Of a DNA stretch of 64,000 nucleotides, positions 1-64,000 are shown one piece after another. Position numbers and translations under genes: made by a program. This DNA comes from Heptranchias perlo. Taxonomy: Eukaryota. The notes under the pieces were generated by a model that had not been told where the DNA came from, ran no database searches, and was given only the letters and a program-made list of their open reading frames with translations. Position 1 is the first letter of the stretch; every line of letters begins with the position of its first letter. Location: contig NC_090330.1 of assembly GCF_035084215.1 (NCBI RefSeq), forward strand, positions 23,064,001 to 23,128,000. Direction: 5' to 3'.

Positions 1-1140
1 GTCGGGGCCCATAGCCTTTGCTGTATCCACTGCACTCAGCACTGGATCTGTTCTGAATCTATCCCATTTAGCATGGTGATAGTGTCACACAACACGTTGG
101 TTGGTGTCCTCAGTGCAAAGACGGGACTTCGTCTCCATGAGGACTGTGCGGTGGTCACTCCTACCAATACTGTCAGGGACAGATGCATCTGCAACAGGTA
201 GATTGGTGTGGACAAGGTCAAGTAGGTTTTTCCCTCGTGTTGGTTCGCTCACCACCTGACGCAGGCCCAGAATGGCAGTTATGTCCTTCAGGACTCGGCC
301 AGCTCTGTCAGTAGTGGTGCTACCGAGCCACTCTTGGTGATGGACATTGAAGTCCCCCACCCAGAGTACATTCTGTGCCCTTGCTACCCTCAGTGCTTCC
401 TCCAAGTGGTGCTCAACATGGAGGAGGACTGATTCATCAGCTGAGGGAGGACGGTAGTTTGTAATCAGCAGGAGGTTTCCTTGCCCATGTTTGACCTGAT
501 GCCATGAGAGTTCATGGGGTCCGGTGTCAATGTTGAGGACTCCCAGGGCCACCCCCTCCTGACTGTATATCACTGTACCGTCACCTCTGGTTGATCTGTC
601 CTGCCGGTGGGACAGGACATACTCAGGGATGGTGATGGAAGAGTCTAGGACATTGGCTGAAAGATATGATTCTGTGAGTATGGCTATGTCAGGCTGTTGC
701 TTGACTAGTCTGTGGGACAGCTCTCCCAATTTTTGCACAAGTCCCCAGATGTTCGTGAGGAGGACTTTGCAGGTCGACTGGGCTTGGTTTGCCTTTGTCG
801 TGTCTGGTGCCTAGTGGTCAGATGCCGGGTGGTCCGTCCGGTTTTATTCTTATTATGACTTTTTTTAGCGAGATTGTACAACTGAGTGGCTTGCTAGGCC
901 ATTTCAGAGGGCAATTAAGAATCAGCCACATTGCTGTGGGTCTGGAGTCACATATAGGCCAGACCGGGTAAGGACGGCAGGTTTCCTTCCCTAAAGGGGA
1001 TTAGTGAACTAGATGGGTTTTTCCGACAATCCGGTCATTTCTTGGCCACCATTACTGATACTAGTTCTTTTTTAAATTCCAGATTTTATTTAATTAATTG
1101 AATTTAAATTCCCCAGCTGCCGTGGCGGGATTTGAACTCA
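1..1140 (-). mobile_element. 5' part of a CR1-group non-LTR retrotransposon ('LINE-B'): 5' UTR plus APE endonuclease domain, running off the window edge
   Basis: ORF 85-738 has APE motifs (NIWGL just upstream, LTES, YRPP, GDFNVHH, LLDL, SDH). The 5' UTR carries a Pol III B-box (GTTCAAATCC, 1128-1137 minus). Assignment to the same family as 17708-19192 is inferred from short elements that share this head and that tail. Confidence 0.8.
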
Positions 1141-3218
1141 CAGGAACATAGGAACGTAGGAACAGGAGTCGGCCATTCAACCCCTCGTGCCTGCTCCGCC
1201 ATTTGATAAGATCATGGCTGATCTGTGACCTAACTCCAGATACTTGCCTTTGGCCCATATCCCTGAATACCTTTGGTTGCCAAAAAGCTATCTATCTCAC
1301 ATTTAAATTGAGCAATTGAACTAGTATCAATTGTCGTTTGCGGAAGAGAGTTCCAAACTTCTACAACCCTTTGTGTGTAGAAATATTTTCTAATCTCACT
1401 CCTGAAAGGTCTGGCTCTAATTTTTAGACTGTGCCCCCTACTCCTAAAATCCCCAACCAGCGGAAATAGTTTCTCTCTATCCACCCTATCTGTTCCCCTT
1501 AATATCTTATAAACTTCGATCAGATCACCTCTTAACCTTCGAAACTCTACAGAATACAACCCCAATTTGTGTAATCTCTCCTCGTAACTTAACCCTTGAA
1601 GTCCGGGTATCATTCTAGTAGACCTACGCTGCACTCCCCTCCAAGGCCAATATGTCCTTCCGAAGGTGCGGTGCCCAGAACTGCTCACAGCACTCCAGGT
1701 GCAGTCTAACAAAGGTTTTGTATAGCTGCAGCATAACTTCTGCCTCCTTGTACTCTGGACCTCTAGATATAAAGGCCAGCATTCCATTAGCCTTAATGAT
1801 TATTTTCTGCACCTGTTCATGACACTTCAATGATCTATGTACCTGAACCCCTAAGTTCCTTTGGACATCCACTGTTTTTAACTTTTTACCATTTAGAAAG
1901 TACCCTGTTCTATCCTTTTTTGATCCAAAGTGGATGACCTCACATTTGCTTACATTGAATTCCATTTGCCACAGTTTTGCCCATTCTATCAATATCCCTT
2001 TGTAATTTTATGTTTTCATCTACACTGCTTACAATGCCACCAATCTTTGTGTCATCGGCAAACTTAGATATGGGACTTTCTATGCCTTCATCTAAGTCGT
2101 TAATAAATATTGTGAATAATTGAGGCCCCAAGACAGATCCCTGTGAGACTCCACTAGTCACATCCTGCCAATGTGAGTACCTATCCATTATACCTACTCT
2201 CTGTCGCCTTTCGCTCAGCCAATTTCCTAACCAAGTCCGTACTTTTCCCTGGATTCCATGGCCTTCTATCTTAGCTAACAGTCTCTTATGTGGGACCTTA
2301 TCAAATGCCTTCTGGAAGTCCATATAAATAACATCCATTGACATTCCCCTGTCCACTACTTTAGTCACCTCTTCAAAAAATTCAATCAGGTTTGTCAAGC
2401 ACGACCTACCTTTCACAAATCCATGCTGGCTCTCTCTGATTAACTGAAAATTCTCGAGGTGTTCAGTCACCCTATCCTTAATTATAGACTCCAGCATTTT
2501 CCCCACAACAGATGTTAGGCTAACTGGTCTATAATTCCCCGGTTTCCCTCTCTCTCCTTTCTTAAAAAGCGGAGTGACATGTGCAATTTTCCAATCTAGA
2601 AGACAGTTCCTGAATCTAGGGAACTTTGAAAGATTATAGTTAGGGCATCCGCAATGTGCTCACCTACTTCCTTTAAAACCCAGGGATGGAAACCATCTGG
2701 TCCTGGGGATTTGTCACTCTTTAATACTATTATTTTCTTCATTACTGTTGCTTTACTAATGTTAATTTTATTGAGTCCCTGTCCCCGATTCAATATTAGT
2801 TTTCTTGGGATTTCCGGCATGCTGTCCTCTTTTTCTACTGTAAATACTGACGCAAAGTAATTGTTCAACATGTCCGCCATTTCCCCATTGTCAATGACAA
2901 TATCACCAATTTCAGTTTTTAAGGGGCCAACACTGCTCCTGACCACCCTCTTTTTCCTAATATAACTAGAAAAGTTCTTCGTATTGGTTTTGATATCCCT
3001 TGCAAGTTTCTTTTTATACTCTCTTACTATCTGTTTTGTGACCCTTTGTTGATCTTTGTATCTTTCCCATTCGCCAGGATCTGTGCCATTTTTTGCCTTT
3101 TTGTATGCCCTTTCCTTATTTCTTATACTGTCCCTTACCTCTTTAGTTGTCCGTGGCTGTTTTTTTTTGGCAAGTAGTGTTCTTGCCCCTCAGGGGTATA
3201 AGCCGATTCTGTATCATT
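1141..3218 (-). mobile_element. CR1 LINE, family A, 5'-truncated with frameshifts; inserted into the LINE-B head
   Basis: ORFs 2596-2946, 1940-2506, 1624-1992 and 1230-1787 give RT motifs (QHGF, DFQKAFD, QGSVLGP, FADD) and the CR1 C-terminus (WNSLP); CCTATGTT-type 3' tail. Confidence 0.92.
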
Positions 3219-3380
3219 CATGACTCTGGATTATTAGTCCAGGCCTCTGGATTACTAGTCCAGTAACAAAACCACTATGCTACCGTACCCCTACCACTAT
3301 GCTACTGTGCCCCTACCACTATGCTACTGTGCCCCTACCACTATGCTACCATACCCCTAACACTATGCTACAGTACCCCT
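3219..3380 (-). mobile_element. tRNA-like head of LINE-B (A-box, anticodon-like arm)
   Basis: Minus strand reads GGGGTACGG-TAGCATAGTGG (A-box)...CTGGA-CTAGTAA-TCCAG. It joins to GAGTTCAAATCC at about 1140 once the CR1 insert is removed. Confidence 0.75.
3271..3380. repeat. Tandem repeat, 5 x 22 bp (ACCACTATGCTACCGTACCCCT), each unit containing an A-box on the minus strand
   Basis: Five adjacent units with a few mismatches each, read directly. Confidence 0.9.
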
Positions 3381-3700
3381 GAATCCAGAGCTTAAAGAGG
3401 TAAATTATGAGGACAGGTAGCCTAAACTTGGCTTGTATTCCCTTGAGTTTAGAACGCTGAGGGAAGATCTAATATGATATAATAAAATTATAAAGGATTT
3501 GATAGAGTAAATACAGAGAAACTATCTCCTCTGGTGAGGGAATTTAGACCAAGAGGGCATAATCTTAAAATTAGAGCTAGGACATATAGGAGTGAAATCA
3601 GGAAGCATTTTTTCACACAAAGTGTAGTGGAAATCTGGAACTTGCTCTCCCAAAAGGCTGTGGATACTGGATCAATTGAAATTTTCAAGACTGAGATCTT
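3381..3700 (+). mobile_element. CR1 3' fragment
   Basis: ORF 3534-3761: RGHNLKIRAR...HFFTQSVVEIWNLL. Confidence 0.8.
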
Positions 3701-3918
3701 TGCTGAGGTTCAGTGCCCAAAGCTGAACGCAGTACTCCCTCTAAATTCTCTCTCTAATTAATGCAAACTATACCCCAGCTAACAGGACAATCAAATCATT
3801 CTGAAACTCAGGCAATCCCGTTTTATTACCTCCACTTTGAAATCATTTTTTATTTATCCCTGTGATAAAGTGCCTAAATCTGGTTATTTTCCCTGAAAGC
3901 ACAGCTGAGAATGGGAAC

Positions 3919-4141
3919 TGTAAACAATTTTACAACACCAAGTTATAGTCCAGCAATTTTATTTTAAATTCACAAGCTTTCGGAGACTTCCTCCTTCCTC
4001 AGGTAAATGAGGAAGGAGGAAGGAGGAAGTCTGAAGTCTCCGAAAGCTTGTGAATTTAAAATAAAATTGCTGGACTATAACTTGGTGTTGTAAAATTGTT
4101 TACAATTGTCAACCCCAGTCCATCACCGGCATCTCCACATC
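3919..4141. mobile_element. Penelope-like fold-back (inverted pLTR) mini-insertion with 12-13-bp TSD
   Basis: Near-perfect inverted repeat 3919-4104. TSD GAGAATGGGAACT at 3907-3919 and 4142-4154. Homologous to the ends of the GIY-YIG-bearing element at 28751-30094. Confidence 0.85.
3968..4008 (-). ncRNA. Minimal type I hammerhead ribozyme motif (Penelope pLTR)
   Basis: AUUUAC-CUGAGGA-A-GGAG-gaagu-CUCC-GAAA-GCUU-GUGAAU: intact core, stem I AUUUAC/GUGAAU, stem II GGAG/CUCC, palindromic AGCU stem III. Confidence 0.75.
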
Positions 4142-5290
4142 GAGAATGGGAACTTAATAGGTAGAAAATCTTGAGTCCAGAATGATGTCCCTTCTCTTAG
4201 TAATGCAATACATTGCTGCATCTCAATTAATATTTAAACATCATAATGGTATGTTGTAATTCTCATTAGCAGACAACAATTACATAAGCAGTTATCAGTA
4301 TACTACAAAATCATTAATTTGGCATTGCAATGTATCTTAATGGAACCAAAGAGCAAAGTTTTCTGTTACAAAGATGTATTAAGACTCAGAAATAAGCAGG
4401 CTCTGTTCATTGTTCTACTTTGTTTTGCAAGCCAGAAATTTTGTTAAAACTTTCATTTAGTTGTCGCATGTTGGTTTGCTTTTTAATTTGGTCTGTGTTT
4501 TCATTTAAATAAATGACTAATTAGATTTGATGTGCTACAGACCTTTCACATTTTGATTTTGTACCTGTCTCATAAATTCTTTGGAAGGATTTATGACAAT
4601 AAAATGTAGCACTTCAATTAATTTGGAAAGGTCCTTGAAAATATTGATGCTCACAAGAAGGAGTGCTTTTGTACATCACTCAGGTAATCACGATGATGCT
4701 CGGAGTAATTTACAAAATGCCGTGAGTTCCCAAAAGGAGCAAAAGGGCTGGCAATCACACTCTGACTTAAAACCAGCATTTTCAGTGTCACTTTGAAGCT
4801 ACTGCAGTTACATTCTTTCTGGTAGTGAGAGAAGCTTCTGTATCTGCAATGCTCCGTCGTCACAGTAAGCTGTTTCTTCCTGAGACTAAAACAAGAGCAG
4901 CACACAGTCCTAAAGAAACCAGTTGCTAAGAACCAAGGTAATTAAACAAGATGAATCCTTTGTCTTACTCTGGTACTCTTACCTAGTCTTTGGTTATGTC
5001 TTAGTAGCAGCATTAGATGAATGTTTAGGTGGGTTTTTTTGCTTCAAAACTGGTTTTTAAGCTATTTTATTGGTTTAATGTGGATTTGTATTTTTTTTTC
5101 TTTCCTCATTGCTGCTCCTGGACACAAAGGTCATTTTATCTGTGGCTGGATTTGGCTTCCTCTGTTCCTCTGTGTGTACAAATGTCAAAGCATTAATTGC
5201 GGAGTGGAATTGTGGCAAAATCACTCACAGTCACCTTCTGCATAACCTGTAAGAATTCCGAAGCCTGCTGTGTGCCTTTTCTCATAAATA

Positions 5291-5626
5291 ATGGAAATGT
5301 CTACTGCTGAAACAGCTGTTGATTCATTCAGCGGGAACTCTGGAAATCAGACAATTGATGAACCCTACCCAACGTCCATCAACACAGCCATGGATTCATC
5401 ATCTACCAGCCACTTATCTAATGTCTTTGTGTATGTGTCAATTTTCCTGAGTTTGCTGGCTTTTTTGCTTTTGCTCCTGATAATTGCATTGCAGAGGCTT
5501 AAGAATGTCATTGCTTCCAGTTCTTCTTGTCCGGAAGGCACAAGTAACGCAGGGAGTTCTAGCACCAATTTGGAAGTGTGTAGCCTTTCGTCCAGATCAT
5601 CTGGTTTCTCAGCTCTCTCGAGCTAA
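5291..5626 (+). CDS. SERTM1: Serine-rich and transmembrane domain-containing protein 1 (single coding exon; start may be the second ATG at 5297)
   Basis: 111-aa ORF with HLSNVFVYVSIFLSLLAFLLLLLIIALQRLKN and NLEVCS..SS, matching recalled SERTM1. CCNA1 and SPART are known neighbours in human. Confidence 0.93.
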   Translation: MEMSTAETAVDSFSGNSGNQTIDEPYPTSINTAMDSSSTSHLSNVFVYVSIFLSLLAFLLLLLIIALQRLKNVIASSSSCPEGTSNAGSSSTNLEVCSLSSRSSGFSALSS

Positions 5627-6149
5627 TTATGAATGATAAACACAAATATTTATTTCAAAGCTCAAGATAAAAAATAATTGTCAAAAATTCTTCTGTTCTT
5701 GTGCAAATATTTTGAACTATGCTCAATCAACAAAAATTTGTAAAGTACAAATATATGAAATTTAACCAGTCGGCTAGTTCTGACACTTAGAGTTGCTAAA
5801 AAATTGCATTTTTTTACCTACATTTTAATCTTTAAAAAATTATTGTCAGATTAAAAATCAAAACAAATGATATTCACAAAATAATGTCGTCAAATGCAGA
5901 GGAGCATTTCCAAACACTTGCATCTTTGTGCTTAAGTTGATTTGCAGAATAATTTCCTGGTAAGTCAGTAACCTATTTACAACAAAATTATATTCACTTA
6001 AAGGAGGATCAGCCCCTTTTGTGGGAGTGAACAAGCCAGGAGGTTCTTGCACATCATGATGCCATATACAAGCAATCAATGCCATTTAGTCATGCAGTGT
6101 TATTTTCTAATGTGAATTACTTCATTGTATTGTGCATAATACAATGGTG

Positions 6150-6373
6150 AGTTGTGATCTAAAATGCACTGCCTGAAAAGGTGGTGGAAACTGATTCAAT
6201 AATAACTTTCAAAAGAGGATTGGATTAATACTTGAAAAGGAAAAATTTGCAGGGCTATGGGGACAGGACAGGGGAATGGGACTAATTGGATAGCTCTTTC
6301 AAAGAGCGGGCACAGGCACGATGGGCTGAACAGCCTCCTTCCCTGCTGTATTATTCTATGATTCTATGATTCT
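6150..6373 (+). mobile_element. CR1 3' end fragment
   Basis: Similar to 25600-25813; ATTCTATG tail. Confidence 0.75.
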
Positions 6374-6834
6374 ACAACAAATATAAAACAAAAAACATGC
6401 CAATCCTCTTTTTACGGGAATTTATACTGAAATACTTGTAAGAATTTGCTGCTGTGTTTTTTTGTTGCATGCTTTTAACTGTATTTGACTATTGATAGAA
6501 TTGTAAACTGCTTCATATTGTTGTAACTTGCTGTAATTTTACAGATTGCAGAAATAACAGAATTTGTGCATCTCATTATGCAAAAAGTCACTGATTTGGT
6601 CTATAAACTGTAAAGCAAAATGTGTAATCTGGGCAAAGGTATTACTTTAACAGAAGTAAATGTAAATTATTCAAACAACGATTCATATTACAGCAATAGT
6701 CAATTATGACAAGTTGATTGTAAAATGGTGGCAAGACTTCATGGATTGCCTTGGGTAGTACCATTGCTACCTCTTATTGACACTGCCACAAAGCTACTGC
6801 CATGCCCTGAGGTGGTTTCCAGAACCTTTTTATT

Positions 6835-7515
6835 AACTCTCCCCCTTCCTATTTATTCCTTCAGTTTCATTCTTACAAATCTTTCTTAACCAAGCTTGTT
6901 GCCATCTAATGTCTATTGGCCTGAAATTCTGCTCTTGCATTGCATATCTTGGGCATTGCTGCCAGTGGGCATTTATACTCTTAATTTCCAAGGAGTATGT
7001 GTCCTCCTTACTCCTCTTACCAAAATGCACACTTATCTATATTGAAATTCATTTACCATTTATACACCCATTCTGCAAGTTTATTAACGTCTTCTTGTAT
7101 TTTGTCGCAGTCTTCCTCAGTATTAATTATACCCCCAATTTGGTGTCATCCGCAAATTTTGAAATTGTACTTCCGATTCCCGAGTCCAAATCTCTTATGT
7201 TAACGGTGAACAGCAGTGGTCCCAGTACCGATCCCTGTGGAACACCATTTCCCACCGTCTGCCAGTCTGAGTAACTACTTTTAACTCTTACTTTCTGGTT
7301 TCTGTTTTGTAGCCAGCTTGCTATCCATTCTGTTACTTGTCCCCTAACTTCGCATGCTTTGACCTTAGTCCTGTATGTGGTGCCTTTTGAAAATCCAAAT
7401 ATATTACATCTACTGCATTACCCTTGTTTATTCTTTCTATTACTTCTTCAAAGAATTCAATAAGGTTGGTTAAGCATGACCTTGCCTTTTGAAATCCATG
7501 TTGACTATTCTTCTT
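6835..7515 (-). mobile_element. Decayed CR1 RT fragment
   Basis: [22 protein letters not shown] (7333-7572) and MHFG (6833-7030). Confidence 0.8.
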
Positions 7516-8729
7516 AATAGAGCTGGGACAATAGACTGGCAAAATATAAGAACACATGACAGCTCCCAGCATTTCATGAACTTAGGTGCAGGAAGCTATG
7601 CCTATTCTAGCAAAAGACCTGGACATTTTGGGAATGAACAACTTTGCGGTTGATGTAACTATGGAGGTTTACATTTGGGGCCTGCAATGCCACATGGATA
7701 CTATCTATAGCCCCCACACAATGGGGGTTCTGGCACTTTGGTAAAAATTCTCAGTCATCTGTTAGGAATTGTAAACCTCCCTGTGACCCACAGCAATGTT
7801 GGATGGCAGGGACACACAAGGGTCTCTTGCACTCTGCCTTGTTAGGGTGCAAATGACAGGTAATGTGTTGTAAGAAATCATCCTGTCATTTGCCTCTCAT
7901 TATAATACACCTGTACATAAATCCTGAAAGTGTTGCTGGGGAGGGTGCTGAGCCAGTAGCATGGCTCCCTCCTCATTTTTTCCCCCACTGCTCATATTAC
8001 CCCAGTTTCCAAGCACAATAACACAGGAATTTTGGGGTCCCTCATTTCTTAAGTTAATATATTAGCTTTTTGATGAATGTGCAATTTCCATTTTGAGTTT
8101 AGTATTTTTAAAAAATATATTTAAATTAAAGGATACAGTAAAGAAAAAAGAAATTGTGTACAAAATATTCAATTTTTTGTTCTTAGCACATGATATATCA
8201 ATCTGGCAACAAACTTAACTCAAGATTGAGTCTGAATAAATAAGGCAATTATCTTTGATTTCTCTAGTCTAATGACTTTGTTAGCATTCAAACATTGCTA
8301 ACTGCTCAATAAACAATGCATTCACATTTTGCAATGTGCAAGGAAACCTTAACACTCAAGATATATTTTATGTTTCTGTACCAGGAGCTCAAAATCAGAA
8401 AATATACCCTAAAATGTTTACATAAAAATATAAAAGAGATTTTCATTGTCACTGAATATGAAGATGCAACAGTACAAAAATCAATTTTTCCTGTGGTTAG
8501 ATGAAATTGATCTTAGCAGTCCTTCATTCTAATATATTACAAAACTCTTTGCCGTCAGTGATCTGTAAAACAATGTAGCTGGAATCAGTGTATTCTCACG
8601 ATTCATCGAGGAATTGGAGCGGGGAGTTGGCCTTGCCACTTCAGTGAGGTGAGCTTATCATACTTTTAATAATATTTTATATAATTATATAATTTATATA
8701 ATTTTATATAATTAATAGCACATTCCTTA

Positions 8730-10790
8730 TAAAGTGAAGGGCAAGGCTGGTAGAAGTAGGGAACCTTGGAGATTGAGGAGATTGGACTCGGGAGATTGAG
8801 GCCCTAGTCAAAAAGAAGAAGGAGGCATATGACATGCATAGACAGCTGGGATCAAGTGGATCCCTTGAAGAGTATAGAGATTGCCGGAGTAGAATTAAGA
8901 GAGAAATCAGGAGGGCAAAAAGGGGACATGAGATTGCTTTGGCAGATAAGGCAAAGGAGAATCCAAAGAGCTTCTACAAATACATAAAGGGCAAAAGAGT
9001 AACTAGGGAGAGAGTAGGGCCTCTTAAGGATCAACAAGGTCATCTATGTGCGGAACCACAAGAGATGGGTGAGATCCTGAATGAATATTTCACATCGGTA
9101 TTTACGGTTGAGAAAGGCATGGATGTTAGGGAACTTGGGGAAATAAATAGTGATGTCTTGAGAAGTGTACATATTACAGAGAGGGAGGTGCTGGAAGTCT
9201 TAACGTGCATCAAGGTAGATAAATCTCCGGGACCTGATGAAATGTATCCCAGGACGTTATGGGAGGTTAGGGAGGAAATTGCGGGTCCCCTAGCAGAGAT
9301 ATTTAAATCATCGACAGCTACAGGTGAGGTGCCTGTAGATTGGAGGGTAGCAAATGTTGTGCCTTTGTTTAAGAAGGGCGGCAGGGAAAAGCCTGGGAAC
9401 TACAGACCGGTGAGCCTGACATCTGTAGTGGGTAAGTTGTTAGAGGGTATTCTGAGAGACAGGATCTACAGGCATTTGGAGAGGCAGGGACTGATTAGGA
9501 ACAGTCAGCATGGTTTTGTGAGAGGAAAATCATGTCTCACGAATTTGATTGAGTTTTTTGAAGGGGTAACCAAGAAGATAGATGAGGGCTGTGCAGTAGA
9601 CGTGGTCTACATGGACTTTAGCAAAGCCTTTGACAAGGTACCGCATGGTAGGTTGTTATATAAGGTTGAATCTCATGGGATCCAAGGTGAGGTAGCCAAT
9701 TGGATACAAAATTGGATTGACGACAGAAGACAGAGGGTGGTTGTAGAGGGTTGTTTTTCAAACTGGAGGCCTGTGACCAGCAGTGTGCCTCAGGGATCGG
9801 TGCTGGGTCCGCTGTTATTTGTTATTTATATTAATGATTTGGATGAGAATTTAGGAGGCATGGTTAGTAAGTTTGCAGATGACACCAAGATTGGTGGCAT
9901 TGTGGACAGTGAAGAAGGTTATCTAGGATTGCAACGGGATCTTGATAAATTGGGCCAGTGGGCCGATGAATGGCAGATGGAGTTTAATTTAGATAAATGT
10001 GAGGTGATGCATTTTGGTAGATCGAATCGGGCCAGGACCTACTCCATTAATGGTAGGGCGTTGGGGAGAGTTATAGAACAAAGAGATCTAGGAGTACAGG
10101 TTCATAGCTCCTTGAAAGTGGAGTCACAGGTGGATAGGGTGGTGAAGAAGGCATTCGGCATGCTTGGTTTCATTGGTCAGAACATTGAATACAGGAGTTG
10201 GGATGTCTTGTTGAAGTTGTACAAGACATTAGTAAGGCCACACTTGGAATACTGTGTACAGTTCTGGTCACCCTATTATAGAAAGGATATTATTAAACTA
10301 GAAAGAGTGCAGAAAAGATTTACTAGGATGCTACTGGGACTTGATGGTTTGACTTATAGGGAGAGTTTGGATAGACTGAGACTTTTTTCCCTGCAGAGTA
10401 GGAGGTTAAGGGGTGACCTTATAGAAGTCTATAAAATAATGAGGGGCATAGATAAGGTAGATAGTCAAAATCTTTTCCCAAAGGTAGGGGAGTCTATAAC
10501 GAGGGGACATAGATTTAAGGTGAGAGGGGAGAGATACAAAAGGGTCCAGAGGGGCAATTTTTTCACTCATAGGGTGGTGAGTGTCTGGAACGAGCTGCCA
10601 GAGGCAGTAGTAGAGGCGGGTACAATTTTGTCTTTTAAAAAGCATTTGGACAGTTACATGGGTAAGATGAGTATAGAGGGAAATGGGCCAAGTGCAGGCA
10701 ATTGGGACTAGCTTAGTGGTATAAACTGGGCGACATGGACATGTTGGGCCGAAGGGCCTGTTTCCATGTTGTTAACTTCTATGATTCTAT
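8730..10790 (+). mobile_element. Young 5'-truncated CR1 with an uninterrupted 625-aa ORF2 part (RT plus C-terminus, no endonuclease)
   Basis: ORF 8834-10711: [41 protein letters not shown]; TCTATGATTCTAT tail. Confidence 0.95.
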
Positions 10791-11384
10791 AATATGCTCT
10801 GTGCATTTTCTATGAGTGCAGGGAGCAGAATGAGTGCAAGAGGTGGTGAATCATATGAGTAGCAGCTGACAATTAATAAATTGTTCCAAACCATTTCTTA
10901 ATTACTGAAATAAAATTGGATTGAATTCAAGCATCAGAGAATTCAAAAAAGCTGAGTTCTACTTTTATTAAAGATAGAGGCCCAGAGGAAAATGCTGCAG
11001 TTACACACAAATAAAAGAGCTGGGACAAGGAGAAAAACTGAAAGGGGCAGGGTGTTTGTAGTTGTAGTGGATTTCTTACTCTAAAAAGTGGATAGTCATC
11101 AACAAAACTTTGATAGGATGGTGTGTAGTTTACCTGAAGTAAAAATGCATGATGAGGAAAAGTCAGAAGGACTACTAAAAGGATTAGGAGGACCGCTGAT
11201 GGTACTCCACACAGGCATCAAAATACAGGGAGAAATCATATAGAGGGCCTCAAACACATGCATGTGAGAACCACCTCAAAACTTAAGGACAAAGTAACAT
11301 TCTCAGACATATTTCCTGTGTTTGGAAAAGAAGATGAGTTCACCAAGAAAATATGTTGTGTAAAAAATAATGATGTCAATTTTA

Positions 11385-11715
11385 TAAGCAACTGGGACTG
11401 TTACCCCATAATTCAAGATAAAATCAGTGCGCATTTAGAAATGCATGGGTTAATCAAGGACAGTCAGCATGGATGCATTAAAGGCAAGTCATGTTTGACA
11501 AACTTTCAGAATTTTTTGAAGAAATTATTGATTGAATAGATAAGGGGAATGCAGTAGATATAATGTACATGAATTTTTAGAAGATGTTCGATAAGGTATC
11601 TCACAAGAGGCTTGTTAGAAAAATTCAGGCATAGAGAGGAAATGGAGCATTGTGAATGGAAAGTTGATTGATACATGGGAAACAAAGAGTTAGGGTAAAT
11701 GGGTGTTGCCTGGTG
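11385..11715 (+). mobile_element. Decayed CR1 RT fragment
   Basis: HLEMHGLIKDSQHG..KGKSCLTN followed by stops. Confidence 0.7.
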
Positions 11716-13299
11716 TTACAAATTTTGGGTTTGGTATTGATACCTTCTTGGGTTCAGTGGCATCAATCACTCCCACAAGTGGAACCCATGTCCCTTACAT
11801 TCCAAAGTTGACTCACACTGCCCAATATCTACTTATATAATAGTGTAAGCAAGGGGATGAAACAATGTATTCCGCCTTAGCATACGAACTGAATACCATA
11901 AACTGATCTGTCCTCACGTGTGCTGTCTTTCAATAGGCAGAAATGTTGAACACTGATAAATTGAGGTTGATGACTAACCAAAAAGCTGGTTTATTTTGCA
12001 GAATACACATGGCTGAACAAACATAGCAATGCAAGACTTTCTTAAGCATCTCCTATTCTTCATGTAACAACAAAAACAGGCCACACTATTCTACATAACG
12101 GGCAGACTATTGTCTTTTTCTTGTATTTCCTTTCAAGTCAGTTTCAAGCTGGGAAAATTGATTTGCTATACATAGCGTTTTTGAGTGTTAATCAGTAAAC
12201 AAAGGCAGGGTTGTTGTGTACCATCTCAAGTATTTCCCACCATTGTGATAAAAGATTGCCTTGCAATATCTAAAAGACAAAGCCACAGGCTTTGTTGCAG
12301 CAAACATTTGGAAGCAATGTGCTCCGGCATTAAAGGGGAGGCGTCTCAATCAGGATGCTGACTTTCAATGACAGCTTAGTGGGCCAACTTCCCTTCTCAT
12401 TGACTTATGGGGTGCTCTCTCGCAGACTAAATGGATGAGCAGTGCTCTAGCATAGAATAACAGAAAGTCCAGACCAGTTAGCTTTGAAATAGCTTAGCTA
12501 AAATGAAAAAGGTCCACACCAAGAGAGATAGTAAGGTGGCATCTTTATTATTTTTCCATAACTGAGCTTTATTGGAAATTGACTGTTCACAATGTAAAAT
12601 CTGTATACAGATCATTCAAATATTTTATATAAAAATAAACCAGTTCATTGGTTTGCAGTCATGCCACTTCTGAATAGAATGGTTTTCACTCAATAAAGAG
12701 AGAAGAACACATGCCGTGGCATGTGCAACATTTCAATGCTGATATGTGGAGCTAAGATTCTTTGTTATGATCCCAGATCATGCCTCATTTGATTTAATCA
12801 TAGTATCATAGAAGGTACAGGATAGGAGGGGGCCATTCGGCCCATCGTGCCTGTGCCGGCTCTTTGAAAGAGCTATCCAATTAGTCCCATTCCCCTGCTC
12901 TTTCCCCCTAGCCCTGTAATGTTGTTCCCTTCAAGTATTTATCCAATTCCCTTTTCAAAGTTACTATTGAATCTGCCTCCACCACCCTTTCAGGTAGTGA
13001 ATTCCAGATTATTACAACTCACTGTGTAAAAAAATGTTTCCTCATGTCACCTCTGGCTCTTTTGCTGATCACCTTTAATCTGTGTTCTCTGGTTACCGAC
13101 CCTTCTGCCACTGGAAACAGTTTCTCCTTATTTACTCTATCAAAACCGTTCATGATTTTAAACACCGCTATCAAATCTCCCTTTAAGCTTTTTGTTCTAA
13201 GGAGAACAACCCCAGCTTCTCCACATAACTGAAGTCCCTCATCTCTGGTACCATTCTAGTAAATCTCTCCTGCACCCTCTCTAAGGCCTTGACATCCTT

Positions 13300-14690
13300 A
13301 GAATAAAAGAATCATAGAAAATTTATGGCACAGAAGAAGACCATTCAGCCCATCGTGTCCGAGCCAGTTGAAAATGAGCCACCCAGCCTAATCCCACTTT
13401 CCAGCACTTGGTCCGTAGCCATGTAGGTTACTGCACTTCAGGTGTGCATCCAGGTACTTTTTAAATGAGTTGAGGGTTTCTGCCTCTCCCACCCTTTCAG
13501 GCAGTGAGTTCCCAGAACCCTACCACCCTCTGGGTGAAAAACTTTTTCCTCAGTTCCCCTCTAATCCTTCTACGAATCACTTTAAATCTATGCCCCCTGG
13601 TTATTGACCTCTCTGCTAAGGGAAATAGGTCCTTCCTATCCACTGTATCTAGGCCCCTCATAATTTTGTACACCTCAATTAAATCACCCCTCAACCTCTT
13701 CATTTCCAAGGAAAACAACCCCAGCCTATCCAATCTTTCCTTGTAATTAAAATTCTCCAGTCCTGGCAACATCCTCATAAATCTCCTGTGTATCCTCTCT
13801 AGTGCAAACACATCTTTCCTGTAATATGATGACCGGAGCTATACGCAGTACTCAAACTGTGGCCTAACTAATGTTATATACAGTTCCGACATAACCTCCC
13901 TGCTCTTATATTCTATGCCTCGGCTAATAAAGGAAAGTATTCCATTTGCCTTCTTAACCACCTTATCGACCAGTCCTGCTACTTTCAGGGATCTGTGGAC
14001 ATGCACTCCAAGTTCCCTCACTTCCTCTACGCCTCTCAGAATCCCCCCAGTCACACACCATCCCGACTTGGAAATATATCGCCGTTCCTTCATCGTCACT
14101 GGGTCAAAATCATGGAACTCCCTACCTAATAGCACTGTGGGAGAACCTTCACCACACGCACTGCAGCGGTTGAAGTAAATGGCTCACCACCACCTTCTCA
14201 AGGGCAATTAGGGATGGGTAATAAATGCTGGCCTTGCCAGCAACCCCCACATCCTATGAACAAATAATAAAAAAAATTATTGTGTATTCCCTTGCCTTAT
14301 TTGCCCTCCCCAAATGTATTACCTCACATTTCTATGGATTGAATTCCATTTACCACTTTTCTGCCCACCGGACCAGTCCATTGATATCTTATGACAGTCT
14401 ACAGCTTTCCTCCTCACTACCAACCACACGGCCAATTTTTGTATCATCTGCAAACTTTTCAATCATGCCCCCTACATTTAAATCCAAATCATTAATATAT
14501 ACCACAAAAAGCAAGGGACCCAGTACTGAGCCCTGCGGAACCCCACTGGAAACATCCTTCCAGTCACAAAAGCACCCATCGACCATTACCCTTTGCTTCC
14601 TGCCACTAAGGCAATTTTGGATCCAACTTGCCACTTTCCCTTGGATCCCATGGGCTTGTATTTTTTTGACCAGTCTGCCATGTGGGACCT
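13300..14690 (-). mobile_element. Second CR1 nested in the first, itself interrupted by a LINE-B 3' fragment
   Basis: Own 3' tail at about 13300-13320; ORFs 13497-13811, 13839-14135 and part of 14389-14844. Confidence 0.85.
14044..14276 (+). mobile_element. LINE-B 3' fragment with A-tail
   Basis: Matches about 18965-19192 (RRSFIV.GSKSWNSLP; AAGGGCAATTAGGGATGGG...A-tail). Confidence 0.88.
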
Positions 14691-15830
14691 TCTTGAAATG
14701 TGGTGCCCAGAATTGAACACAATACTCCAGCTGTGGCCTAACCAGTGTTTTATAAAGAATTAACATAACTTCCTTGCTTTTGTATTCTATGCCTCTATTA
14801 ATAAAGCCCAGGATCCCATATGCTTTTTTTAACAACCTTCTCAACTTGTCCTGCCATCTTCAAAGATTTGAGTATGTGCACCCCCAGGTCTCTCTGATCC
14901 TGCACCTCCTTTAAAATTGTACTATTTAGTTTACATCACCTCTCCTCCTTCTTCCTAGCAAAATGCATCACTACACACTTCTCTGCGTTAAATTTCATCT
15001 GCCATGTGACTGCCCATTTCACAACTCTGTCTATGTCCTCCTGAAGTCTGTTACTATCCTCCACATCGTTTGCTACATTTCCAAGTTTCATATAATCTGC
15101 AAACTTTGAAATTATACCCTCTATACCCAAAGTCCAGGTCAGTAATAGATATCAAAAAGAGCAGTGGTCCTAACACTGACCCCTAGGGAACACCACTGTA
15201 TACTTCCCTCCAGTCTGAAAAACAACCATTCATCACTAATCTCTGATTTCTGTCCCTTAGCCAATTTTGTATCCACGCTGCCATTGTTCCCTTAATCCCA
15301 CAGGCTTTAAATTTGCTAACAAATCTATTATGTGGTACTTTATCAAAAGCCTTTTGAAGGTCCATATACATAACATCAACCGCACTACCCTCATCAACCC
15401 ACTCCGTTACTTCATTAAAGAACTCAATCAGGTTAGACAAACACAATTTTCCTTTAACAAATCCGTGCTGACTTTCATTTATTAGCCCATACTTTTCCAA
15501 GTGCCAATTAATTTTGTCCCAGATTATTGTCTCTAAAAGTTTCCCCACCACCGACGACTGGCCTGTAATTGTCGGGTTTATCCCTCTTCCCTTTTTTGAA
15601 GAGGTGTAACATTTGCAATCGTCCAGTCCTCCAGCAATGTCCCCATATCTAAGGAGGATTGGAAGAATGTGGCCAGAGCCTCTGCAATTTCCCTCCGTAA
15701 CCTAGGATGCATCCCATCTGGATTGGGTGACCTTTCTACTTTGAGTACTGCCAATCTTTTAAGTACCTCTTCTTTATCTATTTTGATCGATCCAATATCG
15801 CCACTACATCCTCCTTTACTGCTACAATGA

Positions 15831-16012
15831 CTGTCCACAAAAAGCAGGACAAATCCAATCCGGCCAATTACCGCCCCATCAGTCTACTCTCAATCATCAG
15901 CAAAGTGATGGAAGGTGTCGTCGACAGTGCTATCAAGCGGCACTTACTCACCAATAACCTTCTCACCGATGCTCAGTTTGGGTTCCGCCAGGACCACTCG
16001 GCTCCAGACCTC
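15831..16012 (+). mobile_element. 182-bp LINE-B internal fragment, direct repeat of 17777-17958
   Basis: Manual alignment gives 6 substitutions in 182 bp; encodes VHKKQDKSNPANYRPISLL. Confidence 0.9.
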
Positions 16013-16234
16013 GAGGGGCTAAATGGCCTACTCCTGTTCTAATGTTCCTAGGGAAGGAAGATCACCTTTCCCCTTGAGGTATGATTTTCTTAAATGAGCA
16101 TTGCAGTAGAAATTCCACTCCTCAAACCTCTACGTGGAGCTTTAATGTCTTTCAGTGAGGAAGACTATACTTGCATTTAACATTCATCTTGAACATCCCC
16201 AGTTTGTGGGGATAATGAAAGCTCGCTTTTATGA

Positions 16235-16950
16235 ACCAAAAAAGTTTACAGTACAGAAGGAGGCCATTAGGCCCATCGTATTCACGCTGAACCCTTTGTT
16301 ACACCAATCCAAAACCAGTCCCAGTTCCTTGCTGTCTACTGACAGCCCAATATCTTCCTCGGCTTCAAATATTTATCTAATTTTTCCTAAAGAGACAATG
16401 GTCTGAGCCTCGGCCACTTCCTGTGGCAAAGCATTACATGCTTCAACAACACTCTGCATAAAGAAATTTATCCTAACCTCACTCTTGGTGTCTATTTAAA
16501 TTGATGACCTGTCATCACTTATGCCCCAACCAGAGGAAATAGTCTTTCCCAATTCACTCTTTCAAAATCCTTCATAATTTTCAAAACCTCTAGTAAATCT
16601 CTTCTTGCCCATCTCTGCTTCATTGGAAATGTTCCCAGTATAGTTTTCCATCCCTGGTATTCTGGTGAATATATGCTATATACATTCTATGGCTTTAATA
16701 GCCTTTCTATAGTGGGGCACCGAGAACTGCACAGTGTTACTAACTGTGGCCTGACCAATATTTTATACAAATTTATCGTTTATTTACTCTTGTTCATACT
16801 TATCCACATTAAATTGCATCTGCCATCTATCTACCATTCCGCTAACCTGTCAGTACCCTCCTGAAGTCTTTCACAGACCTCTCGCTGTTTGCCAAACCTC
16901 CTTTGTTACCAGCAAATTTTGAGAATATGCTCCTATGCCCAAATTCAAAT
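16235..16950 (-). mobile_element. Old decayed CR1 3' region
   Basis: Similarity to CR1 3' ends elsewhere (GGAGGCCATT.GGCCCATC; CCAGAGGAAATAGT). Confidence 0.65.
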
Positions 16951-17191
16951 CTTGTATCGTTTATTTATATGTTAATAGTGCAGCGAACGGCTTTGCTTTG
17001 TGTACATTATTTTCCCCTATTTCGGAAGGAACAAAACGATCTGTATATAATATATTAAAAAATCTTGCATACAGCAGCACTTCCTGTAAGCATCACAATT
17101 ACTTCTGTTACATGTTAGCGTATTCTCTGACTCAGTCATGAGCAATGCCATGGGAAATCTAGTTGTTTATAAAACTATTAAAATTTTTCAG

Positions 17192-17386
17192 GGGCCTCTT
17201 GGCTGAGCTGGGGTTTGGCTAAAGGAGCTGAATTCACTGGTAAAGCAATCCAGAAGGGAGCCTCTAAGCTAAGAGAGCATATTCAGCCTGAAGATAAGCC
17301 TGCAACAGTCAGTCCAACAGTGGAAAAGGGACTCAGTGTTGCAAGACAAGCAACGGGAGGTGCTGTAAAAGTCAGCCAGTTCTTGG
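17192..17386 (+). pseudogene. SPART: Isolated spartin exon (start of senescence domain), open frame and intact splice sites; probably a duplicated orphan fragment
   Basis: ttttcAG|gg-GCC...: (G)ASWLSWGLAKGAEFTGKAIQKGASKLREHIQPEDKPATVSPTVEKGLSVARQATGGAVKVSQFL-g|GTAAG, 195 nt, phase 1-1. No other SPART exon was recognised in the window. Confidence 0.85.
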
Positions 17387-17707
17387 GTAAGCGAACAAAC
17401 TATATCCTTGAATACACTTATTTCTGGAAGGACGTTAAGAAACTGAAAACCTGTTGCACGGTAGATGTTTCACTTGGAAGTTTTTTGATCACGTTAAAGG
17501 ATTCCTCCTCTTTGTACATGCTCTTTGTTGACTTGCATTGCCAGTTGCTAAGGTTTTACATCCTAGTAATTTTACTGAAATTAAGCAAATAATAAAAGGT
17601 GAACATCAAAAATTACACTTGCCTGTTTACAGAGTATACATACACTTTTTTCAAGACAGCAACTGTCTTGCTCATGTAACTTAAGTTTAGTTTTCTTGGT
17701 ACATTAC

Positions 17708-19192
17708 CCAAGCTGTTCCAGTACAGCTACAACACTGGCATCTACCCGACAATGTGGAAAATTGCCCAGGTATGTCCTGTCCACAAAAAGCAGGACAAAT
17801 CCAATCCGGCCAATTACCGCCCCATCAGTCTACTTTCAATCATCAGCAAAGTGATGGAAGGTGTCGTCGACAGTGCTATCAAGCGGCACTTACTCATCAA
17901 TAGCCTGCTCACCGATGCTCAGTTTGGGTTCTGCCAGGACCACTCAGCTCCAGACCTCATTACAGCCTTGGTCCAAACATGGACAAAAGAGCTGAATTCC
18001 AGAGGTGAGGGGAGAGTGACTGCCCTTAACATCAAGGCAGCATTTGACCGAGTGTGACACCAAGGAGCTCTAGTAAAATTGAAGTCAGTGGGAATCAGGG
18101 GGTATACTCTGCAGTGGCTGGAGTCATAACTAGCACAAAGGAAGATGGTAGTGGTTGTTGGAGGCCAATCATCTCAGCCCCAGGACATTGCTGCAGGAGT
18201 TCCTCAGGGCAGTGTCCTAGGCCCAACCATCTTCAGCTGCTTCATCAATAACCTTCCCTCCATCATAAGGTCAGAAATGGAGATGTTTGCTGATGATTGC
18301 ACAGTGTTCAGTTCCATTCGCAACCCCTCAAATAATTAAGCAGTCCGAGCCCGCATGCAGCAAGACCTGGACAACATCCAGGCTTAAGCTGATAAGTGGC
18401 AAGTAACATTCGCGCCAGATAAGTGCCAGGCAATGACCATCTCCAACAAGAGAGAGTCTAACCACCTCCCCTTGACATTCAACGGCATTACCATCGCCGA
18501 ATCCCCCACCATCAACATCCTGGGGGTCACCATTGACCAGAAACTTAACTGGACCAGCCATATAAATACTGTGGCTACGAGAGCAGGTCAGAGGCTGGGT
18601 ATTCTGCGGCGAGTGACTCACCTCCTGACTCCCCAAAGCCTTTCCACCATCTACAAGGCACAAGTCAGGAGTGTGATGGAATACTCTCCACTTGCCTGGA
18701 TGAGTGCAGCTCCAACAACACTCAAGAAGCTCGACACCATCCAAGATAAAGCAGCCCGCTTGATTAGCACCCCATCCACCACCCTAAACATTCACTCCCT
18801 TCACCATCGGCGCACTGTGGCTGCAGTGTGCACCATCCACAGGATGCACTGCAGCAACTCGCCAAGGCTTCTTCGACAGCACCTCCCAAACCCGCGACCA
18901 CTACCACCTAGAAGGACAAGAGTGGCAGGCACATGGGAACAACACCACCTGCACGTTCCCCTCCAAGTCACACACCATCCTGACTTGGAAATATATCGCC
19001 GTTCCTTCATTGTCGCTGGGTCAAAATCCTGGAACTCCCTTCCTAACAGCACTGTGGGAGAACCGTCACCACACGGACTGCAGCGGTTCAAGAAGGCGGC
19101 TCACCACCACCTTCTCAAGGGCAATTAGGGATGGGCAATAAATGCTGGCCTCGCCAGCGACGCCCACATCCCGTGAACGAATAAAAAAAAAA
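17708..19192 (+). mobile_element. LINE-B 3' half (RT plus C-terminus, A-tail), with stops
   Basis: [48 protein letters not shown]; ends GAACGAATAAAAAAAAAA. Confidence 0.92.
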
Positions 19193-21924
19193 TCCTCTCC
19201 TCTATTGAAGATGGATGCGAAGTATTCATTTAGTACCTCAGCCATGCCCTCTGCCCCAACAAGAGGATTTATTTTTTTGTCCCTAATCAGTTCCACCCTT
19301 CCTTTGACTACCCTTTTACTATTTATATGCTTATAAGAGACTTTTGGGTTCCCTTTCATGTTAGCCGCTAATCGATTCTTGTACTCTATCTTTGCCCCTC
19401 TCATTCCCTTTTTTAGATCTCCTCTGTACTTTCTGTATTCAGCCTGGTTCTCTAATGTATTATGAACCTTACGTTTGTTATAAGCCTCCTTTTTCTGTTT
19501 CATTTTAATCTCTATTTGTTTAGTCATACAGAGAGCTCCAGCTTTGGATGTCCTTCCTTTCCTCCTCGTAGGGATGTGGCTATTCTTTACCTGAACCAAC
19601 TCCTCCTTGAAGGCCTCCCATTGTTCAATTACTGTTTTGCCTGTTTTACCAACTTTTGATTCCAATCCACCTGGGCAAGATTCCTTTTTAATTCACTGAA
19701 ATTAACCCTCCTCCAGTTAAACATTTTCACATTTGATTGTTCCTTGTCCTTTACCATAACTATTCTAAACCTAATGATAATATGATCACTGTTCCCCACA
19801 TGCTCTACCTGCCCCACTGCATTCCTCAGAAATAGATCCAGCACTATTTCCTTCCTGGTAGGGCTGGAAACACACTGTTCCAGAAAGTTCTTCTGAACAT
19901 ATTTCAGGAATTCCTCCCCCTCTTTGCCCTTTGCACTGTTACTATCCCAGTCTATTGGGATTATCACAACTCTATAGTTCTTGCATCTTTCTGTAATTTG
20001 CCTGCAAATGTTCTCCTCTTTCTCCTTTCCATTTTTTGGTGGCCTATAGTATACACCCAGTAGTATAATAGCTCCTCTAGTTTTCCTTAATTCTAACCAA
20101 ATAGATTCTGTCTTTGACCCCTCAACCACATCATCCCTTTCCAGTGCTATAATAGTTTCTTTGATCAATGCTGTCCCCCCCCCCGCCCTTTCTTTCTTTC
20201 CCCATCTTTCGTGAATATCTTGTAGCCAGGAATATTAAGTACCCAATCTTCCCCTTCTTTGAGCCAGGTCTCTTATTGCCACTATATCATAGTTCCTTGT
20301 GGCAACTTGAGCCTGCAACTCACCAACCTTATTTACCACGCTATATGCATTTACGCACATGCACTCCAACCTCATCTTAGACTGTTACGTATTTGCCCCG
20401 TCTGATCCCTTTTATTTCTGAACTATTCTTTACTCTAGTGCTACTTGTCACTCCCAATCTTCTGTGCACCTTGTTTCTTCTCTCTAACGTTTCATCCTGG
20501 TGCCCACCCCCCTGCCAAATTAGTTTAAACCCTCCCCCACAGCACTAGGTAACCTCCCCGCGAGGACATTAGTCCCAGCTCTGTTGAAGTGCAACCCGCC
20601 CATCTTGAACAGATCCCTCCTGCCCCAGAACTGATCCTAATGCCCAAGGAATCTGAAGCCCTCCTTCCTGCACCATTTCTCCAGCCACGCATTAAACTGC
20701 CTTATCCTACTATTCCTATACTCGCTAGTAGGTGGCACTGGGAGTAAACCAGTAATTACTACCTTTGAGATCCTGCTTTGTAAACTTCCTCTCTAGCTCC
20801 TGAAACACTGATGGCAGGACCTCGACCCTTTTCCTTTCTATGTCATTGGTTCCCACATGGACCACGACTTCTGGCTGTTCCCCTACCCCCCTCAAAACGT
20901 TCTGCACCCTCTCAGTGATGTCCTTTACCCTGCCACTGGGGAGACAACACAACATGTGGGACTCATGTTGGCAGTTGCAGAAATACCTGTCTGTCCCCCT
21001 GACTATTGAATCCCCTATAACAACTGCATTTCTTTTTCCACCCTGTGCAGCCGGGTCGCCCACAGTGCTGTGGATTTGCTCCTGGCTGCACTCTCCCGAG
21101 GTGTCAACACTGAATACCAGTTTGTGAGTGCCACACTCCTAGGGGACTTCTGCACTGCCTGCCTGTTCCTCCTACTCTGTCTGGTGGTCACCCACTCCCT
21201 CTCTGCTTGAACTCTCAGTTGCTGCGGGGTGATCACCTCCTGAAACATGCTAGCCACAAAACTCTCAGCTTCCTGTATGCACTGTAGTGACGCCAGCCGC
21301 CCCTCAAGCTCAGAAACTCTGAGCTTGAATTCAAGCAGTTGGCAGCACTTCCTGCACATGTGGTTTTCCAAGACACACAAAGTGTTCTGAAGTTCCCACA
21401 TGGCACAGGATGTGCATGCAACGGGCCCCACCTGTTCTGCCATGTTAGCTAACAATTATTTAAACTGTTTGTTTAGCTTTAAGGCACTTTACTATTTATC
21501 TGACACTAAAGCACTAACCCAATAAAAAACACTAACCAATGAACTAAATACTTACTGATTTACCCTCGGCGCTCCTCCTTATCTTGTTTTGATTGCTCGT
21601 GCGGCCCCTGTTTTGCTCTGCTGAGTCTTAGTCTATAGGTCTTTGGTTTAAATCACTTAGCACCTCCTTCCCCCTCTGCACCTATTTTCCACACTCACCA
21701 AATTCCCAGTTGAATGTCCTCATTTGTTTAGCACTTCACTCCGTTAGAGGTTCACTCTCTGTCTTTCCCAACCTCTGTGCTCAAGCACAAGCAAATATTG
21801 GCCAATACAAGGATTTTAGGGAACATGAGATCCACTTATGGCAATAATTGGTAATATTGAATCTGAAAAACTATCTAGCACAAAGCCTCAAAAATCTTTA
21901 CAACAGTGTAGACAGGCTTTTTGA

Positions 21925-22350
21925 CCGTGGAGGGATCACGCTGGGCCCTCATCCTGTTTTTACCTAACATCCACAAATGTTTCCTTTCTAGAAGGGGCCA
22001 CTGGCAGTTATCAGGAGCAATCTTCAACTTCTTCCAGTTCTGACAAAGGGCCATCGACCTGAAACGTTAACTCTGTTTCACATTCCACAGATGCTGCCTG
22101 ACTTGCTGAGTATTTCCAGCATTTTCTGTTTTTATTTCAGATTTCCAACATCCGCAGTATATTGCTTTTGATCAGGAGCAGAACATTGGCTAATTTTAAA
22201 TCTCCCTAGCCCATGGATGCTTTGGCAAGTTGCAGTAACCCTACAGTTTCCTTGCTGAGATCAGCTAACTCTACACACACCAGAGCTTGAACCTGGTACC
22301 TTTCTGTTCTGTAGGGGTTAGTTCCACACCGAACAATGCATTTACATCAG
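21925..22350 (-). mobile_element. tRNA-derived SINE (related copies at about 43740-43900 and 44650-44830), interrupted by a Penelope pLTR
   Basis: Shared GCTGAGATCAG.TAACTC...GAACCTGG.ACCTT block; GGTTCAAG B-box-like on the minus strand. Confidence 0.6.
22020..22170 (+). mobile_element. Solo Penelope pLTR of a second family with a decayed hammerhead (22036-22072) and 10-bp TSD
   Basis: TSD ATCAGGAGCA at 22010-22019 and 22171-22180; AGUU-CUGACAA-AGGGC..GACCU-GAAACGUU-AACU. Confidence 0.75.
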
Positions 22351-22788
22351 ACCATTGAGGTCAGCATTGTGGTCAGCAAAGGTGGATCCAGCAGTACAGT
22401 CCCTGTAAACATTGCAAACCAGGTAGTTGAAGTTATTTGAAATGCTCACTATATAATACAAGGAGTTGTTACACTGATCTATCATTGAATACCTGGAGCA
22501 TTTTCTAACATGATCGTTTCCCCTTAAGATGAAATCATAGACCATATCTGCTTCCTTTGATATCCACTACAATAGAACAAAATTAGGACATAATTTCTGG
22601 CATGTAATAAAACACTGATAGGTTAGAAACTGTTTGGTTAATGCATATTTGTTCAAATTTCCTGGCAATGCATTGTAAAAAAAAAAGTTGTTTTTTATTA
22701 GCACTGATGAGTTGAGTTGATCCATTTGACATTGTAATTTCTCCAAATTACAGTATTAAAACAAAAAAAGACATCTGATCAGGCTATT

Positions 22789-22865
22789 CTCAAGGGCAAT
22801 TAGGGATGGGCAATAATTGCTGGCCTTGCCAGTAACGCCCACATCCCATGAATGAATAAAAAAAA
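22789..22865 (+). mobile_element. LINE-B 3' tail insertion with TSD
   Basis: CAAGGGCAATTAGGGATGGGCAATA...A-tail; AGGCTATT flanks both sides. Confidence 0.8.
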
Positions 22866-23632
22866 GGCTATTTTTAAAAAATATTAAAGTGACTGCACCA
22901 CATGCCTCCCAGCATACAATCTGGGTGATGGAGTGAATCTTTGTTAGGGCCCAAATAAGAAAGGAAGGAAGAGAAAAAAGAACTTGGATTTACATAGTGC
23001 TAATCTCTCAGAAATGTCCAAAAGCACTTGAAATACAATAAAGAACTTTGATGTGAAGTCACCAGCCATGTGTGAAAACTTGTTATTTATATCTCAGGGT
23101 TAGCATTCCATGCTGCTCTTAGAAAAATGCAAGAACTTTATTGATCTTTAAGCCAGAAGGTGGATTTTGCATTCCTTAAAGGAGAAACAGAAAAAATAGA
23201 TTTGTAGAAAAGGGAAATTAATTTACAGGTAGAATATTTCATTATACTAATTCTGTGCTGTATCTTACCTAAAGCAGGCATTTCATTTGTCTGAGTATTG
23301 GTATTGTGAGCCAGACTTCATGTAACATTGGTAACAACTGTTGGAACAGTGCAGCTGCATTGTTTATAATAGATGCTGCAAAAAGCTTTAATAATTTGAA
23401 GATAATCCATTTTGTCTTAATTGTGAAATTTGTGAAAAGGAATATCTACAGAAAGTCATATGCACAAAGATATATTTTAAAAGTGCTATATCTGTGCAAA
23501 AATATAACTTACATTTACAGCTATTCAAAGCTTGCAGTCAAATGTATATTTGTACTCTGAGATGAAACAATTATATTTTGTTTTGTGTAGTGAAACATTG
23601 TAAATTCCCTTTACAATGTTGCTAACAAACAA

Positions 23633-24822
23633 CGAACCGTTGCAGTCCTTGTGGTGAAGGTGCTCTCATGATGATAAAAGGAAATTCCAGGAAATTGATC
23701 TATTGATGATGAGGGATCTGTGATGTATGTCCAAGTTAGAATAGTTTGACTTCCCTTTCTTGGAGTGAAACTTGGAGTGATGATGTTTCTAAGACATTGT
23801 TGCTCGTCCTTCTCGTTGGTTGAGGTTACAGAGGAGGGAGATGCTATCAAGGTAGTCTTGGTGAGTTGCTGCAGTGCATCCAGTAGATTGATAATACTGC
23901 AGCTACAGTGTGTTGTTAATGGATCGGTTCATTATTGAGCCTAGTGACGGGGAGGCTAATCAAGTAAACTGCCATGTTCTGGATGGTGTCAAGTTTCCTG
24001 AGTGTTATTGCAACTGCAGTTGTCTGCAAGCAGTGAATATTCCACCACACTCTTGACTTGAGCCTTATAGATGGTGGATTGGATTTGAGAAGTCAGGAAT
24101 TAAACCATTTGTTGTAGAGTATCCAGCCTCTGCCATGTTCTTGTAATGGTTGGCCCAGTTCAGCTACTGGTCAGCGGTGACCCCCAAAATATTGATGGTG
24201 AGCAACTTGGCAATGGTGGTGCTGTTGAAAATCAGGGGGGGTTGGCTGGGTTTTCTCTTGCTTGATAGTCATTACATGGCACTTGTGTGGTGTGAATGTT
24301 ACCTGCCACTTGCTAGTCCAAACCTGAATGTCATCCAGGTGCTGCTGTAGACAGGCATGGGCTGCTTCATTATCAGGGAAGTTATGAATAGAGCTGAACA
24401 CTAGAATCATCAGCAAACAGCTCTACTCCTGACCTCATGATGAAGAAAAAGTTACTGATGAAGCAGCTGAAGATAGTTGGGCCAAGGACGCTTCTCTGAG
24501 GAACTCTTGCAATTATGTTCTGTGCTGCAATTACTAGCCTCCAACAAGCATGGCCATCTTCCTTTGCGTGAGATATTAATCCAGTCAATGGTAGGTTTTC
24601 CCTGTGACCCTCATCGACTTCAGTTTTGATAAGGCTCCTTAGTGCCATATCAGTTGATTGTTGCCTTGATGATGAGGGCAACTACACTCACCTCTCCTCT
24701 GGCATTGAACTCTTGTGTCCATATCTGGATCAAGGCTATGATGAGATCTGAAGCCAAGTGGCTCTGGCAGAACCTAAACTGAGTGTCAGTGAGCAGTTAT
24801 TGATGACAAGGAGTTGCTTGAT
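23633..24822 (-). mobile_element. Old LINE-B copy (RT region)
   Basis: VPQRSVLGPTIFSCFI..FADD and KWQVTFTPHKC in ORFs 24382-24681 and 24171-24416. Confidence 0.82.
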
Positions 24823-25000
24823 GGTATGGCCTAGGGAAACAAGGAAGAAATGGGGAAGAATTGTGTCTTCATCAAATTAACCATTCAGGGAACCTATTGG
24901 GTATTATCCAACTGCACTAATGGATGAAGCAAATCAACACATAGACTGTGCAACGGGGGACCTCTGCCTTTTAGTTCACTGTATAACTAGCGCATTTATG

Positions 25001-25813
25001 TGAAATTTAACGCAGAGAAGTGTGAAGTGATGCATTTTGGTAGGAAGAACAAGGAGAGGCAATATAAACTAAATGGTACAATTTTAAAGGGGGTGCAGGA
25101 ACAGAGAGACCTGGGGGTCCACATACACAAATCTTTGAAGGTGGCAGGACAAGTTGAGAAGGCTGTTTAAAAAGCATATGGGATTCTGGGCTTTATTAAT
25201 AGAGGCATAGAATACAAAAGCAAGGAAGTTATGCTAACCCTTTATAAAAGACTGGTTTGGGCCTCAGCTGGAGTATTGTGTTCAAGTCTGGGCACCACAC
25301 TTTAGGGAAGATGTGAAAGCCTGAGAAAGGGTGCACAAGAGATTTACTAGAATGGTACCAAGGACTTCAGTTAGGTGGAGAGATTGGAGAAGCTGGGGTT
25401 GTTCTCCTTAAAACAGAGAAGCTTAAGGGGAGATTTGATAGAGGTGTTCAAAATCATGAACATTTCTGATAGAGTAAATAAGGAGAAACTGTTTCCAGTG
25501 GCAGAGGGGTTGGTAACCAGAGCATGCAGATTTAAGGTGATCGGCAAAAGAGCCAGAGGTGACATAAGGAAGAATTTTTTTTTAAAACAGAGAGTTGTAA
25601 TGATCTGGAATGCACTACCAGAAAGGGTGGTGGAAGCAGATTCAATAGTAACTCTCAAAAAGGAATTAGATAAATACTTGAAGGGAAAAAAATTACAGGG
25701 CTATAGGGAATGAGCAGGATGATGGGACTAATTGGATAGCTCTTTCAATGAGCCAGCACAGGAACAATGGGCTGAATAGCCACCTCCTATGCTGTACCTA
25801 CTATGATACTATG
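25001..25813 (+). mobile_element. CR1 3' fragment
   Basis: [26 protein letters not shown]; CTATGATACTATG tail. Confidence 0.88.
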
Positions 25814-26559
25814 TTGTGGAATTTTTCCTATGCATTATTTTTGTCCTGCTGCCAATAGTTTTTCCACTTTGTAATTGTTTCAGAATCAATACTTACTGCT
25901 CTGAATCAACATCTAATGCCCAATGATTTACATACATTCCACATCTTGCACACTTCACCCATATGAAATGTTTGGGAATTATAACAGATCTGTTCCTAAT
26001 AAAGCAGGTTTAGAAGAAACCCTTAAATCCAGTTTAGCAGGTGAAGTGTGAAAGGTGTGAAATCTATGAGTAATAAACTGCAGATAAATGAATGTTAGAA
26101 GATTGGTATCATTTGGTACTATTCAGATCAGAGCACCAGGTTTGATGTTGATTACCTCATTAGGTAGGTGAAGTGTGCATGCTTTGAAATGCACGGGTTA
26201 TTCTAACCGTGGGGTCATTAAGTATCTGACTTTAGAGTCCTGCATGCCGAGCTTTCTAAATGTTTAAAATGCTGATATTTACAAATTCTAGCTTGCCATG
26301 TAATGAACACATCAGTATTTCTATTTAAATTTCTTACTGTGCATCTCCTAGTGTGTTTAATGTGCCAGTGAGAAATGCATATTGTTGAAACACCAGCTGG
26401 TTACTGTATCAGTCTGTCAAGAGCAACTACTGGGCTCATCGGAGCTTTAAACATACCAGGATATTCAATGTTGTAATCAAGCTTTTAATTTGAAACAGTA
26501 AAACACCTATTTGAATGGTACTTTGGTTAGATTATGTTCATTATAGGATATGTTATAAC

Positions 26560-26800
26560 CATAGGAACAGAAGTAATCCATTTAACCCCTTGAGCTTGTT
26601 CCACCATAGTGAGATTATAGCTGATCTGTATCTCAGCCCCATTTACCTACCATTGCTCCATACCCCATGATTCCCTTACCTAACAAAAATCTTTGAATCT
26701 CAGTCTTGAAAGCTTCAATTGACCCAGCCTCCATAGCCTTGTAGGGGGAAGAGAGTTCCAGATATCTACTAGCCTTTCAGTGAAATGCTTCTGGAATTTT
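26560..26800 (-). mobile_element. Decayed CR1 3' tail
   Basis: CATAGGAACAG..CCATT..CTGATCTGT, similar to 1150-1380. Confidence 0.6.
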
Positions 26801-27869
26801 AAGATTTATGTCCTGAGGAAATTGCTCCTGAATTGAGCATTAGCACCAATAAAAATGCCACCCCTTTAGCTAGCTGCTACTTAACAGTTGTCTCACTTGG
26901 TTAGATGAAAAGTTCAGCTTGCTTGAGAATCTATTACTGTACCCAAAAAATAAATAATTTCTCAATTTATATTTTAGAACACCTAACCAAGCAATGAGAT
27001 TAGTTATTTGCAGAACAGTTCAAGGATAAATATTAATGTTAGTAGCTATTAGTGTTGGTGAACTGTTAAATGCAACTGATCAACTGACAAGGTAGATTAA
27101 AATTGCATAAATCATTTCCCTTTGCAGCAGTTGAAACTTCAGCACCCTCATCAGAAGGTCACACTTGTGCTTAGTTGGTTATTAGAATTGGAACCTATAC
27201 CAGAAACACAAGAACCACTGCTATTGACCGGAGGCACAATCATCTACACAATAGGTACTAAGATCCATTTAGCTACTGCATCTTATGTAATGGTGTTGCA
27301 GGGCTGCATAACCTAGAATTATGCAAGTTTGAACTTGGTTTATCACTTTGTGAGTTGGAAGAGATATCTTAATACTTACATTAAAATGCATTAGAGTCAA
27401 TTATTTTGTGACCAGTGACAATATAGGCAAAGGCAACCAGCAGTGTAGCAGAGGAATGTTTAATACACATACATGGTTATGCAAGTCTTGTATGCCCTAG
27501 CATTATACAGTGAATGCTGCTTTCTGCCCCTTATGCTTAAACCCTATTAAGAAGGACTATTTACATTTATGCCATCTCATAGGGAACACATTCCATAGGC
27601 TTGAATTATGGTGTAAAGGCAAGTTGATTCCTACTGGTAGTCTGGTGGAAATTGAGGTTTATGGCTCATTTCAATAGTCAGAAAACTAGTGGGGTTAGAT
27701 GAGTGGAGATTATTGATATGAAGGAGGCTGATTCTACTGCACACAACTGAATCACATCCCTTGATCAATACCCTTCCCAAAAAAGCTCCTTACTTGGAAG
27801 TTGTCTAGATATTTTTCTTGGTTTAAAAATCTCAGTTGTAGAGCCCCATTCCTAGGGCCTTCCCCTCCA

Positions 27870-28228
27870 TTCTCAGGCTTTGGGCATCACTGGCAAGGCC
27901 AGTAGTTATTGTCGATCCATTGTCACCCAAGAAAGTGATGTGCCTTCACTGCAGTCCCTGTGGTGCAGGTGTTCTGTGTAGTAGTTTGATACAAGCATGT
28001 TGCTTACAGCCACATCAGAGGAGGATAGTTAAGAGTCAACTGCATTGGTGAGAAACAGGAGTCAGAGGCTGGACTAGGAAAGGACTAATTTCCTTTGCAT
28101 GAATAAAGCAACAATTGTATTGTCACTTCTACTTTATAAAAATATTCAAATTTGTAAATTGCAATGGCAAGTTTCAAACCCAGTCTCTGGATTATTAGTC
28201 CAGTAATTGCCACCACACTACTGTACCC
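27870..28228 (-). mobile_element. Bipartite SINE-like element: LINE-B tRNA-like head plus LINE-B 3' end
   Basis: 28185-28228 matches 3225-3290; 28000-28095 matches about 880-990; 27880-27970 matches the LINE-B tail (reverse of about 19060-19170). Confidence 0.7.
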
Positions 28229-29604
28229 TTAAGTGTGCCTCCATAGCTTGGCCATTTGTACTGAGGCCAAGGATTAAACAATTTGCTGTACTTCAATTAT
28301 ATAGCTGAATTTACTTTGAAAAGCAGAACTACACGTTGCCAGCAAATAGATAAGTGAATAGAATTAATGATCTAAGACTTAGTTTCACAGATACAACCTG
28401 TAAACATCTAGAAGCTCTAAATATTAATTTTTACATGCTTGTTAATGAGCTGGAGGCTCATGAAATGTCACCTATTTAATTTGAAAACAGTCAAAAATAC
28501 TTTAATATCTTGTAAATTTAAAAAATGTAAGCATACAACCCATGACAGATACTGGAAAAGCCAGCCTTTCACTTAATTGGTCAGCCTCTTCTACCCCCTC
28601 CCAAAGACTACACTGTGCCAACAAGTTAAAGGACAAAGGTTACATTGATTCTGGATTTACTCATCCTCACCTAAGTGAATGTGTGAATTCAATTGGCAGG
28701 AAACGAGCAGTGATGACTACAAAGTCTCCTCTCCCCCTCCCATGTTCCTATGTAAGGAATTCTACAACACCAGGTTATAGTCCAACAGTTTTATTTGAAA
28801 ATCACAGGCTTTTGGAGCTTACCTCCTTCGTCAGGTGAGTGAGTGAAGGGTTTTAAAAATCACATAGCATATATTAGGCTGGGAGACAATCAGAAGGTGT
28901 TGTTGGTGTTCAGACAGGTTAGCCACGGAAAACGTTACATCCCAGTATACTGAATACACAGGGGGTCAGATTACACAGACAGAGAGAATGAGACCCGAAA
29001 AAAGAGAGAATGTCCAGTTGTATTAAAAACATAACTTTCTCCTGCTGGTGGGGTTACGTGTAGTGTGACATGAACCCAAGATCCCGGTTGAGCCACGTTC
29101 CGCACCCACGAGGACGGCCTATCAATGTCTGCTTTATGATTTTGTGTTGTCGTGTGTCTCGATGGCAGCCTTGGAGAACGCTTACCCGAAGATCGGAGGC
29201 TGAATGTCCTTGACTGCTGAAGTGTTCCCCAACTGGGAGGGAACCCTCCTGTCTGGAGATTGTTGCGCGGTGTCCAACGGATGAACGGACACCACGCAAC
29301 AATCGCCAGACAGAAGGGTTCCCTCCCAGTCGGGGAACACTTCAGCAGTCAAGGACATTCAACCACCGATCTTCAGGTAAGCATTCTCCAAGGCAGCCTT
29401 CGAGACACACGACAACGCAAAATTGTCGAGCAGAAATTGATAGCCAAGTTCCGCACCCATGAGGACGGCCTCAACCGGGATCTTGGGTTCATGTCATGCT
29501 ACATGTAACCCCACCAGCTGGGGGGGGGGGATGTTCTGTTTTTAATACAACTGGACATTCTCTGACTTTCAGGTCTCATTCTCTGTCTGTGTACTGTGTA
29601 ATCT

Positions 29605-29829
29605 TGATGTGGAGATGCCGGTGATGGACTGGGGTTGACAATTGTAAACAATTTTACAACACCAAGTTATAGTCCAACAATTTTATTTGAAATCTACAAG
29701 CTTTCGGAGGCTTCCTCCTTCCTCAGGTAAATGTCAGGAATTCCTCGAAGCCTACGCATTTATAAATCAGAGAACAACACATGGCGATTACAGACTGCCC
29801 CTGCAACTGCCCGTTGCCAAGGCAATCAC
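29605..29829 (-). mobile_element. Penelope pLTR (same subfamily as 3919-4141) nested in the right arm; 8-bp TSD
   Basis: TGTAATCT at 29597-29604 and 29830-29837; the left arm shows the empty site. Confidence 0.8.
29692..29732 (-). ncRNA. Minimal type I hammerhead ribozyme motif, intact core
   Basis: AUUUAC-CUGAGGA-A-GGAGG-aag-CCUCC-GAAA-GCUU-GUAGAU. Stems I and II differ from the 3968-4008 copy but still pair. Confidence 0.75.
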
Positions 29830-30221
29830 TGTAATCTGACAGATTGTGTATTCAGTATACTGGGATGTAATGTTTTCCATTGCTAACCTGGCTGAACACC
29901 AACAACACCTTTGATTGCTGTGATTGTCTCCCAGCCTAATATATGCTATGTGATTTTAAAACCCTTCACTCACTCGACGAAGGAGGTAAGCTCCGAAAGC
30001 TTTGATTTTCAAATAAAATTGTTGGACTATAATCTGGTGTTGTAAGATTCCTTACATTTGTCCACCCCAGTCCATCACCGGCATCTCCACATCATCCCAT
30101 GTTCCTAACCATAACCCCAGATTTATTTCACCTCAAGCCTTGACCCTTCATTTGGTTCCAAGTACATTTTTAATACAAGTCATCTTAAAATGACTATTGG
30201 AGTACTATAGTTTTAAAAAAA

Positions 30222-30227
30222 TTTATT
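30222..30227 (-). terminator. Candidate CCNA1 polyadenylation signal AATAAA (second candidate at 30122-30127)
   Basis: TTTATT on the + strand, about 385 nt past the stop codon. Confidence 0.5.
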
Positions 30228-30609
30228 GGTTGTTCAAATGCAGAGTATAAACAGTCATTCCTCATACTGAACAATCTTAATCAAGTCAGAATGGGAATGG
30301 TTATTTGCATTTAAAACAGCACTGTTCAAATGCCATCCATGTGACTGAATAGTCACTAGCCACAGTTATACATTTAGAAAGTTTATAATTTCATGAAGAG
30401 TGCCCTTTTAAATATATTAAAGATAAAATACTGTAGTTTTAAAATTGCACCTTAAAATGTTCAATAAAACAAGGTCACAATCCAACAGCAGCCAAAAGCC
30501 ACAGGGAGTTGACCAGCAGCAGTCCCTCAAGTATTAATATTGATATGACCAGTTCAGTCTGTCTTAGCATATACGAAGAATCGCAGTGCTTCATTGTCGT
30601 GCTTCATTG

Positions 30610-30688
30610 TCATCCTTCAATTGCACTCGAAATAAGTCCATGCAAAGGTAAAGTTACAGGGGGTTCAATGAGAGAAATTCTCACATAC
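30610..30688 (-). CDS. CCNA1: CCNA1 last coding exon
   Basis: ccccAG|[26 protein letters not shown]. Confidence 0.9.
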
Positions 30689-33600
30689 CTGGGGAAAAAG
30701 CAGATTTAAAGAGTTGTTTTTAAACACACTAAATTTAATTGAATTAAAAAGAAAAAAGCAAACTTACTTTGAGCTCTTGTATTTTTCCCTAATTGCTTGT
30801 TGCGGCTGGAATTTGGCTTGGAGAAAGGTCTTGTGCAAGTCATTCAGACAAGGTACAATGTCAATCAATGAGTAACCAGTGAATGCAGCAAGAGATTCAG
30901 GCTGTCAAAAGCAGACAAGAGTTACTACCTTAAGGTTAGTTTCTGAAATTTGGTCTATAATTTAAAGTTTCATGACTACACAATTAGAAATTATATCCAC
31001 CTAGAAACCTTCAGTTAATTATAGATTATGCTTAGCAAAGTAATTTATTCTTTGGCTGAACTGGCTAGCAATGTTATTTAAAGCAATAAAAAAGGGAAAA
31101 CTAGCCAGCAGTCTTCAGAGCTAGAAACAAGTCAGTAGCAACTGGACGGGCTATGACAAGGCATACACCCTTAAAATCAGAAAGATAAAATTAGCATTGA
31201 GTGCTGGAAAAATGTTACAAGCTTCAGGAACAGCAAGTCAGTTTTGCTGCTGGGCATTTCAGATCTTAGTGGTGCACTCCAATTTAGAAGGTGTTCATGG
31301 CAATGGGGAGGGTATGTTAGTTTCCAAGGACATGGATTGATATTTGGGGCAGAGCATTTTGTCAGCACAGCACTAGGCAGGGATCTGAAGCAAGGGCTTT
31401 TTTCCTTTGATTTTTAACTTTAGTCTTCCTCCCCTGCTTTTCTTAATTCATGAGTGGACTTATCACTATTTGCATATTTTGTCCTTTATACCTCTGCATC
31501 ACCTTGCCAGATTATCTTTTACATCAGCCTATTAGGCAGTTGTTAATCCTTTAGCTTAACCCCCTTTATGACTGGTGTTAATGCTCCAATATTGTATTGG
31601 GTTCAGCTCTGAAGGTACACCCAAAATGTCATCTATAGATGCTCACTGACATGTATTTCCAGCATTTAATTTTTAATGCATGTGCATGTAGGGGCACAAA
31701 AAGCTTACCCAAAACATTTTGTTGATTGTATAGTTTGCCAAGCAATATGCAGCTGCTGCCATCAGAGAGGGTGTGTACTTCAGACATACATCAGCTTCTA
31801 GTAAACTCAGTTCAGCTATGTACTGTGGATTACAGAAAGATTGTTAGCTAATTGGTACAAGTGAACTTTGAAAGCAGGTTTCAAATGGCTGTCAGCAGTA
31901 AGCTCGTGGCTTGGTGCAACACTGTTTAGAATTAACTGGAAATGGCACTTGTCATTACAGTAACATTTCTTCCTTTTGCTCTTGCAGCAATTTATTTTAC
32001 TTTTCCATCCTAATCTTTTAGTCTGCCTACATCTGAACTAAATAGAAACTTGCAGCCAAGTGTTGGCAAAACTAAAGCCAACTTGTTCTGCTCACAAATA
32101 TTTCAGTCTCTAGTTCTATCAAGCTCTCCGATCTAGCCTAAGGGAATAGCCAGAGTGTACAATTTAGTCAGTCGCCCAACATCTCGTAAGAAAATTGCTC
32201 ACTCCCATGAATCTTGCCCATTTACCCTCATGGCCTTAATCCATTTTCAACTTAAAATTGATAGCCAATGCTTTCTTCAGCTTTCCCCACTTGTAACCCT
32301 CAAGGGCAACTATTGCTGGCCTTGCTAGCAACACCATATCCCAAGAATAAATAAAATTAATCTTCACAAAACTGCAGCCAAGCAGCCTTTAACTTTTCAC
32401 TTCCACCTTGCATCAATCCCAGTAAATCTGCACCCAGCTATGAGGGTTATTCACTAGATTTTTAGCCTTTTGTTTGACTAGTGACATCTCCTAGATGGTC
32501 CAATTCCAATTGCAATATTAAAGTCAAACTCAGTGCTCAATTGGGCTTCTGCAATTACTGGCACTTGCCAATAACAATGTCAGGTTAATGGATGAAGTAT
32601 TTGGGATCCCAAACCATAGAAAGGTTACAGCATGGAAGGAGGCCATTGAGTCCATGCCAGCTCTATGCAAGAGCAATCCAGCAAGTCCCACTCCCACCCT
32701 GCAAATTTCTTCAAGTACTTATCCAGTTCCCTTTTGAAAGCCATGATTGAATCTGCCTCCAGCACCCCCTTGGGCAGTGCATTCTAGATCCTAACCACTC
32801 ACCAAAAAAGTTTTTCCTCATATCACCTTTGGCAAAAGAACCAATCACCTTAAATCTATGTCCTCTGGTTCTTAACCCTTCATGATTTTGAATACCTCTA
32901 TCAAATCTCCTTGGAACAGAGATGGTTGCAAGGAGAACAACCCCAGCTTCTCCAGTCTATCCAAGTAACTAAAGTCCCTCATCCTTGGAATCATTAATAA
33001 ATCTCTTCTGCACCCTTTAAGGCCTTCACACCTTTCCTGATGTGAAGTGCCCAGAATTGGACAATACACTAGTTGTGGCCAAACCAGTGTTTTATAAAGG
33101 TTCAATACTTTTGGACTCTCTGCCTCTATTTATAAAGCTCAGGATCCCATATGCTTTAATCACTTTCTCAACCTGCCCTGTGACCTTGAACAATGTGTGC
33201 ACATAAACACCCAGATCTGTTCCTGTATCCCTTTTAGAGTTGTGCCCTCCAAGTTTATTTTGTCTGTCCTACCAAAATGTATCACTTTGCATTTTTGTAT
33301 TAATTTCATCTTGTTGTGTCTTCCTATGCTACCAGCCTGTCTATCACCTTGAAGTCTATCACTATCCTACTCAGTTTATTACCCTCCCAAGTTTTGTGTC
33401 ATCTGCAAATTTCAAAATTGTGCCCTGTACTCAGTCATTAATAAGAAAAGCACGGATCCCTGAGGACCACCACTGTACACCTCCCTCCAGTCTGAAAAAC
33501 AACTGTTCACCACTGTTGCGCCTTAGCCAATTCTGTATCCATGTTGCTACTGCCCCTTTATTCCATAGGCTGCAATCTTGATAAGCCTACCATGCAGCAT

Positions 33601-36600
33601 TTTGTCAAGTGCCTTTTGAAAGTCCATATACACCATTTCAATCGTCTTACCTCAAAAACTCAGGTTACTGAAACATGATTTACCTTTAACAAATCCATGC
33701 ATACTTTCCCTAATCAATCCACACTCGTCCAAGTGACTTAATTGTGTCCTGGATTATTGTTTTTAAAAGTTTCTCCACCAGAGGTTAAACTGACTGGCCT
33801 ATAGTTGCTGGGTTTATCCTTACACCTTTTTTGAATAAGGGTGTAACATTTGCAATTCTCTAGACCATCCCCATATATGTTTGGAAGATTATGGCCAGTA
33901 CTTCTGCAATTTCCACCCTTACTTCCCTCAGCAATCTAGGATGCATCTCATCTGGACCAGGTAACTTATCTACTTTAAGTACAGCTAGCCTTTCAAGTAC
34001 CTATCAATTTTTAAACTCATCCAGTAGCTCAACATGTCTTCCTTTACTGACACTGGCAGCATCTTCCTTGGTAAAGACAGATGCAAAGTATTCATTTAGA
34101 ACCTCAGCCATGCCTCTGCTGCCATGAGTAGATCTCCTTGCTGGTCCCTAATCAGCCCCACCCCTCCTTTTACTATCTTTTTACATGCCTGTAGAAAACT
34201 TTTGGATTCCTTATGTTGGCTGCCAGTCTATTCTCACTCTTTGACCCTCATTTCCTTTCACTTCCCCTCAACTTGCTATATTCTGCCTGGGTCTCATGTT
34301 ATTGAACCTGACATCTCATATGCCCTTTCCACCCCCCATTTCATCTTACTATCTGTCATCCAGGGAGCTCTGGCTTTAGTTGCCCTACTTTTGACTCATG
34401 GGAATGCGCCTAGATTGTATCTGAACCATCTCCATGATTTTCAATACATGGAGCAGGTGTCAGTTTCCATCAGGTCTTATATATTGAAGGCATGGGCATT
34501 GCTGACATTTGTCACCAATCCCTAGATGCCCCAAGAAAGTGGTGGGCCTTTTTAATACAGCTAAATGGCTTGTTAGGCCACTTAAAGGGCAAGAGTCAAC
34601 CACCTTTATGTGGTACTGGAGTCATAGGCTAGACCAGGTAAAGGCATGCTCCCTTCCCAAGAGAAAAAAGGTTTAACCCTTGCCAAGAGCTTTATTTCAA
34701 AAATGAATTGGTAAACCCTCCATGATGCCTATGGGCATTAGGACCTATTTCCAGTATATTTACTTGGTCCACCCTCACTTTAGTAGCACAGATATACACA
34801 TTGGTGGATTTGAGGAGCCCATGGTTAACTTGCTATGGTTTGTTATTGCTATCAGGCAAGATCTTAGCTGGTCAGGACAGCTGAATGATCTTCTGAGAGT
34901 TCTACTCAATCTCACTTTCCTCTCCCAAAGGAGGTGGTGAATACAGAAGGTCACTACTTCAGTGGAGACGAAGTGCCAGCATATTCACTTGGTGTTTGGC
35001 TATTTAGCCTACACTTTTTTCCCCCCACAAGTGTAGACATTCCTTGTGGATCTAATGCTAGACTTCACTGGTAGATGTGGCATACTCCAATGCTTAGCAT
35101 TGTGCCAATACCAGCCTTTCTAGCTGCCTAGAGCTGGGTTTGGATTCTCCAGTGTATGATCAGCCAACACAATCAATTTCAGTTTCTGCACTAATGTACT
35201 GGAGTGCTCACACCCACTATAAAATAATGAGTGGTCTCAAGATTACTAAAGTTACTGTCTAGGTGGCAATGTGAACACACTAAGTATACAGTAATAGGGC
35301 AGCACTTATTATCCAATAGCCCCTTTCTCAACTGTAACCCATCCATGGAATAGTGTTCCTGGTTATCCCAAATATTGAAAGTCATTAGAAATCACTTGCC
35401 AAATGAAGTTATTGAAATGAAGCTCAAGGAGCAGCTTAGCAGTTCAAAATACATGGAGTCCTGGAAACCAAGTGATGATTTTAAGGGATATGAACTTGCA
35501 GCAAGTGATAGGTATCAATGTTTATTTATCCTCCAACCAAGATAGTTATAGATTATGTTAGCCAGTGCAGAAGAACTCCCTTGATGCTCTTCAAATAATG
35601 CTGTGGGATCTTGTGTCCACCAGAGGTGCAGACATGGTCTTTATTAACATCTCATCCTAAAGATAGTGCTTCAGTGTAGCACACCTCTGCCTAGATTATG
35701 CATTCAAGTATCTGGAGTGGGGCATGAACCCATGACTTTCTAGCTCTAGGCAATGAGATATGACCACTGTCCTCAAAGAGATGAGTTGAGGTCTCTATCC
35801 AGAGTTGTCACAGGACTTCAGACAACCAATGGCCTACCCCCTTTCAAGGGGGTTGAATAGCTGTGTTGTCACTGGCCTAGACTGGGACCTATGTTTACCT
35901 GCAGCTCAAAATACCATATCACATGATTTAATTAAACCAGAGGGCTATTCAAAATAGTAACAAATTCCATTGATGGCCCAAGGTGCTAGTCAATGAATTT
36001 TAACCATTGCAGCTACCAGACCCTTGGGATTTATGTTGCTTATAGCTTCAGTACCTTGATTAAATAAGCAATTATATTAGCTGCAGGCTTCACAGATATT
36101 TTGGGTGACCCTTGCATGCTGATCCTCAGTACAGAGATTAATAATCTAAAAAAAAAAGTCCATTTTGCCAGTGAGTCCCATAGTTGTTGAGGATCTGGCT
36201 GCCCAAACTAGGATCCTGCAGTAGGCAAACAGTCAAATGACTGACTTAATGAGCAGAGATATGAAACTCAGTCAAGCAATCAGGACCTTGCAGAGCCAAT
36301 GCCAGGAAACAAGCTGATGTGGACAGGTAGCGATTTAAAAAAAAAATCCAGTTACATTCACTCCTTTGAGGCATCATTTAGCTCTGATTTTGCTTTGGGC
36401 ATTAAAGTGTGCATTGCTGATGCTGTCTTAGTTTCATCTATGGGATCCACGAGACTGCCGTGAACACTTACTGCCAAGTAATTAATCAGCCCAGACTTTT
36501 GTTCCTTATGTTGGTTTGCTTATAATTCAAAAGCCCCAAAAGCTAGCAGTTATTCCCGCTTAAATTTGGCATCAGATCAGATTTGATAAGCAGTTACAAT

Positions 36601-39600
36601 TCATTTAGACTAACTCTTGAGATTTGCCATCAATATGTGTGCCAATTTGACAGCTGTCCCTCCACCTGGTGTTTCTCCTGAAATCTTCCACCTTCCTTCA
36701 CGTTGAGTTTCAGTAACAGGCTAAATAAGAATTCTATCTTTGATCCTTTCTACACCAACCCACACACCACATTCAGCAAGTTTAACTTGGGCTTGCAAGT
36801 GATATTTAGCACCTCCGCTGGCATGTGGGTAGCAAAGGAAAAAGGGGACGTTTCATCTTTTTGGATTTCATGTTTGACTGCTCCCTTACAAGAGCAGTTA
36901 CATTTACTGGCCCAGTGTTTAACTGGGGATATCTAGGTTAAAAACTATCCGTGGAATGGAGAACTCACTTCCCCTGTTGGCTTTCATGATTCTCCAATCT
37001 CAAGGCAGTAGAACACATACTTGTTGAATGGGCTTAATGGCTAATTTGTTGGTTTATTAGCAATTTAATACAAGACCCTTAATTACCACTGCTATCCTAA
37101 ACTAGCACATCAGTAATCCTAGGCAAGAGCTTATTTCCTTCAGCATTTATGAGTATCTGTCTGATCTCAGACAAGGATAAACTCTTCCAGCAAAGCTGCC
37201 AAATATTTGAAATAAGCCTTTATGAAGATTGAATGTTTTGGATTCTCCCTCAGACACCTATCTAACCACTGATTAACAGTTGAAGCAAAGCAAGCTGGCA
37301 CATTGGAGTCTGGTTTTAACCCCTCTTAAAATGCCTGTAAAAAAAGTTCAAATCCTTCCTGCCACTACTTTGTTTAAGTCTTCATTCCAATCTACACCAT
37401 CCATTTGATGGAATTACAGCTGGTCTCTTGCACCACCAGAGGCGAATCTTTCAATTCTACTAAGGAGTTATCTAAAAAAAATTTCATCTTACTACCTTTC
37501 ACCTTTAAAAGCTTTCCTACTACATCTTTAGGATCTCGACATTCCTTCACTTCATGCCAAACTAAATCATGTGCGAGTCCAGTTAGTCAGTGGGCTGAAA
37601 TTGAATTTACCCACAAATTAGATATACATACCATAGCTAGGGTTCCCATTTGGCCACTAGTTTCTTCCTTCAAAAACTGCGTTAGGAACTGATTGACTGT
37701 TGGTACAGTCATGTCAAAGCTCAAAACCTTGAGTAGGAGGTGCTCCATGCGCAAGAGTTGCTTTTTTGTATACGTGTCATCTGTTATGTAGACAAACTCA
37801 TCCATTTCTGGTGGATATATTTCCTCATATTTCCTAGGGGGAGAGAGGAGAAGTTATAAAAAGTTCTAAGTATATATGCAACTGTTCATTTCAAACTGAT
37901 GTTCTTGGAATTTATTTCCATTTAGAGACTACAAATTTCAAATAACAACCCTCGAGTCACAAATCGATATTTTTTTGTTAGAGACATACTTCACTGCAGT
38001 AGTTCGCGATTTTAAGTAATAACTTACGATGCCACAAGCATGGCAGCTGTCCCTACAAGTTGCAGCTTTCCTCGAAGGACCGACATGCATGACAGGAATC
38101 TGTCCAAGTAGTTTATTGCCAAGTACAAAGTTTCAGTTTGCAGACTGTACTCCTCACTAACTTCTACAAGCCAGTCCACAAGGATGGAGCGCATACTGGG
38201 TGTTATGTCTGGCTGCTTCTTCATGTACCCAAACATTGGCCTACATTTTTCCTGAAAAAAAAAGTTTAGAAAAAAAATTTAAACATTGCATCCACTTCAT
38301 TCGGACCTTCAAATATTGGCACCAGAGAACAGGAACCCGTTCTCATTTTTGCCACTCCGGCAGTGCCTAAAATTCTTGCGATTGACTCATTTATTAGTCT
38401 AATTCTCGTGTTTCTCCCCCCACCCAGGGGCGGGAAAGAAAAAGAACGTAGAAACAGAAACTAGAACTCTAGTCGTCTCAATAAAAGCATGGTTTTGCAA
38501 AGTTAGGCAAATGTTTAATGCTTTAAGAACATTACCTCAAATCCTTCAATTAATTCTACGATTTGGATAGGACCTAATGCGGACTGTACAGTTGCAATTT
38601 GTATTAAGATTGGTCTATTTCAGGTCTGCTTCATTTCGATACATCTTCAGGTCAGGCAAAACGTCAATGTCACAAGCTCGCTGCAAAATGCGCTTCAGAC
38701 TGCATTGCCCTCTGATCAACTCATCTATGTTCAAGCTGGCCGGTACTCTGCTGGTTGCCGGTAAGACTATCAATTCTACTGCAAAAGTAGACTTTAAATG
38801 TAGCTTTTGCAGCAGGACGATACACAGCAGTTTTAGGCAGCCTAATGGAGGGAAGTACCAAAAAGACAGTGCCATAATAAAACCCGAAGTATCACTACCA
38901 GGACAATCAATTTTGTTAAATTGTTGAATGTCGCTTCGTAACCTAAAACTGGTTCCTTTGGGATTAAAGCGGCACACTTAATTTAGAGTACTACCCCAGT
39001 GCGGCAAACTCACTTCTGCCTCCCTAAGGTATCGATAAATGTCCTCTGCATATTCTTCCACAGCGAGATAATCTACGTGCTCATCCAAATCGTCATGGGA
39101 ACGCTGCGAGCGAATTGTTGAATCTACCAGCATAGGCGAAACTGCGGAATTAAAAAAAACTCAACAGGTACTTGAAACAGGCGAACAAAAAGCCTCGTGA
39201 ACGTATAAACTGAAATGCAGTCAAAAACAATTTAGTGTGAACGAATGATTTAAAGTTTTAAACCCAATCGTGTTAGCAGCGAAAATAAAAGCTAACTTCT
39301 AATGGTAACGCGTTCATCCCCAGTTAGAAAATAGCTTCAGAGCCATTAGCGTTGAGCGATACCAAAATTCCAGTTCATATCTTGCAGTTACCTTCACTAA
39401 GGTCCAAGAACAAGCAATAGTCGTCCGCTTGTTTGGAGATACTACCAACTTCTCCAAGTTTAGTCTCCAGTTCGGAGGTCAGGTTACATTCGGAGACTTC
39501 GACCTCATCCTGGACTTCATCCTCCATGTAAATACTGAAGTTTGGGTTGGACACAAAAGTAGCCGGACATTCAAAGAAAGTAGTGCTGCTCTTAGCCGAA

Positions 39601-39985
39601 GTGAGGCCATTGTCTGTACCCGGTGCAACGATATCATATGGTTTCAGAGGAGCCTGACGAAACAGGTTAGAATGGGGTCAAGGTCAGACAGTTTGCAAAC
39701 TCGCTGAAATAAATAAAAGCTCCAGTGCAATAATAGTTCAACATTTTTTTTAAGAAAACGTAATCTCTAAGTCTTAACATACAGCTCCAAGACCTAGCCC
39801 CAAAAATAACGGATTTAGTGAATAGATTTTACCTGACAAAGTGAGCGCCTTTGCTGATCATTTTCATTCAGCACCCCCAAAACGGTCCTTTGTTTTTGAA
39901 CAACGGGACCACTTTGTGGAACAATACAAATATTTTCCTGATTAGCGTTTCGCTTTACAGCCCCAGCAGCATTATTCCTGTACAT
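30610..39985 (-). CDS. CCNA1: Cyclin A1, 8 coding exons, 1296 nt / 431 aa: join(39985-39833, 39653-39392, 39141-39014, 38251-38028, 37833-37632, 31822-31709, 30901-30768, 30688-30610)
   Basis: All introns are GT-AG and the frame is continuous. D-box [18 protein letters not shown], cyclin box [25 protein letters not shown] (A1-type residues). SERTM1/SPART context. Confidence 0.95.
30768..30901 (-). CDS. CCNA1: CCNA1 coding exon 7
   Basis: ttgacAG|[35 protein letters not shown]-aa|GTAAGT. Confidence 0.95.
31709..31822 (-). CDS. CCNA1: CCNA1 coding exon 6
   Basis: cacAG|[38 protein letters not shown]|GTAAG. Confidence 0.95.
32612..34435 (-). mobile_element. Decayed CR1 in CCNA1 intron 5
   Basis: [22 protein letters not shown]; colinear with 12797-15829 and 19193 onward. 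Confidence 0.85.
34485..34660 (-). mobile_element. Decayed bipartite LINE-B derivative
   Basis: LINE-B tail joined to the 5' UTR block (AAGAGTCAACCAC..CTGGAGTCA..AGACCAGGTAA). Confidence 0.55.
35535..35770 (-). mobile_element. Old DeuSINE-type SINE
   Basis: GCTCTTCAAATA.TGC..TGGGATCTT..GTCCACC..AACATCTCATCC, as in 56561-56868. Confidence 0.6.
37632..37833 (-). CDS. CCNA1: CCNA1 coding exon 5
   Basis: ccctAG|[22 protein letters not shown]..TLAM|GTATGT. Confidence 0.95.
38028..38251 (-). CDS. CCNA1: CCNA1 coding exon 4 (cyclin box)
   Basis: ttttcAG|[25 protein letters not shown]-tc|GTAAGT. Confidence 0.96.
39014..39141 (-). CDS. CCNA1: CCNA1 coding exon 3
   Basis: ccgcAG|(V)[22 protein letters not shown]|GTGAGT. 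Confidence 0.93.
39392..39653 (-). CDS. CCNA1: CCNA1 coding exon 2
   Basis: ctaac..tcgtcAG|[21 protein letters not shown]-g|GTAAC. Confidence 0.85.
39833..39985 (-). CDS. CCNA1: CCNA1 coding exon 1 (NQEN, D-box)
   Basis: aacc[22 protein letters not shown]|GTAAAA. Confidence 0.88.
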
Positions 39986-40194
39986 GGTTGCTAATGTTAG
40001 TTTAACACAAAGCAAAACAGCTTTAAAAAATATATATATACAGGCTTAACTAATCCTTGACTTGCTTAAAACAATTCCTTCCAAATAAAGTTAAGAGTAA
40101 GCGCCTTAGTAAAGCCAGATATATATGGGAGTGGGTTTAATTGTTTTCCGAGCGCAGAGCAGCTCGCTCCGGTTCCATCGTGTAGCAAATTACT

Positions 40195-40228
40195 TTCAAT
40201 CAGCCCGCGTCTATTGAATCCCACCAAT
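40195..40228 (-). promoter_or_regulatory. CCNA1 core promoter: inverted CCAAT, CDE, 4-nt spacer, CHR-like element
   Basis: Minus strand ATTGG-TGGGATTCAATAGA-CGCGG-GCTG-ATTGAA, about 210 nt upstream of the ATG. Confidence 0.7.
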
Positions 40229-40234
40229 CACCTT

Positions 40235-40346
40235 CCGTTATTACTGCACGTGCGCTTCTAATCAACAGCTCTATGGTAACGCAGCACGCTACTGGTTGTC
40301 ACGTGACTTCCGCATCGCTCCTGCGGCTGCGCGTTACCAAGGTGAC
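40235..40346. promoter_or_regulatory. Upstream promoter module: MYB site, E-boxes, ETS site and two RFX X-box-like motifs
   Basis: CCGTTA 40235-40240; CACGTG 40247-40252; CTATGGTAAC ending 40280; GTCACGTGAC 40298-40307; ACTTCCG 40306-40312; GTTACCAAGGTGAC 40333-40346; CpG-rich. Confidence 0.55.
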
Positions 40347-40679
40347 GGAGAGACAGCATCTTTGGGAAAGTGGTCAAACTACAGAAACATCGTCTGGGTT
40401 ATTAAAGCTGCTGACAGTCGGAGCAGACAATGTCCTAATAGGCTGCACGTGAACATCATTCCGAAATAGAGAGATTTTATTATTGGTGCAAAAAATCATA
40501 ACGTGTATTGTTTTACGTCATAAGTTGCAATGTAGCATAGACACCTGATCAAAATTTGTAATTTTTTGAAAGACATTAAATTTCTGTAATTTACATTGAA
40601 TGCTAGCAAATATCCACCTATGGCTGCATTCATATCACATATATGTGGAAAATTCAACATGCGAAGATATCTGGAAGAG

Positions 40680-41264
40680 ATTCACAGAATCATACAGCAC
40701 AGAAAGTGGCCGTTCGGCCCATCGTGCCTGTGCCGGCTCTTTGGAAGAGCTATCCAATTAGTCCCACTACATTGCTCTTTCCCCATTGCCCTGCAGATTT
40801 CTTCTTTGCAAATATATATCCACTTCCCTTTTGAAAGTTACTATTGAATCTGCTTCCACCACCCTTTCAGGTAGTGCATTCCAGATTTTAACAACTTGCT
40901 GCATAAGAAAATTTCTCCTCTCTCTTCTGGTTCTTTTGCCAATTATCTTAAATCTGTGTGCTCTGGTTATTGACCTTCCTGCCGGTGGAAACACTTTCTC
41001 CTTGATTACCCTATCAAAACCCCTCAGAATTTTTAAATCTTCTATTAAATCTCCCCTTAAACTTCACTGCTCTAAGGAGCAGCTTCTTTAGTCTCTCCAC
41101 ATCACTGATGTCTCTCATCTCTGGAATAATTCTGGCAAATATGCACCCTCTCCAAGGCCTTGACATCCTTCCTAAAGTGTCGTGCCCAAAATTGGACACA
41201 ATACTCCAGCTGAGGCCGAATCAATGATTGATAAAGGTTTAGCATATCCTCCTTGCCTTTGTAC
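40680..41264 (-). mobile_element. CR1 3' fragment
   Basis: HRFKIIGKR..VVKIWNALPERVVEADS; same family as 12797-13299. Confidence 0.88.
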
Positions 41265-42122
41265 ATAGGTTGAATATGGAATTTATCTAAGTAAGCAAAT
41301 ACCTCTCAAGAGCCTTGGGCGCAAGTGAGTTGTGTCAGTCTACTTATTCAGCAATTTGCCATTCAGCCTTCAATTTGTATCACAAATCTGGTGTAAATTT
41401 TGACTGTACAAGAAAAATATGCTATTTGGCAATATTTTATTGTATACTGTAACATCTGTATTTCAATCCAATATTAGCAGGAAAAATGCATTAATTCCAC
41501 CAATATCTTTGTCATCTCTTTGTCATAATTTTGAATATGTATTAACTAGGTTTAAAGTTATGGGCAGTTGTTGCCCAACACCCTTATAAGTCTACAATTT
41601 CTCATGAAGCTAGTTAAAATTTTTAGCTTGCTGGCTTTTGGCACTCTCTCTATATAATATAAATGCATGCCACTGGTGTTGATCTATAATTATTCTGCTA
41701 ACTGCTTGTAAAAGGGCCAGCACCCCATTCTGGTCCTAGATATTTATATTTGCAATGCCACCAATCACAAAAACAGACATTTAGTCTACCAATGGTAAAT
41801 TATTAAATGTTATGACATTAAATGAGGCAATTCTTGGGACTGAGTAGAGCAGAATACTTGTCCTAGTTTTTACACATAAATAAACTGTGCAAATGAAAAA
41901 CTGTCGAGTGTTATACCGAATATCTAAAACAGAACTATAATTTAGTACATAATGATATACAATTTTAAATATCAGGATCATTTTTAACAACCTAATTGTG
42001 ATGTTATGTTTTAGATTTTTTAGTTATATAATCTCCTTTTTCATTATGAGAATATATATGTATTCTGATTATCAAATGGTAAAGTACAGTATAGAATGTC
42101 ATACAAAAGTTTTAGTCTAAAG

Positions 42123-42550
42123 AGTCAGCCTTAGCACTCTCACCTGAGTCAGAAGTTTGTGGGTTCAAATACTAGTCCAGAGACTTGAACACATAATCTA
42201 GGCTGACACCTCAGTACAGCACTGAGGGAGTGTTGTACTGTCTGAGATGCTGTCTTTCAGACTAGATGTTAACCCAGGCCTCATCAATCTTCTCAGATGG
42301 ATATAAAAGGTCCCATGGCACTCTTGGAAGAAGGGCAGCGGAATTCTCCTTGGCGTTCTGGCCAATATTTATCCCTCAACCAACATTACTAAAACAGATT
42401 ATCTGATCATTTTTCTCAATACTGTTTGTGCAACTTGGCTGCAGCGTTTCCCTATATTACAACAGTAACTACACATCAAAAGTAGAGGTACTTCATTGGC
42501 TATAAAGCCTTTGGGAAATGGAAAGGCGCTATATAAATGCAAGTTTTTTC
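42123..42550 (+). mobile_element. DeuSINE-type SINE (SacSINE1/AmnSINE-like) with L2-type tail
   Basis: GGTTCAAAT B-box; Deu-like core TCCCATGGCACT..GAAGAAG..CTGGCCAATATTTATCCCTCAACCAAC; tail AAAGGCGCTATATAAATGCAAGT. Confidence 0.78.
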
Positions 42551-44011
42551 TTTTTCTTTTTTATTGTGGAGCTTCATTGTCTGCAATGAATACAGTCGAT
42601 AAAGCTCCAAGACAATGGATTAATATGTCCCGGATAAATCCAACTTCAAAACCGAATACAGGAAGAGCTCTGAAATAATGTGTACTAATGAATTCTCTTA
42701 TGACAGAAAATAACATAATTATATATTTATCCAACTATCGATTTGTATATCTGTGGATAGATAATTCTGGTCATAGGTCGTGTATTTATACATAAATGCA
42801 CAATTGGAAAATATGTAAAGAAAAAAATTACAATCTGTCAATATCGTTGAAGTATAACGGCTGTAAATGCTTCACTGTTGTTTTGATGCATGGGCACCCT
42901 TTTAAAGTCGAGTCTTCCATTTTACGATTTGTAGGTTACATTTTCGTGCATGCGACATCAAAATATTTATTCTCAAAGAACCGCGAATTTTAAATTAAAA
43001 TTGACTGCCAGTTACGGTTAACATCCAATTAATATTTCGTTCTATGTTGTTTATTATACGACATACAGCAATGTAACTAACAACACTGTGATGCTGGTCA
43101 ATGTTATTGGATCCTACAATGATAGTATGGATTGTTTTACGCATTCCGAATTAAGTCACTCTAATTGTATGTCATATTTTTGTATTAAAGTCAGTATCTT
43201 CTAAATTTTACAATGTTACACGTGCAAGTTATTTTGTCCATAATCGTTGTATGTAAATTCTCTGTTTAAGATGAGTGCATATAATCAAAAGCACAAAATC
43301 CACACCAGCGCAATTAATGCACACGGTATCTAAAGACTGCAGCACAATCGCATCTCAGGCTGTTATTTTGTCAGGTTGATCGTTTGCTCTACTCTGGGAC
43401 CCGAGCTCTATAATTAGTCACCAACTGCTTGCGTTTTATTTCTAAGGACGCCGAGTACCTCAAGCTTTTCGACCTCCGCGTGGTGCAGTTACTATGGAGC
43501 CAGAACTTACACATTGCGTTTCCCTGATCCCTGTAGAATTATATCAAGTCGAGCAGCAGTGATTTTCTACTTTGGCATCTCAGCCTAAGCGCAACACCTC
43601 AAAAAAAAAGAACCTCAATGTTATAATTTCTATTCCTAAACTCGGAAAGATTTAACAATTTCCAATTAATATAATTCCTTTCAGCCTGGTACTATCAAAA
43701 TTATATGACCCGCTTTCTAATATAATTTACATTCCAAATGAAACCTCGGCTGATCTCCCCATCTCCCAGACCAGCTGTAATGCACCCACACTGCCCTGCT
43801 GAGATCAATTAACTCAGCCTAGACGGATCAAACCTGGGACCTTCCTGATCTACGATGGCTAAGAAACATACTAGGCAGTATGTTTATGCACTGAGTCACT
43901 GCAGACAGTTAGGTGAGTTTTTTAAAAAATAAAAAAGCCCCCTCACCCAACTGCTTCCAATTTTCTTCCCTCTCTCCTTAAGTTTATCCTGAGCATGGTT
44001 CCACAGATGCT

Positions 44012-44494
44012 GGGGTAGACTTTCAACTTGCCGCCCGGTTGTAAACAGGAGTGGCGTTTGCTTTGCGGGGGCTCCATACCAAGGTTCGGTTTGGGGCCCC
44101 TACACTTTACTAGACTATGATGCTGCCTACTTAATGCTGCCTACTTAACCTGGTGTCAAATCCACAAACGTACGATCGTGAAAATACATGTTTGCAATAG
44201 GTAAACTAAAATAGTTGACAAAATGATCAGGGATCAGCTATTACTATTACGTAGGTGTCCTTTCAATGGATCCATCCCGGGCCCCTGACTGGCTCGGGGC
44301 CCCGTGCAATTGCACAGGTTGCATGGTCCTAATGGCGCCCTGGGTGTAAAAGTAGCATTGCGGATAGGCCGTCTATTGCAGAACTGCCCTGTTTCATTTC
44401 CATTTCAATTGAATGAAAACCAGGCAATTTCTATATTAGGTGGCCAATCTGCAGCACCAGTTTTATGCGCGGGTGGCTCGTTCAAAATCTACTC
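44012..44494. mobile_element. Palindromic MITE interrupted by a hAT-like MITE
   Basis: GGGGTAGACTTT..TGTAAA[insert]AGTAGCATTGCGGA.. is the imperfect reverse complement of 44412-44494. Confidence 0.6.
44046..44342. mobile_element. hAT-like non-autonomous element, CAGG...CCTG ends, 8-bp TSD
   Basis: TSD GTTGTAAA (44038-44045) / GGTGTAAA (44343-44350); GGGGCCCC subterminal motifs at both ends. Confidence 0.62.
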
Positions 44495-44829
44495 TACTCT
44501 CTTTTACCATGTCCATCTATCTAGTGCCAGGCTAGATAGTATGCGCTGACAGGTTATTTGTTCATGTGGGCACTAGGGGTAGCAAAATTGTAAATTTATT
44601 TTTATAAACATGTTTACAGTTTTGCTATACTTAGTGCACATAGGTCATTTTCTGTCCAACGCTCACCATATCTGCGTAAACACACTTTTCAGCAGGGGTC
44701 ATTAGATAACAATCAGAAGTGGGAACCCCAGCTGATTTTCCTGTCATAACTCAAAAGGCACTGAAGTCAATTGTAGCACCCCTGCTGCCAGTCTGGCTGA
44801 GATCAGATAATTTATACCAGATCGGTATC

Positions 44830-47045
44830 GAAAAAAGCGAATCAGCTGCTAAGATTCTAGGCTTGGGCAAGGCGGACTTCAATGGGATGAGACAGAGACT
44901 GTCCACAGTAAACTGGGCAAATCTGTTAATGGGTAAAACGACTGATGATCAGTGGGAAATGTTTAAAGAAACACTTAACGTGATACAGAATCGGTTTATG
45001 AGGGGCAAGAATTCTACTTGCCCAAAAAACAGCCATGGACAACTAAAGAGGTAAGGGACAGTATAAGACATAAGGAAAGGGCATACAAAAAGGCAAAAAA
45101 TAGCACAGATCCTGGCGAATGGGAAAGATACAAAGATCAACAAAGGGTCACAAAACAGATAATAAGAGCTACAAAAAGAGAGTATGAAAAGAAACTCGCA
45201 AGGGATATCAAAACCAATACGAAGAACTATTATAATTATATTAGGAAAAAGAGGGTGGTCAGGAGCAGTGTTGGCCCCTTAATAACTGAAAGTGGGGATA
45301 TTGTCATTGACAATGGGGAAATGGCGGGCATGTTGAACAATTACTTTGCGTCAGTATTTACAGTCGAAAAAGAGGATAGCATGCCGGAAATCCCAAGAAA
45401 ACTTATATTGAATCGGGGACAGGGACTCGATAAAATTAATATAAGTAAAGAAACAGTAATGAAGAAAATAATAGCACTAAAGAGTGACAAATCCCAGGAC
45501 CAGATGGTTTCCATCCCTGGGTTTTAAAGGAAGTAGGTGAGCACATTGCGGATGCCCTAACTATAATCTTTCAAAGTTCTCTAGATTCAGGAACTGTCCC
45601 TCTAGATTGGAAAATTGCACATGTCACTCCACTTTTTAAGAAAGGAGAGAGAGGCAAACCGAGGAATTATAGACCAGTTAGCCTAACATCTGTTGTGGGG
45701 AAAATGCTGGAGTTTATAATTAAGGATAGGGTGACTGAACACCTCAAGAATTTTCAGTTAATCAGAGAGAGCCAGCATGGATTTGTGAAAGGTAGGTCGT
45801 GCCTGACAAACCTGATTGAATTTTTTGAAGAGGTGACTAAAGTAGTGGACAGGAGAATGCCAATGGATGTTATTTATATGGACTTCCAGAAGGCATTTGA
45901 TAAGGTCCCACATAAGAGACTGTTAGCTAAGATAGAAGCCCATGGAATCGAGGGAAAAGTATAGACTTGGTTAGGAAGTTGGCTGAGCGAAAGGCGACAG
46001 AGAGTAGGGATAATGGGTAGGTACTCACATTGGCAGGATGTAACTAGTGGAGTCCTGCAGGGATCTGTCTTGGGGCCTCAATTATTCACAATATTTATTA
46101 ACGACTTAGATGAAGGCATAGAAAGTCCCATATCTAAGTTTGCCGATGACACAAAGATTGGTGGCATTGTAAGCAGTGTAGATGAAAACATAAAATTACA
46201 AAGTGATATTGATAGATTAGGTGAATGGGCAAAACTGTGGCAAATGGAATTCAATGTAGACAAATGTGATGTCATCCACTTTGGATCAAAAAAGGATAGA
46301 ACAGGGTACTTTCTAAATGGTAAAAAGTTAAAAACAGTGGATGTCCAAAGGGACTTAGGGGTTCAGGTACATCGATCATTGAAGTGTCATGAACAGGTGC
46401 AGAAAATAATCAAGAAGGCAAATGGAATGCTGGCCTTTATATCTAGAGGTCTAGAGTACAAGGAGGCAGAAGTTATACTGCAGCTATACAAAACCCTGGT
46501 TAGACCGCACCTGGAATACTGTGAGCAGTTCTGGGCACCGCACCTTCGGAAGGACATATTGGACTTGGAGGGAGTGCAGCGTAGGTTTACTAGAATGATA
46601 CCCGGACTTCAAGGGTTAAATTACGAGGAGAGATTACACAAATTGGGTTGTATTCTCTAGAGTTTCAAAGGTTAAGGGGTGATCTGATCGAAGTTTATAA
46701 GATATTAAGGGGAACAGATAGGGTGGATAGAGAGAAACTATTTCCGCTGGTTGGGGATGTTAGGAGTAGGGGGCACAGTCTAAAAATTAGAGCCAGACCT
46801 TTCAGGAGCGAGATTAGAAAACATTTCTACACACAAAGGGTTGTAGAAGTTTGGAACTCTCTTCCACAAACGGCAATTGATACTAGCTTAATTGCTCAAT
46901 TTAAATGTGAGATAGATAGCTTTTTGGCAACCAAAGGTATTAAGGGATATGGGCAGGTATATGGAGTTAGATCACAGATCAGCCATGATCTTATCAAATG
47001 GCGGAGCAGGCACGAGGGGCTGAATGGCCTACTCCTGTTCCTATG
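44830..47045 (+). mobile_element. CR1 family A, 5'-truncated, few disablements
   Basis: ORFs 45018-45527, 45695-45964, 46013-46660 and 46648-47106; closely similar to 1141-3218. Confidence 0.93.
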
Positions 47046-48563
47046 GATAATAAACCTTTACGCTAGGTTAGATGAACTATCAGTGAAGACATACCAATGT
47101 GTCTAAATCTGTGAATTATTAATAATTCTATTACAGCCAGCCATGTTGGATATAATTTTCCCTAAGTTGGACAGCACTGCAGCCATTTCCATAAGACAGA
47201 TGTCACCAAGTATTTATTTACATAGAGGGTGATCAACAGTTGGAAATGGTCACCAGAAAGACATTGGATTCTTTTTTAAAAACTAGGTGCTGTATTGGAA
47301 AGCGAGTTGGGTTGGTATTCTGGAAGAATGAGACCAAATGGGCTACAGATCCTTCTTCAACTAAACTTCTCTTGTTGTCTTAACTGTAATTATTAATGCT
47401 GTGAAGGTATAACTGAAGTCCCAACATGCCATGTGGCTCTCTCAATGCAAAGCCAAAGCTCCTTCTCTTTGGTCTAGAATTTCCTGGATTGCATTTACAC
47501 AGAAATTATGCCAAATTTACAATAGTTTCTATGTCGATCACACCGGCAGAAACCTATGCCCAAATTTCCTGCAGAGCTCATTTGCCTACATCGGAACTTA
47601 AGACCATCATAAAAGAAGCGCAGATGCAGCGTCACCAATAGGGGTAATAGAGAGTGGGCTGCTGTCTTCTGCCATGGTGCCTCACTCTCAGAGCCTTTTT
47701 CCTCTGCTGCTCCTCTTACTCTTCAATTAGTGTGCAAAACAGGAGTATACCCATTGGGAAGGTCATTCCAGCAGGTTTGTCCTTCTGAACGCATGAGAGG
47801 GGGATTCAAACATTTTTGGATGCACTGAGGCTGACAGCACTTCGTTCAAGTATAGTGCAGGTCTCAATAAGAAAGTATTTTTTAAAGTTTGCTGTGCTGC
47901 AAGAAAAATATGAAATACAATATGCAATGCTATATAAATATATATCATTCCAACACTGTTATTCCCAATGGACATTTCAGTATATGAATGAATAACGTTC
48001 AGCAAAACTGCAATGCCGATGGGAGGCCAATCTGTGAAAAAAATAATGAACTGTCCCAAACCAGGCCTGCAAAAAAATACTTAATTCTTGAAAAAAATGA
48101 TCTGTAAATAATTGAGGAATTTTTCTAACATTGACCTATATACAATTAATGAATTCTCCCAAAACATATGAACATACAAGGTCCTCGACTTGCGAACAAT
48201 TGATCAATTCTACCAACCCTAAGTTGTAAATAATTGCTGAAGTCTCCCAACCCCGACTAGTGAATAATAAATAAATCTCCTGACCCCAACTTGTAAGTAA
48301 TTAATACATTTTCTTGCCCAGATCAGTAAATAATTGATTAATTTTCCCTTAGGCATATGCCTGGGTAACTGTGCACAACATCCTAAGAGTTAGCAAAAGA
48401 TCTCTTTAGTTTCATATAATGCAGCTCCAATTTTCAGATCCTGGCAAGATTGGGGCTATGTGCATCCCATGGTGGCATCATAAGCAGGCCTAGCCCAAGT
48501 TTCCGAATTAGGCTCCTCCCTAATTTGAATGGATTTTCGGGCGTGATGATCGGTTGGCTGCAA

Positions 48564-48923
48564 TTTTTTTTTTCATTTTATTCTTGGGATGTGGGTGATG
48601 CTGATAAGACTGCATTTATTTCCCATCTTTGAACAGCAATCATTTTACAATTGAATTCCTTGCCAAGCCACTTTAGAGGGCATTAAGAGTCCATCATGTG
48701 GTGTGGACTGAAGTCACGTGCAGGCCACACCAGGCAGGGTTGGCAGGTTCCCTTCCCTAAAGGACATTAGTTAACTAATTAGGTTTTTATGACAAACTGG
48801 CAACTTTCACAACCTTTTTTTTCCCTGGTACTAGCCTAAAAATTATCATATTTATTGATAGGATTGGAACTCACAACCTCTGGGTTACTAGTTCAATACC
48901 ATAACCACTACACTACCACACCC
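48564..48923 (-). mobile_element. Complete bipartite SINE-like element (LINE-B head/5' UTR plus short LINE-B tail and A-tail)
   Basis: Minus strand: GGGTGTGGTAGTGTAGTGG..GAGTTCCAATCC..AGGGAAGGGAACCTGCC..AATAAATGC..CCCACATCCCAAGAATAAAATGAAAA. Confidence 0.75.
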
Positions 48924-49489
48924 AAGAAGTCAGAAAATGGCACCAACCAGCTGCTCTTAAAAGGTGCAGCTTGCCCATACAGGAGAGGAAAGGAGTATTG
49001 CATCTAGCTGAAGATAGAAGCAAAGTAGACATTGAGGACACTTTTACAATAATGGTGATGGGCAAGAACCAAACCCCGATTTTAACCTAACTGGCCCAGC
49101 ATGAATGGGGCAGGTTTGGGTCAGTCGCCCGTTTTACACCCTGTCTGATTTTACGTTCCGTGGACTTCAGTTTTCAACAATGATCTTTTGGAAATCCTCT
49201 TGCAGGAAATGCGGCAAAGGAGAGTGGCCTAAGAAATTCAGCGGCATTCAAAGAACTGCCAAGCTAAGTGTAGGCACCTTTACGTACATTCCTACTATTC
49301 CTTCATAAAAGGCATGGTCCCAGTGTAACTGTCCATTAGATGCACCCTTAGGGAGATTACCTCCAAACTAGCACACAGTATTGTTCCCTTTTTATAATGC
49401 ATTTTCATTCCACAGAAGTTGCATGCCACGTTGCCGGTAGGTACAAAGTTCTTGACAGGTCAACCACAAAAAAGTCATAAAAAGAAAAC

Positions 49490-50000
49490 CATTATGAGAA
49501 TGCATGAGATACTCAGAGCCAGAGAGAGGAGTACTCAGGGCTCAGGCGTGCTGTTTCATGTATTCTGCCAATGGCTCACATCTTCATAAATGTGCTCTGC
49601 TAACAGATCAAGGCTGCCCACAACCTTTATGAGAGAACCAGCACTGGAAGAGTGCCATCAAAATAAAGCTTTCCATCATCTTTGAAAAGATGGCACTCAC
49701 TGCATGTGGCCCAAAGCCAAGGAGGGCATTGGCAATGGAAAGTTTTGAGTTATCATGCCGTCATCCAGCAAGTAGTCTCCATCTGCTATCATTCATCATG
49801 TTGACAGTCTGTTTAGGAATCATGGAAGCAGAGCATTCAGTTGTTAATCTGCTGCATGATACACTAAAGTTGTATGATCTTACTTGTCTTGGAAGATGTT
49901 GTCTGTTGGATATATTGTAAAACATTGTCTTTTTTGTGTAGGCTCTTCCCAAGATGAGGAGGCAAGAGGAAGTGGCAGTTCAGCCCCGAGTACTTCATAG
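49490..50000 (-). mobile_element. Possible very old Harbinger transposase remnant
   Basis: Broken motifs in the expected order (HDS, LL.D, A-L-x-Y-S-like, C-I-L-H-N-like); many frameshifts. Confidence 0.35.
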
Positions 50001-50779
50001 TATGCTACATTAAGCACTCCATCTGCCCCAAGATCCAGCCAAGACACTACTACCCAGTGCCTTCAGGTAGTGAGTTTGAGTAAAGGGCACGGGGTGAAGC
50101 ACAAATCATGTGAGAAGCAAGTGGAGGTGATAGGAGAGAAAGTTATGAGATATGGTGAGGCTTCGAGTCGACGCCACTTGCCAACAGCAAAGGCAAGGGA
50201 TTGATATCCTTTGGGCCTGCCTTCAAGTGGGAATCAACAGAGAAGCAAAGTCATTTGCAACCTGCTTTCAGTTCACCTTAAGCAGCCTGTGGCAGCTGTC
50301 TGTCGGTCAATGTGCAGCAGTGCACCCCTGACATCACTGCAGTACTGTGGGAGGTATTTATTGGCATGCAGAGGACCATGGAGTGAATGGCACTTTTGCA
50401 ATCCTCTGCAATGGATCCCCAAATTCCTGAGGGAGCAAGCACAGAACACAGTTCTCTAACATACAAACGCATAAAATGAGCAAAAAAAGACCAGCTGGTC
50501 TCTCGAGCCTGTCCCATACAATCATGTTGCACTGAGCATCATGATCTCCACTGCTCCACTGAAGAGGCCCAGAAATCCTACTTTTAAATTAAAAAAAAAT
50601 ATTTTCAATCCATTTTATCGTATTCAGCCTGCAGTGTTATATTTCCTGCCTCCCCTAGCACCACATATACAGTGTGCTTGAAAACAAAAATCTGTAACAT
50701 TGATCCTGCAATGTCATCACAATTATTGTTTTGAAACGGCCATTAAAAACAAATTACATCTGCACTGTCTTTTCATCCC

Positions 50780-51000
50780 ATTGTTCTGGGGCCTAAATAT
50801 CATCAGCCAGATGTGGGCCCATTCCCCCATTACGTCCAGGTTTGATTGTACATATTTTTTTCTCATTCAAGCTTCTGGCACTGGCACAAATCTTTGTATT
50901 ATCTGTGAACTTGTGGACAGTTCCCCAAACGCCTTCATTCAGACCATGAATATAGATTTTGAACACTGTGACTGGCAATGCCGAGACCATGGGCACTCAA
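50780..51000 (-). mobile_element. Old CR1 RT fragment
   Basis: FKIYIHGLNEG..KFTDNTKI (50793-50996). Confidence 0.6.
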
Positions 51001-52267
51001 CTACAGGAGGCTGTCAAACAAATAGATGTCCAGGGCCCCCACCTGAAACAGACATTGGACCCTTTGCATATGCAAAAAAGCGGCTTAATGCCTGTTTACG
51101 GCCCCCACAGCAATATTGGTTTGCCATGAGACAGCCGGTGCTGGCTGCATTCAGGAAAATCAGATCTACATGCAGCCTAACAGGCGGTCCTTAAAGGGGC
51201 TGCTGCAGACCGCCACCAAAAAAGTAAGTTTGTTAAAAATATTTACCTGAATGTGGAACCGGGAAGAGCAGGAGCCACTGCTCGCCCCCCCGCCACCACG
51301 AACGTGACTTCGAAACCCCCCAATTACATCCCCAATCACCACCGCTACCCCCCCGCGATCACCCCCGAGGTGCTTTTGCAATTGAAGATGGTGTCCTTTC
51401 ATGAATTCATCCTCCACATTGAGGGCATGCAGCGCTATTGGATTTCCAAATGGGACTCTCATCTTCTTACCTTGCTTTCCCAGTATCTTGTGCAGCAGCA
51501 GTAATGAGGGAGACTGCAGCCAATTGATTCTTTTATAAATTAAGGTTCAGCAAAAAAGAATAAAAATGGGAGCCTTCACAGCCTTGCAACAGCTTTATTG
51601 CAGCAGCATAAAGAAAATGTCCCTTTAACTAATTCACTAAAGCAGCTCAGGCCCTGTGCCTCTAGAAATGCCCACGTCCACGCTCTGGGTGGATCCTTGT
51701 CCGATGCTGAAAAGTTTTGCCTCAGACCTAATTGAATACGTTTGCTAGGGTAAGTGAGGTTTCAGCACGACTAACATCAAACACTGAAAATTGCCCATTG
51801 GAAAATCAGGCGTGGCATCATTTGAGATCAGAGGCCTACTCAATTTGTGAAGTGTGTGATGAGGAGACACCTAAAGAGGGAAAGAAAAATACATTAAATA
51901 CAGGACAAACGAAAATAAGATTATTTTCCATAAAGAGTTTACACATCAGATTTGGCAGTTTGCAAAAAATTATATGAATGCTATTAGCATACAATTCCAA
52001 AGAATTGCAGGAATTAAGTAAGTTATGTGTGTCGTGCAACAAATAGTTTATTTTGCATAAACCACTGATCCTAACATGTATTACATGCATGCAATTTTTT
52101 ATAATTTTAAGATGTTTAAAGTAATTAAAAATTTTATTTCCTAGCATATTTACTAATGATACTGTTGTGAGATCAGGTGATACAATCCTTCAAAATTCAT
52201 CCGTGCCAGTTTGAAACTGTAGTTTGGAATGGAGAGTCAATTTAATTTAATTGGTTATGGAGTTTAT

Positions 52268-52953
52268 GGCCCCAATATTTACGGGGAGACCGGAAGGGAG
52301 CCAGGGTGGGGGAACCCGGAAATCCCGGGGGCGCGGATGTCCTGCTGAGTTTGACGTCAGGACCTTATTATTATTTTTTAATTCAATTTTCTGTCCGGCA
52401 GCTGGCCAGATTGACAGGCTGGCTGTCAGGCAGGAAAGTCAGCGGCAGAAGGCTGCAGCCAGTCCCTGGCAATTGGGAAAGATCGCAGGTTGAAGGGGGT
52501 GTTCGGACTGGCAAACAGGAGGGAGGGAAAGATCGTGGGTTGAAATGGGAGGGGGAGGGGGAGGGGGAGGGGGGTCGGGATTGTGGGTTGGAGGGGAGAG
52601 GGTCAGCCGATTGCGGCAAAGAGGAGAGGCTGAGATCGGCAGAAGGTTTGCTTGAGGGGCCGGGGGGAACACTGCTGCTCCTCCTGGCTCACAAGCACTG
52701 CCATAAAAAGTACTTACCTTCTGCAGCCGGCTGCTCCCATCTCCATTTAGCTGTCAGGTTTCCCAAGCCCTGGGCTGCACTGTGGGAGCCTGATTTAAAT
52801 ATTATAATGAAGTGTCCCACCTCGCCAAGGTGGGACACACGCACAGCATGCAACCAGGCGCCATAAAAATGGCGGCAGGCGCGTATCGCGATTTAAAATT
52901 TTGAAACCCCTCCCCAACCCACTCTGCCTGTCGTATGGGGTTAATATCGACCC
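52268..52953. mobile_element. GC-rich MITE-like non-autonomous element (similar GC-rich block at about 51030-51730)
   Basis: Abrupt GC-rich island with loosely inverted ends (GGCCCCAATATTTAC / GTTAATATCGACCC). Confidence 0.35.
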
Positions 52954-54280
52954 TTATGTTTCATGGCTCCATTGAAACATACTTTTCTTCATTATATTTG
53001 CAACACATTTGATGCTTGTGTCATTTGTTCCTAATGCATTTGGCTACCTTGTACCTTATTTTGTGGTGCTAATGGGTCAGAAAAATAATTTGGTGGCCGA
53101 TTGTTCAAAGCATAAAACTACCAGTCTAGAAGCTACATGTATTGTATAAATGACTGTCAACCGGTATTACTGCCCAGGAAGATAGATTGTTTGACCAGTG
53201 CTCAATTAAGTAACGTGACAGCTGTTTCTCGGCTACCATTCGATTGCATAGCCTTTGTTTTCTATGCAAGGCAGTTAACAAAAGCTTCGTTCAGTTTACT
53301 GAAGCTCAGTGGGAAACATGAGTTTGACCCAAGGGCATTTTGCTTTCCCATTTCCATTCAGGCCGATGCTATCATGTTCCCATACGATAATTACAACTTG
53401 TTAATGTTCTAGAGCTTTGCTTCAGTTGCTTATGAGTATATTGTTGGGAACCTTTCCACTAATTTAAGGCAACTCTAGCATTGAAATGCTGCTTCATTGC
53501 TAATATAACTGGATGACCTTGTAGTACACTAATTGAAGCTCATGGTTCTTTGTATTTTGAGATCCAATGGAGAGTAGTACCATAATGTACCAATTACCAT
53601 AATGAGCTTTGACAGTTATTAGCCAAGTCACCAACTGCCACAGCGCTTTGCAACACCTAAATTGATCTGTGTGTATGACCCTATGGTATGGAATGAGCCT
53701 ATGGCATAGTGGTAGCATTCCCACTTTTGAGTTTAGATAGAACTTTATTTTAGTTGAATATGACTTTTTTTTGATGGAATATGACTGAGGAGAAAATTGA
53801 AATGAGAGAAAAAAGGTTTTATGTGAAATGATTGAATAACCACTGGCCACGAAATTTCACGTGGCCATTTACACTGGTATTGCGTCCCCGAGCCGGGACA
53901 TAACACTGATGCTGTCCAGTGCTGTCAGCTTATTTAACTATCCATTGGCGATTCAATAGTGCTACTCCTGTGTAACACAGCAGTAGTGCCTAATGGGGAA
54001 GGGGCTTGGAAGTTAAGTGTGGAGCCCGTAAAAAGCCCAAAATGACTGAAGATTGCAGCAGCAGGCTGGGGGATTAGCAGGTAAGTAGAAAAGTGTTTGG
54101 CACAGTGAATTGACTGTTGGGTAGCTGTAATGGATAACTGTAATGGATAGCTCATGTGTGATTTTGTGCCACTTTTAAAGTATATCTTTAACTTGACACC
54201 TTGGCAAGGGCAATCTTAAGAAGGGAGCAGGGCATTTCAAGGAGGCAGAAAGAGCACACAATTATGATTAGACCAATCTT

Positions 54281-54465
54281 CAGATGCTCCTGGATGAAAT
54301 GCAGCAAAGGAGATAAAGACTACTGGGTGCCCATAGAGGGAACCTCAAAAATGTCTCAAGTGCCATGTGGAGGGAGGTGGAAGTGGCAATGAGTGTCATG
54401 TCTTTCACCCCAGAACCGCAGACCAGTGCCGGAAAAAGTTCAATGACTTCACAAAGGCAGGCAAG
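54281..54465 (+). pseudogene. Harbinger Myb/SANT-like DNA-binding ORF remnant
   Basis: QMLLDEMQQRR*..AMWREVEVAMSVMSFTP/RTADQCRKKFNDFTK (one stop, one frameshift). Confidence 0.7.
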
Positions 54466-54738
54466 ATAACACACTGACCAGTATCTTTTTTTTCCTTGGG
54501 TACCATGGCCACCAACATACTGTTCACCCTCTAAACTGAATAGCAGCACAAGTAACGCTTCAAACTGCTCTGTGGTTAAGAGGGTACTAATTAGGAATCT
54601 TACAATATATGTTGCCATCTCCCCTAATATAAATTACTTGCATTTAGAACTTTATAATCCCTTCCTCCATGTTATTAGGATAATGCCATCATGTCTATTA
54701 CATCAACTGTCTGATGCCAATCTGGGAGATATCCATCT

Positions 54739-55413
54739 TTGACAGAGGCATATGCCTTGTTGTGGTGCTCCTCAGCTGTTGTTCTTGCAACTCTCAGGGA
54801 GGTCATTATCCATGGCAGTAACTGGTATGCTTTGTCACCAACAAGCCAAATGTTAATTTGACTATATTATTTTGAAAAGCTCAGGGAGGGCAGAATTTCT
54901 GGGGACGTACGCATCATGGCAATATCCAGCCAATCTGACATTCATTTGAAGGATTTTTTGCATCTGGTCACATGCAAGTGAGTAGAACCCCTTTCTGTTA
55001 GTAGGGGGTTAACAGTAGCAACTTGCAATTGTACTTGCAAATCGCACCCTGCACTTTGAGAAATCCAGCAATGTAATTAAATTGGATAGCCATATTATGC
55101 TGTCATGCCAACCTGGATGAATTCCCCAGCTCGTAAAAAGTGAGTCAGTGACCTTACAACTGCATGCTCGGAAAATCCCCTAAGTGACATTGCACAGATC
55201 CCCCAAGGCTGATTGAAATTAGCCCATGGGATTAAAGTTGAGTGCAGTCATTATGTTCACAGCCATAGGCAGAGCTGTCCAGGTAAACGATCTTGGCTAC
55301 AGGTCTTCATGTAGCATCTGGCATTGGTCCCCTGTTGCCTCTTTTGTAAATTGTGCTAGTCTAATATAGAGCGCCTCACTAAGAGCTTCATTAGATCTGT
55401 TTGGCCTGTAAAT
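54739..55413 (-). pseudogene. PIF/Harbinger (HARBI1-like) DDE transposase remnant
   Basis: IYRPNRS..FTKEA..TALPMAV..ALNF..GDLCN; IAGFLKVQGAI; NRKGFYSL; GYCHDAY; WLVGDKAYQLLPWIMT; multiple stops. Confidence 0.8.
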
Positions 55414-56560
55414 TGTTTAGGGCAGAGGTTGTATCTTGTAGGGCAATATCTCCTCAAATGCTATCTCACTCTCCTTTCCTGCATCGCTCCTTTTCCTTGT
55501 CCATTAAAATTACATACAAGGGAAGCCTATGCAGAATCCTATAGCTTATACTCAAAGCCTCTTACTGTCAGTGGAAAGAAAACATATCCTGATGATCTCA
55601 AAATCTCTCAGGCTATCAAAGGTAAATTGAGTTCAATCCAGGTGGAAGGCAAAAAAAATGCTTTAAAGCTTTTCTGTAACTTCAGCAATCTCTCAAACGT
55701 TTCTTTAGGCTGCAGGCTCCAAAATAAAGCACTTTGCTATTGTGAGCTGATGCTGCCAATAGGTATGCCTCTTTTATTTCTTTCTGTTAACCTTAGTACA
55801 ATGGGAGTGCAAGTCATGGGGTTTGTGGACTCCACTGCTGTTGCTACTGATTCTAATTTCTGGTAATGAGCTCCCAGCAACATTGGTGAGTGCACACATA
55901 GAAAGTATCAGATAACATCAGATCCAAATAATCATATTTGAAAGGGTATTTCAATGAATATGAGTGTAAGATCTTATATTCTTGTGAACTGATTGCCACA
56001 TTTATTATTTACAAAAGTACATGGGACTTATCAGAACTGCAAATTAAAGTAATATTTATTAGTCACCACTCAGCACATTCACTGATGTGGTAGTTTCAAT
56101 CAAAGGCCATAATTAACAAAAGGCCCAGGTATCTTCCACTAATTGTCCTTTGCCTGTCTTGCATCTGGTGTACAACTGTAACTTCCTGAATCTCTTTAGA
56201 GTTTTGTATCACTTGCTTCAACCTTTTACTCCTCACTAGGTTCCTATTGGTTCTATCCATCTAACTTCTTTATTTTGTCTTCTAAACTGCGCAGCTATCC
56301 AACTCCATGAAGCAACTCCCTTAATCCCACAGCCAGACTCAGTTACTACACTGGGTGTCCTTAAACCAATTCACCACAATTAAACTTCAGTCCCTTTTTA
56401 CTCAATAAGGGGAATGACTGTCAACAATAGGGCTTTTTGAGATTCTGTTGGGGATCTGGTTCTCCCTGGCTTCCTCTTTCCATTTTACTCAGTACGTGAG
56501 GTTGAAAAAGAGCTGTCACACTTGTTAAACTCCTTTTGGAATTTTTATTGACAAAAGACG

Positions 56561-56868
56561 GACTTGCACTTAACTAGCGCTTTTCACGACGTCCCAAAGC
56601 GCTTTACAGCCAATGAAGTATTTTTGAAGTGTAGTCACTGTTGTAATAAAGAAAATGTGGCAGCCAATCTGCACACAGCAAGCTCCCACTAGCAGCAATG
56701 TGATAATGACCAGATAATCTGTTTTAGTGATGTTGGTTGATAGATAAATATTGGTCAGGACACTAGCGATAACTCCCCTGCTCTTCTTCAAAATAGTGCC
56801 ATGGGATCTTTACGTCCACCTGAGGGGGCAGACAGGGCCTCGGTTTAACGTCTCATCCGAAAGATTGC
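56561..56868 (-). mobile_element. DeuSINE-type SINE, 5'-truncated
   Basis: CTTTCGGATGAGACGTTAAACCGAGGCCC..AGATCCCATGGCACTATTTTGAAGAAGAGCAGGGG on the minus strand. Confidence 0.82.
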
Positions 56869-59403
56869 AAGGATCTCAGAAATCCTACCCCACTCATGAA
56901 AGTCCTAACTATTGATTTCCCTTGGAGCTACTCCTATTGGCTGGTGTGGGACAAAATCCTGGAGATACTGTCTGCTCATGATACACCCAATTTCACACAC
57001 AACAAAATAAACACAACCTTCTGCACAGCAAAGTAACTGACACAAACACACAAAAAATATTCAATACATTTTTTATTATATCGCTAAATACAAAATATTC
57101 TGTATAATTAAATCACACATTATATAAAAATATTTGCTCTGCACAGATTTATATGTATATACCCACATTATATTTTAATATAGTATTTCATATATTTCAC
57201 GTGAATATATTTCAACTCCCATTCATTTTATTCATAGACCTCTAGTGATATAAAACCTTCCAGTATACCAATAGGCAATTTCAGGTATTTTTTCCAATTG
57301 TATTCATTTCAATTTCTATATAGTTTTTCTATACCATTTAATCTATTTTATATTTATTTCTTTATTTTTAACGAACATTCTCTTTATTCCCAACACAAAG
57401 TATGCCGCCACAATAATGCATTCTACTTTGCAACATATACTTCACTTCTCCTTATCAAATACATAAGGGTGCATCAGTACCATTTTGTCAGCCGAACTGA
57501 ATACATGTTTTCCTTCAGTCTTCAACAGTATACATGTAATTGTTTTTAGAAATTTTTCGAAGAAAAGCTAGACAATGAAAGCACAGAGCAATTAGATGAG
57601 AGTCAGTGTCTGTTGACTGCCAAATTGCTCCATGACCTGGCATTCTCTGTGCTCTCAGATCCCAACCCAGTTGTCCCAATTGGTCCTAGTTCCACCCACC
57701 TGAGTGCTTCCAGCACTGGCAGGAATATTTATGCTGATAAATTGTGACTTTGTAAAGACAGATACTGGAGATTTGTTTATATTAAATTTGTATATGTCTT
57801 TACGCAGATTTGACAGCACTAAAGCATTTCTATTTTTAAGAATTAGTGAGAGACAGTAAATGGTGACTGAGCAAAGTCAAAGGAGATGAACGAGTCTAAA
57901 TTAAGAAGGACTCACAGGATGAAGGAACGTCACATAGAAGAGACGACTCTAGATACTCTTCAACAAGTAAATCTCATGTCAAATTGCCAAGCTGGGGGTC
58001 ATGTGCAACCTTTAGATACGGGAAGGAAAACTAATCATGGACAGGGAAGAGATTAATACTTATCTAAAATAACACAGAAAACTTGTGATATGTGGAAAAA
58101 TCTTTTGAATGGTAAATATCATGAAAGTTAAGTGACTACAAAATTACATATTCATAAGAAATACCAACCTGAATGCAGCAATGTTATTTCTAAGTGCTAA
58201 AACGCCACTACAGGGTAGAAATAAAAAGGTTACATTCTGTAAATAGTGCACATAGAAATGTAGTATGAGTGTATTAAGCATTTATACATGAACTTGCCCA
58301 TTGGAATTTCTATCCTTTATATAAAACTGTCCATATAACTGTCCTGCGAGTTGCAGTTTGTGGAACAACTATATATACACATTTAAATGTACCAACAAGG
58401 TTATTAGATTAAGGTTAAAACAATTATTGCATAGGAAACAATTTAGAGTTAGGTGTCTTATTAACAAAATGGGCTAGCAAACAAATAACAATTATTTATT
58501 TGCTTATTTGTTTATTTGCAGTTAGTTGTCAGTTGTTACTTGCTCAAAGCTAGCTTATGCTGTGGCATGTTTGTTTAATATGAAAACATACCACAACAAC
58601 GCTACATTTAAAGTTAGGGACAGTCACCAACATAATCATAATCATTTGGTACTAAGCACACGTTAATACTTGGGCAACAAGAAGCCACATTTATAAACAT
58701 GTTACTCATATGTTTTCTTCCTGCAGTAATGAAAGATCTAACAATAACTGTCACATTTCAGGATTTAGTGACCATTTTTACACAAAGGATTTGGAGAAAA
58801 TATATTTTTAAAATGTTGTTTTAAAACTTATTTTAAATTCATTCAAGTTATTAAAAGGGTCCTGAGGTGATGATAGGTGGTTAAGATGTTAATGAATTAA
58901 GTTTTGACATCATTTCCCCATTGACTATAAATAATAAGCAATTCATTAGCTGGTCTTGGCAATTGATAAACACCTTAAACCACTGTGTTGGGAAGTCTCT
59001 ACCCCATTTGACTGTGAACAGAGGGAGATTAAAAAATAAGAGACAGACACAGCCAGTCAGGTGTTTCTTTTTAAAAAGCAGAATGCTACAAAACAGAGAA
59101 GGCCATAAGAAGGTTGGAATGTAGGGGAGCAGTTATAAACTGTTCAAGCAAGATGACCCACTGATGTGGGATAGCGTATTCATTATTTTGTACAGTAAGC
59201 AAAGAAAGTTAGAATGATTAAAATAAGTCAATCTGATCATAAATGTTGCTCTGTATGCTTATATGCTGTGAAATAATGCATCTTAAGATTCATACCCGGC
59301 CCTGTCTTACCAATTGCTTCCTTGGTCTGCTTACAAAGAGATTGAAAAAATATACTTGCAAAAACATGAATATTCAGTCCAGGTCACAAGGAGATAGGTA
59401 CTA

Positions 59404-60443
59404 TTGGCTTCTCCTCCCATTCCCGCACTGTTACCTCTGGAGTCCCCCAAGGATCTTTCCTTGGCCCACTCCTATTTCCCATCTGCATGCTGCCCCTCGG
59501 TGACATCATCCGAAAACACAAGGTCAGATTCCACATGTACGCTGACGACACCCAGCTCTACCTCACAACCACCTCCCTCGACTCTTCCACTGTCTCCCAT
59601 TTGTCAATTTGCTTGCCCGATATCCAGTCGTGGATAAGCAAAAATTTCCTCCAACTGAATATTGGAAGACCGAAGCCATTGTCTTTGGTCCCTGTCGCCA
59701 ACTGCGTTCCCTAGCCACCGACTCCATCCCTCTTCCTGGCCACTTTCTGAGGCTGAACCAGGCCGTTCGCAACCTTGGTGTCCTATTTGACCCAGAGATG
59801 AGCTTCCGACCACATATCCGCTCCATCACCAAGACCGCCAACTTCCACCTCCGTAACATCGCCCATCTCCGTCCCTGCCTCAGCTCATCTGCTGCTGAAT
59901 TCCTCATCCATGCCTTTGTTACCTCCTGACTGGACTCCCATCTTCCACCCTCCATAAACTTGAGCTTATCCAAACTCACACCAAGTCTCGTTCTCCCGTC
60001 ACCCCTGTGCTCGCGGACCTACAATGGCTCCTGGTCCAGGAACGCCTCGATTTTAAAATTCTCATCCTTGTTTTCAAATCCCTCCATGGCCTCGCCTCTC
60101 CCTATCTCTGTAACCTCCTCCAATCCTCAGATCTTTGCGCTCCTCAAATTTTTACCCCTTGCGCATCCCCGATTTTAATCGCTCCGCCATTGGCAGCCGT
60201 GCCTTCAGCTGCCTAGGCCTTAAGCTCTGGAATTCCCTCCCTAAACCTCTCCACCTCGCTATCCTCTTTTAAGACGCTCCTTAAAACCTAACTCTTTGTC
60301 CAAGCTTTTGGTCACCTGTCCTAATACCTCCCTATATAGCTCGGTGTCAAATTTTGTTTGATAACGTTCCTGTGAAGCGCCTTGGGACGTTTTACTTCGT
60401 TAAAGGTGCTATTGAAATGCATGTTATTGTTGTTGTTGTTGTT
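59404..60443 (+). mobile_element. L2 LINE 3' part with (TTG)n tail
   Basis: FHMYADDTQLY, NFLQLN..KTE, VRNLGVLFD, IHAFVTS, LQWL.V.ERLDFKIL. Confidence 0.9.
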
Positions 60444-60761
60444 ACACACCTGGGTTACACGATCATATAGTTAAATATTGGGCAGTATGGGAACACACTC
60501 ACACCACCCACAGGAATGACTGGCACCGTTGTAGCCAAAATATTTACAGTCAGACCCTAAACTTGTAACAACTTCATGAGAAATATTATTATTGCTGGTA
60601 TGTTACCAATGACTTACAATCAAATCCATATCTATGTAAATCATATATGGTACATTAAAAGTGAGAGATATGTATGAGAATGTTACAATGCAGTAATATA
60701 GACTACAAATTCAAAGTTTTTAACAATGCTTAATGATCTCCAAGATGTTTTGCTGCAATGT

Positions 60762-61638
60762 AACATAGGAACAGGAGTAGGCCATTCAGCCCCTCGTGTC
60801 TGCTCCGCCATTTGATAAGATCATGGTTGATCTGTGATCTAACTCCATATACCCACCTTTGGCCCATATCCCTTAATACCTTAGATAGCTTTTTGGCAAC
60901 CAATCTCAGATTTAAATTTAGCAATTGAGCTAGTATCAATTGCCGTTTGCGGAAGAGAGTTCCAAACTTCTACCACCCTTTGTGTGTAGAAATGTTTTCT
61001 AATCTCGCTCCTGAAAGGTCTGGCTCTAATTTTTAGACTCTGCTCCCTACTCCTAGAATCCCCAACCAGCGGAAATAGTTTCTCTCTAACCACCCTATCT
61101 GTTCCCCTTAATATCTTGTAAACTTCGATCAGATCACCCCTTAACCTTCGAAACTCCAGAGAATACAACCCCAATTTGTGTAATCTCTCCTCGTAACTTA
61201 ACCCTTGAAGTCCGGGTATCATTCTAGTAAATCTAAGCTGCACTCCCTCCAAGGCCAATATGTCCTTCCGAAGGTCCTTCCCAGAACTGCTCACATTACT
61301 CCAGGTGCGGTCTAACCAGGGTTTTGTATAGCTGAAGCATAACTTTTGCCCCCTTGCACTCTAGTCCTCTCGATATAAAGGCCAGTATTCCATTAGCTTT
61401 ATTGATTATTTTCTGCACCTATTCATGACACTTCAATAATCTATGTACCTGAACCCCTAGGTCCCTTTGGACATCCATTGTTTTTAACTTTTTATCATTT
61501 AGAAAGTACCCTGTTCTATCCTTTTTTGATCCAAAGTGGATGACCTCACATTTGTCTACATTGAATTCCATTTACCACAGTTTTGGCCATTCACCTAATC
61601 TATCAATATCGCTTTGTAATTTTATGTTTTCATCTACA
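60762..61638 (-). mobile_element. CR1 family A 3' fragment
   Basis: ORF 60881-61294 is near-identical in protein to 1230-1787 and 46648-47106. Confidence 0.92.
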
Positions 61639-61835
61639 TACTTTTGTATTCTACAAAACATCTATATGTGTAAAGGTTTTGTACCTAGCACAGTGTCTTT
61701 ATGCTAAACACTGAATGTAGAGCATGGGAACATTTGTGATATGTCCATAACGTGTGAAGAATTCTGATAGGTGCCCAGGAAATTTGAACCAATGAAAAAA
61801 CACTAACACTTATTTCACTGTCTTTGAGCACATGG

Positions 61836-63115
61836 CGTTTGATAAAGTGCAACATAATAGACTTGTAGCAATATTGAAGCCCATGGGATTAAAGGGGCAG
61901 TTGTAGCGTGGATACAAAATTGGCTAAGAGACAGAGAGCAGAGAGTAGTGGTAAACGTTGTTTATCAGACTGGAGGGAAGTGTACAGTGGTGTCCCCCAG
62001 GGGTCGGTACTGCTCTTTTTGATATGTATTAATGACCTGGACTTGGGTATAGGGGGCAAAATTCAAAGTTTGTTAAGGCACAAAGCTTGGAAATATAGTA
62101 AACAGTGAGGAGGATAGCAGCAGATTTTAGGAGGGCATATACAGACTGGTGAAATAGGCAGGCACATGGCAGATTAAATTTAATGCAGAGAAGTGTGAAG
62201 CACTGTATTTTGGAAAGAAAAGTGAAGAGTGGCAATATAAATTAAATTGTACAATTTTGAAGGGGTGCAGGAACAGAGAGACCTGGGGGTTCACATACAC
62301 AAATCTTTGAAGGTGGCAGGACAAGTTGATAAGGTTGTTAAAAAAGCATATGGGATTCTGGGCTTTATTAATAGAGGCATGGAGTACAAAAGCAAGGAAG
62401 TTATGGTAAACCTTTATAAATCATTGGTTAGACCTCAGCTAGAGTATTGTGTCCATTTCTGGCACCACATTTTAGGAAAGATGTCAAGGCCTTGGAGCGC
62501 ACGCAGAGGAAATTTACCAGAATGGTCCCACGGGTGAGGGACTTCAGTTATGTGGAGAGACTAGAGAAGCTAGGATTGTTCTACTTAGTGCAGAGAAGGT
62601 TAAGGGCAGATTTAATAGAGGTGTTCAAAATTATGAGGGATTTTGATAAAGTACATAAGGAGAAACTGGCAGTTTCCACTGGCAGATGGGTCGGTAACCA
62701 GAGGACACAGATGTAAGATAATTGGCAAAAATGTCAGGGGGAAATGAGGAATTTTTTTATGCAGTGAGTTGTTATGATCTGGAATGGACTACCTGAAAGG
62801 GTGGTGGAAGCAAATTCAATAGTAACTTTCAAAAGGGAATTGCATAATGCTAAAGGGACCAAGGGATATGGGGAAAAAGCGGGAACAGGGTACTGAGTTA
62901 GACGATCAGCCATGATCATTTTGAATGGCGGAGCAGGCCCGAAGGGCCTACTCTTGCTCCTATTTTCTATGTTTCTATATATACTTCAAAAGAAGAAATT
63001 TGGAGCGCTATGTGGAAAAAGCAGGAGAGTGGGACTAATTGGATAGATCTTAATAAGCCAGCACAGGCTGGATGGGCCAAATGGCCTCCTTCTGTGCTGT
63101 ATGATTCTATGTTCT
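61836..63115 (+). mobile_element. CR1 3' half with a second CR1 tail nested at about 62845-62978
   Basis: [38 protein letters not shown]; two distinct 3' tails. Confidence 0.85.
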
Positions 63116-64000
63116 CTGACAAATATTTCCAAAGTTCCTTCAGGAACCATGTAGGTTCCTCATACTATATACCCCTAGAAATAAGTAACATAATACACAT
63201 TTAAAATAAACAGTTCATAAATATGCTACTAAGCTTACCCAAAAATGTAACATTTGCATTTTGGAACTCCCTGCAGCAATGTTTCCACCAATAGGCCTCA
63301 CCTCTCTTAGGGACCTTGGGCTTGAGTTGTCCTTTGCTCCTGAAGTTTCCGTCGTCCATATGGGCTTTCCTGGCTGGTCGTTTTAAGCCCTTTGCAAATG
63401 AGCAACCTCACAGTGCCTCAATCTCCTACTGTGCCCTGTACATGTGCAATGCTATTTCTGGCTCTTTCCCACTCATGCTATTTCATATAATTTTCCAGCT
63501 GAGAGGCTGACATGCTTCTTAGAACAAAATTGCTGGGACTGAGAGGCTGCATTTTGAGACTAGCCTTTAACTTGCTGGACAGACATTCACGAGACAGTAC
63601 TAAGAGAGGGTTGGGATAGAGATTTCTGAGAGACTGAGGAGAGGATTTCAAAAAGTCAATACAAACAAAAAAGTATAATAAAAATAATTACCCCACAAAA
63701 CCAGAGTTAAAATTTGAAACCAAAATACAATAGGCACAAAATAATATTTAAAGATTTCAATAAGGAACTTCTTTCTCCATTACATTTTTTTGTTTTCTCT
63801 GTCTATATTATATATTCCATTGTCTTACATACTGTAATGTTCCAGTTGTTACAGCCGATGAAAAACACTGAACAATGCTACAAGAGATCCACTTGTACAT
63901 ATTGTAAAAAAAGTAACATATTTACTGTTTTTGCAAAACAGTGACATTGAGTAGTGAATTCCCTGGTATCAAGAACCAGAGATGTTATGATAGGACTCAA

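Follow-up and report, generated by a model that had tools for sequence, protein, structure and literature searches.

A SPART exon with its intron flanks in a LINE-bounded block that splits a CR1 element of Heptranchias perlo

How does a single coding exon of SPART, with intron DNA on either side, come to lie inside a CR1 element? We addressed this for a 64-kb stretch of the Heptranchias perlo genome (the window, 64,000 nt), in which a minus-strand CR1 is split by a 3.36-kb block (15831–19192). Our preferred reading, to which we give a probability of about 0.6, is that the block is a young copy that would have arisen when a break in a resident LINE was repaired off a related LINE copy within SPART intron DNA elsewhere on this chromosome.

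Anatomy of the block and its host CR1

The host CR1 has the 3′ part of its ORF2 in the left flank (14690–15830, minus strand), as placed by tblastn and by aligning its DNA with the window’s CR1 paralogues, and the 5′ part in the right flank (19193–20234, minus strand), which resumes about 5 nt after the left flank. When the rejoined flanks were read against a CR1 paralogue at 33800–34300 by DNA alignment within the window, about 5 nt (4 to 5) of CR1 were found to be gone, and a tblastn probe with CR1 ORF2 placed aa 4–110 at 19524–19204 and aa 130–200 at 15790–15590. The continuity of the CR1 across the block, proposed in a first-pass annotation of this DNA, is borne out by both results. No target-site duplication adjoining the block was found when the flanks were compared. 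A 6-mer common to both flanks was rejected as a candidate, as it sits 23 nt inside the left flank.

Alignments also confirmed the order of parts given in that annotation. The block opens with 182 nt of LINE reverse transcriptase (RT) region (15831–16012, plus strand), which has an open frame and is likely the 5′ end of a resident young copy; this LINE is likewise interrupted, at 16012. There follow a CR1 3′ tail (16013 to approximately 16050, plus strand) matching CR1 tails at 47013, 60796, and 1187, upstream SPART intron (16051–17191, plus strand, single copy within the window), the SPART exon (17192–17386, plus strand), downstream SPART intron (17387–17707, plus strand), and a LINE 3′ half. 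The earlier term “intron-like DNA” fits the intron that accompanies the exon, but the stretch also contains an old minus-strand CR1 remnant, placed by tblastn at about 16318–16732. As had been noted, the 182-nt stretch is repeated at 17777–17958, and alignment gave 97% identity with 6 differences.

The exon is 195 nt long, in phase 1-1, and encodes part of the senescence domain of spartin a (approximately aa 407–471 of protein P0001). Its translation is identical to that protein at 64 of 64 aa (E 6.7e-32) and matches the Pfam Senescence family (E 3e-16), and the exon is preceded by AG and succeeded by GT. These protein and Pfam matches uphold its description as an intact exon with both splice sites. 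Searches with five spartin proteins found no other SPART-like stretch in the window for any of the five, with remaining matches at E 0.36 or worse, and DNA and protein comparison found no second copy of the block’s unique part within the 64 kb. We consider the lone exon and its intron flanks likely to be a recent extra copy.

Copy number and likely donor of the exon

Contigs from 4 of the 24 listed runs were compared with the window. Runs X1 and X4 are DNA of organism A and X5 is RNA from the same sample, which is possibly the window’s own source; X19 comes from another organism. In X1, block contigs had depths of 20–23.7 (n = 4) against a median of 9.84 for 11 values from other loci (2.25x), and in X4, the block stood at 84.5 against 54 (1.56x); with LINE pieces included, the ratios were 1.8x and 1.45x, respectively. 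These ratios are not copy numbers; the baseline consists of 11–15 short repeat contigs, and two values lie near 18–20 (18.4, which was counted, and 19.9 at 16620, which was derived and left out). All four LINE pieces listed for X1 had a depth of at least 27. Because the depth is 1.45–2.25 times that of other loci, two copies of the block’s unique part are likely, and we take a second copy probably to exist on the strength of these read depths. Among the findings that would overturn its reading, the first-pass annotation had named a sole genomic copy of the exon spliced to SPART exons outside the window; the window indeed holds no other, but the depth suggests two.

Contigs cross 16050|16051 and 17707|17708 unbranched in both DNA runs of organism A, and contigs at block depth in X1 and X4 continue from 16021 past the end of the CR1 tail with no break. 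Because contigs run unbranched into both, the donor likely carries the LINE start as well as the CR1 tail, the latter probably within its intron. The right LINE begins at 17708, 322 nt past the last base of the exon, and loose contig ends at 17708 are listed in three of the four runs. A donor LINE about 320 nt after the exon had been predicted, and the unbranched contigs and the 322-nt distance, which is likely common to the putative donor, agree with this.

Between contigs and window, only two letters differ in approximately 1,714 nt of unique block, at 16226 and 16620 in the upstream intron, and at both places both DNA runs carry the letter other than the window’s. The downstream intron showed 0 differences from X1 record 4 and X4 record 22, and the exon showed 0 differences from a 3,506-nt contig of X5. 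With so few differences over some 1,700 letters, the capture event appears young. Spartin a and the window’s SERTM1 are both annotated on a record of 112,544,244 nt, a gene-level match by record length only, and the SPART donor gene is likely to lie on the window’s chromosome.

These equal record lengths, together with the exact match of the exon to annotated spartin a and to the contig of the RNA run, would also be seen if this were the sole copy of the exon. A plus-strand SPART gene would then span the window and hold SERTM1 and the cyclin gene within introns, and the block would be the outcome of LINE insertions stacked in an intron. We consider this highly improbable. Besides the depth, the adjacent SPART exons would have to be >17 kb away on the upstream side and >46 kb away on the downstream side, and the exon and its old intron DNA sit within a CR1 whose flanks read through the block as one element, which is impossible for a native conserved exon.

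Junctions 15830|15831, 16012|16013, and 19192|19193 are unbridged among the 32 contig pieces listed (with 386,152 more), and no joint from 15830 to 19193 appears among the 15 of 2,771 joints listed. An assembly artifact, in which the block is present only at the true SPART gene and was wrongly joined here, would be consistent with these three junctions, with the non-window letters at both variant places, and with the uncertain depth baseline. It would, however, take two wrong joins, the one lacking homology and the other linking LINEs that differ by about 2%, which together leave the CR1 whole except for 5 nt, and the X1 depth near twice that of other loci and the 6 differences between the 182-nt copies also speak against it; we judge it quite unlikely. 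In X19, the unique part had no coverage beyond repeats, with 17338–17671 uncovered, and no listed joint crosses the block; such a hole proves nothing. Shares of 0.32–0.33 in the runs of organisms B–G were rejected as signs of orthologous loci, since the LINE part alone would presumably give them.

An apparently mosaic LINE and the proposed origin of the block

The LINE 3′ half appears to be of two ages. From 17708 to 18387 (plus strand), the RT region is decayed, with four in-frame stops and 15 private events in 680 nt (2.2%), and is likely the donor’s intronic copy. From 18388 to 19192 (plus strand), there is an open 246-aa frame, with 4 private events in 793 nt (0.5%, counted to 19180), and a poly(A) tail at 19184–19192 on the same strand as the exon; this part is likely the resident copy. 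The left 182 nt have one private letter listed, at 15961. The CpG observed/expected ratio is 0.16 in 17959–18387 versus 0.53 in 18388–19192, and stop codons occur in 4 of 226 codons of the decayed part versus 0 of 306 (p 0.03). The events are clustered (KS p 0.016 with 19 events, or 0.036 when limited to the 14 read directly from the variant table), and a change-point permutation gave p 0.028. Because 40 of 247 variant rows were counted, these event counts are lower bounds, with at least one likely private change missing (codon 18028), and for five letters in the right-hand 182-nt copy the derived state was inferred. On this reading of the sequence, the right LINE looks like a mosaic, decayed to about 18130–18390 and young thereafter, like the left 182 nt, and the resident-to-donor switch likely falls somewhere in 18130–18765.

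Letters were also polarized at the protein level, where 10 of 64 scored codons differ in 17959–18387 versus 3 of 56 in 18388–19125, and, in the 182-nt copies, 3 of 54 (right) and 2 of 53 (left). Because the homologues mix subfamilies and many columns hold three sequences only, this comparison is weak and we do not count it as support. The protein search for LINE relatives returned 11 proteins only, the long ones at most 48% identical. Exact LINE patterns matched 0 stretches in metagenome contigs and viral contigs, which thus offered no independent LINE copies for polarizing letters. The starts of the two LINE copies, at 17708 and 17777, are just 69 nt from each other, and the repair model does not explain this coincidence.

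Because the right LINE looks mosaic, we favor repair of a break in the resident LINE from the copy in the SPART intron. First, a young LINE with a poly(A) tail would have entered the CR1, 5′-truncated at 15831 and with about 5 nt of target lost, and would later have broken downstream of its first 182 nt. The right end may then have paired with an older same-strand LINE 322 nt after the SPART exon, the change between resident and donor letters falling within about 18130–18765. Synthesis would have continued beyond the LINE, across the exon and the intron DNA on both its sides, as far as the CR1 tail, over approximately 2.1–2.75 kb. With homology exhausted there, the newly made strand would have been attached to the left LINE end at a microhomology of about 3 nt, and the 182-nt repeat would remain. 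The first-pass annotation had proposed this sequence of LINE break, invasion of a SPART-intron LINE, and end-joining, and the depth, the likely common LINE start, the same-length record, and the apparent mosaic agree with it. Its copied tract of about 1.9 kb is probably too short, as copying likely runs past 17958 to at least about 18130–18390, i.e., at least 2.1–2.4 kb; the switch of letters that it placed near or after 17958 likely does lie after that point by private-letter decay, within about 18130–18765, from counts that are lower bounds. A template switch during replication, running the opposite way, would yield an identical product and is indistinguishable.

The closing joint has a likely 3-nt microhomology between LINE and CR1 3′ UTR (16010–16012, plus strand), as nine CR1-tail contigs of X5 align back to 16010. 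All three other CR1 tails in the window have only 1 nt in common at these positions, and the length of the microhomology depends on the donor’s CR1 subfamily. Three nucleotides would be met by chance about 5% of the time. The block was likely closed at about 3 nt of microhomology.

Two other DNA-based routes lead to a similar product. In the first, an unequal crossover between the resident LINE and that of the SPART intron would have duplicated the entire interval, cyclin gene and 5′ portion of SPART included, and a deletion reaching from the resident LINE to the CR1 tail would then have taken away nearly all of it. Product and mosaic would be identical, and LINE–LINE rearrangements, homologous or not, are common in human genomes (PMC9675761). 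We nevertheless hold this two-step route improbable, since the deletion would have to start by chance within 182 nt of the resident’s 5′ end, and no remnant of a larger duplication was seen in the region compared. Integration of a 1,946-nt SPART DNA circle (the equivalent of 16013–17958) into the resident LINE by a single crossover would account for a direct repeat exactly flanking the unique part. It predicts a uniform LINE after 17958, however, and the decay is high to about 18130–18390, then low, which makes the circle very unlikely.

RNA-based routes were weighed against the same mosaic. Simple 5′ transduction, the alternative offered in the first-pass annotation, would bring the whole LINE 3′ half from the donor and fits poorly; the poly(A) tail and same-strand flank that it implies are there, but a LINE 3′ part and flank of one source are spoken against, with moderate strength, by the uneven decay over 17708–19180 and by the 182 nt of younger LINE 5′ of that flank. 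A single retrotransposition without a prior resident LINE, in which reverse transcription of an active LINE RNA starts at the CR1 target, passes by homology to the SPART intronic LINE (as unspliced RNA, or as neighboring DNA that the cDNA invades), takes in exon and introns, and returns by microhomology to the LINE RNA for 182 nt, accounts for the mosaic as well as the repair model does. The co-oriented exon and LINE, the poly(A) end, the small target loss, and a return point (17958) just upstream of the leaving point suit it, and pairing of L1 cDNA with DNA close by, two-transcript chimeras, and L1 intermediates that recombine through homology are described in published work. It would require two switches within a single event, and its RNA template gives no cause for a SPART donor on the same chromosome; reported L1 templated insertions are mostly <250 bp long and no farther than 15 bp from the site. 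The young LINE also has 5 private events in 975 nt, against 2 differing letters over the ~1,714 nt of the block’s unique part, and the resident LINE thus looks older than the capture; P is 0.006 with 2 as the real count, but 0.08 with 4 and 0.48 with 8 if differences are hidden. We regard a single retrotransposition as unlikely, and somewhat more doubtful still that a Zenon-like LINE took >2 kb, including the SPART exon and both splice sites, by such leave-and-return on RNA. If it did, the copy would have an intact LINE 3′ tail, be re-copyable, and possibly still segregate in the species, and would represent a capture route for CR1-group LINEs.

Known systems, neighboring genes, and use of the copied exon

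Under the repair reading, the block is a long example of an already known class, repair-mediated duplications (Pace et al. 2009, PMC2671141); it shows neither a novel mechanism nor a novel gene. These duplications have microhomology and lost target bases as signatures, and that study gives two intron/full exon/intron donors, no sign of selection on copied exons, a proximal class of ≤619 bp within 5 kb, and a distant class of up to 3,424 bp. Like them, the block interrupts a transposable element, shown here by the rejoining of CR1 with about 5 nt lost, would have its source at one other place on the same chromosome (from the depth of 1.45–2.25x and the record length), shows a small deletion and may have microhomology at its ends (likely 3 nt, but 1 nt against the window’s tails), and lacks a target-site duplication, its poly(A) being one that would belong to the resident LINE. 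Unlike the proximal class, its tract is at least 2.1 kb and no donor lies within the 64-kb window, and, unlike these duplications generally, one end was likely primed by long LINE–LINE homology.

That feature recalls duplication-dependent strand annealing (DDSA; Fiston-Lavier et al. 2007, via PMC3276153 and PMC3420103), in which a break in a repeat is repaired from an ectopic repeat copy and the copied neighboring DNA ends in repeat, with an intrachromosomal mean of 3.1 kb in flies. The same LINE stands on both sides of the block and, given two copies, at the end of the donor tract, and the chimeric repeat of DDSA may have a counterpart in the mosaic decay (p 0.02–0.04, from 40 of 247 variant rows); DDSA, unlike the block, is known from Drosophila. 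Long-tract gene conversion that terminates non-canonically at microhomology (Hartlerode et al. 2016, PMC5104497) similarly copies several kilobases beyond homology and then connects with the second end through microhomology or inserted bases, in a reporter assay with a sister-chromatid donor, whereas the block would be a natural germline product copied from an ectopic LINE. Microhomology and lost target bases are given as signatures of such endings too. Single-copy Pack-TIRs (Tan et al. 2021, PMC8277862) also capture gene fragments post-insertion with a same-chromosome bias and a median microhomology of 2 bp; these are DNA transposons with microhomology junctions, whereas the block has a LINE, a duplicated 182 nt, and one homologous junction. 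L1 templated insertions and chimeras (10.1101/2024.08.27.596794, PMC11702581, PMC13526784) share the LINE–host fusion ending in poly(A), but are mostly short, local, and formed during integration, whereas the block’s LINE looks older than the capture. A search for shark spartin duplication, covering titles and the starts of abstracts, found no account of this locus among the papers listed.

The block’s LINE has a poly(A) tail, as do elasmobranch Zenon elements (PMC13343379), its RT is just 29% identical to that of the window’s CR1, and the LINE occurs in runs of several organisms. We call it Zenon-like as a lead, from the poly(A) and RT divergence of copies that were all 5′-truncated. CR1-group elements make up 22–34% of shark and ray genomes according to PMC13343379, and a genome-wide search for a LINE piece, unique DNA, and an overlapping piece of the same LINE is therefore feasible. 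Such a search could measure the rate of exon duplication by this route in a slowly evolving vertebrate lineage. If the repair model is true, the block is a natural, well-preserved record of LINE–LINE homologous recombination ended by microhomology, with a tract long enough for a whole coding exon.

Finally, we considered the neighboring genes. The SERTM1 coding region (5297–5623, plus strand; PF15872, E 2e-38; exact NCBI/UniRef protein) lies upstream, and the exon is co-oriented downstream of it as stated in the first-pass annotation. A cyclin A gene, CCNA1-like, lies on the minus strand (approximately 30790–40000; Cyclin_N, E 3.8e-25, with further coding pieces), which from motifs and synteny we take to be CCNA1. 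The suggestion that the exon is raw material for exon shuffling finds no support: the SERTM1 frame is a single uninterrupted ORF whose stop lies 11.6 kb upstream of the exon, AATAAA follows at 8235 and 8308, and the best 120 of 735 matches to the exon translation (113–2000 aa) included no chimeric protein. The RNA contig cannot separate the copies because the exon equals the donor’s; we consider the copied exon likely neutral and unused. A lone identical exon copy of this kind can misguide read mapping and gene annotation.

A SPART exon inside a split CR1 element

We aligned the two CR1 flanks on the minus strand (14690-15830 and 19193-20234), each alone, to a CR1 paralogue. The flanks rejoin with a loss of about 5 nt, in agreement with a CR1 ORF2 probe; the continuity proposed in the first-pass annotation was therefore borne out, and 15831-19192 is an insertion in CR1. 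No target-site duplication was found adjacent to the block. Its 182-nt LINE repeat (15831-16012 against 17777-17958) was seen again with the 6 differences first noted, and within the block a LINE is interrupted by 16013-17776 and has its 17777-17958 stretch in two copies. The SPART exon described at first pass is also present (17192-17386, plus strand; 195 nt, AG before, GT after, phase 1-1). Its product is part of the senescence domain, with Heptranchias perlo spartin a as best protein match (64/64 aa identical); the named ones among the next 15 matches are all from sharks or rays. With each of five spartin proteins as query, this exon was the sole SPART-like stretch of the 64-kb window.

SERTM1 (5297-5623) is on the plus strand and a cyclin A gene (about 40000-30790) on the minus strand, so their 3' ends converge on the block from either side. 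In human, SPART adjoins CCNA1, and SERTM1 presumably lies on the same strand as the cyclin A gene; the convergent arrangement here would then imply that one of the lineages has undergone a local inversion.

A probable second copy and its likely structure

Contigs of four public runs were aligned to 15000-20000 at 90% likeness; two DNA runs (X1, X4) and an RNA run (X5) are from one sample, and X19 is from another organism. Four X1 contigs over the unique part had depths of 20-23.7, against a median of 9.84 for other-locus contigs (11 values, with sums over two contigs divided evenly), a ratio of 2.25; one more X1 contig of about 19.9 (derived at 16620) was left out of the count. The X4 ratio was 1.56. 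These ratios drop to 1.8 (X1) and 1.45 (X4) once LINE pieces join the baseline, and contig depth is not copy number. Collectively, these depths argue with moderate strength for two copies in each haploid genome, or three per diploid, and it is very improbable that this exon is the only one in the genome. One X4 record (22) has 25 unaligned letters at 17203-17207, ending at a CTNAG site, as expected of a proximity-ligation library, which may explain the uneven X4 depth.

Since spartin a and the window's SERTM1 protein both sit on a 112,544,244-nt record, the donor gene is likely on the same chromosome as the block. In both DNA runs, contigs ran unbroken from 16021 across the CR1 tail end, and from the intron to 17733-17734, over the LINE start at 17708. 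Because a structural difference would break contigs if two copies were merged, the donor likely shares both repeats: a CR1 tail would precede its intron and a LINE would begin 322 nt past the exon, each in sense orientation, the LINE offset being close to the 320 nt or so that had been predicted.

Listed contigs cover 16021-17734 (16478-16557 by an X5 contig alone), and two positions in them, 16226 and 16620, differ from the window, so the event is young. Both DNA runs carry the identical pair of non-window letters, an agreement with probability 0.52 if the window letter is the minority and 0.06 at an even split. Such agreement is a hint that the insertion may be heterozygous, or that one haplotype has new variants; the low X4 depth ratio, down to 1.45-1.56, would likewise fit heterozygosity. 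An X5 contig ends at 16619, adjoining the second variant place.

A probable mosaic LINE and the likely origin of the block

We scored private letters, meaning window letters from which nearly all other family copies differ. Among 40 of 247 rows listed, there was at least 1 in the left 182 nt, with at least 10 private events in 17959-18387 and at least 4 in 18388-19180; at least one further likely private change (18028) is absent from those rows. The remaining five repeat differences were assigned as derived in the right copy, which we infer from the left copy not being listed as differing. Combined, at least 15 events in 680 nt are followed by at least 4 in 793 nt, a clustering with KS p 0.016 (0.036 on the 14 listed rows alone) and change-point permutation p 0.028. 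All 4 in-frame stops fall in 18055-18387, with the left piece and 18388-19125 open (p 0.03). CpG o/e values, with no family baseline to set them against, are 0.69 for the left piece, 0.16 for 17959-18387, and 0.53 downstream of that stretch. We gave no weight to a protein-level check, whose signal was too weak. The LINE is thus likely a mosaic: a single young copy would account for the left piece and the 3' end, and an older copy, brought in with the intron, for 17708 to about 18130-18390.

The reading we favor, at roughly 60%, is that a resident LINE suffered a break, whereupon its broken end would have invaded a homologous LINE in the SPART intron, synthesis would have left the repeat and copied through the SPART exon, and the new strand would have been joined by microhomology. 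It explains the mosaic and the 182-nt repeat, as well as the donor junctions being shared, the location on one chromosome, and a LINE that looks older than the capture. The young LINE parts carry at least 5 private events in 975 nt, against 2 differences in about 1,714 nt of capture (P 0.006, rising to 0.08 if the true capture differences are 4 and to 0.48 if 8). Left unexplained are the near-coincident starts of the two LINE copies, 69 nt apart. One retrotransposition event in which the template switched twice accounts for the mosaic as well, and descriptions of L1 templated and chimeric insertions back it (10.1101/2024.08.27.596794, PMC11702581, PMC13526784), though we judge it unlikely. Duplication followed by deletion is more doubtful still as a source of the block, and integration of a circle very much so.

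At the closing junction, LINE RT sequence is joined to CR1 3' UTR. Nine X5 CR1-tail contigs align back to 16010, giving 3 shared letters there, a match expected by chance in about 5%; the other window CR1 tails share 1 letter only (3/3). The chief weakness of the favored reading is that none of the contigs listed, beyond which there are 386,152 more pieces, bridges 15830/15831, 16012/16013, or 19192/19193; these junctions fall in repeats of high copy number, and contigs break there. An assembly artefact is improbable: the block is in the sequence and probably in the genome.

The block is young, and a repair-mediated duplication, with LINE-LINE homology as its primer, is the reading that suits it best. 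Events of this kind are known: Pace et al. 2009 (PMC2671141) found more than 1,000 such insertions interrupting human transposons, and for 2 of them the donor was intron/exon/intron; the SPART block exceeds their proximal class both in length and in distance from the donor. In DDSA, a break within a repeat is repaired with an ectopic copy as template (PMC3276153, PMC3420103), long-tract conversion ended by microhomology was shown in cells (PMC5104497), and Pack-TIRs are a DNA-transposon parallel (PMC8277862); PMC9675761, PMC13343379, and PMC3747384 were also taken into account. A narrow literature search returned no relevant publication on this locus.

Whether the exon copy is used, and other elements

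Nothing shows that the exon copy is used. The SERTM1 coding frame is one ORF with its stop 11.6 kb upstream of the block exon, and AATAAA occurs downstream of SERTM1 at 8235 and 8308. No chimeric protein was found in the best 120 of 735 matches (proteins of at least 113 aa). The only listed X5 contig over the exon (3,506 nt, 0 differences) matches 17188-17386 alone and looks as SPART mRNA would; both exon copies fit it equally. Youth alone would be expected to leave the exon unmutated.

Elsewhere in the window, two same-strand CR1 pieces at 14389-14859 (minus) are fused near 14690, one frame jumping back within ORF2, and so form a further CR1-CR1 chimera, some 1.1 kb to the left of the block. 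A young CR1 copy, 3 kb past SERTM1 at 8777-10711 (plus), has ORF2 open over 644 codons. The 107-codon open frame at 51181-51501 (plus) had no Pfam family and no usable Atlas match and is probably not a gene. At 23634-24822 (minus) lies a member of another LINE family, distant from that of the block but of the same kind, 71% identical to 17878-19089. Pieces of the block LINE's ORF, at 60-91% identity, also occur in many annotated shark gene models (P0128-P0133, P0137, P0142, P0145, P0155, P0157, P0160, P0167), as either exonised repeats or annotation noise.
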